A stretch of DNA of 64,000 nucleotides, from contig CM097885.1 of assembly GCA_044892525.1 (NCBI GenBank), positions 12,464,001-12,528,000 on the forward strand, given 5' to 3'. The position numbers were made by a program, and so were the translations under genes. This stretch comes from Schmidtea polychroa (Eukaryota). The notes beneath the pieces are model-generated. The model did no database searches, was not told where the DNA came from, and worked only from the letters and a program-made list of their open reading frames with translations. Below are positions 1 to 64,000 of this stretch, one piece after another; the first letter of the stretch is position 1; each line of letters starts with the position of its first letter.

Positions 1-2689
1 TTTATAGAAAAATCTGAGAGAGAATTTTGTGAAAACAGACATATTTGCAATTAGAAATTTTCGATACACAAACAAACAAAGGATATTAATACGAAAATTA
101 CATTAAGTGATTGACAGATTGTGAAACAGAAACGACCACAACTTAGATGTTTTGATTAGAATTTCGTCCTAGTAACGAAAAATCATCGAAAGAACGGGAA
201 ACAGAATGAGAAAACGAGAAAAACAATTCAGAAATCGAATATTCACGTTTTCCAAATAGAATATATTTTATCCTGATCTTCCGAGTTCCAATAACTTGCC
301 AATTCATAATTAAAAGAGATCGTGTTGAGACGAATTCATTAATCCGGATTAAATTATTGAATTAATAGTTGTAAAATCAAAATCGTGCCCAAAGCTTTGG
401 ATCACTTTCGGTGTACTGGGGAAGCACCCCCAAAATAGCTTCTTACTCATCTGTATTTTAATAGCGTAGATCGTTGAGATGAAAATTTTACTTTTGGTTG
501 GCATAGATTTGAAAAGAGAGAAAATTCAATGTAAACTTTGTAATTAATTAATTAGATATAAATAAAAGTATGATTGCAAATGAGTATGATTGCAAATGAG
601 TATGTACACTAATTTTATTATTATTAATAATAATATTATTATTATAATTAAAATAAAAGATTCTTCTTTCTGTTTTTGGTATTTTATTTTATTATTATTT
701 TTTATTTTTTTCATCGGCACTGTCATAATTTAATTTTTTTTATAGCAAGATTTGCAATTTTTGATTTTCGGAATGTCAATGTATCTGATATTTTGACTAT
801 ATTATAATTTTTAAAGTTTTTTTCTAGATTATTTTCAACAGAAAATTTCAGTTATTTCCAATAATTAGCCAGTGTGCGATTTTAGTCAAGTTAGGTGAAT
901 AAAACGGCATCCAATAAGCGCGCATTTTTGCAGAGAATCCCGACTTAATGAATTAAGTAATTTTAATCTAATTTAATCAAGAAATTAAACCAAATCACTT
1001 ATTTTATTATTTCTTTTGATGAATTCGTGAGAAGCTCTACAAATTGTTGAAGATATACAGATTTATAAAAATACTTATAGAAGATTTATAGAACATACCC
1101 GATTGCGATGACCAAGACCATGAATCACTGCTTGATTCAAAAATTTACTGAATACTGATCAAGATTTGAATGAAATGGAAAACTTGATTTATTTTTTATA
1201 TGATATTATTATTATTAGAAATTGATAGTTAAGGGAAACCCGATGAAAAACAGATAATCAATAATTATGTCGAATAAAAATAAAAACTGTTTAAAAAGAA
1301 AAATTAAAAAAGCAGAAAATATAATTGACGACCGATTTGTATGGACAAAGGATGGAACAAATAATAAGTGATGATAACATTTTCCATTCAAAGTATGTAT
1401 AAGGAATATTAATATTAAATTAATCACATTTGATTTTAATTGTCCTTGGATTATTAGCTATAAGAAATTAACGCGTCTAAAGAAGCCTCCATTATAATTA
1501 CAAAATTGTAGATAATCGTATCGAGTACAACACTATCATCAATTTGAAAACAGTCCAACAAAAGAAAAAATTATTCGAGGAAATATTTTATACATTATTT
1601 GATGATGAAATTATATGGTCTCGAATTATTATAGGTTTCATGTGTATGAAACATATTTTAGAGAAATCGGGCTCAGACTTTGAAAGTTATTTTCAATGGT
1701 CTGTAGAGGTATTATTTTGATTGATCAAATTGACATCATCAATTTTTAGATTAGTGAATCAAAAATTATGCCATGGGTCGATGGTCATGGTGGATGAATA
1801 TTATCATGATTAGACTAGCTAAAAAAGCAAAAGAGAATGATGCCAGATGTGAAAAACTACTCAATGGGTTAGGAGTTGTATATACATGTATAAAAGTGTA
1901 TCAAAAACTGTAATAAATCTTTATAAATATTGTTGTTATTTAAATAATGGTTATAAACAAAATTATTTATCATTTTAAATTATTTTCAACTGTGTCAGAA
2001 AAGGTAAAATATGATTTTTTTTAAAATTTTTATTTAGAATATATAATCAACCTTTTAATTGATAAATAAGAGGAAATATCTAATGTAAAAATTAGAGAAT
2101 TTATGTTGCAGAGAAATTAAAATGGACGTATTCAGACGATGAAATTAGTGAAGAAAATATGTCAGATACAGACGAATATGAAAATTTTTCCAAGCACGAA
2201 GATGATAATGAATGTAATGATTTACCTAGTGAAGAAATTAAGTCATGTATTGAGAATTCTACAACGGATAAATTACAAATGGACCTAAACTAGAAGATGA
2301 ATCTAATGATTTTCCTAATTGTATTGATCATTTTGTTGAAAATATGACGAAAAGAAATTGTAAAGATCAAACTCCACATGTGATAATTAATAAATTTAAA
2401 ACTTGATTTCGTTATTTATGTTGAAGTCTAAAAATGAGATTCCTAAATTTACTATTTCTTATTATAATATGAAATAAGATGGAGACGTTTGTTTTAAAAT
2501 TTTTATTATGTATAACAAAATTTACCAATATCGTTCCAATACAGATTCTTTCAGAAAATCTAGTATACGAAAAGTGCGTGCAAATTTGTATTTGTGTGTT
2601 TTATATGCGCGATATGTTACGTGTGTTTCTTGAAATCAAATGAGGATTTACCTTCTTAGATTACGATCTAATATGGTTTAATTTTTGGG

Positions 2690-4468
2690 CGACTAATACA
2701 AATATATATTGACATGTATTGATGTTTTCAGCTGTTTTGCACGAAGAATTCCTACCAAAGCTAAGTCTGCCGAGGAAATATCCAAAGCAATTAAACTCAT
2801 GTTTACAGATGGATATCCAGACAACTTACAAACAGATTTGGGTAAAATATTCGTACTATCCAATTCATTATTTTTCTTTAGGAAACGAATTTTACAACAG
2901 TAAAGTGAAAATAATCATGGATAAACTCAAAATCAATCATTACTCTGCGCATTCTCAATTCAAAGCCGCTCATGTTGAAACATTTAATCGAACCGTGAGA
3001 GATAAACTGAAAAAATGGTTTGTGCATCAAGGTAATAAGACATGAATAAATGTTTTTCCTCAAATTATATATGGTTATAATTATTCATTGCATCAAGGTT
3101 TGAAAGATTCAAAACACCCTATTGATTTACAGTTTTTGAAAAAGGCTGAAAAAATCAAAATTTAAAATCGGTGATCATGTTAGAATTAGTAAAATCAGTG
3201 CATCTCCATTCTTAAACATTTTTGATACAAACTGGAGTAATGAAGTTTTTAGAATCTCAAAAATCAATACTAAACAATATCCAGTATTGTATGTCATTAA
3301 AGACTATGATAATAAAAAATTGATGGTAAATTTTGTTGGGTTATTGTGTTGGTGATAAATTTCAAATGCTACTCTGACTCCAAGCGTGTCTTCATATGAT
3401 TCACAAATAACACTTGACAACATAAATCTTTATTGATAATCACAAATAAACTTTCACTTGACACTGACAATAAATTCAACACTCTGTTTGGTGACTATAC
3501 AATGCTTATTACAACTTTCGGTGAGGAATAGCACTTGTGTATAACACCGGGTTTAAAGATCACAAATTACTTATTGGTTTCTAAACTGGGACTTTGAGCT
3601 GGTTGTTTTCTTTGACTTTCTTCACAACTATATTCGAATAATCAAACAACTTCTTTTCGTTTTATTTTTCAACTAATTTTCTCCAACTATTCTCCAATAA
3701 TTATTCTCCACAATTATTTCCTTTGCAATTATTTTGACAATCGTTTGTCCAACAACGTTTCCTCCAACGTCTAATTTTCTCCAATAATTTTATCTCTCAA
3801 ATCGTCTTCCAAATTGTTTTCAATTTCGCGTCACTTTGTCTCTAATTTTCTTCTCTCTTTTGTTCTAATTTCATGTTCACCAGTTTTTCCTTATATAGTT
3901 CGCTTCTCTTGTGGCACTCCAGATAATCAAGTGTTTTTCCATTTTCCTTCTGCTTTTCCCGACTGTCCCATTTTTATCTCTGACAGCTGTCAAGTTGTTT
4001 TCCCTTTTCCCTTTTTTGTTTGACCGCCTTCTCCCAATAATTCTATTATCACTGGCAAGGTGTCGAGATAAAGATATTGTTGTTTTCCTTTTTCCCCGAT
4101 TTCAAAATTCCTTTTCCTTTTTGTACTGACCTTGGTTTTCATTTTCCTGTTTGATTCCTTTTATTTCCTTTATCTTTCTCATTTTTAGTTTCTTTTTACT
4201 TCCGTTTTCTTTTCTGAGTTCCAATAGATCGCCCCGTTTGTCATGGCGATCTTCCCCCAGGTAATTTTATTTATTTCTTTATAAATTGTTATTTAGGTAT
4301 CCTCAACAATTTTATGAACAACAATTAAAAGTCATTCCTTCACCAAAAGTATTTAAAATTCAAAAAATATTGAAAACTAAAAATACTGGTGAGGATAAAC
4401 AATACTATGTCAAATGGCATGGATATCAAAACCAGATATTGATATCAGCAAAAGATTTAGTAAAGTAG
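2690..4468 (+). mobile_element. Maverick/Polinton retroviral-type integrase with C-terminal chromodomain; frameshifted and split by an inserted element
   Basis: Motifs LTCIDVFS, PDNLQTDLG(N)EFYN and KAAHVETFNRT, followed by FKIGDHVRISK. Removing 3334-4312 restores IDGKFYEQQL, which continues into KILKTK...QYYVKWHGY (chromodomain). Confidence 0.85.
3334..4308 (+). mobile_element. Family A element (solo-LTR-like, 975 bp), copy 1
   Basis: Ends TGTTG...CAACA; 4-bp TSD ATTT (3330-3333 and 4309-4312); interrupts the integrase reading frame; homologous copies elsewhere in the window. Confidence 0.85.
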
Positions 4469-4529
4469 TTTTTTATAGTATTTTATCGAGCAATATTTGC
4501 ACGTTAAGTCATCCAAACAATCAAGCAAG

Positions 4530-5397
4530 CTAATTCATAATTGATCTACAAAACCCAATATATTTAAATGGTAATTGGGAAGTTGCTTTGTTGGATTTCA
4601 CTTTTGTGTATAGACTGTTTGCACTTTACAGTAAATCTACAATTATATACACAACGATGGAACTGATTAAAGAAAATAAAATAATTTTCATCCATAACAA
4701 GGAAAAATATTTTTCAATAGTTCAAGATGATTATAATTCCAATGAAATCATTCATCATGATCTTGCATTACATATCATCTCAAAGTGCGCATCGTTCAGT
4801 ATTATATTTGAGTCAATTGAACATCCAAAAAGATTAGGTTTTCCAAATTTATATAACAAAATCAATACTAATCAATATATAATATCACTTCCTGCATTCG
4901 AAATGGAGAAAAAACAAAAAATCCAGATGATAATAACATGTTATAATGAAAAAACCTTTACTTACACATTTAAAGACGATTTATATATAACTGAAATAGA
5001 TCAATTACAAACTTATTTATTGGAAAATTGTGCAATGATTTTTGAATCAGTTGATCTTGTGAAAAATAAAAAAATTAAATTTAAAATTAAAGACACAATC
5101 GCAAGTGTCCAGTTTGATAATAACTTGACAACGCCACTGAGATTACCAAAAAATAAGTATATTAAAGATGGTAAAACTAATGAAGGTTTGGTCTTGCGGA
5201 AAATAATTAAACTTCATCAACAAATGTTCATTTACAGTAATATTATTGAGCCCATCATTGTTGGTGATTCTAATGTTCCTTTATTGAAATCAATATGGGT
5301 TGAAAAATATGAACAGGATGAAGTTGTACAAATCACCATAGAAAATCCCGTGTATTTACATGTTTCTAGCAGCAGTCAATACTTGAGTTTTATATAA
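4530..5397 (+). mobile_element. Maverick/Polinton minor capsid (penton)-like ORF with damaged 5' end
   Basis: N-terminal DLQNPIYLNGNWEVALLDF and C-terminal MFIYSNIIEPIIVGDSNVPLLK...ENPVYLHV resemble conserved blocks of Polinton minor capsid proteins; lies directly after the integrase. Confidence 0.7.
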
Positions 5398-5607
5398 AGA
5401 GGTCACACGAGTAAAAATCTTAAGAAAAGATTTTATTTTACAATTGACTTAAGAACTAAGAGATAATTATGACCTTGACGTCGAAAATACTCAGGATATT
5501 GAAACATGGTTGACTTATCAAGTTCAAGTGTCATGAAGAGAAATAGAACTAAGGACGTAGGTGCTAAATGTAATAAAAAAATGTGCAGATAATAAATGTA
5601 AGAAAAA

Positions 5608-5774
<167 letters not shown>

Positions 5775-6269
5775 AAATTTGTTTTGGATAAAGTTTCTGT
5801 ATTATTATTTTTTATTTATTGACATATTTAACATTATTTATTTTTGAAAAACTGCAATTTTGATGTTTCAGTCAAATTGACTCATTTCACAAAAAATAGA
5901 TATATACCAAACATTGGGCTATCTAGTTTTAAAAATAACAAACTAAACCTTTAATATGGATTAAGTATATATTCTCAATAGATGAAAATATATTTGTGTG
6001 TACCTCTGAATGTGCCTTTGAATAACAGTTTTGCACCACTTATCTTGTATTTACGTATCAATTATGAATAAAGTTCAACTGTATTGACAATAAACTTTGA
6101 ACTATATAGATATATCTTTATAAATTGTGTAGAAAAATAATATTCTGATAACGCGTCTATGATAAACAACAGGAAAATGACGATGTTGGTTCTAATAGGT
6201 AATAAAGATCATCACCAATCATGTCAAGAGACGAAAACATTGACGATGTAGCGACTAAGAAAAAGTTAC

Positions 6270-6555
6270 TTCATAAAGTTTGAAATTATCAAAAATTCTA
6301 CTTGAAGTTTGTGTTCAAAAACATTTAAAAACTAATCATCCTGAACATGAACTACCATATTTTGAACAATGTCTAAAAACATTTAATACTCAAACCAGGG
6401 ATTTTCAAATAATGATAAATGTTTGGAAGCTTCTCTTGAGGTTTCATACTTATTTGCAAAAGAAAAAATCCCGCAGTGCCAAAATCCAAATGATGGAAAT
6501 AATTTACGGAAAAGAATATATTTACAAAATGAAATGTATTGGCTTGAGTTGAATT
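6270..6555 (+). mobile_element. hAT (Buster/Charlie, ZBED5-like) transposase remnant
   Basis: HLKTNHPEH...YFEQ followed, in a shifted frame, by LEASLEVSYLFAKEKIP. Confidence 0.6.
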
Positions 6556-7419
6556 GGTTGGTATTAAGTTTGTCAGTACATTTATTCAGTATTTTAATTA
6601 ATCGGTAAGTATACGATTGGTCAGTAACTATATTGAATTGTACATAATAAAATTGATTTGATTAATTAAAAAAAATGGATTGTTAGTAATTAATTGAACA
6701 TTGTCTCAGTACCCTTAATATATTTCAGTTAATGGTTAAAAATGACAATAAATATTTTTTAGGGAATACATCAGTGATGGAGATACTCCAACGACTTCAA
6801 ACCGAGAGAAAAAAAGAGATCCAGGAAAGGAAATAGAAATACAATACTGCAAAAACAAGTCATGAATGTGATAAATGACATTTGTGGTAAATTCTGGGTT
6901 TATAGTTAATAAATAATTTACTTATTTCGCTGGTTAAAAAAAATTATCTCAGGTCACCACTTTGTGTTTGTCGCACTTGTCTTTAAATAGAAAAAGTAGC
7001 GACTTATATGTAGGAATATACGGTACTATCGATATAGTAAAGCCAAAAGAAGATACCGTAATCAGTATCCTATCAAGATGTATTTTCTATATAAAAACAT
7101 CTGAGTAATTTGTGGAATATAAAACAATACTACAAACTACGACAATTTACAAGAAAGCAATCGATTATCTAAAGAAGTTAAAGATAGAATAGATCAAGAA
7201 TTTAATAATGTACTGAAACCTAAATGGGTTTCAGAAAACATAGAGGTATTTTAAATAAACTGATAAACTAGGCACCGGGTCTGTGTGGGGTGCTGGTCAT
7301 AACCACGCTTAGGCAGTTCATTATGCCCGAAGACAGAAAACTGCACTGTAAAATTCCATTGAGATATCAAGATATCAAGACAGACCAACGAGCATATTTA
7401 CACCCGTATCTGACTGCAC

Positions 7420-8060
7420 GCGAATTGAGCAGGTATGATAGCATAACTTGTAGCTCCTGCTGTATACTATAAATCGGCGTCGATACTTAACGATACTTTC
7501 ATGGTGTACACGTCGTCTTATTATATCCATCAATGTAATTCTATCCCTTCTTCTTACTTGTTCAAAAAAAATTGATTTATATTGCCACTCACAACCCCTC
7601 CCACTATCCACTTTTGTCCTCGTAATCTTCTTCCCCTCCATGATTTTTGCTTGACCAAAAAACACTCGTCAATTTCACACAAAACATCCACGCCCGCCTA
7701 TCTTCCTATATTTATCGAAATCAGCATATTTCCAACAAATTATCACTTTTTATTTTTTGGTAACAACCACAAATTGTACTTTCATTCGTATTTGCGTCTA
7801 TCGCTGCGATGCAAGCTAAAACCCCGAGACGCCACAAATTAACGATATAAAAAATTATAAATATACTTAGTAGGATCTTTTCAAAAATACTACTAGTCAA
7901 AATCGATTGCGTTATTATACATTTTTTACCATGTCTCGATTTATAACATGCGTAGATGGTTGGATCAGTCACGACATTTTGGAACAAACAGAATTAATTC
8001 CTCGATAAGGAAGCGAATTATAAAATCTTCGTTTTGGCAATTGAATAGAAAATTTTTTGA
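7420..8060 (-). mobile_element. Merlin (IS1016/ISXO2-like) transposase remnant
   Basis: Across frameshifts: KIGGRG..CEIDECFLVKQKSWRGRRLRGQKWIVGGV...FFEQVRRRDRITLMDIIRRRV. Confidence 0.75.
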
Positions 8061-8134
8061 ATCCACGGGTATATATAAATATGATTAATTTTAATTTTCA
8101 TTGTGTTATTTTTTGTATGTATTATATTTTATTA

Positions 8135-8240
8135 TGATATTAATATTGATATTAATATTGATATTAATATTGATATTAATATTGATATTAATATTGATAT
8201 TAATATTGATATTAATATTGATATTAATATTGATATTAAT
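8135..8240. repeat. 12-bp tandem repeat (ATATTAATATTG)n
   Basis: About 9 near-perfect units. Confidence 0.95.
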
Positions 8241-8352
8241 TATGATATTAATATATATTCTAATTGCTAATTGTCATTTGATTTTTTTTAATGATACTGT
8301 GTATAATGCAGGTTAACCGTTTTTTTATATTAATTAAAATATTTTGAGCATC

Positions 8353-8880
8353 ATGGAATATGTAACGTCAGAGAAGGGACAAGAAAAACTTACAAGGATT
8401 CGTATATGTGTCAAGCAGAAAAATCTAGCAAAAGGTGTGGTGTCGTTCGAATGTGAGAAACGTGGATTTGCAGCCGCCTGTAAAGCCAAGATGAAAGTTG
8501 TTGGAAATCAAATTGTTGTCTGACTTCACGAATACATACATGGACCAGATTCAACAAGAAGAGAAGTTTTGAGAGCAGTTCAACACAAGAAGACACGGGC
8601 TTAAGAAACAGAAGAAACACCTCAACAAATCATCACTCAGAGTGTATCAACGATAACCAGACATGCTGTTGAAAAGTTGCCAACCGTTCATCATCTCCGA
8701 TATCCGACGAGTCAGACAATGAGCAAATAACCTCATTCGAGTTCCGCTAACTGCTGAAGAATTCGTCATTCCAGATCAGTACAAAAAAACAAGTGACGGT
8801 CAGAATTTTCTTTTGTACTATTCTGGTCCAGCAGTAAACCGAATTCTAATCTTTGGAACACTTGAGAATTGAATGTGTTG
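8353..8880 (+). mobile_element. MULE transposase remnant (FLYWCH zinc finger plus N-terminal region)
   Basis: MEYVTSEKGQEKL...FECEKRG...CKAKMKV...HEHTHGPD, and later IPDQYKKTSDGQNFLLYYSG..NRILIFGT; contains stops and frameshifts. Confidence 0.75.
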
Positions 8881-9151
8881 TACAATCTCCACACGTGTTT
8901 CTCGACCAAAATTTCATTGATTAATACTTGTTACATTTAATAAACATGTTTTGTAGTTATAGTTTGTTTCTGAAATGCCATTTAGTTATTATTATATACA
9001 TATTTTATTACTTTTGAATAAACAATTAATAAATAATTAATTAACTAAACAAAAATTTAATTAAATAATTAATTAATAATTACTAATTAATAAACTACAA
9101 TGTCTTTATTATTATATACATACTAAAATATATGCATTATTAACAAGAGTA

Positions 9152-9892
9152 TTTGTCCAGGAGGGATATTGTCCAGGGGCCTGTAGTCCAGGGGTTGTTG
9201 TCCGGGGGGATATTGTCCAGGGGTTATTGTCCGGGGGTTATTGTCCGGGGGGATATTGTCCAGGAGGGATATTGTCCTGGGGATATTGTCCATGTGATAT
9301 TGTCCAGGGGGATATTGTCCAGGTGATATTGCCCGTGGGATATTGTCCAGGGGCCTGTTGTCCAGGGGTTGTTGTCCGGGGGGATATTGTCCAGGAGGGA
9401 TATTGTCCCGGGCGATATTGTCCATGTGATATTGTCCGGGGATATTGTCCAGGGGTAATTATCCAGGGAGGATATTGTCCATGTGATATTGTCCAGGGGG
9501 ATATTGTCCAGGTGATATTGCCCGTGGGATATTGTCCAGGGGCCTGTTGTCCAGGGGTTGTTGTCCGGGGGGATATTGTCCAGGAGGGATATTGTCCCGG
9601 GCGATATTGTCCGGGGTTATTGTCCGGGGATATTGTCCAGGGGTAATTATCCAGAGGGTAATTGTCCATGGAGGATATTGTCCATGTGATATTATCCAGG
9701 TGATATTGTCCGTGGGATATTGTCCAGGGGCCTGTTGTTCAGGGAAATATTGCCCAGGGGCTGTTGTCCGGTGGATATTGTCCAGGGAGTAATTGTCTAG
9801 GGGCTAATTGTCTAATGGGATATTGTCCAGGGGAGAAATTTCCGAGGGATATTGTCCAGGTAATATTGTCCGGGGAATATTGCCCTGATACC
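9152..9892. repeat. GC-rich minisatellite (GGATATTGTCCAG-type units with a higher-order duplication), probably MULE subterminal repeats
   Basis: Dozens of TTGTCC-core units; roughly 9280-9440 recurs at roughly 9460-9620; directly follows the MULE remnant. Confidence 0.85.
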
Positions 9893-9929
9893 ATGAACAA
9901 GATCAAGTTACCAAAGAGCAAATGTCAAA

Positions 9930-10160
9930 TTACAAAGATATGCACTAGAAAACTTTGGAACAGTTCAAAAAAGAGCTTTGGCGTGTGAGTAATTGAAGTA
10001 CCAAATGAACCAAGAAAATGGAGAGAAGGCAAGTGTACTTGTCAAGAATATTTAAAGAAATACATTTGCAAACACGCAATTGGCATAGCTCTTCGTTTCA
10101 AATCAGCTCAATGTCCAAATACAGTTAAAGATATAGCAATCGGTGAAGCAAAAGCATTTT
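9930..10160 (+). mobile_element. MULE C-terminal SWIM zinc finger remnant
   Basis: WREGKCTCQEYLKKYICKHAIGIA matches the CxCxnCxH SWIM pattern. Confidence 0.75.
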
Positions 10161-10214
10161 TAAAAGCGAGAATTTTAATATTATTTTATGACACATCGTA
10201 TAATAAAAACCAAA

Positions 10215-10570
10215 TAGCCTGTAATAGCTTGACCAGCTGGTAGTTCATAACTCTTTTCAAGTAACGATGAAAAAACAGCAGTTTGCATTTTTTCCCAAAT
10301 CAATAGCAATCTAATACAATTTTTCATTAATATTTCGAGTAAATTCTCTTTCGGCCTTAGTTGTAATTTTCATTTGAGAATCAGTAAAGAGTCTTCCACC
10401 TAAATCAATTCTACAAATACCATGAGATAGAGCATATCCTTCATAAATTGGCATCATATGTGGTACATCATCTCCGGAGTCTTTCATATGTTGAGCTTCA
10501 ACATCAATTTCATTATCAACACTAACGGTTCCGTATCCATTATCAATAACGAAAGCGATATCCTTTTTCA
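10215..10570 (-). pseudogene. Actin-derived pseudogene with internal deletions
   Basis: [37 protein letters not shown] and [16 protein letters not shown], then after a stop LEKSYELPAGQAI; these are collinear actin motifs with long segments missing. Confidence 0.85.
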
Positions 10571-10957
10571 AACTAAATATTTGAAAGTAAAAGAAATGAA
10601 ATTCACTAATCCAAAATTTCCAGAAACGAATCGATTCAAAATAAAAATTCAATTAGAAAAAACCTCCAACATTCCGAACATTAAAAATGACATTGTCTCG
10701 CGTCTATGTGCGCACCTAATAGACAAACCAAAAACCAACGCGCACACAGACGCGCTACATAAATTATCCATCCTCTGGAATTAACCACTGATAATAAAGC
10801 AAAATGTCCAATTTATGAAGTATATATTGTTGTGTATAATATGCATGTCCGAAACACACATCCGAATACATACTTTGAGGACATTAAAAAGTCGTTTTAA
10901 TATTTGTTGATTGTTAATACGAATGCTATGGAAGTGTTTTATTAAGGCTAGTATTTA

Positions 10958-11128
10958 ATTGAGCATTAATAATATATTGAATGAACATTAATAATATATT
11001 GAATGAGCATTAATAATATATTGAATGAGCATTAATAATATATTGAATGAGCATTAATAATATATTGAATGAGCATAAATAATATATTGAATTAGCATCA
11101 ATAATATATCGAATGAGCATTAATATAA
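10958..11128. repeat. 22-bp tandem repeat (GAGCATTAATAATATATTGAAT)n
   Basis: About 7 units. Confidence 0.9.
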
Positions 11129-11269
11129 TAAATCTTTAGCAGTAATTTAATATCATTATAGAAATTATTTTTGAGCATTAATTTATTTAAAGAACTACAT
11201 TAATTTAAATGAAAAAATTAATTAATCAATTTAAGAAAAAACAGACAAAAAAGACCATTATTTAATATT

Positions 11270-11850
11270 ATCTTTGTCTTAGTAAAGCTTTTTTAGCTTT
11301 CGAAGGTCTTCTTTCCTTGCGCTTGGTTCCAATATCGACATTTTTTGCCCCTGGCTGTGATTTGCAATACTTTAATCTGATCGTCATACCTATAAAATGT
11401 TTGCAAATGTAGTGCTTTAGAAATGCAGGATAGGTACAAGTACCCGTCTTCCATATTTCTCCATTATTTGGTATGGAGACACACCAAAAGCCGAATTGTG
11501 TAGATCGAAAGGCCTTGAAAGTATTAAATCCACCTTTTTCGAAGCATTTTATATCTTGATCTGAGATTTTAACTGTTTCGCCTGATTATACATAATATGT
11601 TGTAGTCTCTATATCCATATATGGTATTGAAATCATATCATTGTTTGACTTTGCCCGATTGTATCCATCAGTTCGAAATGAAAGTTGAATAGTTGTTTCT
11701 TCCTTGTAACATTTTGAACTTATATCTCTTGGATCGCGCTTTTTTGACCACTTTTTAATAATTTCAAAAAAACCACATTAAACCTTGAGAGAACTAAAAG
11801 TTTGCGTAGGGTATCTTCATCTTTGATAACACGGTTGGTCGCTTCGCTTG
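11270..11850 (-). mobile_element. MULE transposase C-terminal (SWIM) remnant
   Basis: WKTGTCTYPAFLKHYICKHFIGMTIRLK...IGTKRKERRPSKAKKALLRQ; homologous to the 9930-10160 fragment, opposite strand. Confidence 0.75.
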
Positions 11851-12129
11851 TTTTGAGCGTTTTATATTAGAAGCCGTGTTATCTTGGGTGTTGTCTATCT
11901 GCTATTCTATATCGCTTGAATAGTGTGCTACGTGTTGCAATTGAGACATTTAAAGCTTTGAATTTAAAATATTGTTAATTCCAAATTAATAATGCGCACA
12001 TGCTTATTTTAATATAATTAATGCTCGATTAAATATTGCTCTTTTATTAATTTAATAATTAATATCTTATTTAAATAAATACTGTTTTTTCATAGTTATT
12101 TCATAAAGTTACTGTAATATTTTATTAAT

Positions 12130-12348
12130 TTAATTATCAATTTCATAATTTAATAATCAATTTCATAATTTAATAATCAATTTCATAATTTAATAATCAA
12201 TTTCATAATTTAATAATCAATTTCATGATTTAATAATCAATTTCATAATTTAATAATCAATTTCATAATTTAATAATGAATTTCATAATTTTATAATCAA
12301 TTTCATAATTTAATAATCAATTTCATAATTTTAATAATCAATTCAATA
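12130..12348. repeat. 20-bp tandem repeat (AATCAATTTCATAATTTAAT)n
   Basis: About 10 units. Confidence 0.9.
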
Positions 12349-12644
12349 ATTTCTCTGTCAAAATATTGTAAATAACTAATTATATATTCGGCTGCCAGTG
12401 TGAATTTTGTGTTAAATTATTTTTTAATATTTTTAAAGAGTTAAATGAAAAATTCAACAAATAATTTATTGATTTTCCCCTCAATTTTAAGATAAGCAAA
12501 TCAATATTCTTCATTTTGAGTTCACATAATTGGTCAGTTGTTGTTATGGTTTAAAATTTTAAAATATTTTAAAAAAATTAATAATAATCAATAATAATTA
12601 TGGAGTTAGAAAGAAAATTTAATTAAATTGATTAATTAACTTAC

Positions 12645-14537
12645 AGATAAGAAATCTTCTTCATCATTAAAATCTATCTTAGATAGGTCGATAGTTATAA
12701 TTCTCGAAATGTCAATTTGTTTTTCTAAATAAGCTGTTTCAAACACATGCTGATAGGTTTCAATAAATTTATCAGTGAAATTTGGATAATTCAACATAGG
12801 ATCCTGAATTTCAAACTAAAAATCTGCAATCAATCAATATAAAATTGAAAACATTTCGTTTCTTCATGTTTCTTCGAATGATTTCCGGATTGGCTTTGAC
12901 GTAAACAATGAAGTGCGGTCTCCATAATAATACAATTGAATCTAGTCTTGCCTTGTTATAATATTTGTAAGCTTAAAATAATTACATTTAAATTTAATCT
13001 TCCATTTGAAAACACGTAGAATTTATAAATTGGCAAATAAAGAAATAATTTATTAAATCGGAACTTTATTAAGCGATTGCTAAGATAGTTTTGTTTCTCA
13101 GTATAATTCAGCATTAATAATTTCAACCGGGCGATATCGAGCCTAAAGCCCGTCAATGATCGATAGAGGTCGCAAATAAGTTGTAATGATACACTGAAAA
13201 AGGCGGCAGTGTTTGACATAACGAAATAGTATTAGCAAATGATAATGGTAGCACGCAATAGAAACATTAGTAAGCAAGGTGATAAAAGCAATTGCCAAGA
13301 GTGCAGAGAGATTATAAAACGAAAAAATATTTGCTAAAACATTTGAAAAATAGATTTGAAACAGTTTTCATAATGAATTTTAGAAAGGTTGGAATTATGC
13401 ATGCAATGTCGTTTTTCTTTAGATATTTTGGGGAAAATCCATTGATATGGTGGTAATAGCTTCTTAAAAAACCACAATCGGGCTTTGTTGACCGTTTGGC
13501 ATATAGCAACATATCGATTATTTAAGCATATTGTGCTAAAGCGTTGAGAAAAAGAAACTTTTGTTCTTATTCCATTTTATTAAAATATGCTTTCAATTGG
13601 TTTGGAAATAGATTTTATGAAGAAATATGAAGTACCATCTTGTTATATTCTGACATGACATATTGTGGATTGAGGCATTGTCGTGTATTAAAATATAACT
13701 TCAGTCATCTACGTCCTCTGTAAGGTGATTATAGAAAGAAATCGTTGATGATCAACTGATAGGATGGAAGAAAGAATTAGAAGATGGTGAAGACAAAAAA
13801 AATCAATTAAAAATAAAGTGAAAGATTAGTACTAATTAGTGGCGTAACTTCAAATTCTGGTTATTATTATTATTATTATTATTGGTTTCATTATTAAAAT
13901 AATAAATAATAGAAATTACTATTTACCTTCAGCAGACATTAATCCTAATTCCTTATATGTCAATGCTAATACATGATCTGCAAAAGGAGATCTTTTCGTA
14001 ACGATGCCATTGCCTTAAAAATGAAAATACAATTTCAAACTGAGAATTCTTCGTATTACCATCTGTTAACATTCTAGCCATACTTTGACAGCTATTGAAA
14101 TATCGATTTTTATAATAAAGCAATTGCATCATTAACGGTTTTCCATTTTTTATGGGATCGGGATCATTCCAAAACATTTTAGAAGTGTAAATCTTCGTCG
14201 TATCCGGAAGCATGTCATTGTATTTTATAAAGTTGACTGATTTACCTTCTACATCGACAGTATATGGAGTTTCTTCATTTATATCATCAACATATTTAAG
14301 AGCAAAATGATCAGCAATTCTTTTTGCAATTTCAGATTTATTAACCCCAAAGCATCCTTCTACCGTTATGAATCTTGAATTTATATCAAGGGTTCCAGCC
14401 GAAAAAGGAGGAAACGCAGATTTAGTTGGGTCAGATATCCTTTTTGAGTTTTTCGATTTATTAATAATATATTCACTTTCAGCTGTAAATAGACCACGAG
14501 CAATAATTAAATTTTGAAAAAATTTAACTTTAAGCAT
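12645..14537 (-). CDS. NDUFA10: NADH:ubiquinone oxidoreductase 42-kDa subunit (deoxynucleoside kinase fold); exons 14537-14060, 14013-13927, 12971-12853, 12803-12645; later exons not located
   Basis: SRFITVEGCFGVNKSEIAKRIA, MQLLYYKNR, TDGNGIVTKRSPFADHV, LWRPHFIVYV and DPM...FETAYL align with NDUFA10 motifs; GT-AG introns keep the frame. Confidence 0.85.
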
Positions 14538-15319
14538 AAATAAGTTTAATTTTACGTTAATTTAAATTCAATTCAGACTATATAAAAAGAATAAACAATT
14601 ATTTGTATTTTTATAACAAAGTTTTAATTAAATTTTAATTTGAAATCTTTATTAATGAAAAACTTATATGATTATATGATAAAACTATAAAATTTCTTTA
14701 ATTATTGAGGATAATATATTGAATATATTAATTTGTAAAGATATACGTCATTAGTCATAAATAAGTGAGTAATTTGTTCTTGAGATAAGAGCATAAAGAA
14801 TCATGTAATATTCTGAATTCATAATAATTTATGTTACTTAAAAGTGTATACATTAACATATTGAAATTAAAATATAACTTTTTAATGATATACCATATAT
14901 TTGAGCCTTTCAAACTAAATCTATTGGTGGGTTACAGGTGGTCGAATGATTAAGTGCTGCTACCAGCGTAACCCAACATGCAACCTTGTTTTTCCGCTTG
15001 GTACCCGTTGAGTGATCAACGTTGGTACTGTACCAAGGGTTGAGTACCCGCAAAAGGTGAGCGCATCAACGCGCTATAATTGTCGAGTACTCCACGGGTT
15101 CATGGACTACCGTTAGAAGGTTTGTGTCCGATTTCCTCAGGTCCCCTATTCGAAATTGTTTTCCAAACTCTCAACACCTCGATTTTCAGTCACTCAACGT
15201 TTGTAAACAACATACTTCATACATTAATTTAACTAAATTTGTATTTAGACATTAACAATAAACAACCAAAAAAAAAATTTCAATATATCTAGCATAAGTG
15301 ACTGTTCACATCGCGGAAA

Positions 15320-15766
15320 TTACACTGGTATAGATTTTTCTTGTCGCTCATACTCGGCTAACCTAGCCTTCTTTAACTTCTCCCGGATGTTCCGTCCTAA
15401 CCGCTTTCTTTTGGGTTTCTCTTTCGCGGCCGGAGGGTATATTGCTGCTAGTTCCACAGTCAACGGCCGGATTTGGCTTATGGCGGCCCCGTGAACTACT
15501 TGTTCATTTCGCTCGGTTTCTAACGCGCGGAGCTGGAGCTTCAGTGCCCGGATCTCCATCTGATCCTGCGCGGCTTGGGCCTGCAGTTGAAGGACCTGCG
15601 CCACCTTCTTTTTCATATCCTCGGGACTAAACCGGGTGCTTTCTAGTTCCCGGCACCGTCCCTTGAGCTTGTCTACTCGTATGCGGAGCTCCTCGGCCTG
15701 TTTTTGGGCTTCTTCCCTGTCCTTTCGCAAATTTTCAAGTAGTTTGAACACTAGATAAAAATTCAA
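15320..15766 (-). CDS. Orphan coiled-coil protein with basic tail, inside family B copy 1; true start uncertain (possible splice acceptor near 15751)
   Basis: Open for 148 codons in visibly GC-richer DNA; heptad-like E/K/R/Q/L helix and a KPKRKR basic motif. Confidence 0.55.
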   Translation of the reverse strand: MNFYLVFKLLENLRKDREEAQKQAEELRIRVDKLKGRCRELESTRFSPEDMKKKVAQVLQLQAQAAQDQMEIRALKLQLRALETERNEQVVHGAAISQIRPLTVELAAIYPPAAKEKPKRKRLGRNIREKLKKARLAEYERQEKSIPV

Positions 15767-15967
15767 TGATTCATTCTTGCAGCATAACGCTCATTCCATT
15801 ATATAATAAGATCAATATTATAAATAAACATAGTTTCAGATATTAAGCACGCAATTCCTAAGATAATTTATTGAAAGGAATAAAATAATTCGTCACTAAA
15901 ATTAAAGTTTAATTAAGTCATAACTGATGATAATTGCAAAAAAAAATTTGATGATGAGTCAGGTCGG

Positions 15968-16324
15968 TCACTTGCGAGGCCTTCCCCTCTTCCGCGGGGT
16001 TGTCTCGGCCTCTTCTAGGTCCTCTACGGTTTTCCCTTCATTGTTTGCCCGGATTTGCAAGTCGATTTTCCTCAATCGCATCTGGGCTGCTTCTACCTCG
16101 ATGGCCGCTCGGTCGCGGGCCTCTTGCAAAAAATCGTTTGTGGGCTCTGTTTTTACCCACGCTGGGGCGTCCGGTTCCGGCCCACTCCTGATTACTGGGC
16201 CCCAGTTGTCGAGGTCCAAGCCCCGGTTCCAATCATGGATACGGTACCATATGTACCGTGTCCGGAGTCGTGTAAGCATCTGTCGGTCGGCTTCTTCGTT
16301 ACTAACACTGTCAGAATAGGACAT
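15968..16324 (-). CDS. Orphan 118-aa protein ending in an AT-hook-like motif, inside family B copy 1
   Basis: Intact ATG-to-stop frame in GC-rich DNA; C-terminus PRKRGRPRK. Confidence 0.6.
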   Translation of the reverse strand: MSYSDSVSNEEADRQMLTRLRTRYIWYRIHDWNRGLDLDNWGPVIRSGPEPDAPAWVKTEPTNDFLQEARDRAAIEVEAAQMRLRKIDLQIRANNEGKTVEDLEEAETTPRKRGRPRK

Positions 16325-17409
16325 TTCTACAAAAGAGTAATCAAGCCACTTTATACTGATTGTAATACGGCGTTAAACACAGGATTTTGTTGTCCCTTTT
16401 TCCCTTTAAGAATTTAAAAATAAAAAGAAATATTTTATTTTAAGGCTAACATTTATAATCCTAGGAACAATAGAATGAAATTTCATATTTTGTCTATTAA
16501 TAACCAAAAAGAATTTATCAACAATCCTCTTGTTTTAATTAACTAATTTTCCCTAAATTTGTATTTATCACTAAGTGATCATTTAAATTATATTTTATGT
16601 ATTTTAATTTAAATATTATAGCGAATTTGAAATTTCAGGGTTTAAATCTTTTGCCACTAAATTCGGGTACGCTGAGGCGACAGGTATTAACAACGAGCTT
16701 AGCTTCTCGTCTGCTTGCCTTTCCTTCGGTTGTACTCGTCATGAGTGGTATAGTCCGCTTTGATTTGCTTGTAAGTAGTTTAATTTTTTAACCATAGCTT
16801 TTCGATTTTAGAGATATTTGGTGGGAATCTTTCACTCGGATGGAATGACCGGTTGTTCAAAGCCCTAATGGAATTTTATATGACTCTGTGTTGGTATCTT
16901 TAGTTTGCTTTGTATTTAGTGGGGTTAGAAGTTTTGTTGAATAATTTTAATTTGGCATGTTCTTTGGCTAATCGCTTTTGATTTTTGTAAAACAAATTTT
17001 TGTCAGTTATCGATAATTCATGCGACTGATTCCGTGGAGTTCCACGGTTGGTATCGACTGTCCCAATGTATTCCTAGTCCTCAATGAATTGGTTTAGGTT
17101 AATGGGGGTTTTACCTGACTTTTAATTTATGGGGCCGCTAAATTAACTAAGATATATACGTCACTGATGAGCCTGGGTTAAATTAACTTATTCGATACGT
17201 ATAGTTACCTACAGTTACACATGTCTATATATGCGCACCTACTCATGTTATTATTGAATTAATAGTCCTAGCATTTTCTCCGAGGGGGTTACTAAAAATA
17301 GATTTCTGGAATTATGGTCATTTTTTTTGGAGTAAAGGGGTAGGTTCTAAATTTATTCGTGGGGGAAATCCTAAATCGATAATTCAATCAAATTTTGATT
17401 TTTGGAAAT

Positions 17410-17557
17410 TAATAATGAAATAATAGTAATAACAATAATGGTGATAATCATAATGTTGATAAGAATAACACTAGGAAGAATGATCATAGCAATAATTATG
17501 ATAATAATAAAAATGATAATAATAACAAATAAATCATAATAATAATAATAATGATTC

Positions 17558-17622
<65 letters not shown>

Positions 17623-17835
17623 CTAATCATACTGGTACTAATAATAATAGTAACAATAATAATAGTAATAATAATAATAACAATACCAATAATAATAATA
17701 ATAATAATAGTAATAGTAGTAATAATAATAATAATACCATTCATAATACTGGGTAATGAGAATAATAGTAATAATGATGGTAATATCAGCAATAATAACA
17801 ATAATATTAGGGTTAATAATAATAATACTAGTAGT
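17410..17835. repeat. (AAT)n-rich microsatellite inside family B copy 1
   Basis: Imperfect AAT array; counterpart at about 30950-31060 in copy 2. Confidence 0.95.
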
Positions 17836-20800
17836 ATAATTTTATATGGTACAATTCGAAGTTTATATTTCCCATTTTAGAGGTTCCTATTCTATGATTT
17901 AGGAAGTTACTTTTTGTAATTTACAAATTTCTGTTTCTAATTTAAAATTTTCTATTTTCCAATTTATAAATTTATAACTTCTAATTATATATATTATAGT
18001 CTGTAATTTAATAATTTATGACTTTATATTTTATATTTTATAATTTTATATTTTATACTTTATAATTTTATACTTTACGATTTATAATTTTATATTTCGT
18101 AATTTATAATTTTATATTTTATACATTTGTATTTCATAATTTATACTTTTGTATTGTATAATTCATAAATCCATATTTTATAATTTACAAGTTTGTAATT
18201 TAGAATTTTTATAGATTTTGATTTAATGATTCACGATTTCCTATTCGACTTTACATAACTTTTAAGAATTACCTTTGCGTGATCAATATTATTTCCCTAA
18301 ATTTTCGGGTTATAAGTTATATTTTCCGAGGTCCCACATCTACATATAAAAATTGTATACTCAAAATATATAATTGCTAATCTGAATATTTCATTAAGGA
18401 TTTACCTCAATATAGTTATATTTAAGATCTTACAGATATTTCTGACGTTATAACTAATTATTTATATCTTTATGAATATTCTAAAGTGGGAATTCTTAAT
18501 TTTAATCCTTTGGATTTGGAGTACCTATATTTACATTAAATTAACCTATCTAGATTAAGTTCTACTTATACGTATGCCGAATAGCTTTCTCATTTCCATT
18601 ACTTCATCATAAACTCCTATTACAATATCTCGTTCGGCATATGTTTAAGTATAACTGAAATTACTATTATTGACCAACCAACTACATTAATGTGCTGTAG
18701 AATTGTGTGAGATTAGGTATGAGTTCTACTCAGATTAAGACCTTATTGTAGAGATATTTGACATTGATTTTTAATGTTGATTTTAAATTTGTATTGCGTA
18801 CAAGGTCGGGAAGAATATTGCTTCCATGGCCCCACTGTGACCACTTCCACAAACCTTAGTGTTGAGTTTTGAGTCAACCATTTACGGTCGACCTTACATA
18901 AATACAAAGAGTCAGGCGGAGGGTTTCCTCGACCTAACTCCATGGCAGGACCATGAAGTAGTTCGACCTCCGAACTGACCCGAACAAAAAGAGTGTTATA
19001 GATAATCATAATGCATGTGTGCATGAGAAATTGAATTTAAAATTATATGCAGGACCGATCAGAGACGTACTCGGACGCCGCTGATCCGTTGAGAATTACT
19101 AAACATAAAATCTTAAAAATATTTTTAATAGATAAAAGGTCGATATTAATATAATTACATAACATAAAATTACAACAAATCAAAAGGCTTACTAATGATT
19201 CTCAAAAAAAAATTTCAGCAAAATATTGGCATAAAGATTGATTTATGACCGAAACATGTCGGTATATATACCTATTTTGTACACGTGTATGTATTGATGC
19301 ATTAAAACAAACTCGAATTCTTTTTATTCCAGAATTTTCTATTTTACGATTTTGCTATTTTTAATGGCAATTTTTGTGCCATAATTTTTGTTTTTATTTT
19401 TATATTTTTATTTTTTAATTATTTTTCATTAATTTTACGTCCATGATGGATTTGGAACGGTTCCAGAACATTCTATTTTACTTTTAATTTAATTTTTATT
19501 CTAACTGATGTTTTATGAATTTCTCTCTAAGATTTATTATTTTTAATACTAATTTATTTATTTCCTCTAACTTTTATTGTTCTAGCTGGCTTTTGTGATG
19601 GTCATCGCCATTTTAATGGAATGTTCTGGGCTTTTCTGGAATTTTTTCGGTTTTTATCGTCTTTTAAGTTGTTCGAGTCTGTTTTATGCATATCGGTGTT
19701 TATTTGGTTGTTTTTGAGTTCTATTTTTGCATCACTTCTTGCTTTTGTATAATTTTATTTAATTTCTGTGTTTTAGGTTTTTGTTACTTTCTCCTTTAGT
19801 TAATATTGTTTATTTGATGTAATTTTAATATTTAACTAAACTTCTTGCTTTTGCATGTTGTGTACCTGCACCTTTCAGTCACAATTCAAGTTTGGGTCTA
19901 GAAGTCAGTTCTAGCCCAACACTATCACAAAGTAAAATTGGTCAGATGAATCTTTTGTTGAATCCAAAAACAAAGTCGAGAACTTCAGATGCCTTCTAAG
20001 TTCTGAATACATTAGGTCCAAAGTGACGATAAAATACATTTTTCAGTTCTAAACTAATATTAAGATCAATCATGTATTAATGACTAAACACAGAAATAGT
20101 GACTCGTACTAAAAAAAAAGGTCCGTTCCAAATACTCTTTTATTAACTTTTATTATTTACCAATAATTAATTACAGTAACTTTCGGTTTCTTGGGTTCAG
20201 TTAGGTTAAAATTGTTAATGGTAGCCTAGTTTCTTTAATTACCACAAAAACGCATAACTCAATTTACCCAATTAATACCCACCACAAAGTGTCGTTGACA
20301 CTGCATCGACTGGTTGAGAATTAAAAAAAGGTGAGCGCTGTTGTAATGACTGCTTAGTACAATACTTTCTTCGATTCAAACTGAAAGATAGAACATCTTT
20401 CCATGCCCTTTTCCACAAGGTGTATTACACCGTGATTGCAGCTCCTACCTTAGATTTTTACTACTTTAAACTACTAGACCACAAACTATCTCTACCTTAC
20501 TTCCGAAGAAAATGAAATACGAATTTTAAATTTCTAGTCTCCCTGATTAAACTCGTTATTTTAAGACACCTAAAATGATTATAACAATAAATTGATTAAC
20601 TGTCCTGGAAAAAATTGTTAAAGGACTACAAATAAATAAATAAATTAATTAATTATAAAAAATGTATTAAATAAATTAGAAGTATACTCTCTAAGCTCAA
20701 CAGCAAAATATACAATATTGAAAATTTGACAAAGTATTATTTAAGAGCTTGAATAATGATCTCATATCTATATGGATAAATATTCAAACCTTAAAGTTTA

Positions 20801-22303
20801 CTTTAAATAAAAAAAATTACTTGAAAGTCATTTCTAAAATGGCTAAATACAAATAGTTAAACTAGCTAAATAAAATAGCTAATAAATAAATAAATCATTA
20901 AATAGTGGTAAAACTGAATGCATATGAGTAGTTAAATTAACCACATGTATTTCAAAAAATTTCATAAAGAATGACGCATCTATAATTGGTTGTACATACC
21001 AACCCATATTATAAATGCGTTTATTTAGTGCAAACGAGTGTAAATCAAGAATTCCGAGCTCCAGAATGTTTACAATTTTGTATAATGAAATGGTTAGTGA
21101 ACACTTAGCTCCTTTTACACAGTTATTTTACGGGAAAATGTTGAGTTGCGCTCAGAGGTTCAGATATTTCTCACAGACTTAAAATTTAAAGAGAACTGAA
21201 AGAGAAATTAAAATTCATTTTGAAAGATTTGGAACAAAACAGAACATCTCTAGAAGAATTTTTGTCAAAGATGAATTTGTTATTACAGCCTGAATAATAA
21301 TTTTAATAAATACTTTCCCGAAAACTTCTCAAGTAAAAACTGAATAAGAAACTCAATTTCAACTGAAGAAAATGTAGAATATTTAGAACTGTCATGTGAT
21401 GGGGGGCTTCAATATAGAATTATCTTGGCGTTTGAGTTGTTCTGACAAAATTCCTAACATTATGAACTTGATGACGAGAACGTGGATTCTTACCGAAATA
21501 TAAAATTCTTTCATTAATGCAGATAAACGAATTTACAGCTATTGAAAATCAAACAGACAATAGTTCTAGGATTTCCGATTTTTTTGTGAAATCTAGGGCG
21601 GTTTACACTTGAAATTGCTCAGTTTTAGACAAATGCCAAACTTTCAAATCTAGAAGCTTATTGTGAAATTGATAACGAAGATAAAAAAAATAATGAAACT
21701 GGATGGATCAGTTCAAAAGAAGTCAACCCATTATTTTACCTCGACGCATTCTTGAGTTTTTTGGGCGCAGTAACTAAATGTGAAACTGGATTTTAGGTTC
21801 TTTAGGTTCTCACAACGCTGTTTAAATACGGAGCGTGAGGAAAGGATAACTCTATAATTCCATCTATTTATCCGCATCGGAAAAATATTATTCGTAAAAT
21901 TTATAAAATTTGAACAGAAATAAATTTGGAGTTTTTAGTAGTGAATCTTTTGTGCTAGATTGTAATTGTAATAGATAATAAATATTAGTAACATGGTTTG
22001 GAGTTAAATCAATAATTGTGTTATTTTTAAAAAAATTCAACTATTTATTTGATTAACCCATTACCAGCCACTGTACTCACATTTAACTCATTTCAACCCA
22101 TTTCACTACTTTATTCATATGTATTTTATTATATAGATGAGACCGCTCTAGACCTCTTAGATTACGTGTAGTTTTCTTTTGGGCGTTCATTTAAACAAAA
22201 AACACCCGAAGAAAAATTAATTTACAATTAAAATAAAATAGTATTTTAAAATTATAAATATTATAATTATGTTTCTCCATGAGTAAATTTTATATTTACA
22301 AAG

Positions 22304-23203
22304 TTATCGGATCCTAAAACGCTTGCCACAAATTGTTATAATATTTGGATTTTTATTTCGTTTTGTTGGTTTTTGACATTTCGATGAATTTTCACATAGT
22401 TTGCACAATTTTTTGGGAGGACCATTTACACTATCTAGGGGCTTTTTGTAGAATTTTGCCCATTGATTGATTAATTTTATTACAAGTTTTATTTTCATAA
22501 TTCTCATTTGGATGCGCTTGCAAAGATGATAAACTACTTCGTAAATATGGCTCTCTCTGAGATCGACGGATGAAATGTTATTAAATTCTAGAAGAGCTTG
22601 CAACAAAATGGTCCTTTTATCTATGGCAGGTAACTTATTGTCTTTCAATGGTTTTAACCATTCAGCAATTGCTGTTAGAAATTTGCATTCAATTAATATA
22701 TCTTTTATTTTCTTGTCTTTAGGATTCATAAGGATATTTTCCACTTGTTCCAGAATGCCCAATTGTCTCTCGCATGATTCAGTTTTGGAATATAATTTTT
22801 CGTCGGTTTCGCGGGCTAATTGCATTTTGTTTATTAATTAAAAAATAGTTTGTTCGATTGTGTTTTTTCACTCATTCTCTTTTGATGGGCATGAATTCGT
22901 TTCCTTGATTTGTTTCCTATTTGTTTTCTCGCATCTTCAAAGGTGGTTAAAGCATCTGTGTTATAGGAAATTGTTTCGTGAGGACTTCCATTATGGAAAT
23001 TTGCTTTTTGGTTTTTTATTTCGACTGGGTTTTATTATATTTACTTTGATATTATTTTCATTTTGTTTTATTGAAGATTCTTTATTCATTGTTTTAATTG
23101 AGGATTTATTTTCACTTTCCGAAGGGTTTTCATCATCAGAATCGCCAAATAATTCTTTGATTAGTTCTTTAGAATCTTTTTTAATATTTGAATTGTTTTT
23201 CAT
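22304..23203 (-). pseudogene. IWS1: IWS1/Spn1-like (TFIIS N-terminal domain) intronless copy with frameshifts and a stop
   Basis: ELFGDSDDE, then LINKMQLARETD and FLTAIAEWLKPLKDNKLPAIDKRTILLQAL...KLINQWAK. The expected HPNENYENK lies in a shifted frame, and an in-frame TAA precedes the domain. Confidence 0.75.
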
Positions 23204-23705
23204 TTTGAATTTTAATTATTTTTATATCGAAACTTTTAAATCGGCAAAAATTAAATATTTAAATAATTTAATTAAATTTCAAATAATTAAAAATATTATT
23301 TGAAATTATAAAATTTGTGGAACATAATAGTAATCACCAGGCATGAAACCCCTAGGGAATCACAATTCTGGACAAGCCTCTCCTAAAAGGTGTTTTAATG
23401 GGTTTTAATTTTTTTAATTAAATATTTTAATGAAATTATTTTTTTATTATTTTGGGGTAAAAACAGAATTTGATATGCTTTTTGAGTCGAATTTGTCAGG
23501 AATAGCAATAAATTAAATTCACAGAGTCAACTCAAATATATTTCACGAAAAAAAGATTTAAATATAGAGGGAACAAATATAATAAACAACAAACTTAAAA
23601 AAATACAAGAAATAATATAAACATAACAATAATATCGTCCTCATATTTTTTCAATTTTTTATCAGACAAATAAAGAAAGGGAATAATTAATAATATTACT
23701 ATAAT

Positions 23706-24016
23706 TAGCGATGTCAATGGTTACCCAGTTATCTAAATCAAAAATCGACTACCCGTTCGTTCCGTTTATAATTCAAATTCGAAATAAAAAACATAGTAGC
23801 AAAAATCAGCAATTATCTAAAGAAACAAAATTTATTAGATTTGTGCATCAGTTGTTGGCTACAGTCGTTCTACTTCTTCCTGTAATAACAAAGTGCATGA
23901 TGTTACAGGCTAGTGCTATGTCATATCAAGATTGTGGCGTAAACGGGTATTCGGCCACTCGCCAGTCGAGCGGACGGGTAACCGGGAGCACGTTTTCCAA
24001 CTTTTTGCCAGCCTTA
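23706..24016. mobile_element. hAT-type MITE
   Basis: Imperfect TIRs (TAGCGATGTCAA / TAAGGCTGGCAA) and a perfect 8-bp TSD ACTATAAT (23698-23705, 24017-24024). Confidence 0.75.
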
Positions 24017-25764
24017 ACTATAATCATTAATTTAAAATATATTTCCTAAAACTAGACCAAAATAAAAATTAAAATTTCTAGAAAATCTTGTTTGTTTTTA
24101 GTGACATTTGGTTTTTTTCTTCAGGTGCTTTTTGTTTAAATGAAGTGAATATATTATGTAAAAAATAGACTCTTAAATTAAATTTTTATAAATAGTCGAA
24201 TATTTTTAGGATTTTTTCTTTAGAAATGAAATTTTTGCAATATTTTCATGTGTTTTGAAATGGAAAATAGAATTAATTTTCAACTCACATTTTGAGTGAA
24301 TTGTCTTGATCAAAAATTAAAAGTGGTTTTAATTAAAAAGAAATTTATAATTTTAATCATGTTGAGATTATCGGTGAAATGCAAAATTAACAATTATTGA
24401 TCAATCTCCAAATGTCTTGAAAAATTAATAATGTATTATTGTTGTTATTTATGTATATAATATTTGTGTTTATTTCTTGCATTTGTGAACTATTTTCAAA
24501 TTACTTTTATGTTTCTTGATTTGTTAGTGTTAAGTTCTCTCGTTTTTCAAAATGTACTTAATGTTTTTTATTTGTTTTGAATTAAAATTGACTTAAGGCT
24601 CTTTTAGTATTTATTTAACACATTTCGATCAAATTTCATGTTTACCCTGAGTCGAAATCAGTGTTTGCCTAACATCAACTATGGATATTTTTAAAATTTT
24701 CTCTTTGTTATTCTTAACACCTGATTACTGTACTATCAATTTATCTACCATTCCAAATACGATATATCAAACACAAACTCACCATTCTATGCATACATAC
24801 TATTAGGATTCTCATCCGTTGCAACATTAATATCTGTTTCTAAATCACTAAATAATTCCATAAATTTTATTTAATAAATTATACACTCAAAAACTTGTCT
24901 TATCTTTTGTTTGTTATTTAAACAAATTTCAATCTTTCTTTTAAAATATTCTTCAATAAAAATATTTTTTAAATTTAACAAAATTTCTAATTAAATCTTT
25001 AAGAATCTTTCAACTTCTTCATACGCACTACTCACACATGCTTTATAGTGCTCAATAATATTAAGCCTTTATTTTATTTTTTATAATAATTTTTTTTCAT
25101 TATTGAAATTGTTATTTTGCGGCTTGGAGAGTATCAACGATGATGCCAATAATAAGAATAAATTGCGGATATTCTAATGAATTTCAACAAATAACTGTTC
25201 CACTCACATGTAAATATAATTTTGATATTTTAATTTTAAATGTTCATTATTTTGTTTTACTGTACTGATCATTTCAAGAGGTTTTATATAACGAATGACA
25301 AACGAAAACTCTGTTAACCGATTTCTTCAAAGTTTGTCTTGAAATTATTATAATCATTTGCTTTATAAATTATTAATGAAAAAACTTTTAAAGTATTTAT
25401 ATTTATTACGAATAAATAAATGTATAAATTATTATAAACAATTCCAAATATCAGAAAAACGGTTGCTAGTAACTGAGTTCGAGGATTTCAGCCTGAAGGC
25501 TCCCTTATTATTAGGTCCTTACACGATTGTGTAACTTGCGTAATATCTACGTCACTGGCAGGGCATTACTTAAATCTAATTTTTTATTCCTTTAAGTCAA
25601 TTTTACATAATATTTACATGAGATGAACATAAATGTTGAGGAAACAACGGGGTCGTCATAAGGTAAATTCGACTTCAACACGACTCAACACAATTAATTG
25701 GAATTTGTCCAATAAAACAAATGAAATTCAATGTTAAAACACAACAAATTATTAAAAAAAATTT

Positions 25765-26718
25765 TTATTGAGATCTCCAAATCTCTGGATTTTCTATATT
25801 TAGTTTTTGAAGACTTTTACATTTCTCAATAAATTCCGGACTTTCCAATGCCAGCACGAACATCTTATTCTGTAATGACCGGGCCTTATTGAAGTATCCT
25901 TTGATCAATTTAGAAAAGTTTTGATTGAATTTATAAGTGTCATATTTGACATGGATTGAAACAATCATATGCAACGTTTGAAAGAGCGACAACAAGGTTG
26001 AACATGTTACGGAAATTGTTGCCATTACATACCTTTTTTCATAGCAAGAATGGATTTCGATAATGAGATTCGATTCTATCAAACTTGCATATGGCAAGTA
26101 GGCATCGCTCTTTAGAAATTTGTAGAAAGTATAATTTCCCGGTATAAACTGACAGAACTTTGCAATACCGGCCCAGAAATTCAGAAGCGAAACCACTAAA
26201 CTACAAGATGTAATAATCTGCAACGTCAAGAATACATAATAGTGCTTGTATATAAACATTAATATTTCGAACCTCCAACGGTATTGTATGTCTACAATGT
26301 GCTTCGACACGAATGCTCCAAGGCCATTCAAATGATCCCTCCTGGTAAAGAATAGTTGGTTTGAGATAACTCCACCAAATCCGATGAGGATTAGAATACA
26401 AATTGACCGGGTAATCATCAACTGTGCTAAAGTTTGAAAAACCACTCTGTTGATTTTACAAAATGATTGAGGATTCTGTATCACTTTCATTGACAAATCT
26501 TTATGTTTCATAAAAAATGGACAATATGACTCGAATTTAATTTCGATTTCGTTCAAAAACACTACGTGAATAGTGCTAAATACAGAAGTCAAGATTGAAT
26601 AAATCAAAGTCGCAACTAATAGTTTATTCCATGAACATAAGACTCGACGTCTTTCTTGAATAAGATCGACTTTGATTGGAAATATATTGGGAAATAAACT
26701 ATCCAACAAGCGATTCAT
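25765..26718 (-). CDS. Intronless four-transmembrane protein with innexin/pannexin/LRRC8-like topology
   Basis: About 317 open codons from the ATG at 26718; four hydrophobic segments; two Cys in each putative extracellular loop (ESYC...SFC and KFC...HSC). Confidence 0.6.
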   Translation of the reverse strand: MNRLLDSLFPNIFPIKVDLIQERRRVLCSWNKLLVATLIYSILTSVFSTIHVVFLNEIEIKFESYCPFFMKHKDLSMKVIQNPQSFCKINRVVFQTLAQLMITRSICILILIGFGGVISNQLFFTRRDHLNGLGAFVSKHIVDIQYRWRFEILMFIYKHYYVFLTLQIITSCSLVVSLLNFWAGIAKFCQFIPGNYTFYKFLKSDAYLPYASLIESNLIIEIHSCYEKRYVMATISVTCSTLLSLFQTLHMIVSIHVKYDTYKFNQNFSKLIKGYFNKARSLQNKMFVLALESPEFIEKCKSLQKLNIENPEIWRSQ

Positions 26719-27206
26719 TAAAGTAAATAAAATCAATTAAATAAATAAACTTTTAATATATATTACTAATTTTTATAATTATAAACACAATATACCAAAG
26801 CGCAATAAATAATGGCCTTAATGACAATAAATAACAGCCTCAATAATATTAAAAACTAACCAGTAATAAATGTGTTTGTGTGTCATTAGCAAAAGTGACA
26901 ATATATAAAGTGGCAATAGACAATGCTTTTCATCGCATTAACTATATCATTTAACTTATCAGTTGTGCTGATTAACAAGTTAGACTTTTTTTAAATAATT
27001 ACATATTTTAATGTAATAATAAATTTTAATAGTCATTTTTATAAGGATTCTACGTAACTGCATGAACAAATACTGTAAAGGATACCATAAAAGGTTATCA
27101 AATACTTTAACTTAATCTGATGATTCATTTTCATATTTCACTTTTATATAGTTTTAAATATATAGACTAAATAAATAAACTAAATGACCAACTTAATTTT
27201 ACAATT

Positions 27207-27720
27207 TGTTGAGGATATCTGAATAATAAATGATATGAAAAATAAATAAAATTACCTCGGAGAAAATCTTCATGACAAACGGAACGATCTATGGAAACGC
27301 GGAGAAGAAGGCGGATGTAAAACGAAGCAAGAGATGAGAACGATAAATCACACAAAAGAAAGCAAACAAGAAGTTAAAACAAAGGCCATCATTAATTAAC
27401 AAGTACAAAAGAGGAAAAATGAATTTCAAATTCTAAAATCAAAACAGGAGAAAATTTATATCTTGACAGTTTGTCAAAGATATCAAAATTTCAAAAAAAG
27501 TTGGCCTAACAAAAAAAGAGAAAAAAGCAAGGCATATTTTGACATCTGTCAGAGATAGGGTAGGGACAGTGGCAAATGCGGGAAGGAGAAAAATGGAAAA
27601 ACAAAATTATCTCAAGTACCGCAAATTTAACAAACTATTAAAGGGAAAGATACAGAGAGTTAAAAATTTAAATAAAAGAGTTCAGAAGTTAGAGTCGAGG
27701 AAAAAATTTGAATTTGGATT
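27207..27720 (-). mobile_element. Family A element, truncated inverted copy
   Basis: Begins TGTTGAGGATA (reverse complement of the family A 3' end); homologous to about 3800-4308. Confidence 0.75.
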
Positions 27721-29799
27721 AAACTGTGGGGTTATGGATTGGTGATAATATTTGTAAAGTTAAAATTCTTACCCTGACTCCAAGCGTGTCATTGACTGAC
27801 CCACAAATAACACTTGACAACAGAAATTTTTATTAATTATCACAAATAATTTTCACTTTACACTGACAATCAATTCAACACTCAATACAACAATTCAACA
27901 ATTCGATACAATGCTTATTACAACACTCAGTGAGGAATAGCACTTGTGTACAACACCGGATTGAAAGATCACTAATTACTGATTGGTTTTGTTGGGCTAG
28001 AACTGATTTCTAGACCCAAAGTTTGGAATGGGACGAAATGTGTCAGTACACAACACGCATACCCAGCATTAAGTTTACTTAAATAAAAATATATAAAACA
28101 CCAAGTAAACAATGATAATAGAGAGATAATATACCCAAAAATAAAACATCTGAATTAAAAATAAAATAAAACACGAGCAAGAAGTATTACACGAAAACTT
28201 ACTCAAATATAACCGAAAGACATAAAACAACAAAAAACAAATTCGAATAAAGGCGATTAGTAAAAATTAAAAAAGAAAATTAAAGAAAATCTTCATAAAA
28301 TCTTACGTAAAGAAAATTACATCGATATTTTGAATAAAAATCCAGAACAATTCATAAAAATGGCGAAATCCATCATGACGGCCAAACGACCCAATAAAAT
28401 TTATAAAAAATAAATATTTTAGTTTAAAAAATAAATATTTTAGAAAAGAAATCATAAAAAACAATTTAAAAATAAGAAATAGATTGAATTTAGCATGGAC
28501 TGTTTTGGAAATGCTGAAATCCATCATGGAGGCAAATTTAATAAAAAATAATTCGAAAATAAAATTTCAAAAATAAAAACAAAAATTCTTACTGAAAAAT
28601 CGCCATCAAAATCGATAAAAATTATAAATCGAATGTTCGAGAATTAAAATAATCTGAATTTGTTTTACTGCATCAATGCACGCATGTATACTTACACGTC
28701 AAACAGAGGCTATATAAACTAACACATTTCGTCACTTTTTAAGCAAGGAAAAAAATGAAAATGAATATTTTTACTCTTATGCCAAATTTTTGATTTTGAT
28801 TTTTCTGAGATTGTAAGTAAGGACGATTTCATTGTGAATTATAAATTATTATTATTGAAACCTTGTTTTCATTATTTCTATTTAATTATAGAGGTGTAGA
28901 TTTGAATGAGATCGTCGGTTATCAATGATTTTGAAGCGAGATCCCAGCCAAACCTGCACCTATGCACTTTATCATTTATGAATGCACAGTTCATAATGAT
29001 TTCGGGTCATCGACCCTACATGCACTAAAATCATAATCTTAACCAGAGGTCGCCACGAACTATTGGTGTTTAACCATGAGTAGGGCGTATAAATCCTTCT
29101 TGGTAGTTGGCATAGTCACAGGGACTATGCGGACGAAATAATTATGGGAAACTAATTGTGGATACATATTGCAATAGGGCCTATCGTACCGTACTCAGTG
29201 TAGTCGGGAAAGTAGGTAAATTTTAATTAAATCGACCTTTTCGTTAATTTACATACCTAAATTAACACTTAAATTATACTATTTTGCACACAACATTAGG
29301 AACTGATAAACGGGGAATATCCCCTGACTCAAATTTCACACAATACAACATGCTAGTGTAGCTGGTTATTTCTAAACGAATCCCTCTTAAACTATAAATT
29401 CAATGTGAACCTAAGAAACTAATTAACTCAAAATAACAGGGAGATCCCTGCGCAAATTTTTTTAAGGCAATTAAAGACTTAAAAATTTTGAACCATTCCC
29501 TGTAAGAATACTGCAACCTAAAGTTCATGCGATGAGTAGGACCTAAGATGATATAATCTCAATCGCACTGGTAAGCGAACTAATATCTATAGATGCCCAC
29601 AAAATAACCTATTTTGATGCAAACTAAATTTCTCTATCGTAATGGTCTTGGTATGCGCAAATTCCCGTAGACATATTGATAAAGTCTCTTTATCTATAAA
29701 CTACTAATATTATATCTATAACTTATAAGTTCGGGCAACATCTTCACATTATTCTACACTAAATTAAATAGACTCTAAACTAACTATAAAAATACAAAT

Positions 29800-30615
29800 C
29801 GTAAACCCATAAAAATATAAATTATCCTCTCAATTTCATAAAAATATGAATTATACTTATAGATTTAATTTCTTCAAAATATAAATTATGATTAGTTATA
29901 AAAGTATAAATTATAAATTTAATTTCCTAAGAATATAAATTACAAATTTATATTGACTGAAAAATTATAAATTATAACTCTAAGTTGATTGTAAAAGTAT
30001 AAATTATAATCCTAATTTCATAAAAATATAAATTATAATTAGTTATAGAAGTATAAATTATAAATTTAATTTCCTAAAAATATAAATTACAAATTTACAT
30101 TGACTATAAATTATAAATTATAACTCTAAGTTGATTGTAAAAGTATAAATTATAATCTTAATTTCTTCAAAATATAAATCATGATCTTAAAAGTATAAAT
30201 CATAAAATTATATTAGTCTTAGAACATAAACTATAAATTTAACTTAACCTCATAAAAATATAAATTATAAACTTAAAAGTATAAATTATAAAGTTATATT
30301 AGTTTTAAAAATATAAATTATAAACTTAACTTCATCAAAATATAAATTATAAAATTATATTAGCTTTAAAATATAAACCATAAATTTAACTTCATAAAAA
30401 TATAAATTATAAACTTAACAATATAAATTATAAAATTATATTAACTTTAGAAATATAAACTATAAATTGAACTTCACCAAATATAAATTATAAACTTAAA
30501 AGTATAAATTATAAAATTATATCAGTTCTAAAATATAAACTATAAATTTAACTTCATAAAAATATAAATTATAAAATTATATTAGCTTTAAAATATAAAC
30601 TATAAATTTAACTTA
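29800..30615. repeat. AT-rich satellite (TATAAATTATAA core) inside family B copy 2
   Basis: Many degenerate units; a shorter reverse-complement counterpart lies at about 17940-18230. Confidence 0.85.
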
Positions 30616-31734
30616 ACTTAGATTGCCTTTAACATCATAGTTGAAAATTTTTCATCAAAGACCCCCCATAAACCATATAGTCATCAACTACCACCTAAAT
30701 ATACTAAATTAGCTTATCTTAATATATATTTAACTTATATTATATTTTAAAATATAAATTGAAAATTTTCATAAATGACCCCCTTCAAATTATGTAGCCA
30801 TTAACTATTCCTTAGGTATACTGAATTGTATCATCTTCGTATAGAGTCAAATTATATTTCAAACCAAAAAAAAAAAAATAATAATTCCATAAATTTTCGT
30901 AAATGATCCCCCCATATGTAGTAATCTTATAAAAATATAAATTTACATTTATTATTATTATTATTGTTATTATTATTATTATTATTATTATTAGCATTGT
31001 TACCAGTAACATTATCACTCTTACTATTATTATTACTATTATCATTATTATTATTATATTATTAAAATAATTATCTTTATTTCATAAAAATAAAATTATA
31101 AAACAAATTATTGATTTTGGGATTCCCCTATCTCTAAATTTAGTTTCAATGGCCCTATCTTCCAATAAAATTACGGAAAATCACTAAAATCTATTTTTAG
31201 TAACACCCCCCCCCTGAAAACGACATCAATATTATTAATTTAAATTATATCCATATATGTATATATGTGTGGGTGTATATGTATGTGTATATATAAGTGG
31301 ATATGTGTATGTACATACCGATTTATAAAACAACCTTATAACAATACGATAACCTTCCCCCTCAAGACCCCTGTTATGTGATGGAACGAGGATAGAGTAG
31401 TTTACTGAAGTAATTTAGTAGAATCATTTATTAATTTATTAAAATTATTGGATTTATTTTTAACTAGATCAAAAGAAGAAAAACAAAGACTAAGTTTATT
31501 GATTTCGATCATCAAATTTATTCACATAATTGTTTCTTTGAATCATATTCATACCAAAAAGTCCTTCGAGCTCAGTTGATGGACCATCCCGATGAAATAC
31601 ATTTCCTGGGGTTGGAAAATGGAAAACTTATTAAAATATCTTTCAGAATTTCTTTTAGATTTCCACAATTAAATAATTCCAAATTATTTCTCACAAATAT
31701 ATTCGATCAGAAAGAATTTTAATATTTTATTTAA

Positions 31735-32403
31735 TTACAACATCCTGAATTTATTTCTTTGCTTGGCTGCTTTAAGATCATAAATGGGCATTTTTCATTT
31801 ATTAATCGGATAAAATCAGTTTTTCTGTACAACCTTTACATTCTTCACCCCAGCTTTCTAATATTTTTTGAGATCTTTAACGCGAGCTTTGTTTAGATTA
31901 ATACCAGTAAGATCAATAGGTTTGTCTGAAAAATAGTTGAATTAATATTTAAAATCTTAACTGAACATACCATATTTTAATTCACAAATTTGTGAATCAA
32001 TTGCTTTTAGTTTTTCAGACTTTTTCAGCGGGCATAACCCAACTCAAAGGCTGAGACAAATGTTTTACAATATATGCAGTAGATGTTACCAATCCTCCAA
32101 TATAATAACACTAAAAATAAATTACAATTTTATAGTAATCAGTTATAATACCTTACCAGACTTTATTCTTTTCCTTTACTTGTTTTGCTCATCTTTTTGA
32201 ATTTATTTTCAATATTTTCGATATTTGTACTTTCATCTCCATCTAGACTATCTTTCAGGCGTCTCACAAACTTAACACAAACTGAACAATTTTTAAATAT
32301 AATAATAATAAGTGCCAAATACCTTCGCAATTATTTTCATTAACTGTAGCTGACATTACATAGTAAACAATGATTAGAAAAGAAAAACTGATAAAATTTT
32401 CAT
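31735..32403 (-). pseudogene. MANF: MANF/ARMET copy, 4 exons (32403-32323, 32281-32157, 32110-31971, 31925-31735), with frameshifts and a stop
   Basis: Signal peptide, then [47 protein letters not shown] and WGEECKGCTE; introns of 41, 46 and 45 nt. Confidence 0.9.
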
Positions 32404-35400
32404 TGCAAAATATTACTAATATAAAAAAAATGGTTTGTTAAAAAAAAATAATTAGTTAAAACAAGTTTAAAATACTTCAAACTGACGTATAAGTTTTGTT
32501 TAAAATGTAAGTAACGAGTATTGTAAAATTAATTTAATATTATTATAAATTTTGAATTAAAATTTTCTTAAAATTCTAGAAAAAAATCTATTATTAATAG
32601 AAAACAAATTTTTAAAAATAAATAAGGTTTGAGTCAATTTGAATTTTCTAGAAGTATCTCTTAAAATTATATAGGGAATTGTTTTGTAACAGTTATTGAT
32701 GTATTTTGAATTTATTTAACTTGAATTAAAAATATAATATTAACAAAAATGTATTGTGAGATTTTGATTGTTGATCTAACCATCTCTCTATAACTACCCG
32801 GGCTCAACAAAGGGGAGTGTCATTGTAGGTCAACTAGGACAGTCATAGTCACCGCGAAATACGCTTAGTCAAATAATACGCGGTCATAAACAATCAGGGT
32901 TCTTGTAAAGTTATTATATTTTGTTGTTGTGGTTGGTGAAATTTCTGACCCTTATTTGTATGTTCACTAATATATAAGTTGTTTGTTTTTTGATTATTTT
33001 CTAATTAAATTCATTATTCCCAAAAATTTCTTAAGGTATGTTTAATAAACTTTGGTTATGTTTCACTTAATTTATACTCAAACATGTTAGATGGGGTATT
33101 GTATGAACAGGTTTTGATAGATTAATGTATGATTCCTGATGACTTATGATCGTTTGAGGATAGAAAGTTTGTATAAGCATAGTTGAGGAAGTGATTATAA
33201 TAAGGGACCTGCGTAAATCGGACATACATCTTCTAACGATAGTCCGTGAACCCATTAGAGTGCTCGACAATTACAGTGCAAGTAGTGCGCTCACTTTTTG
33301 CGAGTACTCACCCTCTTGATACAGTACCAACGTTGATCGCTCAACGGGTATCAAGCGGTAAACAATGTTGTATCTTGGGTTACGCTGGTAACAGCACTAA
33401 AGAGCAAAATATTTGATCATCGGTAACCCACCAGTTTATTGACTGGAACTTTGAGTTGTTTGTTTTCTTTGACCTTCTTCGACAACTTTATTTAAATATT
33501 CAAATAACTTTTTTTGTTTATTTCTCAACTAATTCTTTTTGAAAATTCCCCAACAAATTGTTTTCCAATAAATACTCGTTTCAATGGTTTCTATAAAATT
33601 TCTCACACAATTTCTCCGTTAATTTTCTCCGTTAGTTTATCTTCTTTTTCCGTAGACTCATGACTCATTTTCCCTTTCGTTCTCTAATAAATTTCCGTCT
33701 AATATTTGTCTGATTTTGTGTCGCTTTCTCGGTTAACGGTTTCTCTTTATATAGCTTGTTTTATTTGTGGCACTCGAGATAATCAAATGTTTTCTATTTT
33801 TCTTTCTCCTGCATTTTTCATTTTATCTCTGACTGATATAGAGATATTTTTCCCTTTTCCTTTTTTGTTAAGCCGCCTTCTCTCAGAAATTCCGCTATCT
33901 TTGACAAGCTGTCAAGAGATACGGCTTTTTCCAATGTTTTTTTTCTAGAATTTGAAATTCCTTTTCTCCTTTGTACTACGAGAGCTATTCTTCACGTAGT
34001 GACGTAATAAGCTCTGGATAATTTTCTATACTAGAATTAATTGGCTGTAATTGCAACTAGTACAATCTATTGTGATTAGATAAAGGTTTATTTTGATTGA
34101 GAATTGTTAATTTGTGAATTGATAAAACACACTTGGAGTCAGAGAGGTGTGTCATTTTTTGATTTTTTCCATATTTTATTTTTTCTTTTTTGTTTACTCA
34201 TTTCTTCTACTCGCTTCACTTCCCATGATTGTGGAACAATACAACTTTTATTTTATTCATTTCATCACCCCAATCATTTTATTTAATTTACCAATATTTA
34301 TTCAATATTTATTATATAGATATCCTCAACAAAATTATTAAAACAAGAAACTTTTGTACTGGATTTATTTAAATACTAACTAGTGCAAATCGATATTTCA
34401 AATAATTTTTTGAAACCTCAACATTATATTTGTTCATTTTCCCGTATTTGATTGATGGTTTTTACATGTTTTAATGTCAAATCGACTTTAGATTATGTCT
34501 GAATGTTGTGTTCACAAATTTTTTTCTTTCATCAATTTAGACATCACAATACATCTGAATTATGTCCCGCGATATTTTGGCATTCCCATGTTTAAATCAT
34601 TACACTTTGAAGTTGAATAACTCTTACTTGAGTGACTGCACTTGGTTTTCATATATCTAAATTTAATCAAAAGGCTCAAATTTATTTAAGTTATCAACAT
34701 ACAGTAAAACCGAAAGATCAGATTCACTTAGTAATGGGGGATTTATATATTGCTATTATTAACTTAATGACCTTAACTATTTGTTGTTAATACCTTCGTT
34801 TCGTGACCTATCGTCATGACGGATTAACAAAAGGCGTCCTTAATGTCAAACGTAAAGGATTGATTAAAAAGTAAGCATAAAAAGTAAGTATTCCGAATGT
34901 TGAGGTCTCAAAATGTGAGTAATTACAACAATCATGTTAACAAATTATTTCATCATTTTTAATATCACTTCTTAAGAATCTTTAAAAACTCTTGAACACA
35001 GTAACAAGGCCATTTTCTTCATGACTGTTTTTAAATTAAGGGTTTAAAAAAATTTTAAATGGTGAGATTTATTTTATGATTTTAAATCTTTGCTGTGTTA
35101 TGAATTTATACACATCACTTTTTCGTTTATATTCTAAGCATGAAAATATTTAACAAATAAAATTTTTTTTAGAAATAACTTTAATTAACAAAATCTTTGA
35201 AAATATTATTATCTAAGATAATTTGGATGAGAATAAATTTGTATTTCGCACGTCGTTTTAATAATATATAGAAAGCGTGTAATATTTTAAAAAATTGTCA
35301 TAAAAATAATTTTCATTTTATCAAGTTTAACTCTATTTAAATAAACATTTTAAACTTATCATTTAATTGATTATAATATTTTGATTTATTAATTATGGGT

Positions 35401-35404
35401 ATAG

Positions 35405-35896
35405 GTAAATATTTGTCTGTTGATCTTATTTGTGGTCTCCACAAGCTATTTTGTTATCAGTGATATTAAAAATTTAAAGGATGCTGACATCGAAAGAATT
35501 TCTAAACAGTGGGAAGAAAGTGATGAAGACTTTGATAAAGAAACAGAACGCGAAACTTTCCCTGAAATCAATTTAAATAAAATCAATCTTGATAATCCTG
35601 ATGAATATCTTCGCCAGTCTCAAATGAAAAAGCAAACTATGTTATTTGTTGATTTGCAGTTTGTATCTAATGAACGTGATAGAGATGAAATCACGTCTTT
35701 GTGGTATTATTTGCTTCATGGAAATCATATTGAGGTTCAGGTCTATCCCGCTTCTACTACTCGAGTAATAATTATGGTATTAAATGGGTCACAGCTGTTT
35801 GAAGTAAAACGTTTCCTTCTGACTCAAAAGAATTGCAAAAGTGTTACTATTGATGGGAAAGAATTTTTACCTAATCAAAATAAAAATGAATTATAG
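35405..35896 (+). CDS. MESD: MESD/Boca-like LRP chaperone; start unresolved (nearest ATG, at 35395, is out of frame)
   Basis: Hydrophobic leader, DADIERISKQWEE, KKQTMLFVDL, ITSLW...NHIEVQVY, VKRFLLTQKNCKSVTIDGKEF, and a C-terminal KNEL ER-retention-like signal. Confidence 0.85.
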   Translation, partial: VNICLLILFVVSTSYFVISDIKNLKDADIERISKQWEESDEDFDKETERETFPEINLNKINLDNPDEYLRQSQMKKQTMLFVDLQFVSNERDRDEITSLWYYLLHGNHIEVQVYPASTTRVIIMVLNGSQLFEVKRFLLTQKNCKSVTIDGKEFLPNQNKNEL

Positions 35897-36149
35897 TTTT
35901 ATAATTATTTTTGTTGCTTTTTTTAATAAATTTTTAATTGTATTTCGATTTTTTGCAATTTATTTTAAAATATTTATTCAATTTCCTAGAATATTCCCAT
36001 GAGACACTCAATGCGGTGTGTTATAATGCTATTGACAATTAGTGACAGCAAATTAAGGGGTCAACAACCAATAAATTATAATAACCCCTCTGCTTAACGT
36101 GTGGCCCGACAAAATTATGGTGGAAAATTATAATAAATTGTAGTCGACG

Positions 36150-36506
36150 ATCCAGCTTATCGTGACATAGAGACAATCTGTGATTACATGGAAGATAACT
36201 TCATAGATAGACGAAGAAGAGGACCACCAAGATTCTCCATTTAACTGTGGAGTCAATTTTCTAGAGTAATTGATTACCTTTGCAGCAACCACGCAATCGA
36301 GGTTTGGCACAATGTCATCGGTTTTGCGCATCCGACCACAACAAAACTTGCACTTGGAACTGGGGAACAACGGCTGGAAAGAAAAGGAAAACATACATAT
36401 ATCTGAAAACGAAGCGTTGCATACTATGATGCCCAACTACAACAACCGAGATCCAATGACATATTTAGAAGCCATTGCACGTGTTTTAAACATTAATGTT
36501 GTTTGA
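36150..36506 (+). mobile_element. MULE transposase C-terminal remnant
   Basis: PPRFSI*LWSQFSRV...NHAIEVWHN..HPT, and YNNRDPMTYLEAIA. Confidence 0.65.
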
Positions 36507-36708
36507 CTTCATTATTCATTTTCATTTATAAAACACAATTTTCATTTTTAGAAACATTTTTAAATAACCTACCAATAAATAATAATCACTTTATTGACTC
36601 AGTGTCTGACAAATTAATTTTTGCTAGTTATAATTATTATCATAAACTACATTTAGATTAAATTTCAATAATAAAGATTATTTTCTTTTTTCATCATATG
36701 TCCGTGCT

Positions 36709-37100
36709 ATTTTGTCCTAGCTTGGTCCCAGGGCCGTGCCAAGGTGTGTTGGCGCCGGGGGCCAGCCAAAATTTGCCGCCCCTCCCCTTAATAAGTAAAA
36801 AAAATCTGAAGCAAATATTTTTCATAATAAAACAAATAAATTATTATTTTTCATATATTTGCAAAAAACTTAAAAAAAACAACAACATTTGGAACCATAA
36901 CAATAATATATATGTAATAAACAAAAAGCAAAAAAACATTTTACCAACACTAAATTTTACTTAAAAAAAAACTTTTCTCACTTTTTTGACTGCAAATTCA
37001 TTAGTTAGATCAGTAGTGTCTAAATCTGCTGCTATTTCTTTTTCAAATGCACATTTGGCGCCCACTGCCCCTAAGACAATCTTTAAATCTTTGTGCCCCT
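36709..37100 (-). mobile_element. hAT remnant (GC-rich terminus plus dimerization-domain tail)
   Basis: CAGGGCCGTGCC terminus; minus strand reads FEKEIAADLDTTDLTNEFAVKKVRK. Confidence 0.6.
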
Positions 37101-37117
37101 AAAAAAAACAGAAGCAA

Positions 37118-38060
37118 TAAGTATCACACGAAAACTTACTCAAATATAACCGAAAGACATAAAACCACAAAAACAAATTCGAATAAAGGCGATTAGTAAA
37201 AATTAAAAAGAAAATTAAAGAAAATCTCCATAAAATCTTACGTAAAGAAAATTATATCAAAATGTTGAATAAAATTCCAGAACAATTCATAAAAATGGCG
37301 AAATCCATCATTGCCGCCAAACGACCCAATAAAATTTATAAAAAATAAATATTCCAATTTTAAATATAAAAATTTAAGAAAAAGATTCACAAAAAAACAA
37401 TTTAAAAATAAGAACTAGATTAAATTTAGCATGGAATGTTCTGGGAATGCCGAAATCCATCATGGAAACAAATTTAATAAAAAATAATTCAAAAATAAAA
37501 TTTCAAAAATCAAATCAAAAATTAATACGTCAAAATCGCCATCAAAATTATTAAAAATTATAAATCGAATGTTCTAGAATTAAAATAATTCGAATTTGTT
37601 TTACTGCATCAATACATGCATACATACTTGCACACCAAACATAGGCTATATAAACTAATACATTTCGTCACTTTCCAATGTTTACTCTTATGCCAAAATT
37701 TTGATTTTGATTTTTCTGAGATTGTAAGTAAGGACGATTTCATTGTGAATTATAAATTAATATTATTTAAACTTTGTTTTCATTTTTCTATTTAACTATA
37801 GAGGTGTAGGTTTGAGTGAGATCGTCGGTTATTATCGATTTTGGAGCGAGATCCCAGTCAACCCTGCACCTATGCTTTTCTTTTGTTGTGGGGTTCACAC
37901 CCTCAACGATTATGGGTCTATGACCCAACCTGCACTAAAATGAATTTTTACTACCAGAGGTCGCCACGAACAAATAGTGTTTAACCAAAGAGTAGAGCGC
38001 ATAAATCCATCTTGGTAGTCGGCATAGTCATAGGGCTATGCGGACGAATTAACTATGGAA
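37118..38060 (+). mobile_element. Family B element, partial copy 3
   Basis: Closely similar to about 28180-29150. Confidence 0.85.
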
Positions 38061-38899
38061 ATTAACGGGTCTATGATCCCCACATAACATTAGCGCTTAT
38101 CGTAGTGAGCATAGTGCTTACATCACACTAAGACTCAATAAACGGAGGAAAGCTCCAAACTTAAAATAATCACAGTTCTACAATTAGTTGACATTTTTAT
38201 ATGATATATATGGTCAATGATTTATTTTCTGAAAATATAAAGGTACAAAACAGGGGTTATAGTTACTGATTCCAATTTAAACAAAAAAGGTCAATTACTA
38301 AGGCAGAATGCTGCCCAAATTTTTGAAAGTCATTAAAAACAACCGAATATATGATAGGTTTAGAAATAAATTATCAAATCAATTCTTAACTCTAGGAATT
38401 GAATTATGCCAAAAATGAAAAAATTAAGATGTATAAATTGATAAAATAATGGAAACCTTTCTATAGAAAAACTTAGTTAATTATTTTCTGATTCATAGTC
38501 TTCAAGCTTTTTACCAAATACAATGGAAAAGAAATCAGTGGTGAAATTTGAAAATAAAGTTCTTATAATTAATTCAGTAGTTAATTCATTCTAGATGCCA
38601 GATTAGATGTCACTGTTGTTGGTCATTGTTATTTGATGGAAGGACACGAAGTCAGAGCTAATTGTAATCCTAATAGTCTTGCCAGAATTTTCAAAACTTA
38701 AATCGGGAAAGTACAAAACATTTTTTTATATTTAATATATTAATTTATTATGCTTATAAAAATAAACTAAATTTAATAGGAACATAAAAATTCAAATTCA
38801 TCTCATTAACTTTATATAAAATTCATTTAAGTTAATATCACATGGAATGACTAAAATAATAAAATAAGAGAATAGCGATTATTGAATACTAAGTGCATG

Positions 38900-39344
38900 A
38901 ACAGAGTGACGCTATGAGTTGTTAGTTTACAAATTCAGTACTTATTGATGCTTTTAAAATTTCTTTATTATAATGGTACATTTCGCTGCAGGTTTGATCC
39001 AAATTTACCAAGCTTTGTAAAATAGCTCCTACTGTTTCTGGTAGAAGTCTGCTCCGTTCATCCGTCGACTGTATTGACATAAGCGAAAAAATTCTTTCAA
39101 CATTGGCATTATGCCCGGGTAGCGCAAATAAATATTAAAAATTAAAACCTTTTTTTTCATATTTCAGCAGGGTTCAAGCAGATTTTTAAGTTTGTTTTCG
39201 TTCAAAAATTATTTGATTGTGTATTTCATAAATTTAATTTTGTTTTTTATAATAAATCTAAATCGGAACATTTGGCCGTCGCCAAAACTTTTTTTAGGGA
39301 CACTCGAAAAAATCTCTGATTAATCGGGACGTCTGACAACGCTA
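38900..39344 (-). mobile_element. hAT (Blackjack-like) remnant
   Basis: PGHNANVERIFSLMSIQSTDERSRL dimerization motif; terminus TAGCGTTGTCAGACGTCCCG on the minus strand. Confidence 0.65.
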
Positions 39345-39594
39345 AATTCTAATGATTATTATAATAAATCAAACCATATCATGAACATTTTAAAATTAGA
39401 TTCTAGTTATTTTCTAAATTTCTTAACTAATTACTAAAAATTACTTTCTTCTTACAATTTGTGAAAAATTTGATTTGTATTTGTTAAAGTTTATGTGTTT
39501 GAGTATTCGTTTGTTATGTAACATTTTCAAAGTTGAAATTTTAATTGAAATGAAAAATTATTATTTGATTATAAGTTAATTGTTTTAGAAATAT

Positions 39595-42500
39595 ATGATT
39601 CCAAAAATTGCTTTGATTAGCCTCTTAAGTGCTATTTCGATTTTGCTATACTTCAATTCACTGGATTGTGGATTTGTATTTGATGATGTCACGGCTATTA
39701 AAGACAACAAAGATCTTCGACCAGAAACTCCATTTATTACATTATTTTTAAACGATTTTTGGGGCACGCCGATTAGCCAAGTTATTTATATGATTAATAA
39801 ATAGTAATTATTTGTACCTAAAGGAAAGAAGTCATAAATCTTACAGACCGTTAACTGTTCTAACATTTCGATGGAATTATTTTTTAGGAGAATTGAATCC
39901 AGCTGGTTATCACGCAATAAATGTAATCCTACATGCCATTGTGGTTATATTATTTTTCCAGTATGGTTTGAATGAATTTGATTTAAATTTACAATTGTAT
40001 TGATTATTTTTAAATTAAAATTTAAATAATAATATTGGAATTTAATATTAATTATATATTTTAGGCTCTGTACGATTTATTTCGACATAATTCATTCGTT
40101 TCTAAGTGCAATTTTATTCGCTGTCCATCCAATCCATACGGAAGCAGTAAGTGAATCTTGGCTTAAGATAAATAAATTTTGTTTTACATTTTTGTGTTTA
40201 CAAATTGTTTTAATTTATTATTAGAACCAGAATTTTCAGAAACAGCGGCTTAAAATATATATGAAATAAATATTTATTAAATCCATCTAATTATAATAAT
40301 GTTTATTTTCGTAAGGATATTCTTGACTCTCGCCATTATTAGTTTATGCCTTGAAAATTTTAAGGAAATAATTATGAGATTGCGGGGAAACGTTTTCATT
40401 TTATTTCGTAATTTCATAGAATTATTTTGACTAATTTATGCATCTTAATGTCTTAATTTGAATTTTTGATAAATATTTAACTACTTATAGTTTGTAAGTA
40501 TTAAAAGTAGCTCAAAGCAAATTATTGCAAATATAAATTTATAATGATTTTTGAATTTCTATTGAATGGTTGATATTATAATATAACTTGAATTTAGATC
40601 AATTTTGTAAAAGTAACATTAAATGAAAACTGGTCGACCGTAATCAGCATTAAGTGCTCCACCCAAGCGAATGAAATTAAAAAAAAATATTTTAAATATA
40701 AACTTTTATATTTTTACACTTAAGAATTCACACAAAACTACATTATTTGCTAAACCTGGTTTTCGCGTCCAAATTTAATTTAATTTTTTATATTTAATTG
40801 ACATTTATTTTTTTTAAATATTTAAAAATCAATTATTTGAATAATCATGGCTAGGAGACCAAGAAATCCCCTAGCATTGTTCTTGTTAATCTTGTTCTAA
40901 AGGCTAAAGTTATTAAGCAGCAGGTATGGCTATTGTCATAATTAGCTGTTGAATTGAAAGACCCCTTCGCAGTATTACAGTGTTGATCATCTAGGAGTTT
41001 GATTCGCTACACAATGGTGTTGAGGATACCTAAATGAAAAATAACATAATAAATAAATAAATTACCTGGAGGAAGATCGTCATGACAAACGGGACGATCT
41101 ATGGGAACTCAGAAAAGAAAACGGAAGTAAAAAGAAATTAAAAATGAGAAAGATAAATCAAATAAAAGGAAACAAACAATAAATTAAAACAAAGGTCATT
41201 GTTAATTAAGAAGTACAAATGAAGGTGGAATTTCAAATTCCAGAAAAACAAAATAAGGGAAAAAGTCGTATCTTGACAACTTGTCAAAGATAACGAAATT
41301 GTCGGGAGAAGGCGGCTTAACAAAAAAGGAAAATGGAAAACAGAATCTGTCGCCGGTGCCACAAATAAAATAACTATATAAAGGAAAACTCGTGGACACA
41401 AAATCATAACAAAAATTGGAAAAGTGGGAACAAAAATTGAGACAATTTGTAAGACAATTTGAGAGATAAAATTATTGGAGAAAAATTAGACAACGTCGGA
41501 CGAAACATTGTGAGAGAAACGATTGTGAAGAGAATTGTGAAGAATAATTGTTGAAGATTTGAATAAAAGAATTAGTTGGAAAATTAAACGAAAAGAAGTT
41601 ATTTGATTATTTGAATAAACTTGTGAAGAAGGTCAAAGAAAACAACCAGTTCAAAGTCCCAGTTGATAAACCAATCAGTAATTTGTGATCTTTTAATCTG
41701 GTGTTATACGCAAGTGCTATTCCTCACCGAGTGTAGTAATACGCATTGTATAGTCACCAAGCAGAGTGTTGAATTGATTGTCAGTGTAAAGAGAAAGTTA
41801 TTTGTGATTATCAATAAAGATTTCTGTTGTCAAGTGTTATTTGTGAATCATATAAAGACACGCTTGGAGTCAGAGTAACATTTAAATTTATCACCAACTC
41901 AATAACCCAACAATGGAATGTAATGTAGTAGAAAGTCTGTACGTGATGGATCGTTTTCCACACGTAACCATCTGACCATCCAACAAATTATTTTGATGGT
42001 ATACTGCTGGTCACATGACATGCCTAAAGATCAAGTCAAACATTACGCCGACACAGGAAATCATGCCATAGTCATCGATTGGTGCAACTTCATGTGGGAG
42101 GAATGTGAAAACTGAATTGAGAGAAATGATGGAGAGATTGGAGGCTTTGACGCAAATAGTCAATTTATCGTCGTTGAAATTAATGAAACAAACGGCCACT
42201 GGGTGTTTGGTAGTGTTGAGCCAGAGAGTGGCAAGTGCTTTCTCGTCGAAGTCCCACCAACAGAACTTTGTTGATCCGACAGATGACCAAGTCCACACTC
42301 AGAGTGTAAAAAATATGTGAATGCAAGCCAAACGCAAACTGAAACAATAGTTTAGAACCAACCGCGCTCTGTTCCCTCCATACCTACATGAATTTATATA
42401 CAGGAATAAGTTTCGTTAACAGGATGCATTTCCTAAATTCATTATTGCAATCGCTGAGAATTATGTTTAGTAACATTTATTTCATGACATCATCCTCTCT

Positions 42501-45500
42501 GTACACTTAATAACAGTTTTGTTTCATAAATTAAAGTTTTAAAAAAATTGAAAAAAAAATTGAAAAAAAAATTAAATTAAATTTCGGACGCTTAAATCCA
42601 GGTTTACCACCGACAGCAATAAGGGAAATACGATATATCAATTTTTAATTGCTCAAAATTCAAAACTTTAATTTTGATTAATTTGTATCATTTTACACAG
42701 CATCAACAATTACATAAAATTGAAATGAATGTTGATCAGAAATTAGTTCATATATAGTGAAAAGATAATAATAAATCAAGGAATTATCTTTTCTTGGCCA
42801 ATATTGAATGATAATTTAATTTATCATTTTTTAATCTTTCAACTCAATTATCAATTTCAAATCCAGAAAAAAATTTTTCGACATTTATTTTGGAATAATA
42901 GAAAAGTTTGCAGGTTTATTAATTCTAATGTTGTTAACAAACGCGTTTTGATTATTATTCTTGAAGAAATAACTTTGTAGTTATTGTAGTTTACGTACTA
43001 CGTAAATAGTTTCTTTTTGGGGTGTTCATCATTAGTGTGATTTTGACATTTAATAGTGCTATATTTAAATTTAAGTGTTTTATTTTAATTTAAATATGTC
43101 AACTTCATTCTTTAATTACTAATAATTTTATTTGAAAATAATCTAACAATTTATTGACATTTAATATTTTGATAATTGAAATTTAAATTTAACATAATCA
43201 AATATAAATAAAACATTAATTTAGAAATTAATACTACTAAAGTGTTAGGGTAGTCTCGGCGTATGCGTATTTAACCGTGATTAATGTATATAATGCGTGT
43301 TAGGATTACAATACATTAATAGATGTTTGATTCGAATTTTTGTCTTAGATTAAATTATTGACCTAAAATGATCTAAATCACGAATTCCTAATGTGGTCTA
43401 TAGGGACCCCCAGGGGTTCCTGCAAAAGTTTCGCGGCTCCAATTAATAAATTCAATTTTGTTAATATTTTTGTAAAGACACCATGTGACACTGTTTTATT
43501 AATTCTTGATAACTATTCATAAATGTAAGTCGTTTGATTTAAAAATATTCATTTCATTCTATTACATTTTGTTTTTTAGCTGATATTTTCTTCTACTTAA
43601 CATTTATTTTTTTAAGAATAAATAATAAAAGAACTGTCGACAATTTGACGAAGATTATATTCAAAATGATTTTATTAACAGTGCTTATAATCCTTTAACA
43701 CCACACTGCATTGTATGCGGAAAAGAGCTTGCGAATAGCTCAATGAAACCGTTTAAATTATTACATCATCAGAAGACTTCAGGATCCAAACTTAAGTAAT
43801 AAATAAAAAGAGTACTTTTTGGATCTTCAAAACGAATCTAAGACATGCTCAAATGCATTGAAATGCTTCATTATGAAACAAAATAACCCCACTGGTCTCA
43901 CAGCTTCATATAAAATTGTTCTACTTATTAGGTCGACCATGTAGAATAGCTGAAGAGCTCATCAAGCCATCAATTTATGAAGCACTAAAAGTTGTCAATG
44001 TCAAATCCAATTAGTGTTGTGCAAAATATTCCTATTTCAAACAACACAATTTGTTTGCGATTTACTGAGGTGACTGATAATGTTAAATTACTTATGTAAT
44101 CATGCCGTTTTTTAACATTTGATGAAAGCGTGTTTGGTAGTCAAGCAATAATTCTAGCATTTGTTCGATATATAAAAGAAGCAACCACCCGCGAAGAGCT
44201 TCTGCTCATGGAAACTTTAATGTATGTAAATGATGAGCCAGTGAGCTGTCTTATTTCAAACTTCTTGAAAGAAAATACAATTCATCCAATAGGATTTCCA
44301 TTTGGACTGATGGCGCTCCTTCCATAATTGGAAAAACAAAGGCGCCTTTGCAAGATTAAGTGAAAGTAAAAATAATTTTACAAAATATTTTGTGCTGTAC
44401 CAAAAAAAAATAATTACTAAAAAATCGGGGCATATTGATTTCAGGGAAACATTGAAAACAGTTGTGAATCCAATAAATAAGATCAAAAGTTGTGCCTTGC
44501 AAGAACTTCTGTTTCAAGAAGCTTGTCAAGTTGAAGAATTCCATGGTCTAATTTACTATTCAGAAGTTTGATGGTTTTCAATGAGAAATCGTCTCACTCG
44601 GTTTATAGCACTATTTGAAACTGTGGTCAATTTTATCAAAAAGAATAATTTTCTGTGTTGCTACAGCACAAAAGTTGTATTTTATAGTTAGAAAATATCT
44701 TAAGAAATTTGAATGAACTATTAAAAATAAGTGTTTAATATGATCTTTTTTTACCTATTAGCAGTTGTGTGTTGTCCTTTGGACAAAAAGGTAACCAATT
44801 TCTTATAAAATCATTACTGTAGTGAGAATATCGAAAGTTCAATTGGGCACTGAGACCGGTGTGAATTATTTATGAACTCATCCTGTGAATTACATTTAAT
44901 TTTCATATTTCCAAATTTTATTTTTTTAATGAAATATTATCTAAAATTGCTACTTAATTTTATTTTTTATGGACAATGTTGAATCCAAGAGAGGTGGATT
45001 TTTTGAGAAGGAATATAACTAAATTGAACACTGTGCATAGGTCCCAAATTCAAATAAACTAGTAAATCATCATCAATTATTATTAGTATGACATTGGCAT
45101 TTAGTAGTGTTAATTTCTAATTTAATAACGAATTAAACAAATTTATTGTGACATTGCTATTTTATAATTTCTATATTAGGTAACGGGAGTTGTTGGTAGA
45201 GCTGAATTGTTGAGTAGTGTTTTCTTTTTGCTGTCACTACTGATCTACATCAATATCGTTAATAGCAAGCATTCTAATATAAAAGGTTAGAAACGTTTTT
45301 GAAAAAGCAAATAGATAATTTGTTTATTTAAAATTTTATTTTTCAGTTTTAATATTTAATTCGTTTGTAGTGAGCAAAAAAGTATGGAATCATGAGCGAG
45401 AAATTTGTTTCTTTTATCGTTTTATTCTGCCGATGCCATGAATTTTCCCGCTAGTGCTTCTTGGTACAGTTTTATTTGGCTTTCTGAAGGTACAATCAGT

Positions 45501-46644
45501 GAAAAAATGGGAGGAAATTTGACACCCTTTTCGTAATTTGTTTAAAAAAAATTCTCAATTTTGAATCAAATAAGTATGGAAACATTTTTTTAATTTTCTG
45601 TTATACTGAATAAATACTGAGTGAATGTCAATGTCAACAGGAGTTTACACCAAGATAATAACTAATATTTTATAGGATATCCACTAGCATTTAAAACTGT
45701 CTGACAACAGTGTGGTATTGAGTCCACAAGGCGTTCACAAATGATGTTTCGAATAGACTGCTTGCTCAAGTGATGGAGGTTCAAGTTGCCTTGAATGACT
45801 TTGGCAGTTACGAATGAGTTTTTCTTGGCCTCTTTCACGATAGTTCGATCCATGCGTTCGTCTGTTTAGCGAGGTCTTCCACATTTTGTGAATTTTGAAC
45901 ACTTCTACAGCTTCGGTATTTTTTGATAACTTTAGTCACTGTACTGTGCTGCACTGCAAAAGCCTTCGAAATGTCAATTTTCTTCCTTCCACAATTAATA
46001 TAAAGGTCCACCGTTCTTTCTCGAATATTGCCTGACAAATACTTTCTTGTAGACATGAGACTGCTGATTTGTAAAGAAAGTTCGTTCGGAATAAAAATGA
46101 AATGATCAATGCTGCTTTTATACTGTCGTAGAAAATTCCAGAAACACATTCATAATTGATGCATTTAAACAAAATCATAGAAATGTAAAATGTTTCCATA
46201 CTTTTTTGATTCAAAATTTAGTATGTTTACAAAATAGTAATAAAATATAGTCTTAAAAACATATTGTTTCACAAATAGTACCATATGAAAGCCAACATAA
46301 ACCTGTGTTGGTATATATAAAGAGAGGATCCTAAGAACAAAATGCTTAAAAAAGAAACAAATTTCTCTCTCATGTTTCCATATTCTTTTTTTGCTCACTG
46401 TATAAATAATTATTAAATTATTATTTAAGCCTTTTTCTACGAAGTATATATTTATTAAAATGAAAGACTTTTCAACTTTAAAAATATTCGTTTCAATTTA
46501 TATATTTATTTATTGATTAAAAAATTGAATATGAATTAGTAAAGATATAAATAACGTCGATATCCTTACTGATTGATGATCAATTTTTTAATAAATACAA
46601 TGTCAACTGAAAAGAAATCAGAAGTGAAAATTGAAAAAAAATTC

Positions 46645-46681
<37 letters not shown>

Positions 46682-48109
46682 AACCATATATGGATTATAG
46701 CTTCATCTAGTTGTTTTTGTTGTACAAACCATTTTACGAAGTCTGGTTTACAATATAGAAAGATAGAAAAATTTAACATAAGAAAAAAATAAAGAAAAAA
46801 GTTAGTAGATCAAGAACGGGTGAAAGATTTTATGCTTCCGTTCCAACAAATAGAGGTCCAAATATTCCGCTCATTCTTGGAATCTTAAAAAATGAACCTA
46901 TTCATTAAAAAATTATTTGTGGGTCTTTTCCAAAAGGAATCCTATCGGTTGTTTATCAATTAATTGTCAGAGAAACTTAACAGAACAGATTACATACATT
47001 TTAATACATAATAATGCATCAATACATCAATAGTGTCATATCATAAAATAACCGGATAAAACATTTGCCTTCTCATACATCCATTAAATCCGATAGGAAG
47101 TGTTTTTAACAAAATTAAAAATGGGATAAGAAAGGAATATACATCGTGTAATATACATTTTCGTGGTTAAGCTAGCCAATGGATATGTCCAGAACTCTGA
47201 AGATTTTGATTGCTTGTTACGGTTTTCATTAGTAAATAATACATTGACAAGTCTCTAGATACTAACTTGGCAAAAATATTTTTGTATCTATCTTATTATC
47301 TGTCAGATTTTAATGTTTAACAGAATAAAGAAATAAAAATTTTTGTTGTACCATTTGAGTGCCAACATGATTTTTAGAAAATTAGCTTGAAGTGCAAAAA
47401 ACTTTGCGAACAAACCAGGCGCGGGAAGTGGGGGGGGCCCACTTTCTTTAAGTAGTCACATAAATACATATCCGGAATAAAAAACAATAGACAAGAATCG
47501 ACAAGTATGAAATAAAGATTATATTGGTTTGCGCCGGAGGAGGCGCTCGAAAGGTACTTACAATTTGTGATTAAATTTAATTAAACTTATTGAGACAGTT
47601 GTTGACACAGGTTCTGTGTTATTGGAAATAGATGTAGGGTGAACAAAAATAAACCAAATTAAAGATTTAACAGTTATTTTAAATTTTATTCTATTTAATT
47701 AGAAATAAATTATACATATTCCTCATATGAGGAATGTACAGCTAATGATATAATTTCAAATAAATTAAAAAAAAATTTTCATGTACTTTAATTTAGATTT
47801 ATTAGGAATATTGCTCGTGCTCGTTCTAGTATCAATTGGAACTCTATGTAAAGAACAATGTATTACTGCACTTGGTGTTTGTATTGGACTTGAAGCATAT
47901 CATCTTGTCAAGGTAAAATTATATTCCTTAAACCCATACCAATTATTAACTCAGTTGTGGAAAATTCATAATGTCAATACAGAAAAGAAATATTTTGTAC
48001 GTTACACCAGATCTGGGATTATTTTCATGGGCGCCGCACTATTGATGTTTCTTCGTCTAAAAATCAATGGAAAATATATGCCATTTTTTACCGAGTATAT
48101 TATTATTAA

Positions 48110-48204
<95 letters not shown>

Positions 48205-51200
48205 GTATAAAGTGATGATTTCTTGGTAGCAGCATTTATTATTTAAAGCAATAAAGTGATAATTTAAGCTTTTTGCTGCGATGTATTTAATGAAAAATTT
48301 TCGACTATAAGAATTTTTCATATAATTTTTTTTTACATATTTATCAGATCCTACAATACCAGGGATTTTTAGATGAAGTAACAGCTAAATCGAATGGTAC
48401 AAGCTATTGCATAATGAAGGTTTCTTATACGGAGAGATATTATCTACAAACGAATTTTAGAATATTTGCCGCCCTAAAGTCCTTTTGTAAATTTAAATGA
48501 AAGTGTCATTAGATCAATTTTAATTTTTGTAAAATTTTAAGAGAAATTTGGTCTGGTAAACAAGTTAATAAAAGATGAGATAATATGAAATAGACAAATA
48601 CAAGAATCTCAAAAATTATCCTATGTATCAGTGCCGTGACTAAGCAGATGCACCGGCATAGTGACCAGAGATCGAGGGGGCCTTAAACGGAATTGTTAAT
48701 TGAATTATTTATACAATTTTTTTACAAAAATTGATTTTCGAGATTTTAAAAGACAATTGGTATTTTCAGTAAGACACAGAGTAATTATCTGAAAAAAAGT
48801 CAATTTTTTTAGAAAAAAATGTCAAGTGATTTTTAAAAAATATATATAAATGCGGTTTATCTGCGCGATTTTAGGATAACTCGAAAATTTATGCAATTTG
48901 CATGAATCTGAAACAACGGTTATCTTTTTCTATCAAACTAAAATATTTTTAAAAACACGGATAAGCTTTAATAATAAGCTTAAATAATAAAATAATTTAG
49001 GTAATGAATAATTAATTTTTACATTTCCATAACTCAATAATGTGATTGTCAGGCACCCAAAAAAGAAAAATTAAGAATCAAAAACTTGAAGAAAGTAAAT
49101 CAATATCGCAAAATCTTGTAAAATGGATGAGAAAAGATACACCAGAAGTCGGAGAAGGGTCTTCTAATAAAGCCAGTTCCAATTTACAAGATGATGTTGC
49201 CGTATAACAATTGAACTCGGACTGTATTAGTAGTGATGGTATTACTTCAGATCAGAGTACAATAACTACATAAGTCAATGAGAATGAAATAAATTTGTCA
49301 TCTGTTACTATAAATTACAATGATTCTCATTCTTGGCCAGTAATTACAAATAAATTAATAAATTGCCTTGTCAAACATGGTGTAGAGCACGATGACGACA
49401 TTAACTTTAATAATCTTGCATCAGATAATTTAGGGCGTAAATTTACAAAAGACTGGTTTTATGAGAAACAAATTGACGGCAATTTTCTATATGGTTCATC
49501 ACTAGAAAAAAACAATGTGCTAGAATTAAAAAAGGTCGCTGCTGATCTTTCTGTTAAGTACATCAAAGATTTAAATATGTATGAAATTTGAAGCATCGAT
49601 ATTAGTAGACGAATTAAAAACTGCAACACCTCTTGGAATTTTACAAGGTCTGTATGACTAATTGAATCTTATCCAAACATCAATATTGCTATACGATTAA
49701 TCCTCACACTCCCAGTGACAATTGCTTCGCGTGAGAAAAGTTTTAGCAAGTTAAAATTAAATAAAAACTATTTAAGATCTACTATAGGACAAGATAGATT
49801 ACCCAATCTTGTCATAATATCTATTGAGTATAACATCGTAAAGGATATTAATTATGACGATATAATTAATGACTTTGCTCAAATGAAATCTAAAAGAAAA
49901 CGATTAAATGAAAATTAAATAATCTTATAATACAAATAATGTAATATATTTTTGTGTACAATAAATTTTTTATTTGTTATCTATTTGAACTATAATTACT
50001 TTTCCCCCAAAAATAGAGGGGCCCTAATATATTTTTTGCACATGGCCCTAAAATGTTAGTTACTGCACTACTCTGTATATTCGATGAAAAACTTTTAATA
50101 AAAAGGGATATTGTAAAAAGATTTGGTATTATTTTTATGAAATCAAAATCAAGTATTTAAACGATGTTCTTCAAATTTTTCGTAAGTCATTCAAAAATGA
50201 CTGATTTATCAAATATTAAAATTAAATAATAATTAGTAATTTAAATGATGAATGCATGTGGTGTATATACCAGCTCATATTCTAGAAAATATTAGATTGT
50301 TATAATTTTTATTTATATATCAGATGTACAAATACCATCTTTCATACAAAACACAAGTGGAGAGCAATAATAACACTGACATTATTGCTCTGTACGGACA
50401 TTCGTATTCATACATTTGGAACAGGATATTATGACATCGTCAACATTGTTTAAAATAAGAATATCATTATTAATTCATCAGTTCAAATTCTCGATTCAAA
50501 TCCTTTATTTCCATTATTTTTCAATTATATTTAATTTAATGATATTTTTCTTAAATATATAATGTTGTTTCAGTTTCGATAATCCTGCGGCTCATTCGCC
50601 TTTTCCTATTCGGCAATTGACATTCAATTATCTGACATCGGTAAATCTGCGATTGTTGTTTTGTCCTTTACAATTGTGTTGTGACTGGACAATGGGAACG
50701 ATATCTCTAGTCAATAGTATTACTGATGTGAGGATTGTTCCTACTTTATGCACCTATGCATTCATAGGACTTTTAGCACTTATTGTTATTAAAAGAATAG
50801 AAACCAAATCCTCGGAAACATTGGCTATGGTAAAATTTACATTTATTTATTTTTTCAAATAATATTGACATAGTCTCTATTGATCATGGTGTTATCTTTT
50901 CTACCAGCTTCCAATTTATTCATATCAGTCGGATTTGTTGTTGCCGAACGAGTTTTATACACTCCAAGTCTAGGGTTTTGTTTAATGATAGGGCTTTGGT
51001 TACAAAAATCAATAAAACATTTCCCAAAGTTGGTGTTCCTCTGTAAAATTTGGCAGAATCTTTTAATATATTTTGAATTAGATTTCAAAAATGCATTTAC
51101 GGATCGTTCGTGGTTCTGTTATTGTCACATACAATGAATACTTATTATAGGAATTTTGATTGGTTCAATTTTATCTGAATTTGTATATGATTATCTCTGA

Positions 51201-54200
51201 TCTTCAGGAGGAATGAATACACTTTATTTATGTCCGCATTACAAGTTAATCAAAACAATGCTAAATTATGGAATAATGTCGGTCATTCCTTAGAACATGA
51301 AAAGAAATTCGAGGATGCTTTAAGATATTTTATTGTGGCATCAAAGTCTTAATTTATTTGCTCATTTCTTTTTAATGTTGGTTTTAAATGTAGAACACAG
51401 CCTAATGATGTTGGATCTCACATAAATGTTGGTAGAACTCTGGTGAATTTGCAACGATTTTTGGAGGCTGAAGAAGCATTTAAAGTGGCTCTTAGTTTTA
51501 TGCCACAACCTAAAAAAGGTTTTTTAGAAAACCTTAGGAATTTTTATAGCTTAATTTAGGCCAGGCATATACAACACGAGTATCACCGAAAGATTTGAAT
51601 GTTTTTATTAATCTTAGTAATTTGCTAATAAAAAATAAAACCCGTCTTCTTGAAGCAGATGCATATCTTAGACGAGCGATTAGTATGCGCCCGGATTTCG
51701 TCGACGCTTATCAAAACAGGGGTGACATTTTGTTAAAATTGGGCAGGTAATTGTTTTTAAAATATTATTTAACACTACTAATATATAATGTAGCCTAAAA
51801 ATATAAGTTATAATAATTATATAAAATATATATAATAATAATATAAAATAATTAGTAAAAGATATGATAAGTCTTTGCTGCAAGTTTCAAGTTTGTTTAA
51901 AACAAAAATGAGAAATTTCGACTTTGAAATAGTCCCCTTCAATCTAAAGAAAATAGTTTGAATAAGAAATTTGAAGATTTTGATCTATTTTGATTGATTT
52001 TGATTTAATTTTGAAATTAAACCTTTTCCTCAACATTAGATGTCACCGAATAATTTTTGTAATAATATTTTATCAAATGTATAGTTTTTGTATCTTAACG
52101 TACGGGATACGGCTTGTTGCGTTCGGGCGATATTATAGCGGCCGTATCACGTACGTTCATTTGAGTAGGACGGTTAATTACAAAGAAATTTTTAATTTTT
52201 GTTAATGCATTTTTCAAGTTTTTCAAGTTGAAAATTGCAGGTAAAATTTAAAGGTCTTATTGGCGATATTGTTTCAAAATTGTTATTAAAAGTCAATAAA
52301 TTTATTGTGTTAGGTCTTGTTTTATTTTGGAAACATTCAAGAGCACACGGAGGAACAATAAATACTGACTACAATAAATACCCAAAAATGCTAAATATTT
52401 TTCTTTGCCTTAATATATAAATACTTTATGGATTAATGATGCTCTATGCTTGTGATTAGAATTTATAATTCATAGAGTTCACCTTTTACCCATGATAATC
52501 GTTTTTTGTTAATTGGAGGTTTTCAATATATTAAAGTTAACTCTTTTAGATAGACTTCTTTACCTTGAGATGCTGTTAAATATATTATTAGTTCCCTATC
52601 TTTTATCTTGCAAATGGAGCTTTTTAATAAAATATTCCTTTTTGAGATTTTTTTTGTTAACGAATAACTTCTGACCAATTATTATGACATAAGTATTTTC
52701 TTAAACAATATTTATTTTCTTATCCTTAAGAGTTTATTTATTTTTATCTATAAAAATCTCGATCAATGTTGAGAAATGAAATGTCAAACCATTTACTTAT
52801 TTATGTGTATCTTTGTAAAACTATAAATTATGCCATCTGTCAATTAAGATCCGAAGAAGCTCGAAACCAATATATAACTGCTCTGCAATATCGACCAAAC
52901 AGTGCAGATTTGCATTATAACGTAGGTAATAGGTTTTCATTTTTTGTACTGATAATGCTTTTTGTAATGGATGATTTTGTGGAATAATCTTTATTATTTG
53001 TCCAGCTAGGAGTTGTTAATATCGAGCTGAAACGCAATGATGAAGCTCTTTCGTGTTTCCATACCTCATTACAATTAGACAAAAACCACAAGGTTCTCTT
53101 AGCAACATTTGAATCATTAATTTAATTATTTTTAAAGCCGGCCCGACTAAGTTTGGCTTCTTTTTATTCTGAAGATAGTGGCAAAAGAGAGGAAGCCAAA
53201 TCAATGTGAATATTTGTGATGCTTATTTAACTTTGTTGTGTTACATATTTCTCAGATATTATGATTTAATAAAAGCGGAATTTGAATCAGAAAAATGCCA
53301 CTTTGCATTAGCCATGATGGAAACTGATGATAAAAATTTTCAATTAGCCGAAAAGCACTACCTGCACTCCTTGAAAGTATATAAAAATCTTATGTAATCG
53401 AAATTTATTTGTTAACAGTATGATCCCACTTCTCGAGGCTCGTTGTTCAATTTAGCTCTTTTGTATAATAATGAACTGAAGAAATTCGATGAAGCTCTCG
53501 TCTTGCTCAATCGGTTACTGGAAGTAATTTTCTCTTTAATTTCGTTAGTCTAATATAACATGATTTAGTTGCAATAAAATATTTTAATCATCATTTATAT
53601 TTTTCGCTTTTTTCTGTTTCCTTCCTTTAAAATTATATTTATCTTCATTTAGTTTGTAGTTTTAAATTGATCATTTATTTTTTTTAATAATCCGACATTT
53701 TTTCCCGTTAAATTTGGGCTCCCGTCCGTTGTAACATTGACAACATTTTTCCAAGATAAACTTAATTTTTCAAAGCAAATCTTCACCCGTTGTTGTCCCT
53801 TTCATCAGATGTAAGCCAGCAAGCTCCTCTAAAACATCAAAGTTACTGTTGATACCACGAACAAATATTAGTGATATGTACGTAAATTATTTAGCTTTAA
53901 TTTGCAGCTGCGATAATAAATTGTCTGAAATTTCATCAATTCGTCTTGAAATAGAAATATTTGCAATATCTTTTTTTCTCTGGACAAAGAATACTTGCTG
54001 CTTCCACCAAGCAATCTTTCAACAATTCTCCTTGAAAAGGCTTACTATATTTTCCAATTTTACATAGCTAATTTTTGTTATAGCAATTTTCTATTTTGTT
54101 TCACCACTAAAAACTTGTTGCTGCTTTAATTAATTGGATAATTCAAATGATTTTTCAATTTTTTCACTTTTTGACAATTTATCATATTTACCAGCACGCT

Positions 54201-56158
54201 TTGTTGAAAATTTTTTGTTTAAATGAAATTCTTTACAAACAGCTTTGGCATCACAGCTGATAAAAAAAATATTGTGCAGTTCATTTTTCTTTGAATATTC
54301 TTCGCTCAGCATCAATATATTTTAAGTTTTGCAAAACGGCAACTGTTCGCTAGGAATATTTATTGAAGTGTCAAATATAATTCATCATTATATTTGTATC
54401 ATGGTACAAGTGTAACAAGATATGACATTAAAGATTTTCATTTTGGTATTATTCTGCGTACGACGTCATTTGATAGTATTTTGTGAGGAGTGAAGTTGGC
54501 TGTTATGCGGTATGCCTAAGGTGACCAGACGTCCCGCTTTTGGCGGGACAGTCCCGATTTTTCACGATTTATCCCGCGTCAAAATGAAAAAAAATATGTC
54601 AAGGAATAAAATATTATACAATTTTTTATATTTATAAATTGTACTTATGTTAAAAATCAAAAAATATTACCATATTATTTTTATTCTATATGAAAATTTT
54701 TGTTGATACCCTCCTCCTTCAAAGTTGTCCCGCTTTGCCCATCTAAATATCAGGTCACCTTAGGTATGCCATATCTTGTTATATTTGTACCATGTATAAA
54801 TGTCATTAACATCTGTTTTGTAGTACATGTTCACATGTGTTTTGTGGTAGATGTTAAATAACTCACATCTCAAACACAATGCTCTCTTTATTGAATATTC
54901 ATTTTTATGTGAAATTTAGGAATGTTTTTGAAGTGAATTCTTATTGCAATACAAAATGATTAACTGCAAAATATTGAAAAAAAATTGTTATATAAATTAA
55001 TTTCAAATGTACTTTTTTTGCTTTGGGGCCGGCTAAAACATTAAATCTGCCCTGGAAATTCTCTACTGCAACAGCTGGAATCAGCAATTTCTTCAATTAC
55101 TCATATTGAAGATCAGAGCAACGTTATTACTAAATTGCTGAAAAAAGATTTAATGATTTTAACAAACAAAAAGGGGGACAGATAATTTAAATATAAGCAG
55201 AGCGCGGTTTTTCAATTGCAGGCCTGACTGGGATAAAAATTAGAACTCGCCTGAATTTTGAAAGTTTCCATCCAATTATTATTTTTAAATAAACATTAAA
55301 AATGAAATAAATTTAAATATTATTATTATATATGAATTATTAAATATATATTTTATTGGAGAATCCTTAATATTTTTTCGAGTATCCCACTTTGAGTAAC
55401 AATGATATAGAGAATGTTGAATGTTGACATTTTAAAATATCCCTTAAACTTGTCGATATCAGAATTATTATTTGTCTCGGACGCATTTATTGCGATAATC
55501 ATGAGTTGGGGAATATTAGGTTTAAGTTCCAATTATTTCATTGACCTATTACTGAAGGTTATTGAGTCTAATATGGCGCAATAAATTTTGTTCCTCACTG
55601 TAATGAAATATATTTCTATCTTTATTCTATTTATGTCTATCTATTATTTTTATCTGTTTTATTTATATATGCAATGTTACTGGAATAAAATACTGCCATT
55701 ACTAAATGGTATCAAATTTTTCGAATGCAACGCCTAGTTACTCAGTGCTGACGCATACGTTTGGCATTATTATTGTTAAGTTTATTCACCGAGATTCTCT
55801 AAAATTTGAATTCAATTTAGAATTATCCAAATCATGTCAAAGGACATTTACTGCTTGGGGATATTCTTTTGAATTACAAGAGAGATTTGCCAGCTGCCTT
55901 TTTGGTAAAGAAATAAAATGATAAAAATCTATTTATAAAATTATTTAGAATTTCCAAAAGGCATCGGAACTAGAGCCGAAAAATGCTCAAGCAAAACATA
56001 ACCTCTGTGTAGTTATGGTTGAACAGAACAAATTGGTTGAAGCTGAAAGTTGCCTAACAGAAGCTGTGCAATTATCTCCAAATGAAAACTATATCAAACA
56101 ACATTTGAATATAGTACGTAACCGGTTGGGTTACTCAACCTCGAATTTTATTCCATAG
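39595..56158 (+). CDS. TMTC3: Protein O-mannosyltransferase TMTC3; exons 39595-39780, 39824-39960, 40065-40146, 45180-45285, 47797-48094, 50574-50829, 50874-51028, 51082-51162, 51208-51345, 51394-51518, 51560-51746, 52849-52921, 53006-53092, 53138-53205, 53256-53376, 53419-53523, 55821-55904, 55949-56158 (alternative end 56189 if one more short intron)
   Basis: [103 protein letters not shown] and TPR repeats; all junctions are GT-AG and keep the frame. Confidence 0.95.
40749..42608 (+). mobile_element. Merlin transposon remnant in TMTC3 intron 3, interrupted by a family A element
   Basis: Inverted termini [75 protein letters not shown] and YLHEFIYR. No TSD found. Confidence 0.8.
41018..41912 (-). 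mobile_element. Family A element, inverted full copy (895 bp)
   Basis: TGTTG...CAACA; 4-bp TSD ATGG (41014-41017 and 41913-41916). Confidence 0.88.
43385..44650 (+). mobile_element. hAT (Buster/Charlie) transposase remnant
   Basis: [36 protein letters not shown]...[12 protein letters not shown], and SEV*WFS. Confidence 0.8.
45368..46400 (-). mobile_element. Tc1-type element with IR/DR termini and an internally deleted transposase
   Basis: TIRs (C/T)AGTGAGCAAAAA..TATGGAA.CATGAG, with inner repeats near 45560 and 46190. The paired-like HTH region joins directly to the C-terminal LVDSIP...SGYPIKY, so the DDE core is absent. Confidence 0.85.
48098..48203. repeat. (ATT)n microsatellite at the start of TMTC3 intron 5
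   Basis: Near-perfect ATT array. Confidence 0.97.
48629..50070 (+). mobile_element. Internally deleted hAT element
   Basis: TIRs CAGTGCCGTGACTAA / TAGTGCAGTAACTAA; TSD CTATGTAT / CTCTGTAT (7 of 8); [44 protein letters not shown]. Confidence 0.88.
53700..54340 (-). mobile_element. hAT (SPIN/GTF2IRD2-like) transposase remnant
   Basis: [11 protein letters not shown]..., [23 protein letters not shown] and LTSDER...TDG-like fragments. Confidence 0.5.
54517..54762. mobile_element. hAT (Blackjack-type) MITE, 246 bp
   Basis: TIRs TAAGGTGACC(A/T)GA; perfect 8-bp TSD GGTATGCC; internal GTCCCG repeats. Confidence 0.92.
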
Positions 56159-59100
56159 AAAAAGGATTTATATTGCCAATGAAGAATAAAATTCTGGGGT
56201 TGTAATTCTAGTGAAAAATAAAATTTGATTTTTTCAGTAATATATTTATATATTTTAATAGAAATGATTTGAGTTACAATAAGAATTGCGGTATAGAAAT
56301 TAGCTAGCCATTAGGTAAATGTTGCGATTGGTAAAAATATATCAAACATGAAAAATCATAAAAAATAAGTGACAATAAAAGTTTATCGTTTTGTGTAACC
56401 TTTGAATCCAATAGTGTTAATATTTCATTTAATAATATTAATTTTGTCATTACTCTGTTAGGCTTCGCGCCTCATGAAATTTCTTATCTTTTCCATCACT
56501 TAAGTTTTCAAAGTGTGTCACATGATGTTTGGGGCAGAATCTAAGGAAAACCTTTGGTAAATAGTGAATTTTTCATTTAATTTTATGTATGGTTTATTAA
56601 TAATTATCATTTATATCGATTATAATACAGAATGACTCCAATAAAAGTATAAGTAGTCAAATGAGTGAGAAGTTAATTAGATATTAAATAGGTCATATAA
56701 TATTTTGATTTATCTATATTTTATCTATATACAAAAGCTGTGTAAAATGTTAAGAAAACCTATAAAGAAAGGCACAACTAACGGTAAGCTTAGCAATAAA
56801 TTATACACGAGACCCCTAGTATAAAATTTTTTTAATATCAGATTAAAGCCCCCCTTCCTAAACATAAACATTTTCAAAAATTCGGCTGTTCATTTAACAA
56901 AGAACTTTTATTTTTTAAAGATTTCCATTGTATTTTATGGTCATACTTCGACTCTTCTGGGTTTGTTTGTAGTGTGTCAAAACCTTCAAAAGGGTTCTAA
57001 ATTTTTGAATTTCCTACAAATCATAGGATTCCAAAATTTTTTATCGTCATAGAGTGTGTGTGCACTACATTATGGTGCTACTTAGACCTTCGAGGGTGCA
57101 AGCATGGTGAGTCAGAACCTTCAAAAGTGTCCAAATTTTAAATTTTCTCACACATTTAAAAGTTTGGTAGCATCATGGAAAACACGGTGGACTCCATCTT
57201 ATATTGGTTATAGATCACCAAGGTCAAAAGTCCAAAAACTTAAATGTCTTAGAATGTTTTCTGCTCATTTTTATTTAAAATTTAAAAAATTTTTAAAAAT
57301 TAATAGACTTTTGTACGGTATTTTAATATGATGATGTATATATCGGATGAAAAATGAGATAAATATTTAAAATTTTAAAATAAGTTTTCAAATTTTCCAC
57401 ACATATCGTATGATAAAATATGATAAAAGAACAAATAATTCCCTAGTCTATGTTCAAAATATTAAAATAATTTTTAAAAAGTCAATATTTTTGTAAAAAT
57501 GTTTTAATATACAATCTATACATCACTGAAAAAGAGAAAACAAATATCTATCGAATGACAAATTAATCAATCTATTGCCATATAAATTGAAAATAATTTT
57601 CAAATTTTTAAAAGTTTTAACACTATTCCTACCGGGATCGGTCAAATGGCCATTTTTAAATTTTCAATCGGAATTTCCTACATTCAACGTAAGCGAAACA
57701 CCTTTAAACTTTATGACTTTTCCTCATATATATGTATGATACATTTTTCAATATTCACTTATTTTTTTATAGTTTATTTTCTGAGAAAAATTTGTAGTTT
57801 GTCTTACCTACCACGACCGGTCATTTGATGTGTTGATGTGTTGTAGAGTATTGTTATGATCGATCTAATGGACTTGATTTAGATTCTAACACAGATTTTA
57901 TTTGATTTCAAAAGATAAACTCTCTGGATTATAGATGTAATTTAATTAAAACCAAAGATCGTTTTGAAAATACAAGTTTATAAAGTCTATTTATAAATGT
58001 TCCCAAAAATGCCGCTTCTTTCTCTAGGATAGAAATCGGTTATTCAAACCGTCCTCAGAAATAAGTGTCAAACACTGGGTCTGCTTGGTTATCACAGCGC
58101 TGATTTATTGTAATAGGATGAAAAAGTTGTGGGATTCCCGAAGTTTAGTACCAGGTTATGCTAAAGTTTTCCTAATATAAACCCTCTTTAATTTTTACTT
58201 CCAAATTCTTACATGTTGTCAGTTACCTCCAGATGAATACCACTCCATAGTTCTTAATTGAACTTTTGTAGACAAATCATCCTTGTTTTTTATTCTGTTT
58301 CATTTATCATTTACATCTTTTTGGGACTGCTGTTTGTATTTGTCAGGATATGTTCTCAAATAATTATCATACAATTTATGTTTATACCTTCTAATTTCTT
58401 TCTTTTAAATACCACAATAATAATGTTGAATAATTAAATGATAATCTAAGCCTTTTGGTGCAAATAATATATTTAATACAAATGAAAAATTTTCGACTTA
58501 TCGATATTCGAAAATATTTTCCTATGTGTTAAATATATTATTTGCAGCAAAATGCTTAAATTACCATTCCATTTAATTGTTTAAAATTTAATTAATGCTG
58601 CTACCAAGAAATCATCACTTTATAATAATGTTGAATGGTGAAATTTGTCACACAAGTTTATTATAAAACTTAAAATGTCCTTGGTCAGTGATATTAAGTT
58701 TGAAATAAGCAGTAGTTTTAAGCACATAGCACAAATAATATTTTGGTAATCTAATTATGCTTTTAAAAATTGGCGAAGTTAGCTTATAAATTACATTATT
58801 TACCTGTAAGCTACGGCTTCCCAAACCAATTTCGTCTCGTTATCATTTGAAATAAAAATCATTTCCTCATCGGGCCACAAAACCACATAGCTCCATATAA
58901 TGTCTTTGTGGTTAACCACTAAACTCAGTGGATTTCTTTCGAGATGAATAAAATTTATCCAGAAAAAATATTTAGTATAATTTTTTGATAAAAAAGAAGT
59001 ATTTGGTTACGTAACATTTTAAAAAACATCCACCGCTCCCACCATAACAAATTTTCAAATCCGCTCCTTCCGGTGGACCGTCGCGTAATTTATCAACAGC

Positions 59101-59266
59101 CTCCTAATTCTGAAAATTATTATATTTATTATAACCATAAATTAACAAGTTGAGCTCATATATATTTCATAAAAATCACTTAAAAGACAAAATACTAAAT
59201 CATGAACCAAAAATCATCGATGCGTAACCCGATTTTATCACTTATTTAACTAAAAATTAAAAAAAA

Positions 59267-59761
59267 TTATTCAATCATTAAATTAATCCCAAATATACTT
59301 TTTTGTTCACAATTTTCTTCTTTTGTATACAACGCATCGCAATACGGATCCAACTTTGCGTATCGTTTGTCGCATGAACTGTCAACTTCATCGTATGCAT
59401 TAATGCAATGTCCATCGAGTTTACCGTACTTTTTGATACAATTTTTCGACAGTCTCATTTGGCATCGTCCACTAAGTTTCAAGTAGTTTACGTCACACGT
59501 TTTATACAGCTGTTTGTAACTACCGTCGCAGTCATTGTCGAGTAAATCGTATTTTTTGTCACATTCAGCATCAACCTTATCGAGAAATTTGGTGCATTTC
59601 ATCCATTTTTTCTCATAATTGTTTGAAATTTCGTCTTAACATTTATCACTGAAAGATAATCCTCCAAGTCTATTTTTACCTTTGAAAAACTTTGGCCTTT
59701 CCAAACCGTTAATCCGCAGAACTGCCAAAATCACAATGAAAGCATAAATGATCCGTAACAT
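59267..59761 (-). CDS. Secreted 149-aa protein with Cys-x10 repeats; exons 59761-59680 and 59634-59267
   Basis: ATG plus hydrophobic leader MLRIIYAFIVILAVLRING; a 45-nt GT-AG intron removes the only in-frame stop; 10 regularly spaced Cys. Confidence 0.75.
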
Positions 59762-60879
59762 CGTTTTGACAAGTTGTAATTACACTACTGATAATATTTA
59801 AAGTTAAGATTATTATAATAATATAAAATCTGTGGGCTACAATTTCGATGTGTAGGCCAAAATAGACTACGCATTATTCATACTGAGCCTGAATTATCAT
59901 AAAATCTAAACTATTCAAGAAACTGATGTTTATGATATTTCACTTTCACGGAACAATTAACCAAAATAGCTATGAAAGCAAAGAAAATAACAGGAATAAC
60001 TGCCTCATTATACAGATCATACCTTCCCTAGAGTATGAGAGGACCAAATGTCAAGGAAGTCTTTCATTGAAACTTTATAGGGAGTCGCAAAAGCTTTTTT
60101 CAAAGTTATTCACTTAGGTTATTTACAAGTTCAGAAATATTTATTGGAAAATCCATGATCAAAATTCCACGATTCGTATATTATTTATTAAAAAAATACG
60201 TGAAATCCGGGATAAATCGACTAATATATCATAAATTATGATAGAAATTAAAAAGCAAACATTCGAGCTTACAACAGAAATCAAGAATTACACCAAAGTG
60301 CACTTGATAATCAAATAAAAATTTATAGTTTTTTTCTATCCTATCTGATGATGAGAGGAAAACTGTAGAAATATATCGTGAAACGCGCGACTGAGTGACA
60401 CTTTCGAATTATTGTATAATTATTTACCAAAAGGTGAAATTTGTTTTTCAAATTGCAATGATTGATTTATAATGCCATAGCTCTTAGTGAATGTAACAAA
60501 AAAACATAAAATTTACATAAAGCTTGGACTGGGATGTTATAGAGGATCCCATAATCTTTGGTGCCATTATCAAAAAAGATTTTTAAATAGGCGCTTGAGG
60601 GTACTTGGTGGATCATACAGTTTGGGAGCGAACGATAAGCAGTGATATTACCTGCGTGGAGTAATTTCAGATGGACACTGCAATATGTTGGGCTCGAACC
60701 CATGAAAGTTCCAAACCATATTAAGTCTCAGGGTACATGTGCACCTCAACAACAATACTCAAAATACGATCAAACATCAATTAAACAAAAATAAGAAAAT
60801 AATAAGTAAAGGAATTAAATAAAAATATATATAATAAAATTGCAGAGTAAGAAGTCATTAATAATCACATTTAAAATAA

Positions 60880-61140
60880 TTAAGGTCCTGAGCGTATTTC
60901 CTATGTAAATTTCTTAGCATACATTGCACGTGATGCAATAGCCAATGTTTTTTCGAAAGCATATATGTTTCGGTGTCTGGCAGTTTTACATTGTACAATT
61001 GTTTTCATTTTTTGTGTTGTTTGTCAGACCTTTTTTCAATGTCCAAGATTTATGTGCTATACGAATTGGAAGGCCAGTGCGCATAAGTTCTTTCAGGATC
61101 TTCAAGTCGAGTAAGTCATTGATTAATTTAATATTCAGAT
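60880..61140 (-). mobile_element. Penelope-like GIY-YIG endonuclease remnant
   Basis: LPIRIAHKS...NCQTPKHICFRKNIGYCITCNVC*EIYIGNTLRTL. Confidence 0.7.
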
Positions 61141-63329
61141 AAAATTATTTCTTCTTTTTTGTGTTATTTCCCTAAATCTTTTTGGGTTTGAATTCATTTT
61201 TGTAAATTTTAAATACTATTTATATTTAGTTTCTAACTTATTTATAAAACAACACCTCTCAACTCAATGTGGGTTTCCTCATCTCGGACCCCGACAAATG
61301 CGTTGAAAATATATACACACGCATCACTTAAAGTTAAATTAAAATTAAAACAAAGTAATTAAGACACAAATATTAAAATAATAAAACATATTTAAATAAA
61401 ATTAAAAAACTCAAGTTGTAAAATTCTATATAAAATGAATTGTATTACTTAAGACCTCCTAATTTAGTCATATCTTGCAAAAAAATTCACCATTTTCAAT
61501 TTGAAATCCATCGTGGAGACGAAATGATAAAGAAAAAAGAACAATCAATGATGTGTAAAAAAGCAATGTGTAAAAAATAATTCATAATAATATTTGATAA
61601 TATATTATGGTATTTCCATTTGAAAAACCTAAATAATTATTAAATAAATTAAATTAAAATTTGTTTGTTTTAAATCATAAACTTAATCAATTTATCAAAT
61701 AATTGTAGTTACTAAAATTAATAGCTTCAAAAATTCGTAGGAAATATGTGCATGCAAGCATGACTGATTCTGCGTGCGGGTAATCGAAAGATTAGTGAGA
61801 GAAATCGATATATGCAATCATGAAACCTCTCACTTGCTAAGAAAGATTACAAAGCTCAGCAGATCCAATGGAGACTCACTGACTAAAAATCAAGTACAAA
61901 TAGACGCGTAAAATAGTTTCTCACTCACAGCGAGTAACAAAGTTTCAAAATTTTGTTTAACTAAGTGACTATTAACTAAATTTTGATGAACATTTTATTA
62001 CTAAGTGGTATTTTATCCTATAATATGCAGATGATTGTGCCCGCGTCCTAAAAATGACACTAGCAGATCCAACACCCAATATGGTAGCTAGCTTACTATA
62101 TTTTGCCATGCAAATTGATTATGCATTTGATATTTTTCATTAATAAATTTTTGACTTTGTGTATTAATAATTGTTTCGGATGTTTGACCAGTTTGTAGTG
62201 GTGATAACAGTGGGACTTAAAATTTATTTTAAACTTAGGTTTAGTTAATGACGTTTGCTGTCGTTCATTGATTTTTTAATATTTTTTATGTTTAAAATAA
62301 AAAACTTAGAAAAATTGTTTATCTATATTAAAAAAGATAAAATTATTGTGTTAATATATTCAAAAAAAATAAATTGAATTGAAATTTGGTCTTAGTTATT
62401 TGTATTTATTGTAATGTTTTACAAATTTGAATCTACTAATGAAAGTGATGAAAAGTCTGAAATGGAAACAGAATGTTTTGAAAAGATGGAATCAGAAATT
62501 ATATTTCAAAATGATAATGCACAAAAATATCGATGTTTCGGATGTAATATTAATTTTCAAATGTATGGGTGATTTCAAAAACATGCAATCCATATGTATT
62601 CTGTTGTTATTTATGAATGTCACAGGTGGTTCTCACCATGTAAAAGTTATAAAAAAACTTGCAGAAAGTTCAAAATCTCGACCCCATAAATCGATATATC
62701 TATACGATGAATCGATATTCAAATTTTCAAATGTATAAATGTAGAACAGTCATCAACAGCTACAAGATATATTAACGGAAACAGCCCAAAATTCGTGTCT
62801 AAAAACAATTGAATAAAGAATTCTGATGGTATTGAAAACAGTATAGATAATGTGATATTAATTAAGCCTAAAGTCATTCCTGAATTAAATCACACAAAAG
62901 TATCAATTCTATCTCTCAATGCTTCATGTTCGATTGAAAAGGTCTCAGAAGATTTAATTAAATTTCTACGATTGATGATACCACTGGATATTTAAAATTT
63001 TCACTTATTGGTTATTTAGTTACGTTATCTTCACAGTTCTTTATGGATAAACATTGCTCAAACGCAGTATCTGCAAATTCTCTTGAAGTTGAATGAAAAC
63101 ATAATCTATTAACAATTGCCTATGATAATGACGAACAACGATTGCCAATGATACATGGATTCTTGACAAATTCCTAAGTTAGGTTCTTTTTGAAAGAAAG
63201 ATCAACATTTTACAGAAAAAAGACGATCTAATGAACGAATAGGACGATATAACCACCCAATAATTATAAGTAAATATTTTCTATGTAATAAATGTTCAAT
63301 TTATGTTTTATTTTGTTTTTTATGTTTCA

Positions 63330-63620
63330 GATGCTTATTTGGGTCTCTAGTTGATTGTCAAACATCCCAAAAATTATTATGAGATCCTGCTGAGAGTTTG
63401 GTATCCACTGACTAGGGACTGTAGAAGTTCCAGTCAGTGATATTTGAACAATCGGACCTGATTTTATTGTATGCACTATAATGCTACTTCACATGCAGAT
63501 ATTGTCACTAAGATTTTTTAAACCACGATTTGATGCCAACAAGTTATTCCTATGTTGTGACTTAGGAAGACTGATCCATCATCGGACAATTTTAATTCTT
63601 TCAAAGAGTTAAAGTTTAGT
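63330..63620 (-). mobile_element. hAT (Buster-type) C-terminal remnant
   Basis: Degenerate ILVTISACEVAL... region resembling the PFxTTYLCExxFS block. Confidence 0.4.
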
Positions 63621-63722
63621 TGGCCACATAGAAATAAAAAAAAATTTGAAGAACTTGGGAAACACTGTGAAAAAAAGTAGGAAAAAAGGAAATTACATAT
63701 AAATTTTTTTTTGTCTTTCTCA

Positions 63723-63790
63723 CAGTGGCGTAGCGAGGTGGGGGCGAGGGGTGACAGTTGCCCCGGGCGCCAAAATTTTTGGGGCGCCGG
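63723..63790. mobile_element. GC-rich DNA transposon terminus (hAT-like)
   Basis: CAGTGGCGTAGC...GCCCCGGGCGCC terminus pattern; the partner end is not in the window. Confidence 0.55.
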
Positions 63791-64000
63791 ATTGAACGCA
63801 ATATATATAAAATATATAAATATAGCCAAGCATTGAAATTTTTTTAAAATAAACGATGAAAAAGGGATTTTATTTTTCTGTTTTCCAGTTTTTTCTAGTT
63901 TTGTTATATTTTTATATTTTATATTTTATATTTTTTTAAAATATTATTTTAGAATTTATTAATATGCATTTTATATTTGGCGTTTTTACATATGTCTATA

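What the first reader, a model, noticed from the sequence alone, without database searches (positions are those of the whole stretch)
14925..33433. A ~5-kb enzyme-less mobile family (TG...CA, 4-bp TSD) with a fixed chassis and different cargo in each copy
Seen: two full copies (14925-19921 minus, TSD CTAT; 27990-33433 plus, TSD GTTT) and a partial third (37118-38060). The full copies share the same order: TGTTGGGCTAG end, about 1.1 kb arm, TATAAAT satellite, AAT microsatellite, a CTATTTTTAGTAAC.CCCC block, a 1.7-2 kb variable region, and a conserved 230-bp GC-rich end finishing CCCACCA. The variable region holds orphan ORFs in copy 1 and a MANF gene copy in copy 2. No RT, integrase or transposase is visible. 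Known: TG...CA ends with 4-bp TSDs are the signature of gypsy-type integrases (Ty3/gypsy LTR elements and Ginger DNA transposons). Inference: these are either very large solo LTRs or a non-autonomous Pack-type gene-carrying family.
Basis: partly seen in the sequence, partly recalled or inferred. Interest (0 to 1): 0.85.

Follow-up and report, generated by a model that had tools for sequence, protein, structure and literature searches.

The report
Giant retroelement ends that carry genes
Both 5-kb repeats are lone end-repeats (LTRs) of a giant retrovirus-like element that is likely the known planarian element Burro: one type holds two conserved reading frames that likely make the element's own small proteins, and the other has taken up two host genes in turn and spread mostly broken copies of them to hundreds of places.

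Summary
Both copies are solo LTRs, not a Pack-type DNA transposon. The same ends flank 21-kb and 36-38-kb elements in 8 of 9 pairs fetched, with 4-bp TSDs, 99.5-100% LTR identity and a tRNA-Pro primer site. The large element has the published Burro domain order (gag, MATH, env, PR, RT, RH, IN, ankyrin). The small one is a gag-only derivative.

The variable region is subfamily-specific, not copy-specific.
- Copy 1's two 'orphan' ORFs are conserved across autonomous subfamilies (dN/dS about 0.15-0.17, conserved splice acceptors, no outside homologues). They are likely LTR-encoded accessory proteins.
- In the gag-only lineage the same slot holds antisense host DNA. NDUFA7 came first, with introns that were later lost precisely (152 junction matches). 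MANF then replaced most of it, keeping introns and upstream DNA (208 matches; 41 of 41 copies broken).

Burro is known. The LTR genes, gag-only lineage and serial capture were not found in nine paper searches, but the original Burro paper and Repbase were unavailable. The scan earlier noted Burro and BEL/Pao LTR capture elsewhere in this genome, not these features. New variant; interest 0.6.

The parts
14925..19921 (-). Copy 1: solo LTR (4,997 bp) of the autonomous Burro-type lineage, TSD CTAT
   Evidence: About 95% identical to both LTRs of three 36-38-kb elements; TSD
15968..16324 (-). ORF A, 118 aa, ends in a basic KRGRPRK motif (AT-hook-like; motif name recalled, not called by Pfam); YAG acceptor ending at 16327
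   Evidence: Conserved in 11 aligned LTRs at 33-92% identity; dN/dS median 0.17; acceptor
15320..15751 (-). ORF B exon, 141 codons from 15745, predicted long helices plus basic tail; acceptor AG ending at 15751
   Evidence: Conserved in 15 aligned LTRs at 36-92%; dN/dS median 0.15; model pLDDT 86, pTM 0.38
17288..18208 (-). Chassis of copy 1: CTATTTTTAGTAAC block, AAT microsatellite, AT-rich satellite
14925..15150 (-). Conserved GC-rich 3' end of the LTR (likely R/U5; inferred), followed by the primer site in full-length elements
   Evidence: 81% to copy 2
27990..33433 (+). Copy 2: solo LTR (5,444 bp) of the gag-only lineage, MANF variant, TSD GTTT, inserted into an older repeat
29808..31204 (+). 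Chassis of copy 2: satellite, AAT microsatellite, CTATTTTTAGTAAC block
31625..32971 (-). Captured host MANF genomic segment, antisense to the LTR: about 570 bp upstream DNA, exons 32403-32323, 32281-32157, 32110-31971, 31925-31751, three introns kept; broken by a stop at codon 66 and frameshifts in exons 1, 3 and 4
   Evidence: Alignment to the intact gene in L047
31489..31619 (-). Remnant of the earlier cargo: 3' end of host NDUFA7
   Evidence: 89% to host locus L143
32990..33076 (-). Remnant of the earlier cargo: DNA upstream of host NDUFA7
   Evidence: 84% to L143
33199..33433 (+). Conserved GC-rich 3' end of copy 2
37101..38065 (+). Older fragment of the 5' arm of a gag-only-lineage LTR, no termini
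   Evidence: 85% to copy 2; groups with that lineage in the 5' arm tree

Best explanation
Both window copies are solo LTRs of a giant Gypsy retroelement group that is likely Burro, and the 3' third of the LTR is an exchangeable slot that holds two likely accessory genes in the autonomous lineage and captured antisense host DNA in a gag-only lineage. Shown: the ends flank full elements with a tRNA-Pro primer site and 4-bp TSDs; the large element encodes gag, env, PR, RT, RH and IN; the small one keeps a selected in-frame fusion of the polyprotein's first ~860 and last ~520 residues; ORFs A and B are under purifying selection; NDUFA7 was captured once with introns, lost them later, and was then largely replaced by MANF. 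Inferred: solo LTRs arose by recombination between an element's two LTRs; the gag-only lineage borrows protease, RT and integrase from autonomous copies; ORFs A and B are read from spliced subgenomic RNAs and act in the nucleus; the slot lies in U3, so each replication round copies it into both LTRs; capture most likely came from reverse transcriptase switching onto an unspliced host antisense RNA, which would give the backwards, intron- and promoter-keeping cargo seen; MANF then rode along as a dead passenger.
For: Paired LTRs with outer TSDs in 8 of 9 candidate pairs, 99.5-100% identical. 396 exact LTR-primer-site junctions, control 0; the site is complementary to genomic tRNA-Pro(TGG). Pfam domain order matches PMC6431247 section 7. 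Gag-only ORF: Retrotrans_gag and zf-CCHC only, dN/dS 0.17 and 0.26 against the large polyprotein. 7 of 7 internal regions with matches next to cargo-lineage LTRs lack PR/RT/IN; 5 of 6 next to ORF A/B LTRs run on into pol. The 5' arm tree splits 15 ORF A/B LTRs from 18 cargo-lineage rows, 100/100. ORF A 36 of 36 and ORF B 37 of 37 scored pairs have dN/dS below 1; YAG 1-2 nt before the ATG in 9 of 9 and YAG|TG in 12 of 13. MANF: 41 of 41 copies share the codon-66 stop, 40 of 41 keep all introns. NDUFA7: intron-keeping and intronless copies share both junctions.
Against: No RNA evidence for the splices, the start site or the U3/R/U5 borders was obtained. No sequence comparison with Repbase GYPSM1 or Burro1-4 was possible. 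BIR and BCL2 motifs reported for Burro were not found by Pfam at E<=0.01. There is no polypurine tract before the 3' LTR (9 purines in 20 nt), which is atypical. One cargo-lineage internal stretch (L135) matched nothing and one ORF A/B element (L137) is interrupted after residue 516. Several autonomous-type LTRs lack or break ORF A (L087, L090, L097, L117, L118). DNA-level repair would leave the same cargo as template switching. Only one intron-keeping NDUFA7 LTR copy was seen among 26 stretches.
Confidence: 0.85

Rival explanations
1. A non-autonomous Pack-type DNA transposon (Ginger-like) with short inverted ends that picks up a different host fragment in each copy.
For: TG...CA ends with a 6-of-7 inverted match and 4-bp TSDs; intron-keeping genomic cargo is what Pack elements carry (recalled); most copies are unpaired (2,708 starts against 396 primer-site junctions).
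Against: The units are the direct terminal repeats of gag-pol and gag-only elements with a tRNA primer site; cargo is shared by whole subfamilies.
Confidence: 0.02
2. Same solo LTRs, but ORFs A and B are not working genes of the element: they are an old captured fragment, or conserved for RNA-level reasons.
For: No homologue or function found; ORF A is missing or broken in several LTRs; the gag-only lineage transposes without them in cis.
Against: Synonymous sites are near or at saturation while proteins stay 33-92% identical; acceptors and the basic tails are kept across subfamilies.
Confidence: 0.1
3. The host DNA entered by DNA break repair (gap filling from a chromosomal template) in one genomic LTR copy, not by reverse-transcriptase template switching; retrotransposition only amplified it.
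For: The cargo keeps introns and 0.6-1 kb of upstream DNA; a 5-base microhomology at the MANF-NDUFA7 junction (read by eye) fits either route.
Against: Both cargos lie antisense in the same slot, and NDUFA7 lost both introns precisely, which needs an RNA-templated step at least once. Two same-direction captures are too few to exclude chance.
Confidence: 0.4
4. The cargo is kept because it serves the element, for example as a promoter, a silencing decoy, or for a time a working NDUFA7 retrogene.
For: Two LTR copies (L127, L128) hold an unbroken 127-codon intronless NDUFA7 frame; the stem of the intronless lineage has 1 change in 329 coding sites against 31 in 581 flank sites (Fisher p=1.5e-5, on a trio of copies chosen by me); cargo variants reached 150-200 places each.
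Against: All 41 MANF copies and 9 of 11 NDUFA7 copies scored are broken or lack the start; replacement of the coding part from host mRNA explains the same deficit; other gag-only variants with no recognisable host gene are equally young.
Confidence: 0.2

Closest known systems
[quoted passage not shown] 2018; as described in PMC6431247 section 7, read whole)
   Same: Total over 30 kb, internal region about 25 kb, one polyprotein of about 4,800 aa (4,773 codons stop to stop here, 4,873 aa published) with gag, zinc knuckles, MATH, in-frame env between gag and protease, PR-RT-RH-IN, ankyrin; thousands of copies.
   Different: The section read does not mention genes inside the LTR, a 21-kb gag-only lineage, host genes in the LTR or the missing polypurine tract. 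BIR and BCL2 were not detected here by Pfam. The original paper's figures and supplements, which may show some of this, were not held.
TR-GAG non-autonomous LTR retrotransposons of plants (PMC4350172, abstract and outline only)
   Same: LTRs plus one gag-type ORF, no enzymes, apparently still mobile.
   Different: TR-GAGs are under 4 kb and in plants; this one is 21-22 kb, in an animal, its ORF fuses both ends of the parent polyprotein, and its LTRs carry host DNA.
LTR-mediated retroposition by template switching (Derr 1991, Tan 2016, as reviewed in PMC5470649, passages)
   Same: Host gene sequence taken into an LTR element and copied with it; repeated switches give chimeras.
   Different: There the cargo is an mRNA copy lying between LTR sequences. 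Here it lies inside the LTR itself, antisense, with upstream DNA and (MANF) introns, and is amplified to hundreds of places.
Complex retroviruses with genes in or overlapping U3: MMTV sag, lentiviral nef, foamy virus bel/tas (recalled, no call)
   Same: Small accessory ORFs in the LTR reached by splicing.
   Different: No sequence or fold similarity found; two ORFs lie wholly inside a 5-kb LTR of a Gypsy element, and divergent versions (33-46% identical) sit on near-identical backbones (polyprotein 96-97% identical).

Membership tests
Ty3/Gypsy LTR retrotransposon (solo LTR) | Same sequence occurs as paired direct repeats around an internal region, TG...CA ends, TSD at the outer ends | tested here: met
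   8 of 9 candidate pairs; the ninth (B4) is a tandem duplication. 28 of 33 unpaired complete LTRs have an exact 4-bp TSD.
Ty3/Gypsy LTR retrotransposon (solo LTR) | tRNA primer-binding site after the 5' LTR | tested here: met
   396 exact junctions; complementary to the 3' end of genomic tRNA-Pro(TGG); starts 8 nt from the LTR end.
Ty3/Gypsy LTR retrotransposon (solo LTR) | Domain order PR-RT-RH-IN | tested here: met
   Pfam on the natural frame in L026-L027.
Ty3/Gypsy LTR retrotransposon (solo LTR) | Polypurine tract before the 3' LTR | tested here: not met
   9 purines in the last 20 nt in both elements tested; a 13-bp complement of the primer-site region stands there.
Burro / GYPSM1 | Over 30 kb with one ~4,800-aa polyprotein | tested here: met
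   35.8-38.0 kb in 3 of 3; an unbroken 4,773-codon frame in 1 of 3, split in the other two.
Burro / GYPSM1 | MATH, in-frame env before protease, ankyrin repeats | tested here: met
   MATH_2, Monjiviricetes_fusion, Ank_2 in that order.
Burro / GYPSM1 | BIR and BCL2-like motifs | tested here: inconclusive
   Not found by Pfam at E<=0.01 in one polyprotein; published calls used other methods.
Burro / GYPSM1 | Sequence identity to the Repbase or Burro1-4 reference | not testable with these tools
   No Repbase or Dfam here; Grohme 2018 not held.
TR-GAG-like non-autonomous element (copy 2's parent) | One gag ORF, no pol | tested here: met
   1,479 aa, gag and zinc knuckle only; no PR/RT/IN match in 7 of 7 internal regions that matched.
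TR-GAG-like non-autonomous element (copy 2's parent) | Under 4 kb, plant | tested here: not met
   20.9-22.0 kb. It works like a TR-GAG but is not filed as one.
Ginger / Pack-type DNA transposon | Unit moves by its own inverted ends, with a DDE-integrase parent between the same ends and no LTR parent | tested here: not met
   Parents are LTR elements; no integrase inside any of 112 LTR stretches extracted (representatives read by ORF listing, part of that output cut).

The most novel reading that the evidence does not exclude
Burro is a complex retrovirus-like element whose LTR carries a swappable two-gene regulatory cassette (a small AT-hook-like nuclear protein and a coiled-coil protein of no known family). 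Its gag-only satellite lineage uses the same slot as a serial gene trap that takes whole host genes with their promoters backwards, can strip their introns through a sense-strand RNA step not covered by the standard model, kept one (NDUFA7) as a working retrogene for a time, and now makes antisense RNA against MANF and NDUFA7 from hundreds of loci.
Probability: 0.3. Interest if true: 0.82.

Novelty: new variant of a known kind. Interest (0 to 1): 0.6.

Why it matters
It turns an apparent new transposon into parts of a known giant element, but adds three testable things. First, two selected proteins with no known relatives encoded inside a Gypsy LTR, as in complex retroviruses. Second, an animal gag-only lineage that is very young and abundant. 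Third, an ordered natural record of gene capture into an LTR, including precise intron loss from an antisense passenger. In practice, about 200 MANF-like and 150 NDUFA7-like pseudo-copies at roughly 85-97% identity would confound read mapping, small-RNA assignment, RNAi design and gene counts for these two genes in this genome.

Tried and rejected
Expression: no RNA holder was listed. Four contig runs laid on an LTR-plus-leader stretch showed no joint at the predicted acceptors among the rows shown, and one guessed-RNA run lacked cover over most of the LTR; neither is used as evidence.

Homologue searches for ORF A: 0 of 8,000 candidates, 0 in 1.84 billion representatives, no Atlas hit, no fold match from a low-confidence model. 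ORF B: 1 unnamed ENA protein at 49% among 6,865 candidates, only generic coiled-coil look-alikes; its model was not sent to a fold search.

I first read the two Pfam hits in L017 as two NDUFA7 exons. One search shows they are one intronless, frameshifted frame.

A possible third, antisense ORF upstream of ORF A was dropped: the DNA is conserved but splice signals and frame are not.

The slot contents of variants L103, L111 and L120 gave no Pfam hit (37 of 39 frames empty; the two hits were NDUFA7). The top 40 genome matches to L103's segment were all 95-100% copies, not opened one by one; parts of it match autonomous-type LTRs, so it is not counted as host cargo.

B4 was rejected as an element. 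Grohme 2018 could not be read.
Full report
Observation. The two full copies, their ends and their TSDs are exactly as reported. Copy 2 splits an older repeat; two uninterrupted paralogues in the window show the empty site with a single GTTT. The third piece, 37101-38065, is an end-less fragment of the 5' arm. The window lies in a 781-Mb genome whose four contigs C1-C4 are 93-272 Mb. From AT content and the element found I infer a dugesiid planarian; I did not test the species.

What the repeat is. The 3' ends of both copies recur genome-wide, often as same-strand pairs about 16 kb or 30 kb apart. I fetched nine pairs. Eight are full elements: direct repeats starting TGTTGGG and ending CCCACCA, a 4-bp TSD at the outer ends only, and the same internal motifs at the inner ends. 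The ninth is a tandem duplication. Paired LTRs are 99.5-100% identical in the parts compared, so the insertions are recent. The 5' LTR is followed, after 8 nt, by a site complementary to the genome's tRNA-Pro(TGG). There are 2,708 exact LTR starts and 396 exact LTR-primer-site junctions, with reversed controls at 0. Of 33 complete LTRs with neither inner motif, 28 have an exact 4-bp TSD. Of the five misses, one is a parsing artefact (one search shows its TSD), one abuts a decayed primer site and three differ by one base. Both window copies are solo LTRs.

Two lineages. Copy 1 is about 95% identical to the LTRs of 36-38-kb elements. One of three has an unbroken 4,773-codon frame with zinc knuckle, MATH, viral fusion glycoprotein, protease, RT, RNase H, integrase and ankyrin domains in that order. 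This is the layout given for Burro/GYPSM1 in PMC6431247 (section 7 read whole); BIR and BCL2 were not detected. Copy 2 belongs to 21-22-kb elements with one 1,479-aa ORF holding only gag and zinc knuckles. That ORF matches residues 96-960 (72%) and about 4,255-4,773 (55-58%) of the large polyprotein, with everything from MATH to ankyrin gone, and it is under selection (dN/dS 0.17 and 0.26). Among internal stretches tested, 7 next to cargo-lineage LTRs were gag-only and 1 matched nothing; 5 of 6 next to ORF A/B LTRs ran on into pol. A tree of the first 700 bp separates the two lineages with full support (33 rows; bootstrap not fully settled).

The slot is subfamily-specific. I extracted 112 LTR stretches and clustered their 3' parts. 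To reduce bias I fetched 40 of the first 48 listed primer-site places. The 8 left out were four already held, three carrying NDUFA7 or MANF, and one unexamined; one fetched region was mis-sized. 38 gave an LTR end with a primer site. Of these, 29 carry ORF A and/or B, one more has them only in a nested LTR, 3 carry NDUFA7 and 5 carry other sequence. MANF was absent from these 38, partly through my omission: 12 of the first 100 listed primer sites lie within 2 kb of a MANF hit (read by eye).

Copy 1's ORFs are likely real element genes. ORF A (118 aa) and ORF B (141 codons) align across 11 and 15 LTRs at 33-92% and 36-92% identity. All scored pairs give dN/dS below 1: 36 of 55 pairs for A, median 0.17, and 37 of 105 for B, median 0.15; the rest were saturated at synonymous sites, and one frameshifted ORF A was left out. 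A YAG precedes the ORF A start by 1-2 nt in 9 of 9 LTRs printed, and YAG|TG opens ORF B in 12 of 13. That points to two alternative splice acceptors (inferred). ORF A ends in KRGRPRK in most copies, an AT-hook-like motif by recall that Pfam did not call. ORF B is predicted to be long helices with a basic tail. No outside homologue was found apart from one unnamed protein 49% identical to ORF B. Several LTRs lack or break ORF A, and expression was not shown.

Copy 2's cargo is a serial capture. One MANF locus among those fetched is intact and outside an LTR: 178 aa, introns of 41, 46 and 45 nt. The LTR copies carry that locus antisense, from about 570 bp upstream to the 3' UTR, and show the empty site of a solo LTR that has since landed upstream of the host gene. 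A MANF 26-mer occurs 208 times, the host included. All 41 copies aligned share a stop at codon 66 and have at least one frameshift; 40 keep all three introns; median dS to the host is 0.049. So there was one capture, broken before it spread. A sister variant holds NDUFA7 in the same place. Its host locus has two introns. Of 26 LTR stretches checked, 24 show intron 1 precisely absent, 1 was not covered there, and 1 (L151) keeps both introns; the intronless junction occurs 152 times. L151 shares the 5' junction with 4 of 4 and the 3' junction with 3 of 4 intronless copies displayed, so capture came with introns and they were lost afterwards. Copy 2 keeps NDUFA7 remnants on both sides of MANF: MANF replaced the middle of the older cargo.

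How it most likely works. Replication is standard Gypsy: tRNA-primed reverse transcription and integrase insertion (established knowledge, consistent). The gag-only lineage must borrow enzymes (inferred). Whatever lies in the LTR is doubled at each round and survives as a solo LTR after recombination, which explains the copy numbers without any benefit to the host. For entry of the cargo I favour a template switch onto unspliced host antisense RNA over DNA repair, about 55 to 45; both fit intron and promoter retention. The NDUFA7 intron loss needs a spliced RNA of the opposite strand to be copied in. The stem of the intronless lineage has 1 change in 329 coding sites against 31 in 581 flank sites. 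That fits either later replacement from host mRNA or a period of selection; these counts cannot separate the two.

Known and new. Burro is published. Gag-only elements are described in plants (PMC4350172, abstract and outline) and template-switch capture by LTR elements is reviewed in PMC5470649 (passages). PMC8532177, PMC11410931 and PMC13238120 (passages) mention Burro without LTR detail. Nine searches (listings only unless named above) found no report of Burro LTR ORFs, a gag-only Burro, or MANF/NDUFA7 capture. Grohme 2018, its supplements and Repbase could not be seen and may hold part of this. Earlier scan notes record Burro and sense, spliced host fragments in BEL/Pao LTRs of this genome (unchecked by me apart from the Burro layout); look-ups with ORF A and the MANF cargo found nothing.

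Verdict: a real feature and a new variant of a known kind. Interest 0.6.

Noticed in passing
L004-L006 and L025-L028, both internal ends of full-length elements: No polypurine tract. The 25 nt before the 3' LTR can pair over 13 bp with the primer-site region (-23.8 and -26.1 kcal/mol; best of 2,000 random internal 30-mers -22.8), in both lineages. Suggests RNA circularisation or an unusual plus-strand primer.
   Followed up: partly
L067 and L047 (G000:C2:64440804-64446086): The intact host MANF gene now has an autonomous-type solo LTR (TSD ATAT) 423 bp upstream of its start codon; the captured copies show the empty site, so capture came first.
   Followed up: yes
L114 with L138; L110, L121, L123: Elements whose polyproteins are 94-97% identical carry ORF A/B versions only 33-79% identical, and the 5' arm and 3' end trees group rows differently: the cassette appears to be swapped between lineages. 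Only 5' LTRs were read.
   Followed up: partly
L127, L128 (G000:C2:19044578 and 19052374): Two LTR copies hold an unbroken, intronless 127-codon NDUFA7 frame; a candidate retrogene inside an LTR.
   Followed up: partly
L103-type elements: A gag-only variant with 15 places identical over 871 bp, mostly in pairs about 15.6 kb apart: a very recent burst.
   Followed up: no
G000:C1:85863248-85896298 and C1:199542937-199575054: Three LTRs in tandem at 16-kb spacing, and single LTRs with internal-region motifs on both sides (L055, L056, L061): head-to-tail elements sharing an LTR.
   Followed up: no
L021-L024, L029-L032, between the polyprotein and the 3' LTR: Four to five further ORFs of 240-530 codons on both strands, shared by the three large elements; not annotated here.
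   Followed up: no
L152 (G000:C1:130.90 Mb onward): A tandem tRNA-Pro(TGG) array with 475-bp spacing; 2,161 exact matches genome-wide.
   Followed up: no
window 13953-14537 (-): ORF of 194 aa resembling a deoxynucleoside-kinase/NDUFA10-type protein by eye, just beside copy 1; recalled resemblance, not tested.
   Followed up: no
window 2722-5397 (+) and 9153-9882: Integrase-like and other ORFs of another mobile element, and a 14/29-bp GC-rich tandem array.
   Followed up: no

What the first reader, a model, noticed from the sequence alone, without database searches (positions are those of the whole stretch)
31735..32403. Intron-containing MANF/ARMET gene copy inside a TSD-flanked mobile element
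Seen: all four exons, three 41-46 nt introns and AT-rich flanks lie within family B copy 2, antisense to the TGTTGGG-first orientation. It has several small deletions, mostly in A/T runs, and a TAA in exon 2. Known: MANF is a conserved ER-stress/secreted factor. Inference: retained introns imply DNA-level capture or carriage antisense in an RNA intermediate. The long TMTC3 and NDUFA10 frames nearby are intact, which argues for real decay rather than assembly error.
Basis: partly seen in the sequence, partly recalled or inferred. Interest (0 to 1): 0.7.

Follow-up and report, generated by a model that had tools for sequence, protein, structure and literature searches.

The report
Whole host gene riding inside LTR
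A broken copy of the host's MANF stress-protein gene, with all three introns, sits backwards inside a 5.4-kb mobile element that is likely a lone retrotransposon end-repeat (LTR) and has likely spread to ten or more copies, which would be a rare case of RNA-based gene copying that keeps introns.

Summary
Observation confirmed. A four-exon MANF copy (32403-31735, minus strand; introns 41, 46 and 45 nt, spliced in an RNA-type run) lies inside a 5,444-bp TG...CA element (27990-33433) with a 4-bp duplication, which splits another repeat. Public contigs show that three lesions are real (exon-2 TAA, 2-nt loss at 32015, 1-nt loss at 31863). Two (31819 and an unnoticed 32-38-nt gap at 31750) are not in the closest run's consensus. 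Depth suggests about 9-31 copies in one DNA run and 12-114 in another, with this site's flank not amplified; no single-copy control was laid. The RNA run holds two spliced variants, one without two of the lesions (likely the parent) and one with a lesion. The element's conserved 220-nt end folds only on the strand opposite MANF (z -3.0 and -2.6). Best reading: the solo LTR of a Gypsy-type retrotransposon in a planarian-like genome, carrying a disabled gene antisense, so that its introns survive reverse transcription. No full-length element or genomic parent was seen. Earlier scan notes describe spliced host pieces in BEL/Pao LTRs of this genome, but not MANF or an intron-keeping case.

The parts
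27990..33433 (+). Family B copy 2, 5,444 bp, TG...CA ends with 8/10 terminal inverted match; likely solo LTR
27986..27989 (+). Left 4-bp target-site duplication (GTTT)
33434..33437 (+). Right 4-bp target-site duplication (GTTT)
   Evidence: empty-site contigs table 7
27990..28691 (+). A-rich 5' block shared with B copy 1 (67%); from 28164 to 29155 it is 85% like partial B copy 3
29780..31095 (+). Tandem AT-rich repeats and ATT microsatellite, also present in B copy 1 at the matching place
31491..31617 (-). Segment with minus-strand AATAAA signals (31522, 31500), shared with more abundant sibling elements that diverge at ~31617; either the parent's captured 3' UTR or an element terminator (unresolved)
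   Evidence: tables 2, 3, 7, 8
31620..32990 (-). MANF-specific cargo interval (flat depth ~450-590 in X5): 3' flank, gene, and ~590 bp of upstream sequence
   Evidence: tables 2, 3, 8
32323..32403 (-). MANF exon 1 (ATG at 32403; signal peptide inferred; frameshift)
   Evidence: splice joint
32157..32281 (-). MANF exon 2 (ARMET_N 5-42; in-frame TAA at 32165-32163)
   Evidence: TAA spanned without change by X1 contig 2
31971..32110 (-). MANF exon 3 (ARMET_N 46-93; 2-nt loss at ~32015)
31735..31925 (-). MANF exon 4 (ARMET_C; 1-nt losses at ~31863, ~31819, ~31793; 32-38 nt missing at 31750)
32282..32322 (-). Intron 1, 41 nt, GT-AG
32111..32156 (-). Intron 2, 46 nt, GT-AG
31926..31970 (-). Intron 3, 45 nt, GT-AG
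32404..32990 (-). Upstream region with a TGACGT (CRE/UPRE-like, label recalled) motif at 32483; putative captured promoter
   Evidence: promoter role inferred
33205..33433 (+). Conserved GC-rich terminal cap (81% to B copy 1), very high read depth, plus-strand hairpins; likely R-U5
27725..34331 (+). Family A copy split by the B insertion (27725-27989 and 33438-34331); family A is ~0.9-1 kb, TG...CA, 4-bp TSD
14925..19921 (-). Family B copy 1, 4,997 bp, TSD ATAG; holds two GC-rich ORFs (15968-16324 and 15320-15790) where copy 2 holds MANF
37101..38065 (+). Partial family B copy 3

Best explanation
A complete but disabled MANF gene with its introns and upstream region lies antisense inside a 5.4-kb TG...CA element with a 4-bp duplication; the element is likely the solo LTR of a Gypsy-type retrotransposon, and the gene likely spread with it because introns on the opposite strand would not be spliced out of the element's RNA. 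Steps. (1) Shown: gene anatomy, element ends, TSD, insertion into family A, and three lesions shared by independent runs. (2) Inferred: a 1.4-1.5-kb genomic piece (upstream region, gene, 3' flank) was copied once into the variable middle (U3) of the LTR, by DNA repair or by a template switch onto unspliced RNA. (3) Inferred from lesions shared by X1, X5 and X12: the gene was disabled before the spread. (4) Inferred from depth: the LTR sub-family then retrotransposed to about ten copies in one sample and tens to about a hundred in another. (5) Inferred: recombination between two LTRs left this solo copy. (6) Partly shown: a lesion-bearing variant is transcribed and spliced, so the captured promoter likely still fires, pointing away from the element's own start site. 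The coding part is likely a passenger; if anything is selected, it is the promoter.
For: Ends and TSD: 4 of 4 intact-ended elements tested (B1, B2, A1, A4) have an exact 4-bp duplication and no fifth matching base; terminal inverted match 8/10 in B, with nothing extended beyond it; no direct repeat between the two ends of B2. B1 and B2 share start, tandem repeats and cap but not the middle. Strand: the cap folds at z -3.01 (0 of 200 shuffles) and -2.60 (2 of 200) on the TGTTGGG-first strand, against -0.23 (85 of 200) and -0.63 (45 of 200) on the other. Of 54 consensus pairs, 2 are compensatory, 3 change on one side through G-U, and 0 are broken. Lesions: X1 contig 2 spans the TAA with 0 gaps; contigs in X1, X5 and X12 lack the 2 nt at 32015; X1 and X5 lack the base at 31863. 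Copies: MANF contig depth is 2117-2270 in X1 and 492 in X5, against low-depth repeat contigs of 18.5-57.9 and 15.9-56.4. Free of that calibration, cap/MANF depth is 84, 1175 and 40,838 in X1, X5 and X12, and in X1 MANF is deeper than family A (920), which has four copies in this window alone. The flank beyond the TSD is not amplified in X1 (365 at 33568-33648). RNA: X7 has a major spliced variant (~1120-1230) without the 31863 and 32015 losses and a minor spliced one (~400-420) that shares four substitutions with the X5 DNA contig and lacks the base at 31863.
Against: No full-length element, PBS, PPT, gag or pol was seen, so LTR status is indirect. TG...CA with a 4-bp TSD also describes Ginger1 DNA transposons, and most LTR elements have 5 bp (PMC6839031, passages). 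The fold rests on two sequences from which the structure was itself derived. Family A's GC-rich end gives no fold signal on either strand (z -1.1 to +1.0), and B2's 5' start folds on both strands (z -3.1 and -2.1). The tool warns that summed contig depth is no copy number; no single-copy gene was laid; the low-depth class was picked by eye from the 32 pieces shown of about 4,250 and from joint rows; X1 shows a three-fold depth drop in AT-rich parts. No parent-like contig appears in the DNA runs (contigs drop rare variants, so this is not proof of absence). X7 contig 24 runs unbroken from exon 4 into the segment shared with sibling elements, so the major variant might itself be element-borne. 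B1's ORFs lie on the opposite strand to B2's cargo. X7 is labelled RNA only as a guess, though its three GT-AG joints support it.
Confidence: 0.58

Rival explanations
1. Family B is a non-autonomous DNA element (Ginger1-like or Pack-type) that captured MANF at DNA level and spreads by cut-and-paste, so intron retention needs no special explanation.
For: TG...CA ends and a 4-bp TSD match Ginger1 (PMC6839031 passages). Multicopy Pack-TIRs carrying genomic pieces are known in animals (PMC8277862 passages). No retroviral coding region was seen.
Against: The terminal inverted match is only 8 of 10 bases; Ginger1 TIRs are tens to hundreds of bases (recalled). The strand-specific fold of the cap with G-U-tolerant changes points to an RNA stage.
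Confidence: 0.14
2. B is an LTR, but MANF entered one copy and spread among LTRs by gene conversion, or by segmental or tandem duplication, not by reverse transcription.
For: The middle of B is exchangeable (B1 against B2; siblings diverge at 31617). Only one MANF-bearing site was seen directly.
Against: The flank beyond the TSD is not amplified in X1, and this copy has its own exact TSD.
Confidence: 0.12
3. This is the species' only MANF locus type: the gene lives inside the LTR, the two RNA variants are alleles or sub-families, and a working copy is element-borne.
For: No separate parent contig in X1 or X5. X7 contig 24 joins exon 4 to the segment shared with siblings.
Against: The consensus in three DNA runs is frameshifted while a variant without those lesions dominates the RNA run. 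Contig 24 leaves the window's sequence at 31491 for 226 unlike letters, as a parent locus would. Contigs drop rare variants, which would hide a single-copy parent under 10-100 near-identical copies.
Confidence: 0.12
4. Single-copy gene or assembly artefact: the lesions are consensus errors and the position inside B is a misassembly.
For: Several breaks are 1-nt losses in A/T runs. The 31819 loss and the 31750 gap are not in X1's consensus, and the small indels shown between the window and X1's high-depth contigs inside the cargo are all losses in the window.
Against: Three lesions are in independent contigs. The exact TSD and the empty sites show that B inserted as a unit. X5 contigs tile 31554-33085 in the window's order, with one 29-base gap.
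Confidence: 0.04

Closest known systems
LTR-mediated retroposition (Tan et al. 2016, PMC5131818; passages seen)
   Same: Host sequence carried by an LTR retrotransposon; multiple insertions from one capture, sharing private changes.
   Different: Those cargoes are intronless mRNA copies replacing element sequence and are mostly transcribed in the parental sense; here a whole gene with three introns and its upstream region sits within one likely LTR, antisense.
Burro / GYPSM1 giant gypsy-like LTR retrotransposons of planarians (PMC6431247 section 7 read; Grohme 2018 not held)
   Same: Planarian-like host (Rfam mir-753 match below the gathering score; earlier scan notes); thousands of copies; multi-kb LTRs implied (internal up to 25 kb, total over 30 kb); tandem repeats; many host-like domains.
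   Different: Burro's described host-like domains are fused into the polyprotein or lie in accessory ORFs; the section read mentions no intron-containing gene inside the LTR. No Burro LTR sequence was available, so B was not compared with it.
Penelope-mediated dispersal of intron-containing genes in Adineta vaga (PMC3846280; passages)
   Same: An intron-containing host gene framed by retroelement ends and a TSD; an antisense template proposed as the reason introns survive.
   Different: Penelope pLTRs and an 8-bp TSD, single event. [quoted passage not shown] No hammerhead or other matching Rfam family was found in B.
Antisense additional ORFs of plant Grande, RIRE2 and Retand elements (PMC7264820; part 1 of 3 read)
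   Same: An antisense transcription unit carried in most copies of an LTR family.
   Different: They lie between pol and the 3' LTR, are conserved as ORFs and have no host parent; the review notes that transduced host genes are usually in sense. Here the cargo is a recognisable host gene and is disabled.
Pack-TIRs / Ssk-FB4 and Pack-MULEs (PMC8277862; passages)
   Same: Multicopy, polymorphic element carrying a nearly whole host gene copied at DNA level.
   Different: Those need TIRs of a DNA transposon; B has none beyond 10 bp.

Membership tests
MANF/CDNF (ARMET) gene | ARMET_N followed by ARMET_C | tested here: met
   (two of the five pieces pass the curated cut-off)
MANF/CDNF (ARMET) gene | Intact reading frame (functional gene) | tested here: not met
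   five frameshifts, one TAA and one 32-38-nt gap
Solo LTR of an LTR retrotransposon | TG...CA termini with a short inverted match | tested here: met
Solo LTR of an LTR retrotransposon | Fixed short TSD around a single repeat unit, with no internal LTR pair | tested here: met
   4 bp in B1 and B2; no end-to-end direct repeat in B2, one 28-bp internal hit in B1
Solo LTR of an LTR retrotransposon | Same sequence found as a direct pair around gag-pol, with PBS and PPT | not testable with these tools
   no genome held; cap pattern found nothing in metagenome or viral contigs
Solo LTR of an LTR retrotransposon | U3-R-U5 polarity (start site and poly(A) site) | tested here: inconclusive
   strand-specific fold of the cap only; contigs cannot show strand or ends
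Ty3/Gypsy or Burro lineage | RT/integrase phylogeny and domain order | not testable with these tools
   no coding region in B; the Gypsy label rests on the 4-bp TSD (recalled)
Ty3/Gypsy or Burro lineage | Sequence identity to Burro LTRs | not testable with these tools
   no Burro sequence available
Ginger1 / Pack-TIR DNA transposon | TG...CA ends and 4-bp TSD | tested here: met
Ginger1 / Pack-TIR DNA transposon | Extended terminal inverted repeats | tested here: not met
   8 of the first 10 bases match, only scattered matches in the next 30
LTR-mediated retrocopy (Tan et al. 2016) | Introns lost | tested here: not met
   3 of 3 introns retained
LTR-mediated retrocopy (Tan et al. 2016) | Microsimilarity at the switch points | not testable with these tools
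   needs the parent's genomic flanks
Penelope-like element | pLTRs with hammerhead ribozymes | tested here: not met
   Rfam scan of 14000-42000 at E up to 0.05 gave 3 matches, all microRNA models

The most novel reading that the evidence does not exclude
The long LTRs of this planarian-type retrotransposon family hold an exchangeable antisense cargo bay in U3, in which whole host transcription units (promoter, introns, terminator) travel through reverse transcription unspliced. This would be an RNA-based route to intron-preserving gene duplication. Here it has multiplied a stress-gene promoter and a spliced MANF pseudogene to 10-100 copies that differ between samples of one species; these may drive the element under ER stress or tune the real gene, and one LTR-borne copy may even be the working MANF.
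Probability: 0.3. Interest if true: 0.8.

Novelty: new variant of a known kind. Interest (0 to 1): 0.6.

Why it matters
Loss of introns is the usual test for RNA-based gene copies, and one paper credits intron-keeping dispersal to Penelope elements alone (PMC3846280). A complete spliceosomal gene riding antisense inside an LTR would show that LTR elements can do it too, and that some intron-containing duplicates are misread as DNA duplications. It also gives a testable case of large copy-number differences of a stress-gene promoter and pseudogene between samples of one species. In practice, expression and RNAi work on MANF in this animal would be confounded by pseudogene transcripts.

Tried and rejected
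No whole genome is held, so the proposed TBLASTN and copy count could not be run. Protein searches for a parent: the exon-2 piece found 0 of 16 candidates at E up to 10 and one 1,888-aa hit at E 6.5e-4 with no aligned stretch (treated as chance). An exon-4 DNA pattern found 0 in metagenome contigs; the cap pattern found 0 in metagenome and viral contigs. One search listed no holder on record as RNA ('no RNA holder listed'); X7 is a guess. X12's MANF contig (depth 3.64, below its other contigs) may be carry-over and is used only for the shared 32015 lesion. B1's ORFs gave no usable identity: weak Pfam hits, 0 of 662 candidates, and in the Atlas no usable hit or generic coiled-coil look-alikes. 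No homology was found between B2's 31210-33200 segments and B1's middle (7 segments; the best was reached by 5 of 100 shuffles). A TIR or TSD of the cargo's own was rejected: 0 direct and 1 inverted 10-mer against 1.3 each expected. A structural-variant reading of X1's uneven depth was dropped because depth tracks GC (17% GC about 600-1450, 30% GC about 2100-2270). The mir-297 Rfam hit at 31257-31329 is a TA/TG low-complexity match far below the gathering score. Literature searches listed no report of an intron-containing host gene inside an LTR, nor of MANF in a planarian element. Most results were seen only as listings; the library lacks most subscription papers, including Grohme 2018 and its supplement, which may describe transcripts inside planarian LTRs.

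Full report
Setting. The window is AT-rich animal DNA (GC mostly 0.22-0.35) with short introns. A planarian-like host is suggested by an Rfam mir-753 match at 20738-20798 (E 5e-8, below the gathering score; that this family is planarian is recalled) and by unchecked earlier scan notes. No genome is held.

The gene. Minus-strand pieces between 32403 and 31735 hit ARMET_N and ARMET_C in order (5 of 6 pieces), and the exon-3 piece aligns to solved MANF/CDNF chains. The three introns are GT-AG and 41, 46 and 45 nt long, and all three are skipped in run X7. The frame is broken by five frameshifts (exon 1, ~32015, ~31863, ~31819, ~31793) and an in-frame TAA at 32165-32163. The profile positions (42, then 46, with three codons between) show no net frameshift at the TAA. 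Three runs also hold 32-38 bases at 31750 that the window lacks (table 5c).

The element. Self-BLAST shows a family-A repeat split at 27989/33434 by a 5,444-bp insert that starts TGTTGGG, ends CCCACCA and has GTTT on both sides. Two other A copies and 27 X5 contigs show the empty site. A second B copy (14925-19921, minus strand, duplication ATAG) shares the first ~700 bp (67%), the tandem repeats, the ATT microsatellite and the last ~235 bp (81%), but its middle holds two GC-rich ORFs of unknown kind in place of MANF. All four intact-ended elements tested have an exact 4-bp duplication; B's inverted ends match at 8 of 10 bases and no further; the two ends of B2 are not direct repeats. This is the anatomy of a solo LTR (inference; that 4 bp points to Gypsy is recalled). 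Ginger1 DNA transposons share the ends and TSD length (PMC6839031) but should have long TIRs (recalled).

Which strand is the element's RNA. The terminal cap folds better than shuffles only on the TGTTGGG-first strand, in both copies: z -3.01 and -2.60 against -0.23 and -0.63. Of 54 consensus pairs none is broken, 2 are compensatory and 3 change through G-U, which holds on that strand only. This rests on two sequences. Family A gave no such signal, and B2's 5' start folds on both strands. I read the cap as R-U5 and the rest as a long U3, with MANF antisense (inference).

Are the lesions real. I laid 4 of the 20 listed runs; all are assembled contigs. X1 contig 2 (32016-32376) matches the window with one substitution and no gap, so the TAA is real there. 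The 2-nt loss at 32015 is shared by X1 (30 letters on one side, just short of the tool's bridging rule), X5 and X12, which belong to three studies. The 1-nt loss at 31863 is shared by X1 and X5. Against this, X1's consensus does not have the 31819 loss, and no run has the 31750 gap, so this copy has private changes or assembly errors. The exon-1 and ~31793 breaks fall among rows not shown (146 substitution rows and 50 indel rows were cut). X5's contig has 14 more letters than the window over 31750-32550 at places not shown, so its full state is unknown.

How many copies. The MANF contigs have depth 2117-2270 in X1 and 492 in X5. I picked low-depth repeat contigs and joints by eye: 7 values in X1 (18.5-57.9), 8 in X5 (15.9-56.4) and 3 in X12 (10.6-15.6). 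I left out the high-depth rows, one X1 joint at 222.6 and one X12 contig at 73.2. The ratios are 37-114 for X1 (12-36 from its AT-rich upstream contig) and 9-31 for X5. The tool warns that depth is no copy number, and no single-copy gene was laid. Two checks need no calibration. First, cap/MANF depth is 84, 1175 and 40,838 in the three runs, while cap over the low class is similar (8,200-13,200). Second, in X1 MANF is deeper than family A, which has four copies in this window alone. The A flank beyond the TSD is not amplified in X1 (365 and below), so the extra copies are likely at other sites. In X5 the flat-depth interval runs from ~31620 to ~32990. Sibling elements, roughly 4-9 times more abundant, share 31380-31617 and then diverge.

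Expression. X7 (RNA by guess, supported by three GT-AG joints) holds two spliced variants. The major one (~1120-1230) lacks the 31863 and 32015 losses and has substitutions seen in no DNA run; it is likely the parent or an intact allele. The minor one (~400-420) shares four substitutions with the X5 DNA contig and lacks the base at 31863; the contig break falls exactly at that run. It is likely transcribed from element-borne copies. Contig depth does not measure expression. Contig 24 continues from exon 4 to 31491, past two minus-strand AATAAA signals, and then leaves for 226 unlike letters. Either the parent's 3' UTR was captured to 31491, or the major variant is itself inside a B-type repeat; this is unresolved. 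No parent-like contig appears in the DNA runs, but contigs drop rare variants.

Mechanism. Most likely a genomic piece with promoter, gene and 3' flank was copied once into the U3 of a long LTR, antisense to the element's RNA; was disabled; and then spread by retrotransposition with its introns unseen by the spliceosome, this site being reduced to a solo LTR. Every part of an LTR passes through RNA (established knowledge), so retained introns in a multi-copy LTR require this orientation or suppressed splicing. The captured upstream region, with a TGACGT motif at 32483, sits head-to-head with the cap and may serve both directions (untested). The rivals are a DNA transposon (0.14), spread by conversion or duplication (0.12), an LTR-borne working gene with no outside parent (0.12) and artefact (0.04).

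Comparison. It works like LTR-mediated retroposition (PMC5131818, passages) but fails that kind's intron-loss feature. In keeping introns it resembles the Penelope case in Adineta (PMC3846280, passages), and in orientation the antisense ORFs of plant elements (PMC7264820, part 1 of 3). Burro elements are the obvious candidate carriers (PMC6431247, section 7), but membership was not testable. PMC11410931, PMC13238120, PMC6839031 and PMC8277862 were seen as passages only; no supplements were read, and Grohme 2018 was not held. Nine literature searches listed no matching report. Earlier scan notes describe spliced host fragments in BEL/Pao LTRs of this genome; look-ups by sequence, place and words found nothing on this element or on MANF.

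Verdict. The feature is real and is a new variant of a known kind. Interest 0.6. The LTR identity, the copy number and the parent all need the full genome.

Noticed in passing
window 35395-35896 (+): Single-frame MESD, 87% to P0001 over 163 aa without gaps, ending KNEL; the nearest ATG (35395) is one base out of frame and an in-frame TAG precedes the ORF, so there is an unseen first exon, a frameshift or a pseudogene.
   Followed up: partly
window 15968-16324 and 15320-15790 (-): Two GC-rich (50-55%) ORFs in the middle of B copy 1, one ending in an AT-hook-like RKRGRPRK (label recalled), one coiled-coil with a basic tail; no homologues found; possible LTR-borne accessory genes.
   Followed up: partly
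window 3334-4308, 27207-27648, 27725-34331, 41018-41912: Family A: four copies of a ~1-kb TG...CA repeat with 4-bp TSDs (ATTT, CCAT, AAAC/AAAT; one copy is partial); read in reverse it has the same layout as B and a similar end (TAACCCAACA against TAACCCACCA).
   Followed up: partly
window 31617-31619: Sibling elements share the segment to the left and continue with another sequence, seen in X5 and in three X7 contigs: possibly a second expressed cargo using the same terminator.
   Followed up: no
window 31750: The 32-38 nt missing here lie where the family's C-terminal retention signal is expected (recalled); X1 has 32 letters, X5 and X7 have 38.
   Followed up: partly
window 20738-20798 (-): Rfam mir-753 precursor match (48.4 bits, gathering score 62).
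   Followed up: no
window 10314-10652 (-): Decayed actin fragment (Pfam PF00022, E 5e-7).
   Followed up: no
window 2713-5397 (+): ORFs that look by eye like Polinton/Maverick integrase and minor-capsid pieces, interrupted by family A; no Pfam hit.
   Followed up: no
window 9139-9890: GC-rich tandem array of 14-15-nt TATTGTCC-type units.
   Followed up: no
window 59267-59635 (-): ORF of short cysteine-spaced repeats, no Pfam hit.
   Followed up: no
window 22304-22837 (-) and 25765-26736 (-): An IWS1/TFIIS-N-like frame (by eye) and a 323-aa hydrophobic frame, both without Pfam hits.
   Followed up: no
window 36731-37100: Short GC-rich element (CAGGGCCG-type start) directly before partial B copy 3.
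   Followed up: no
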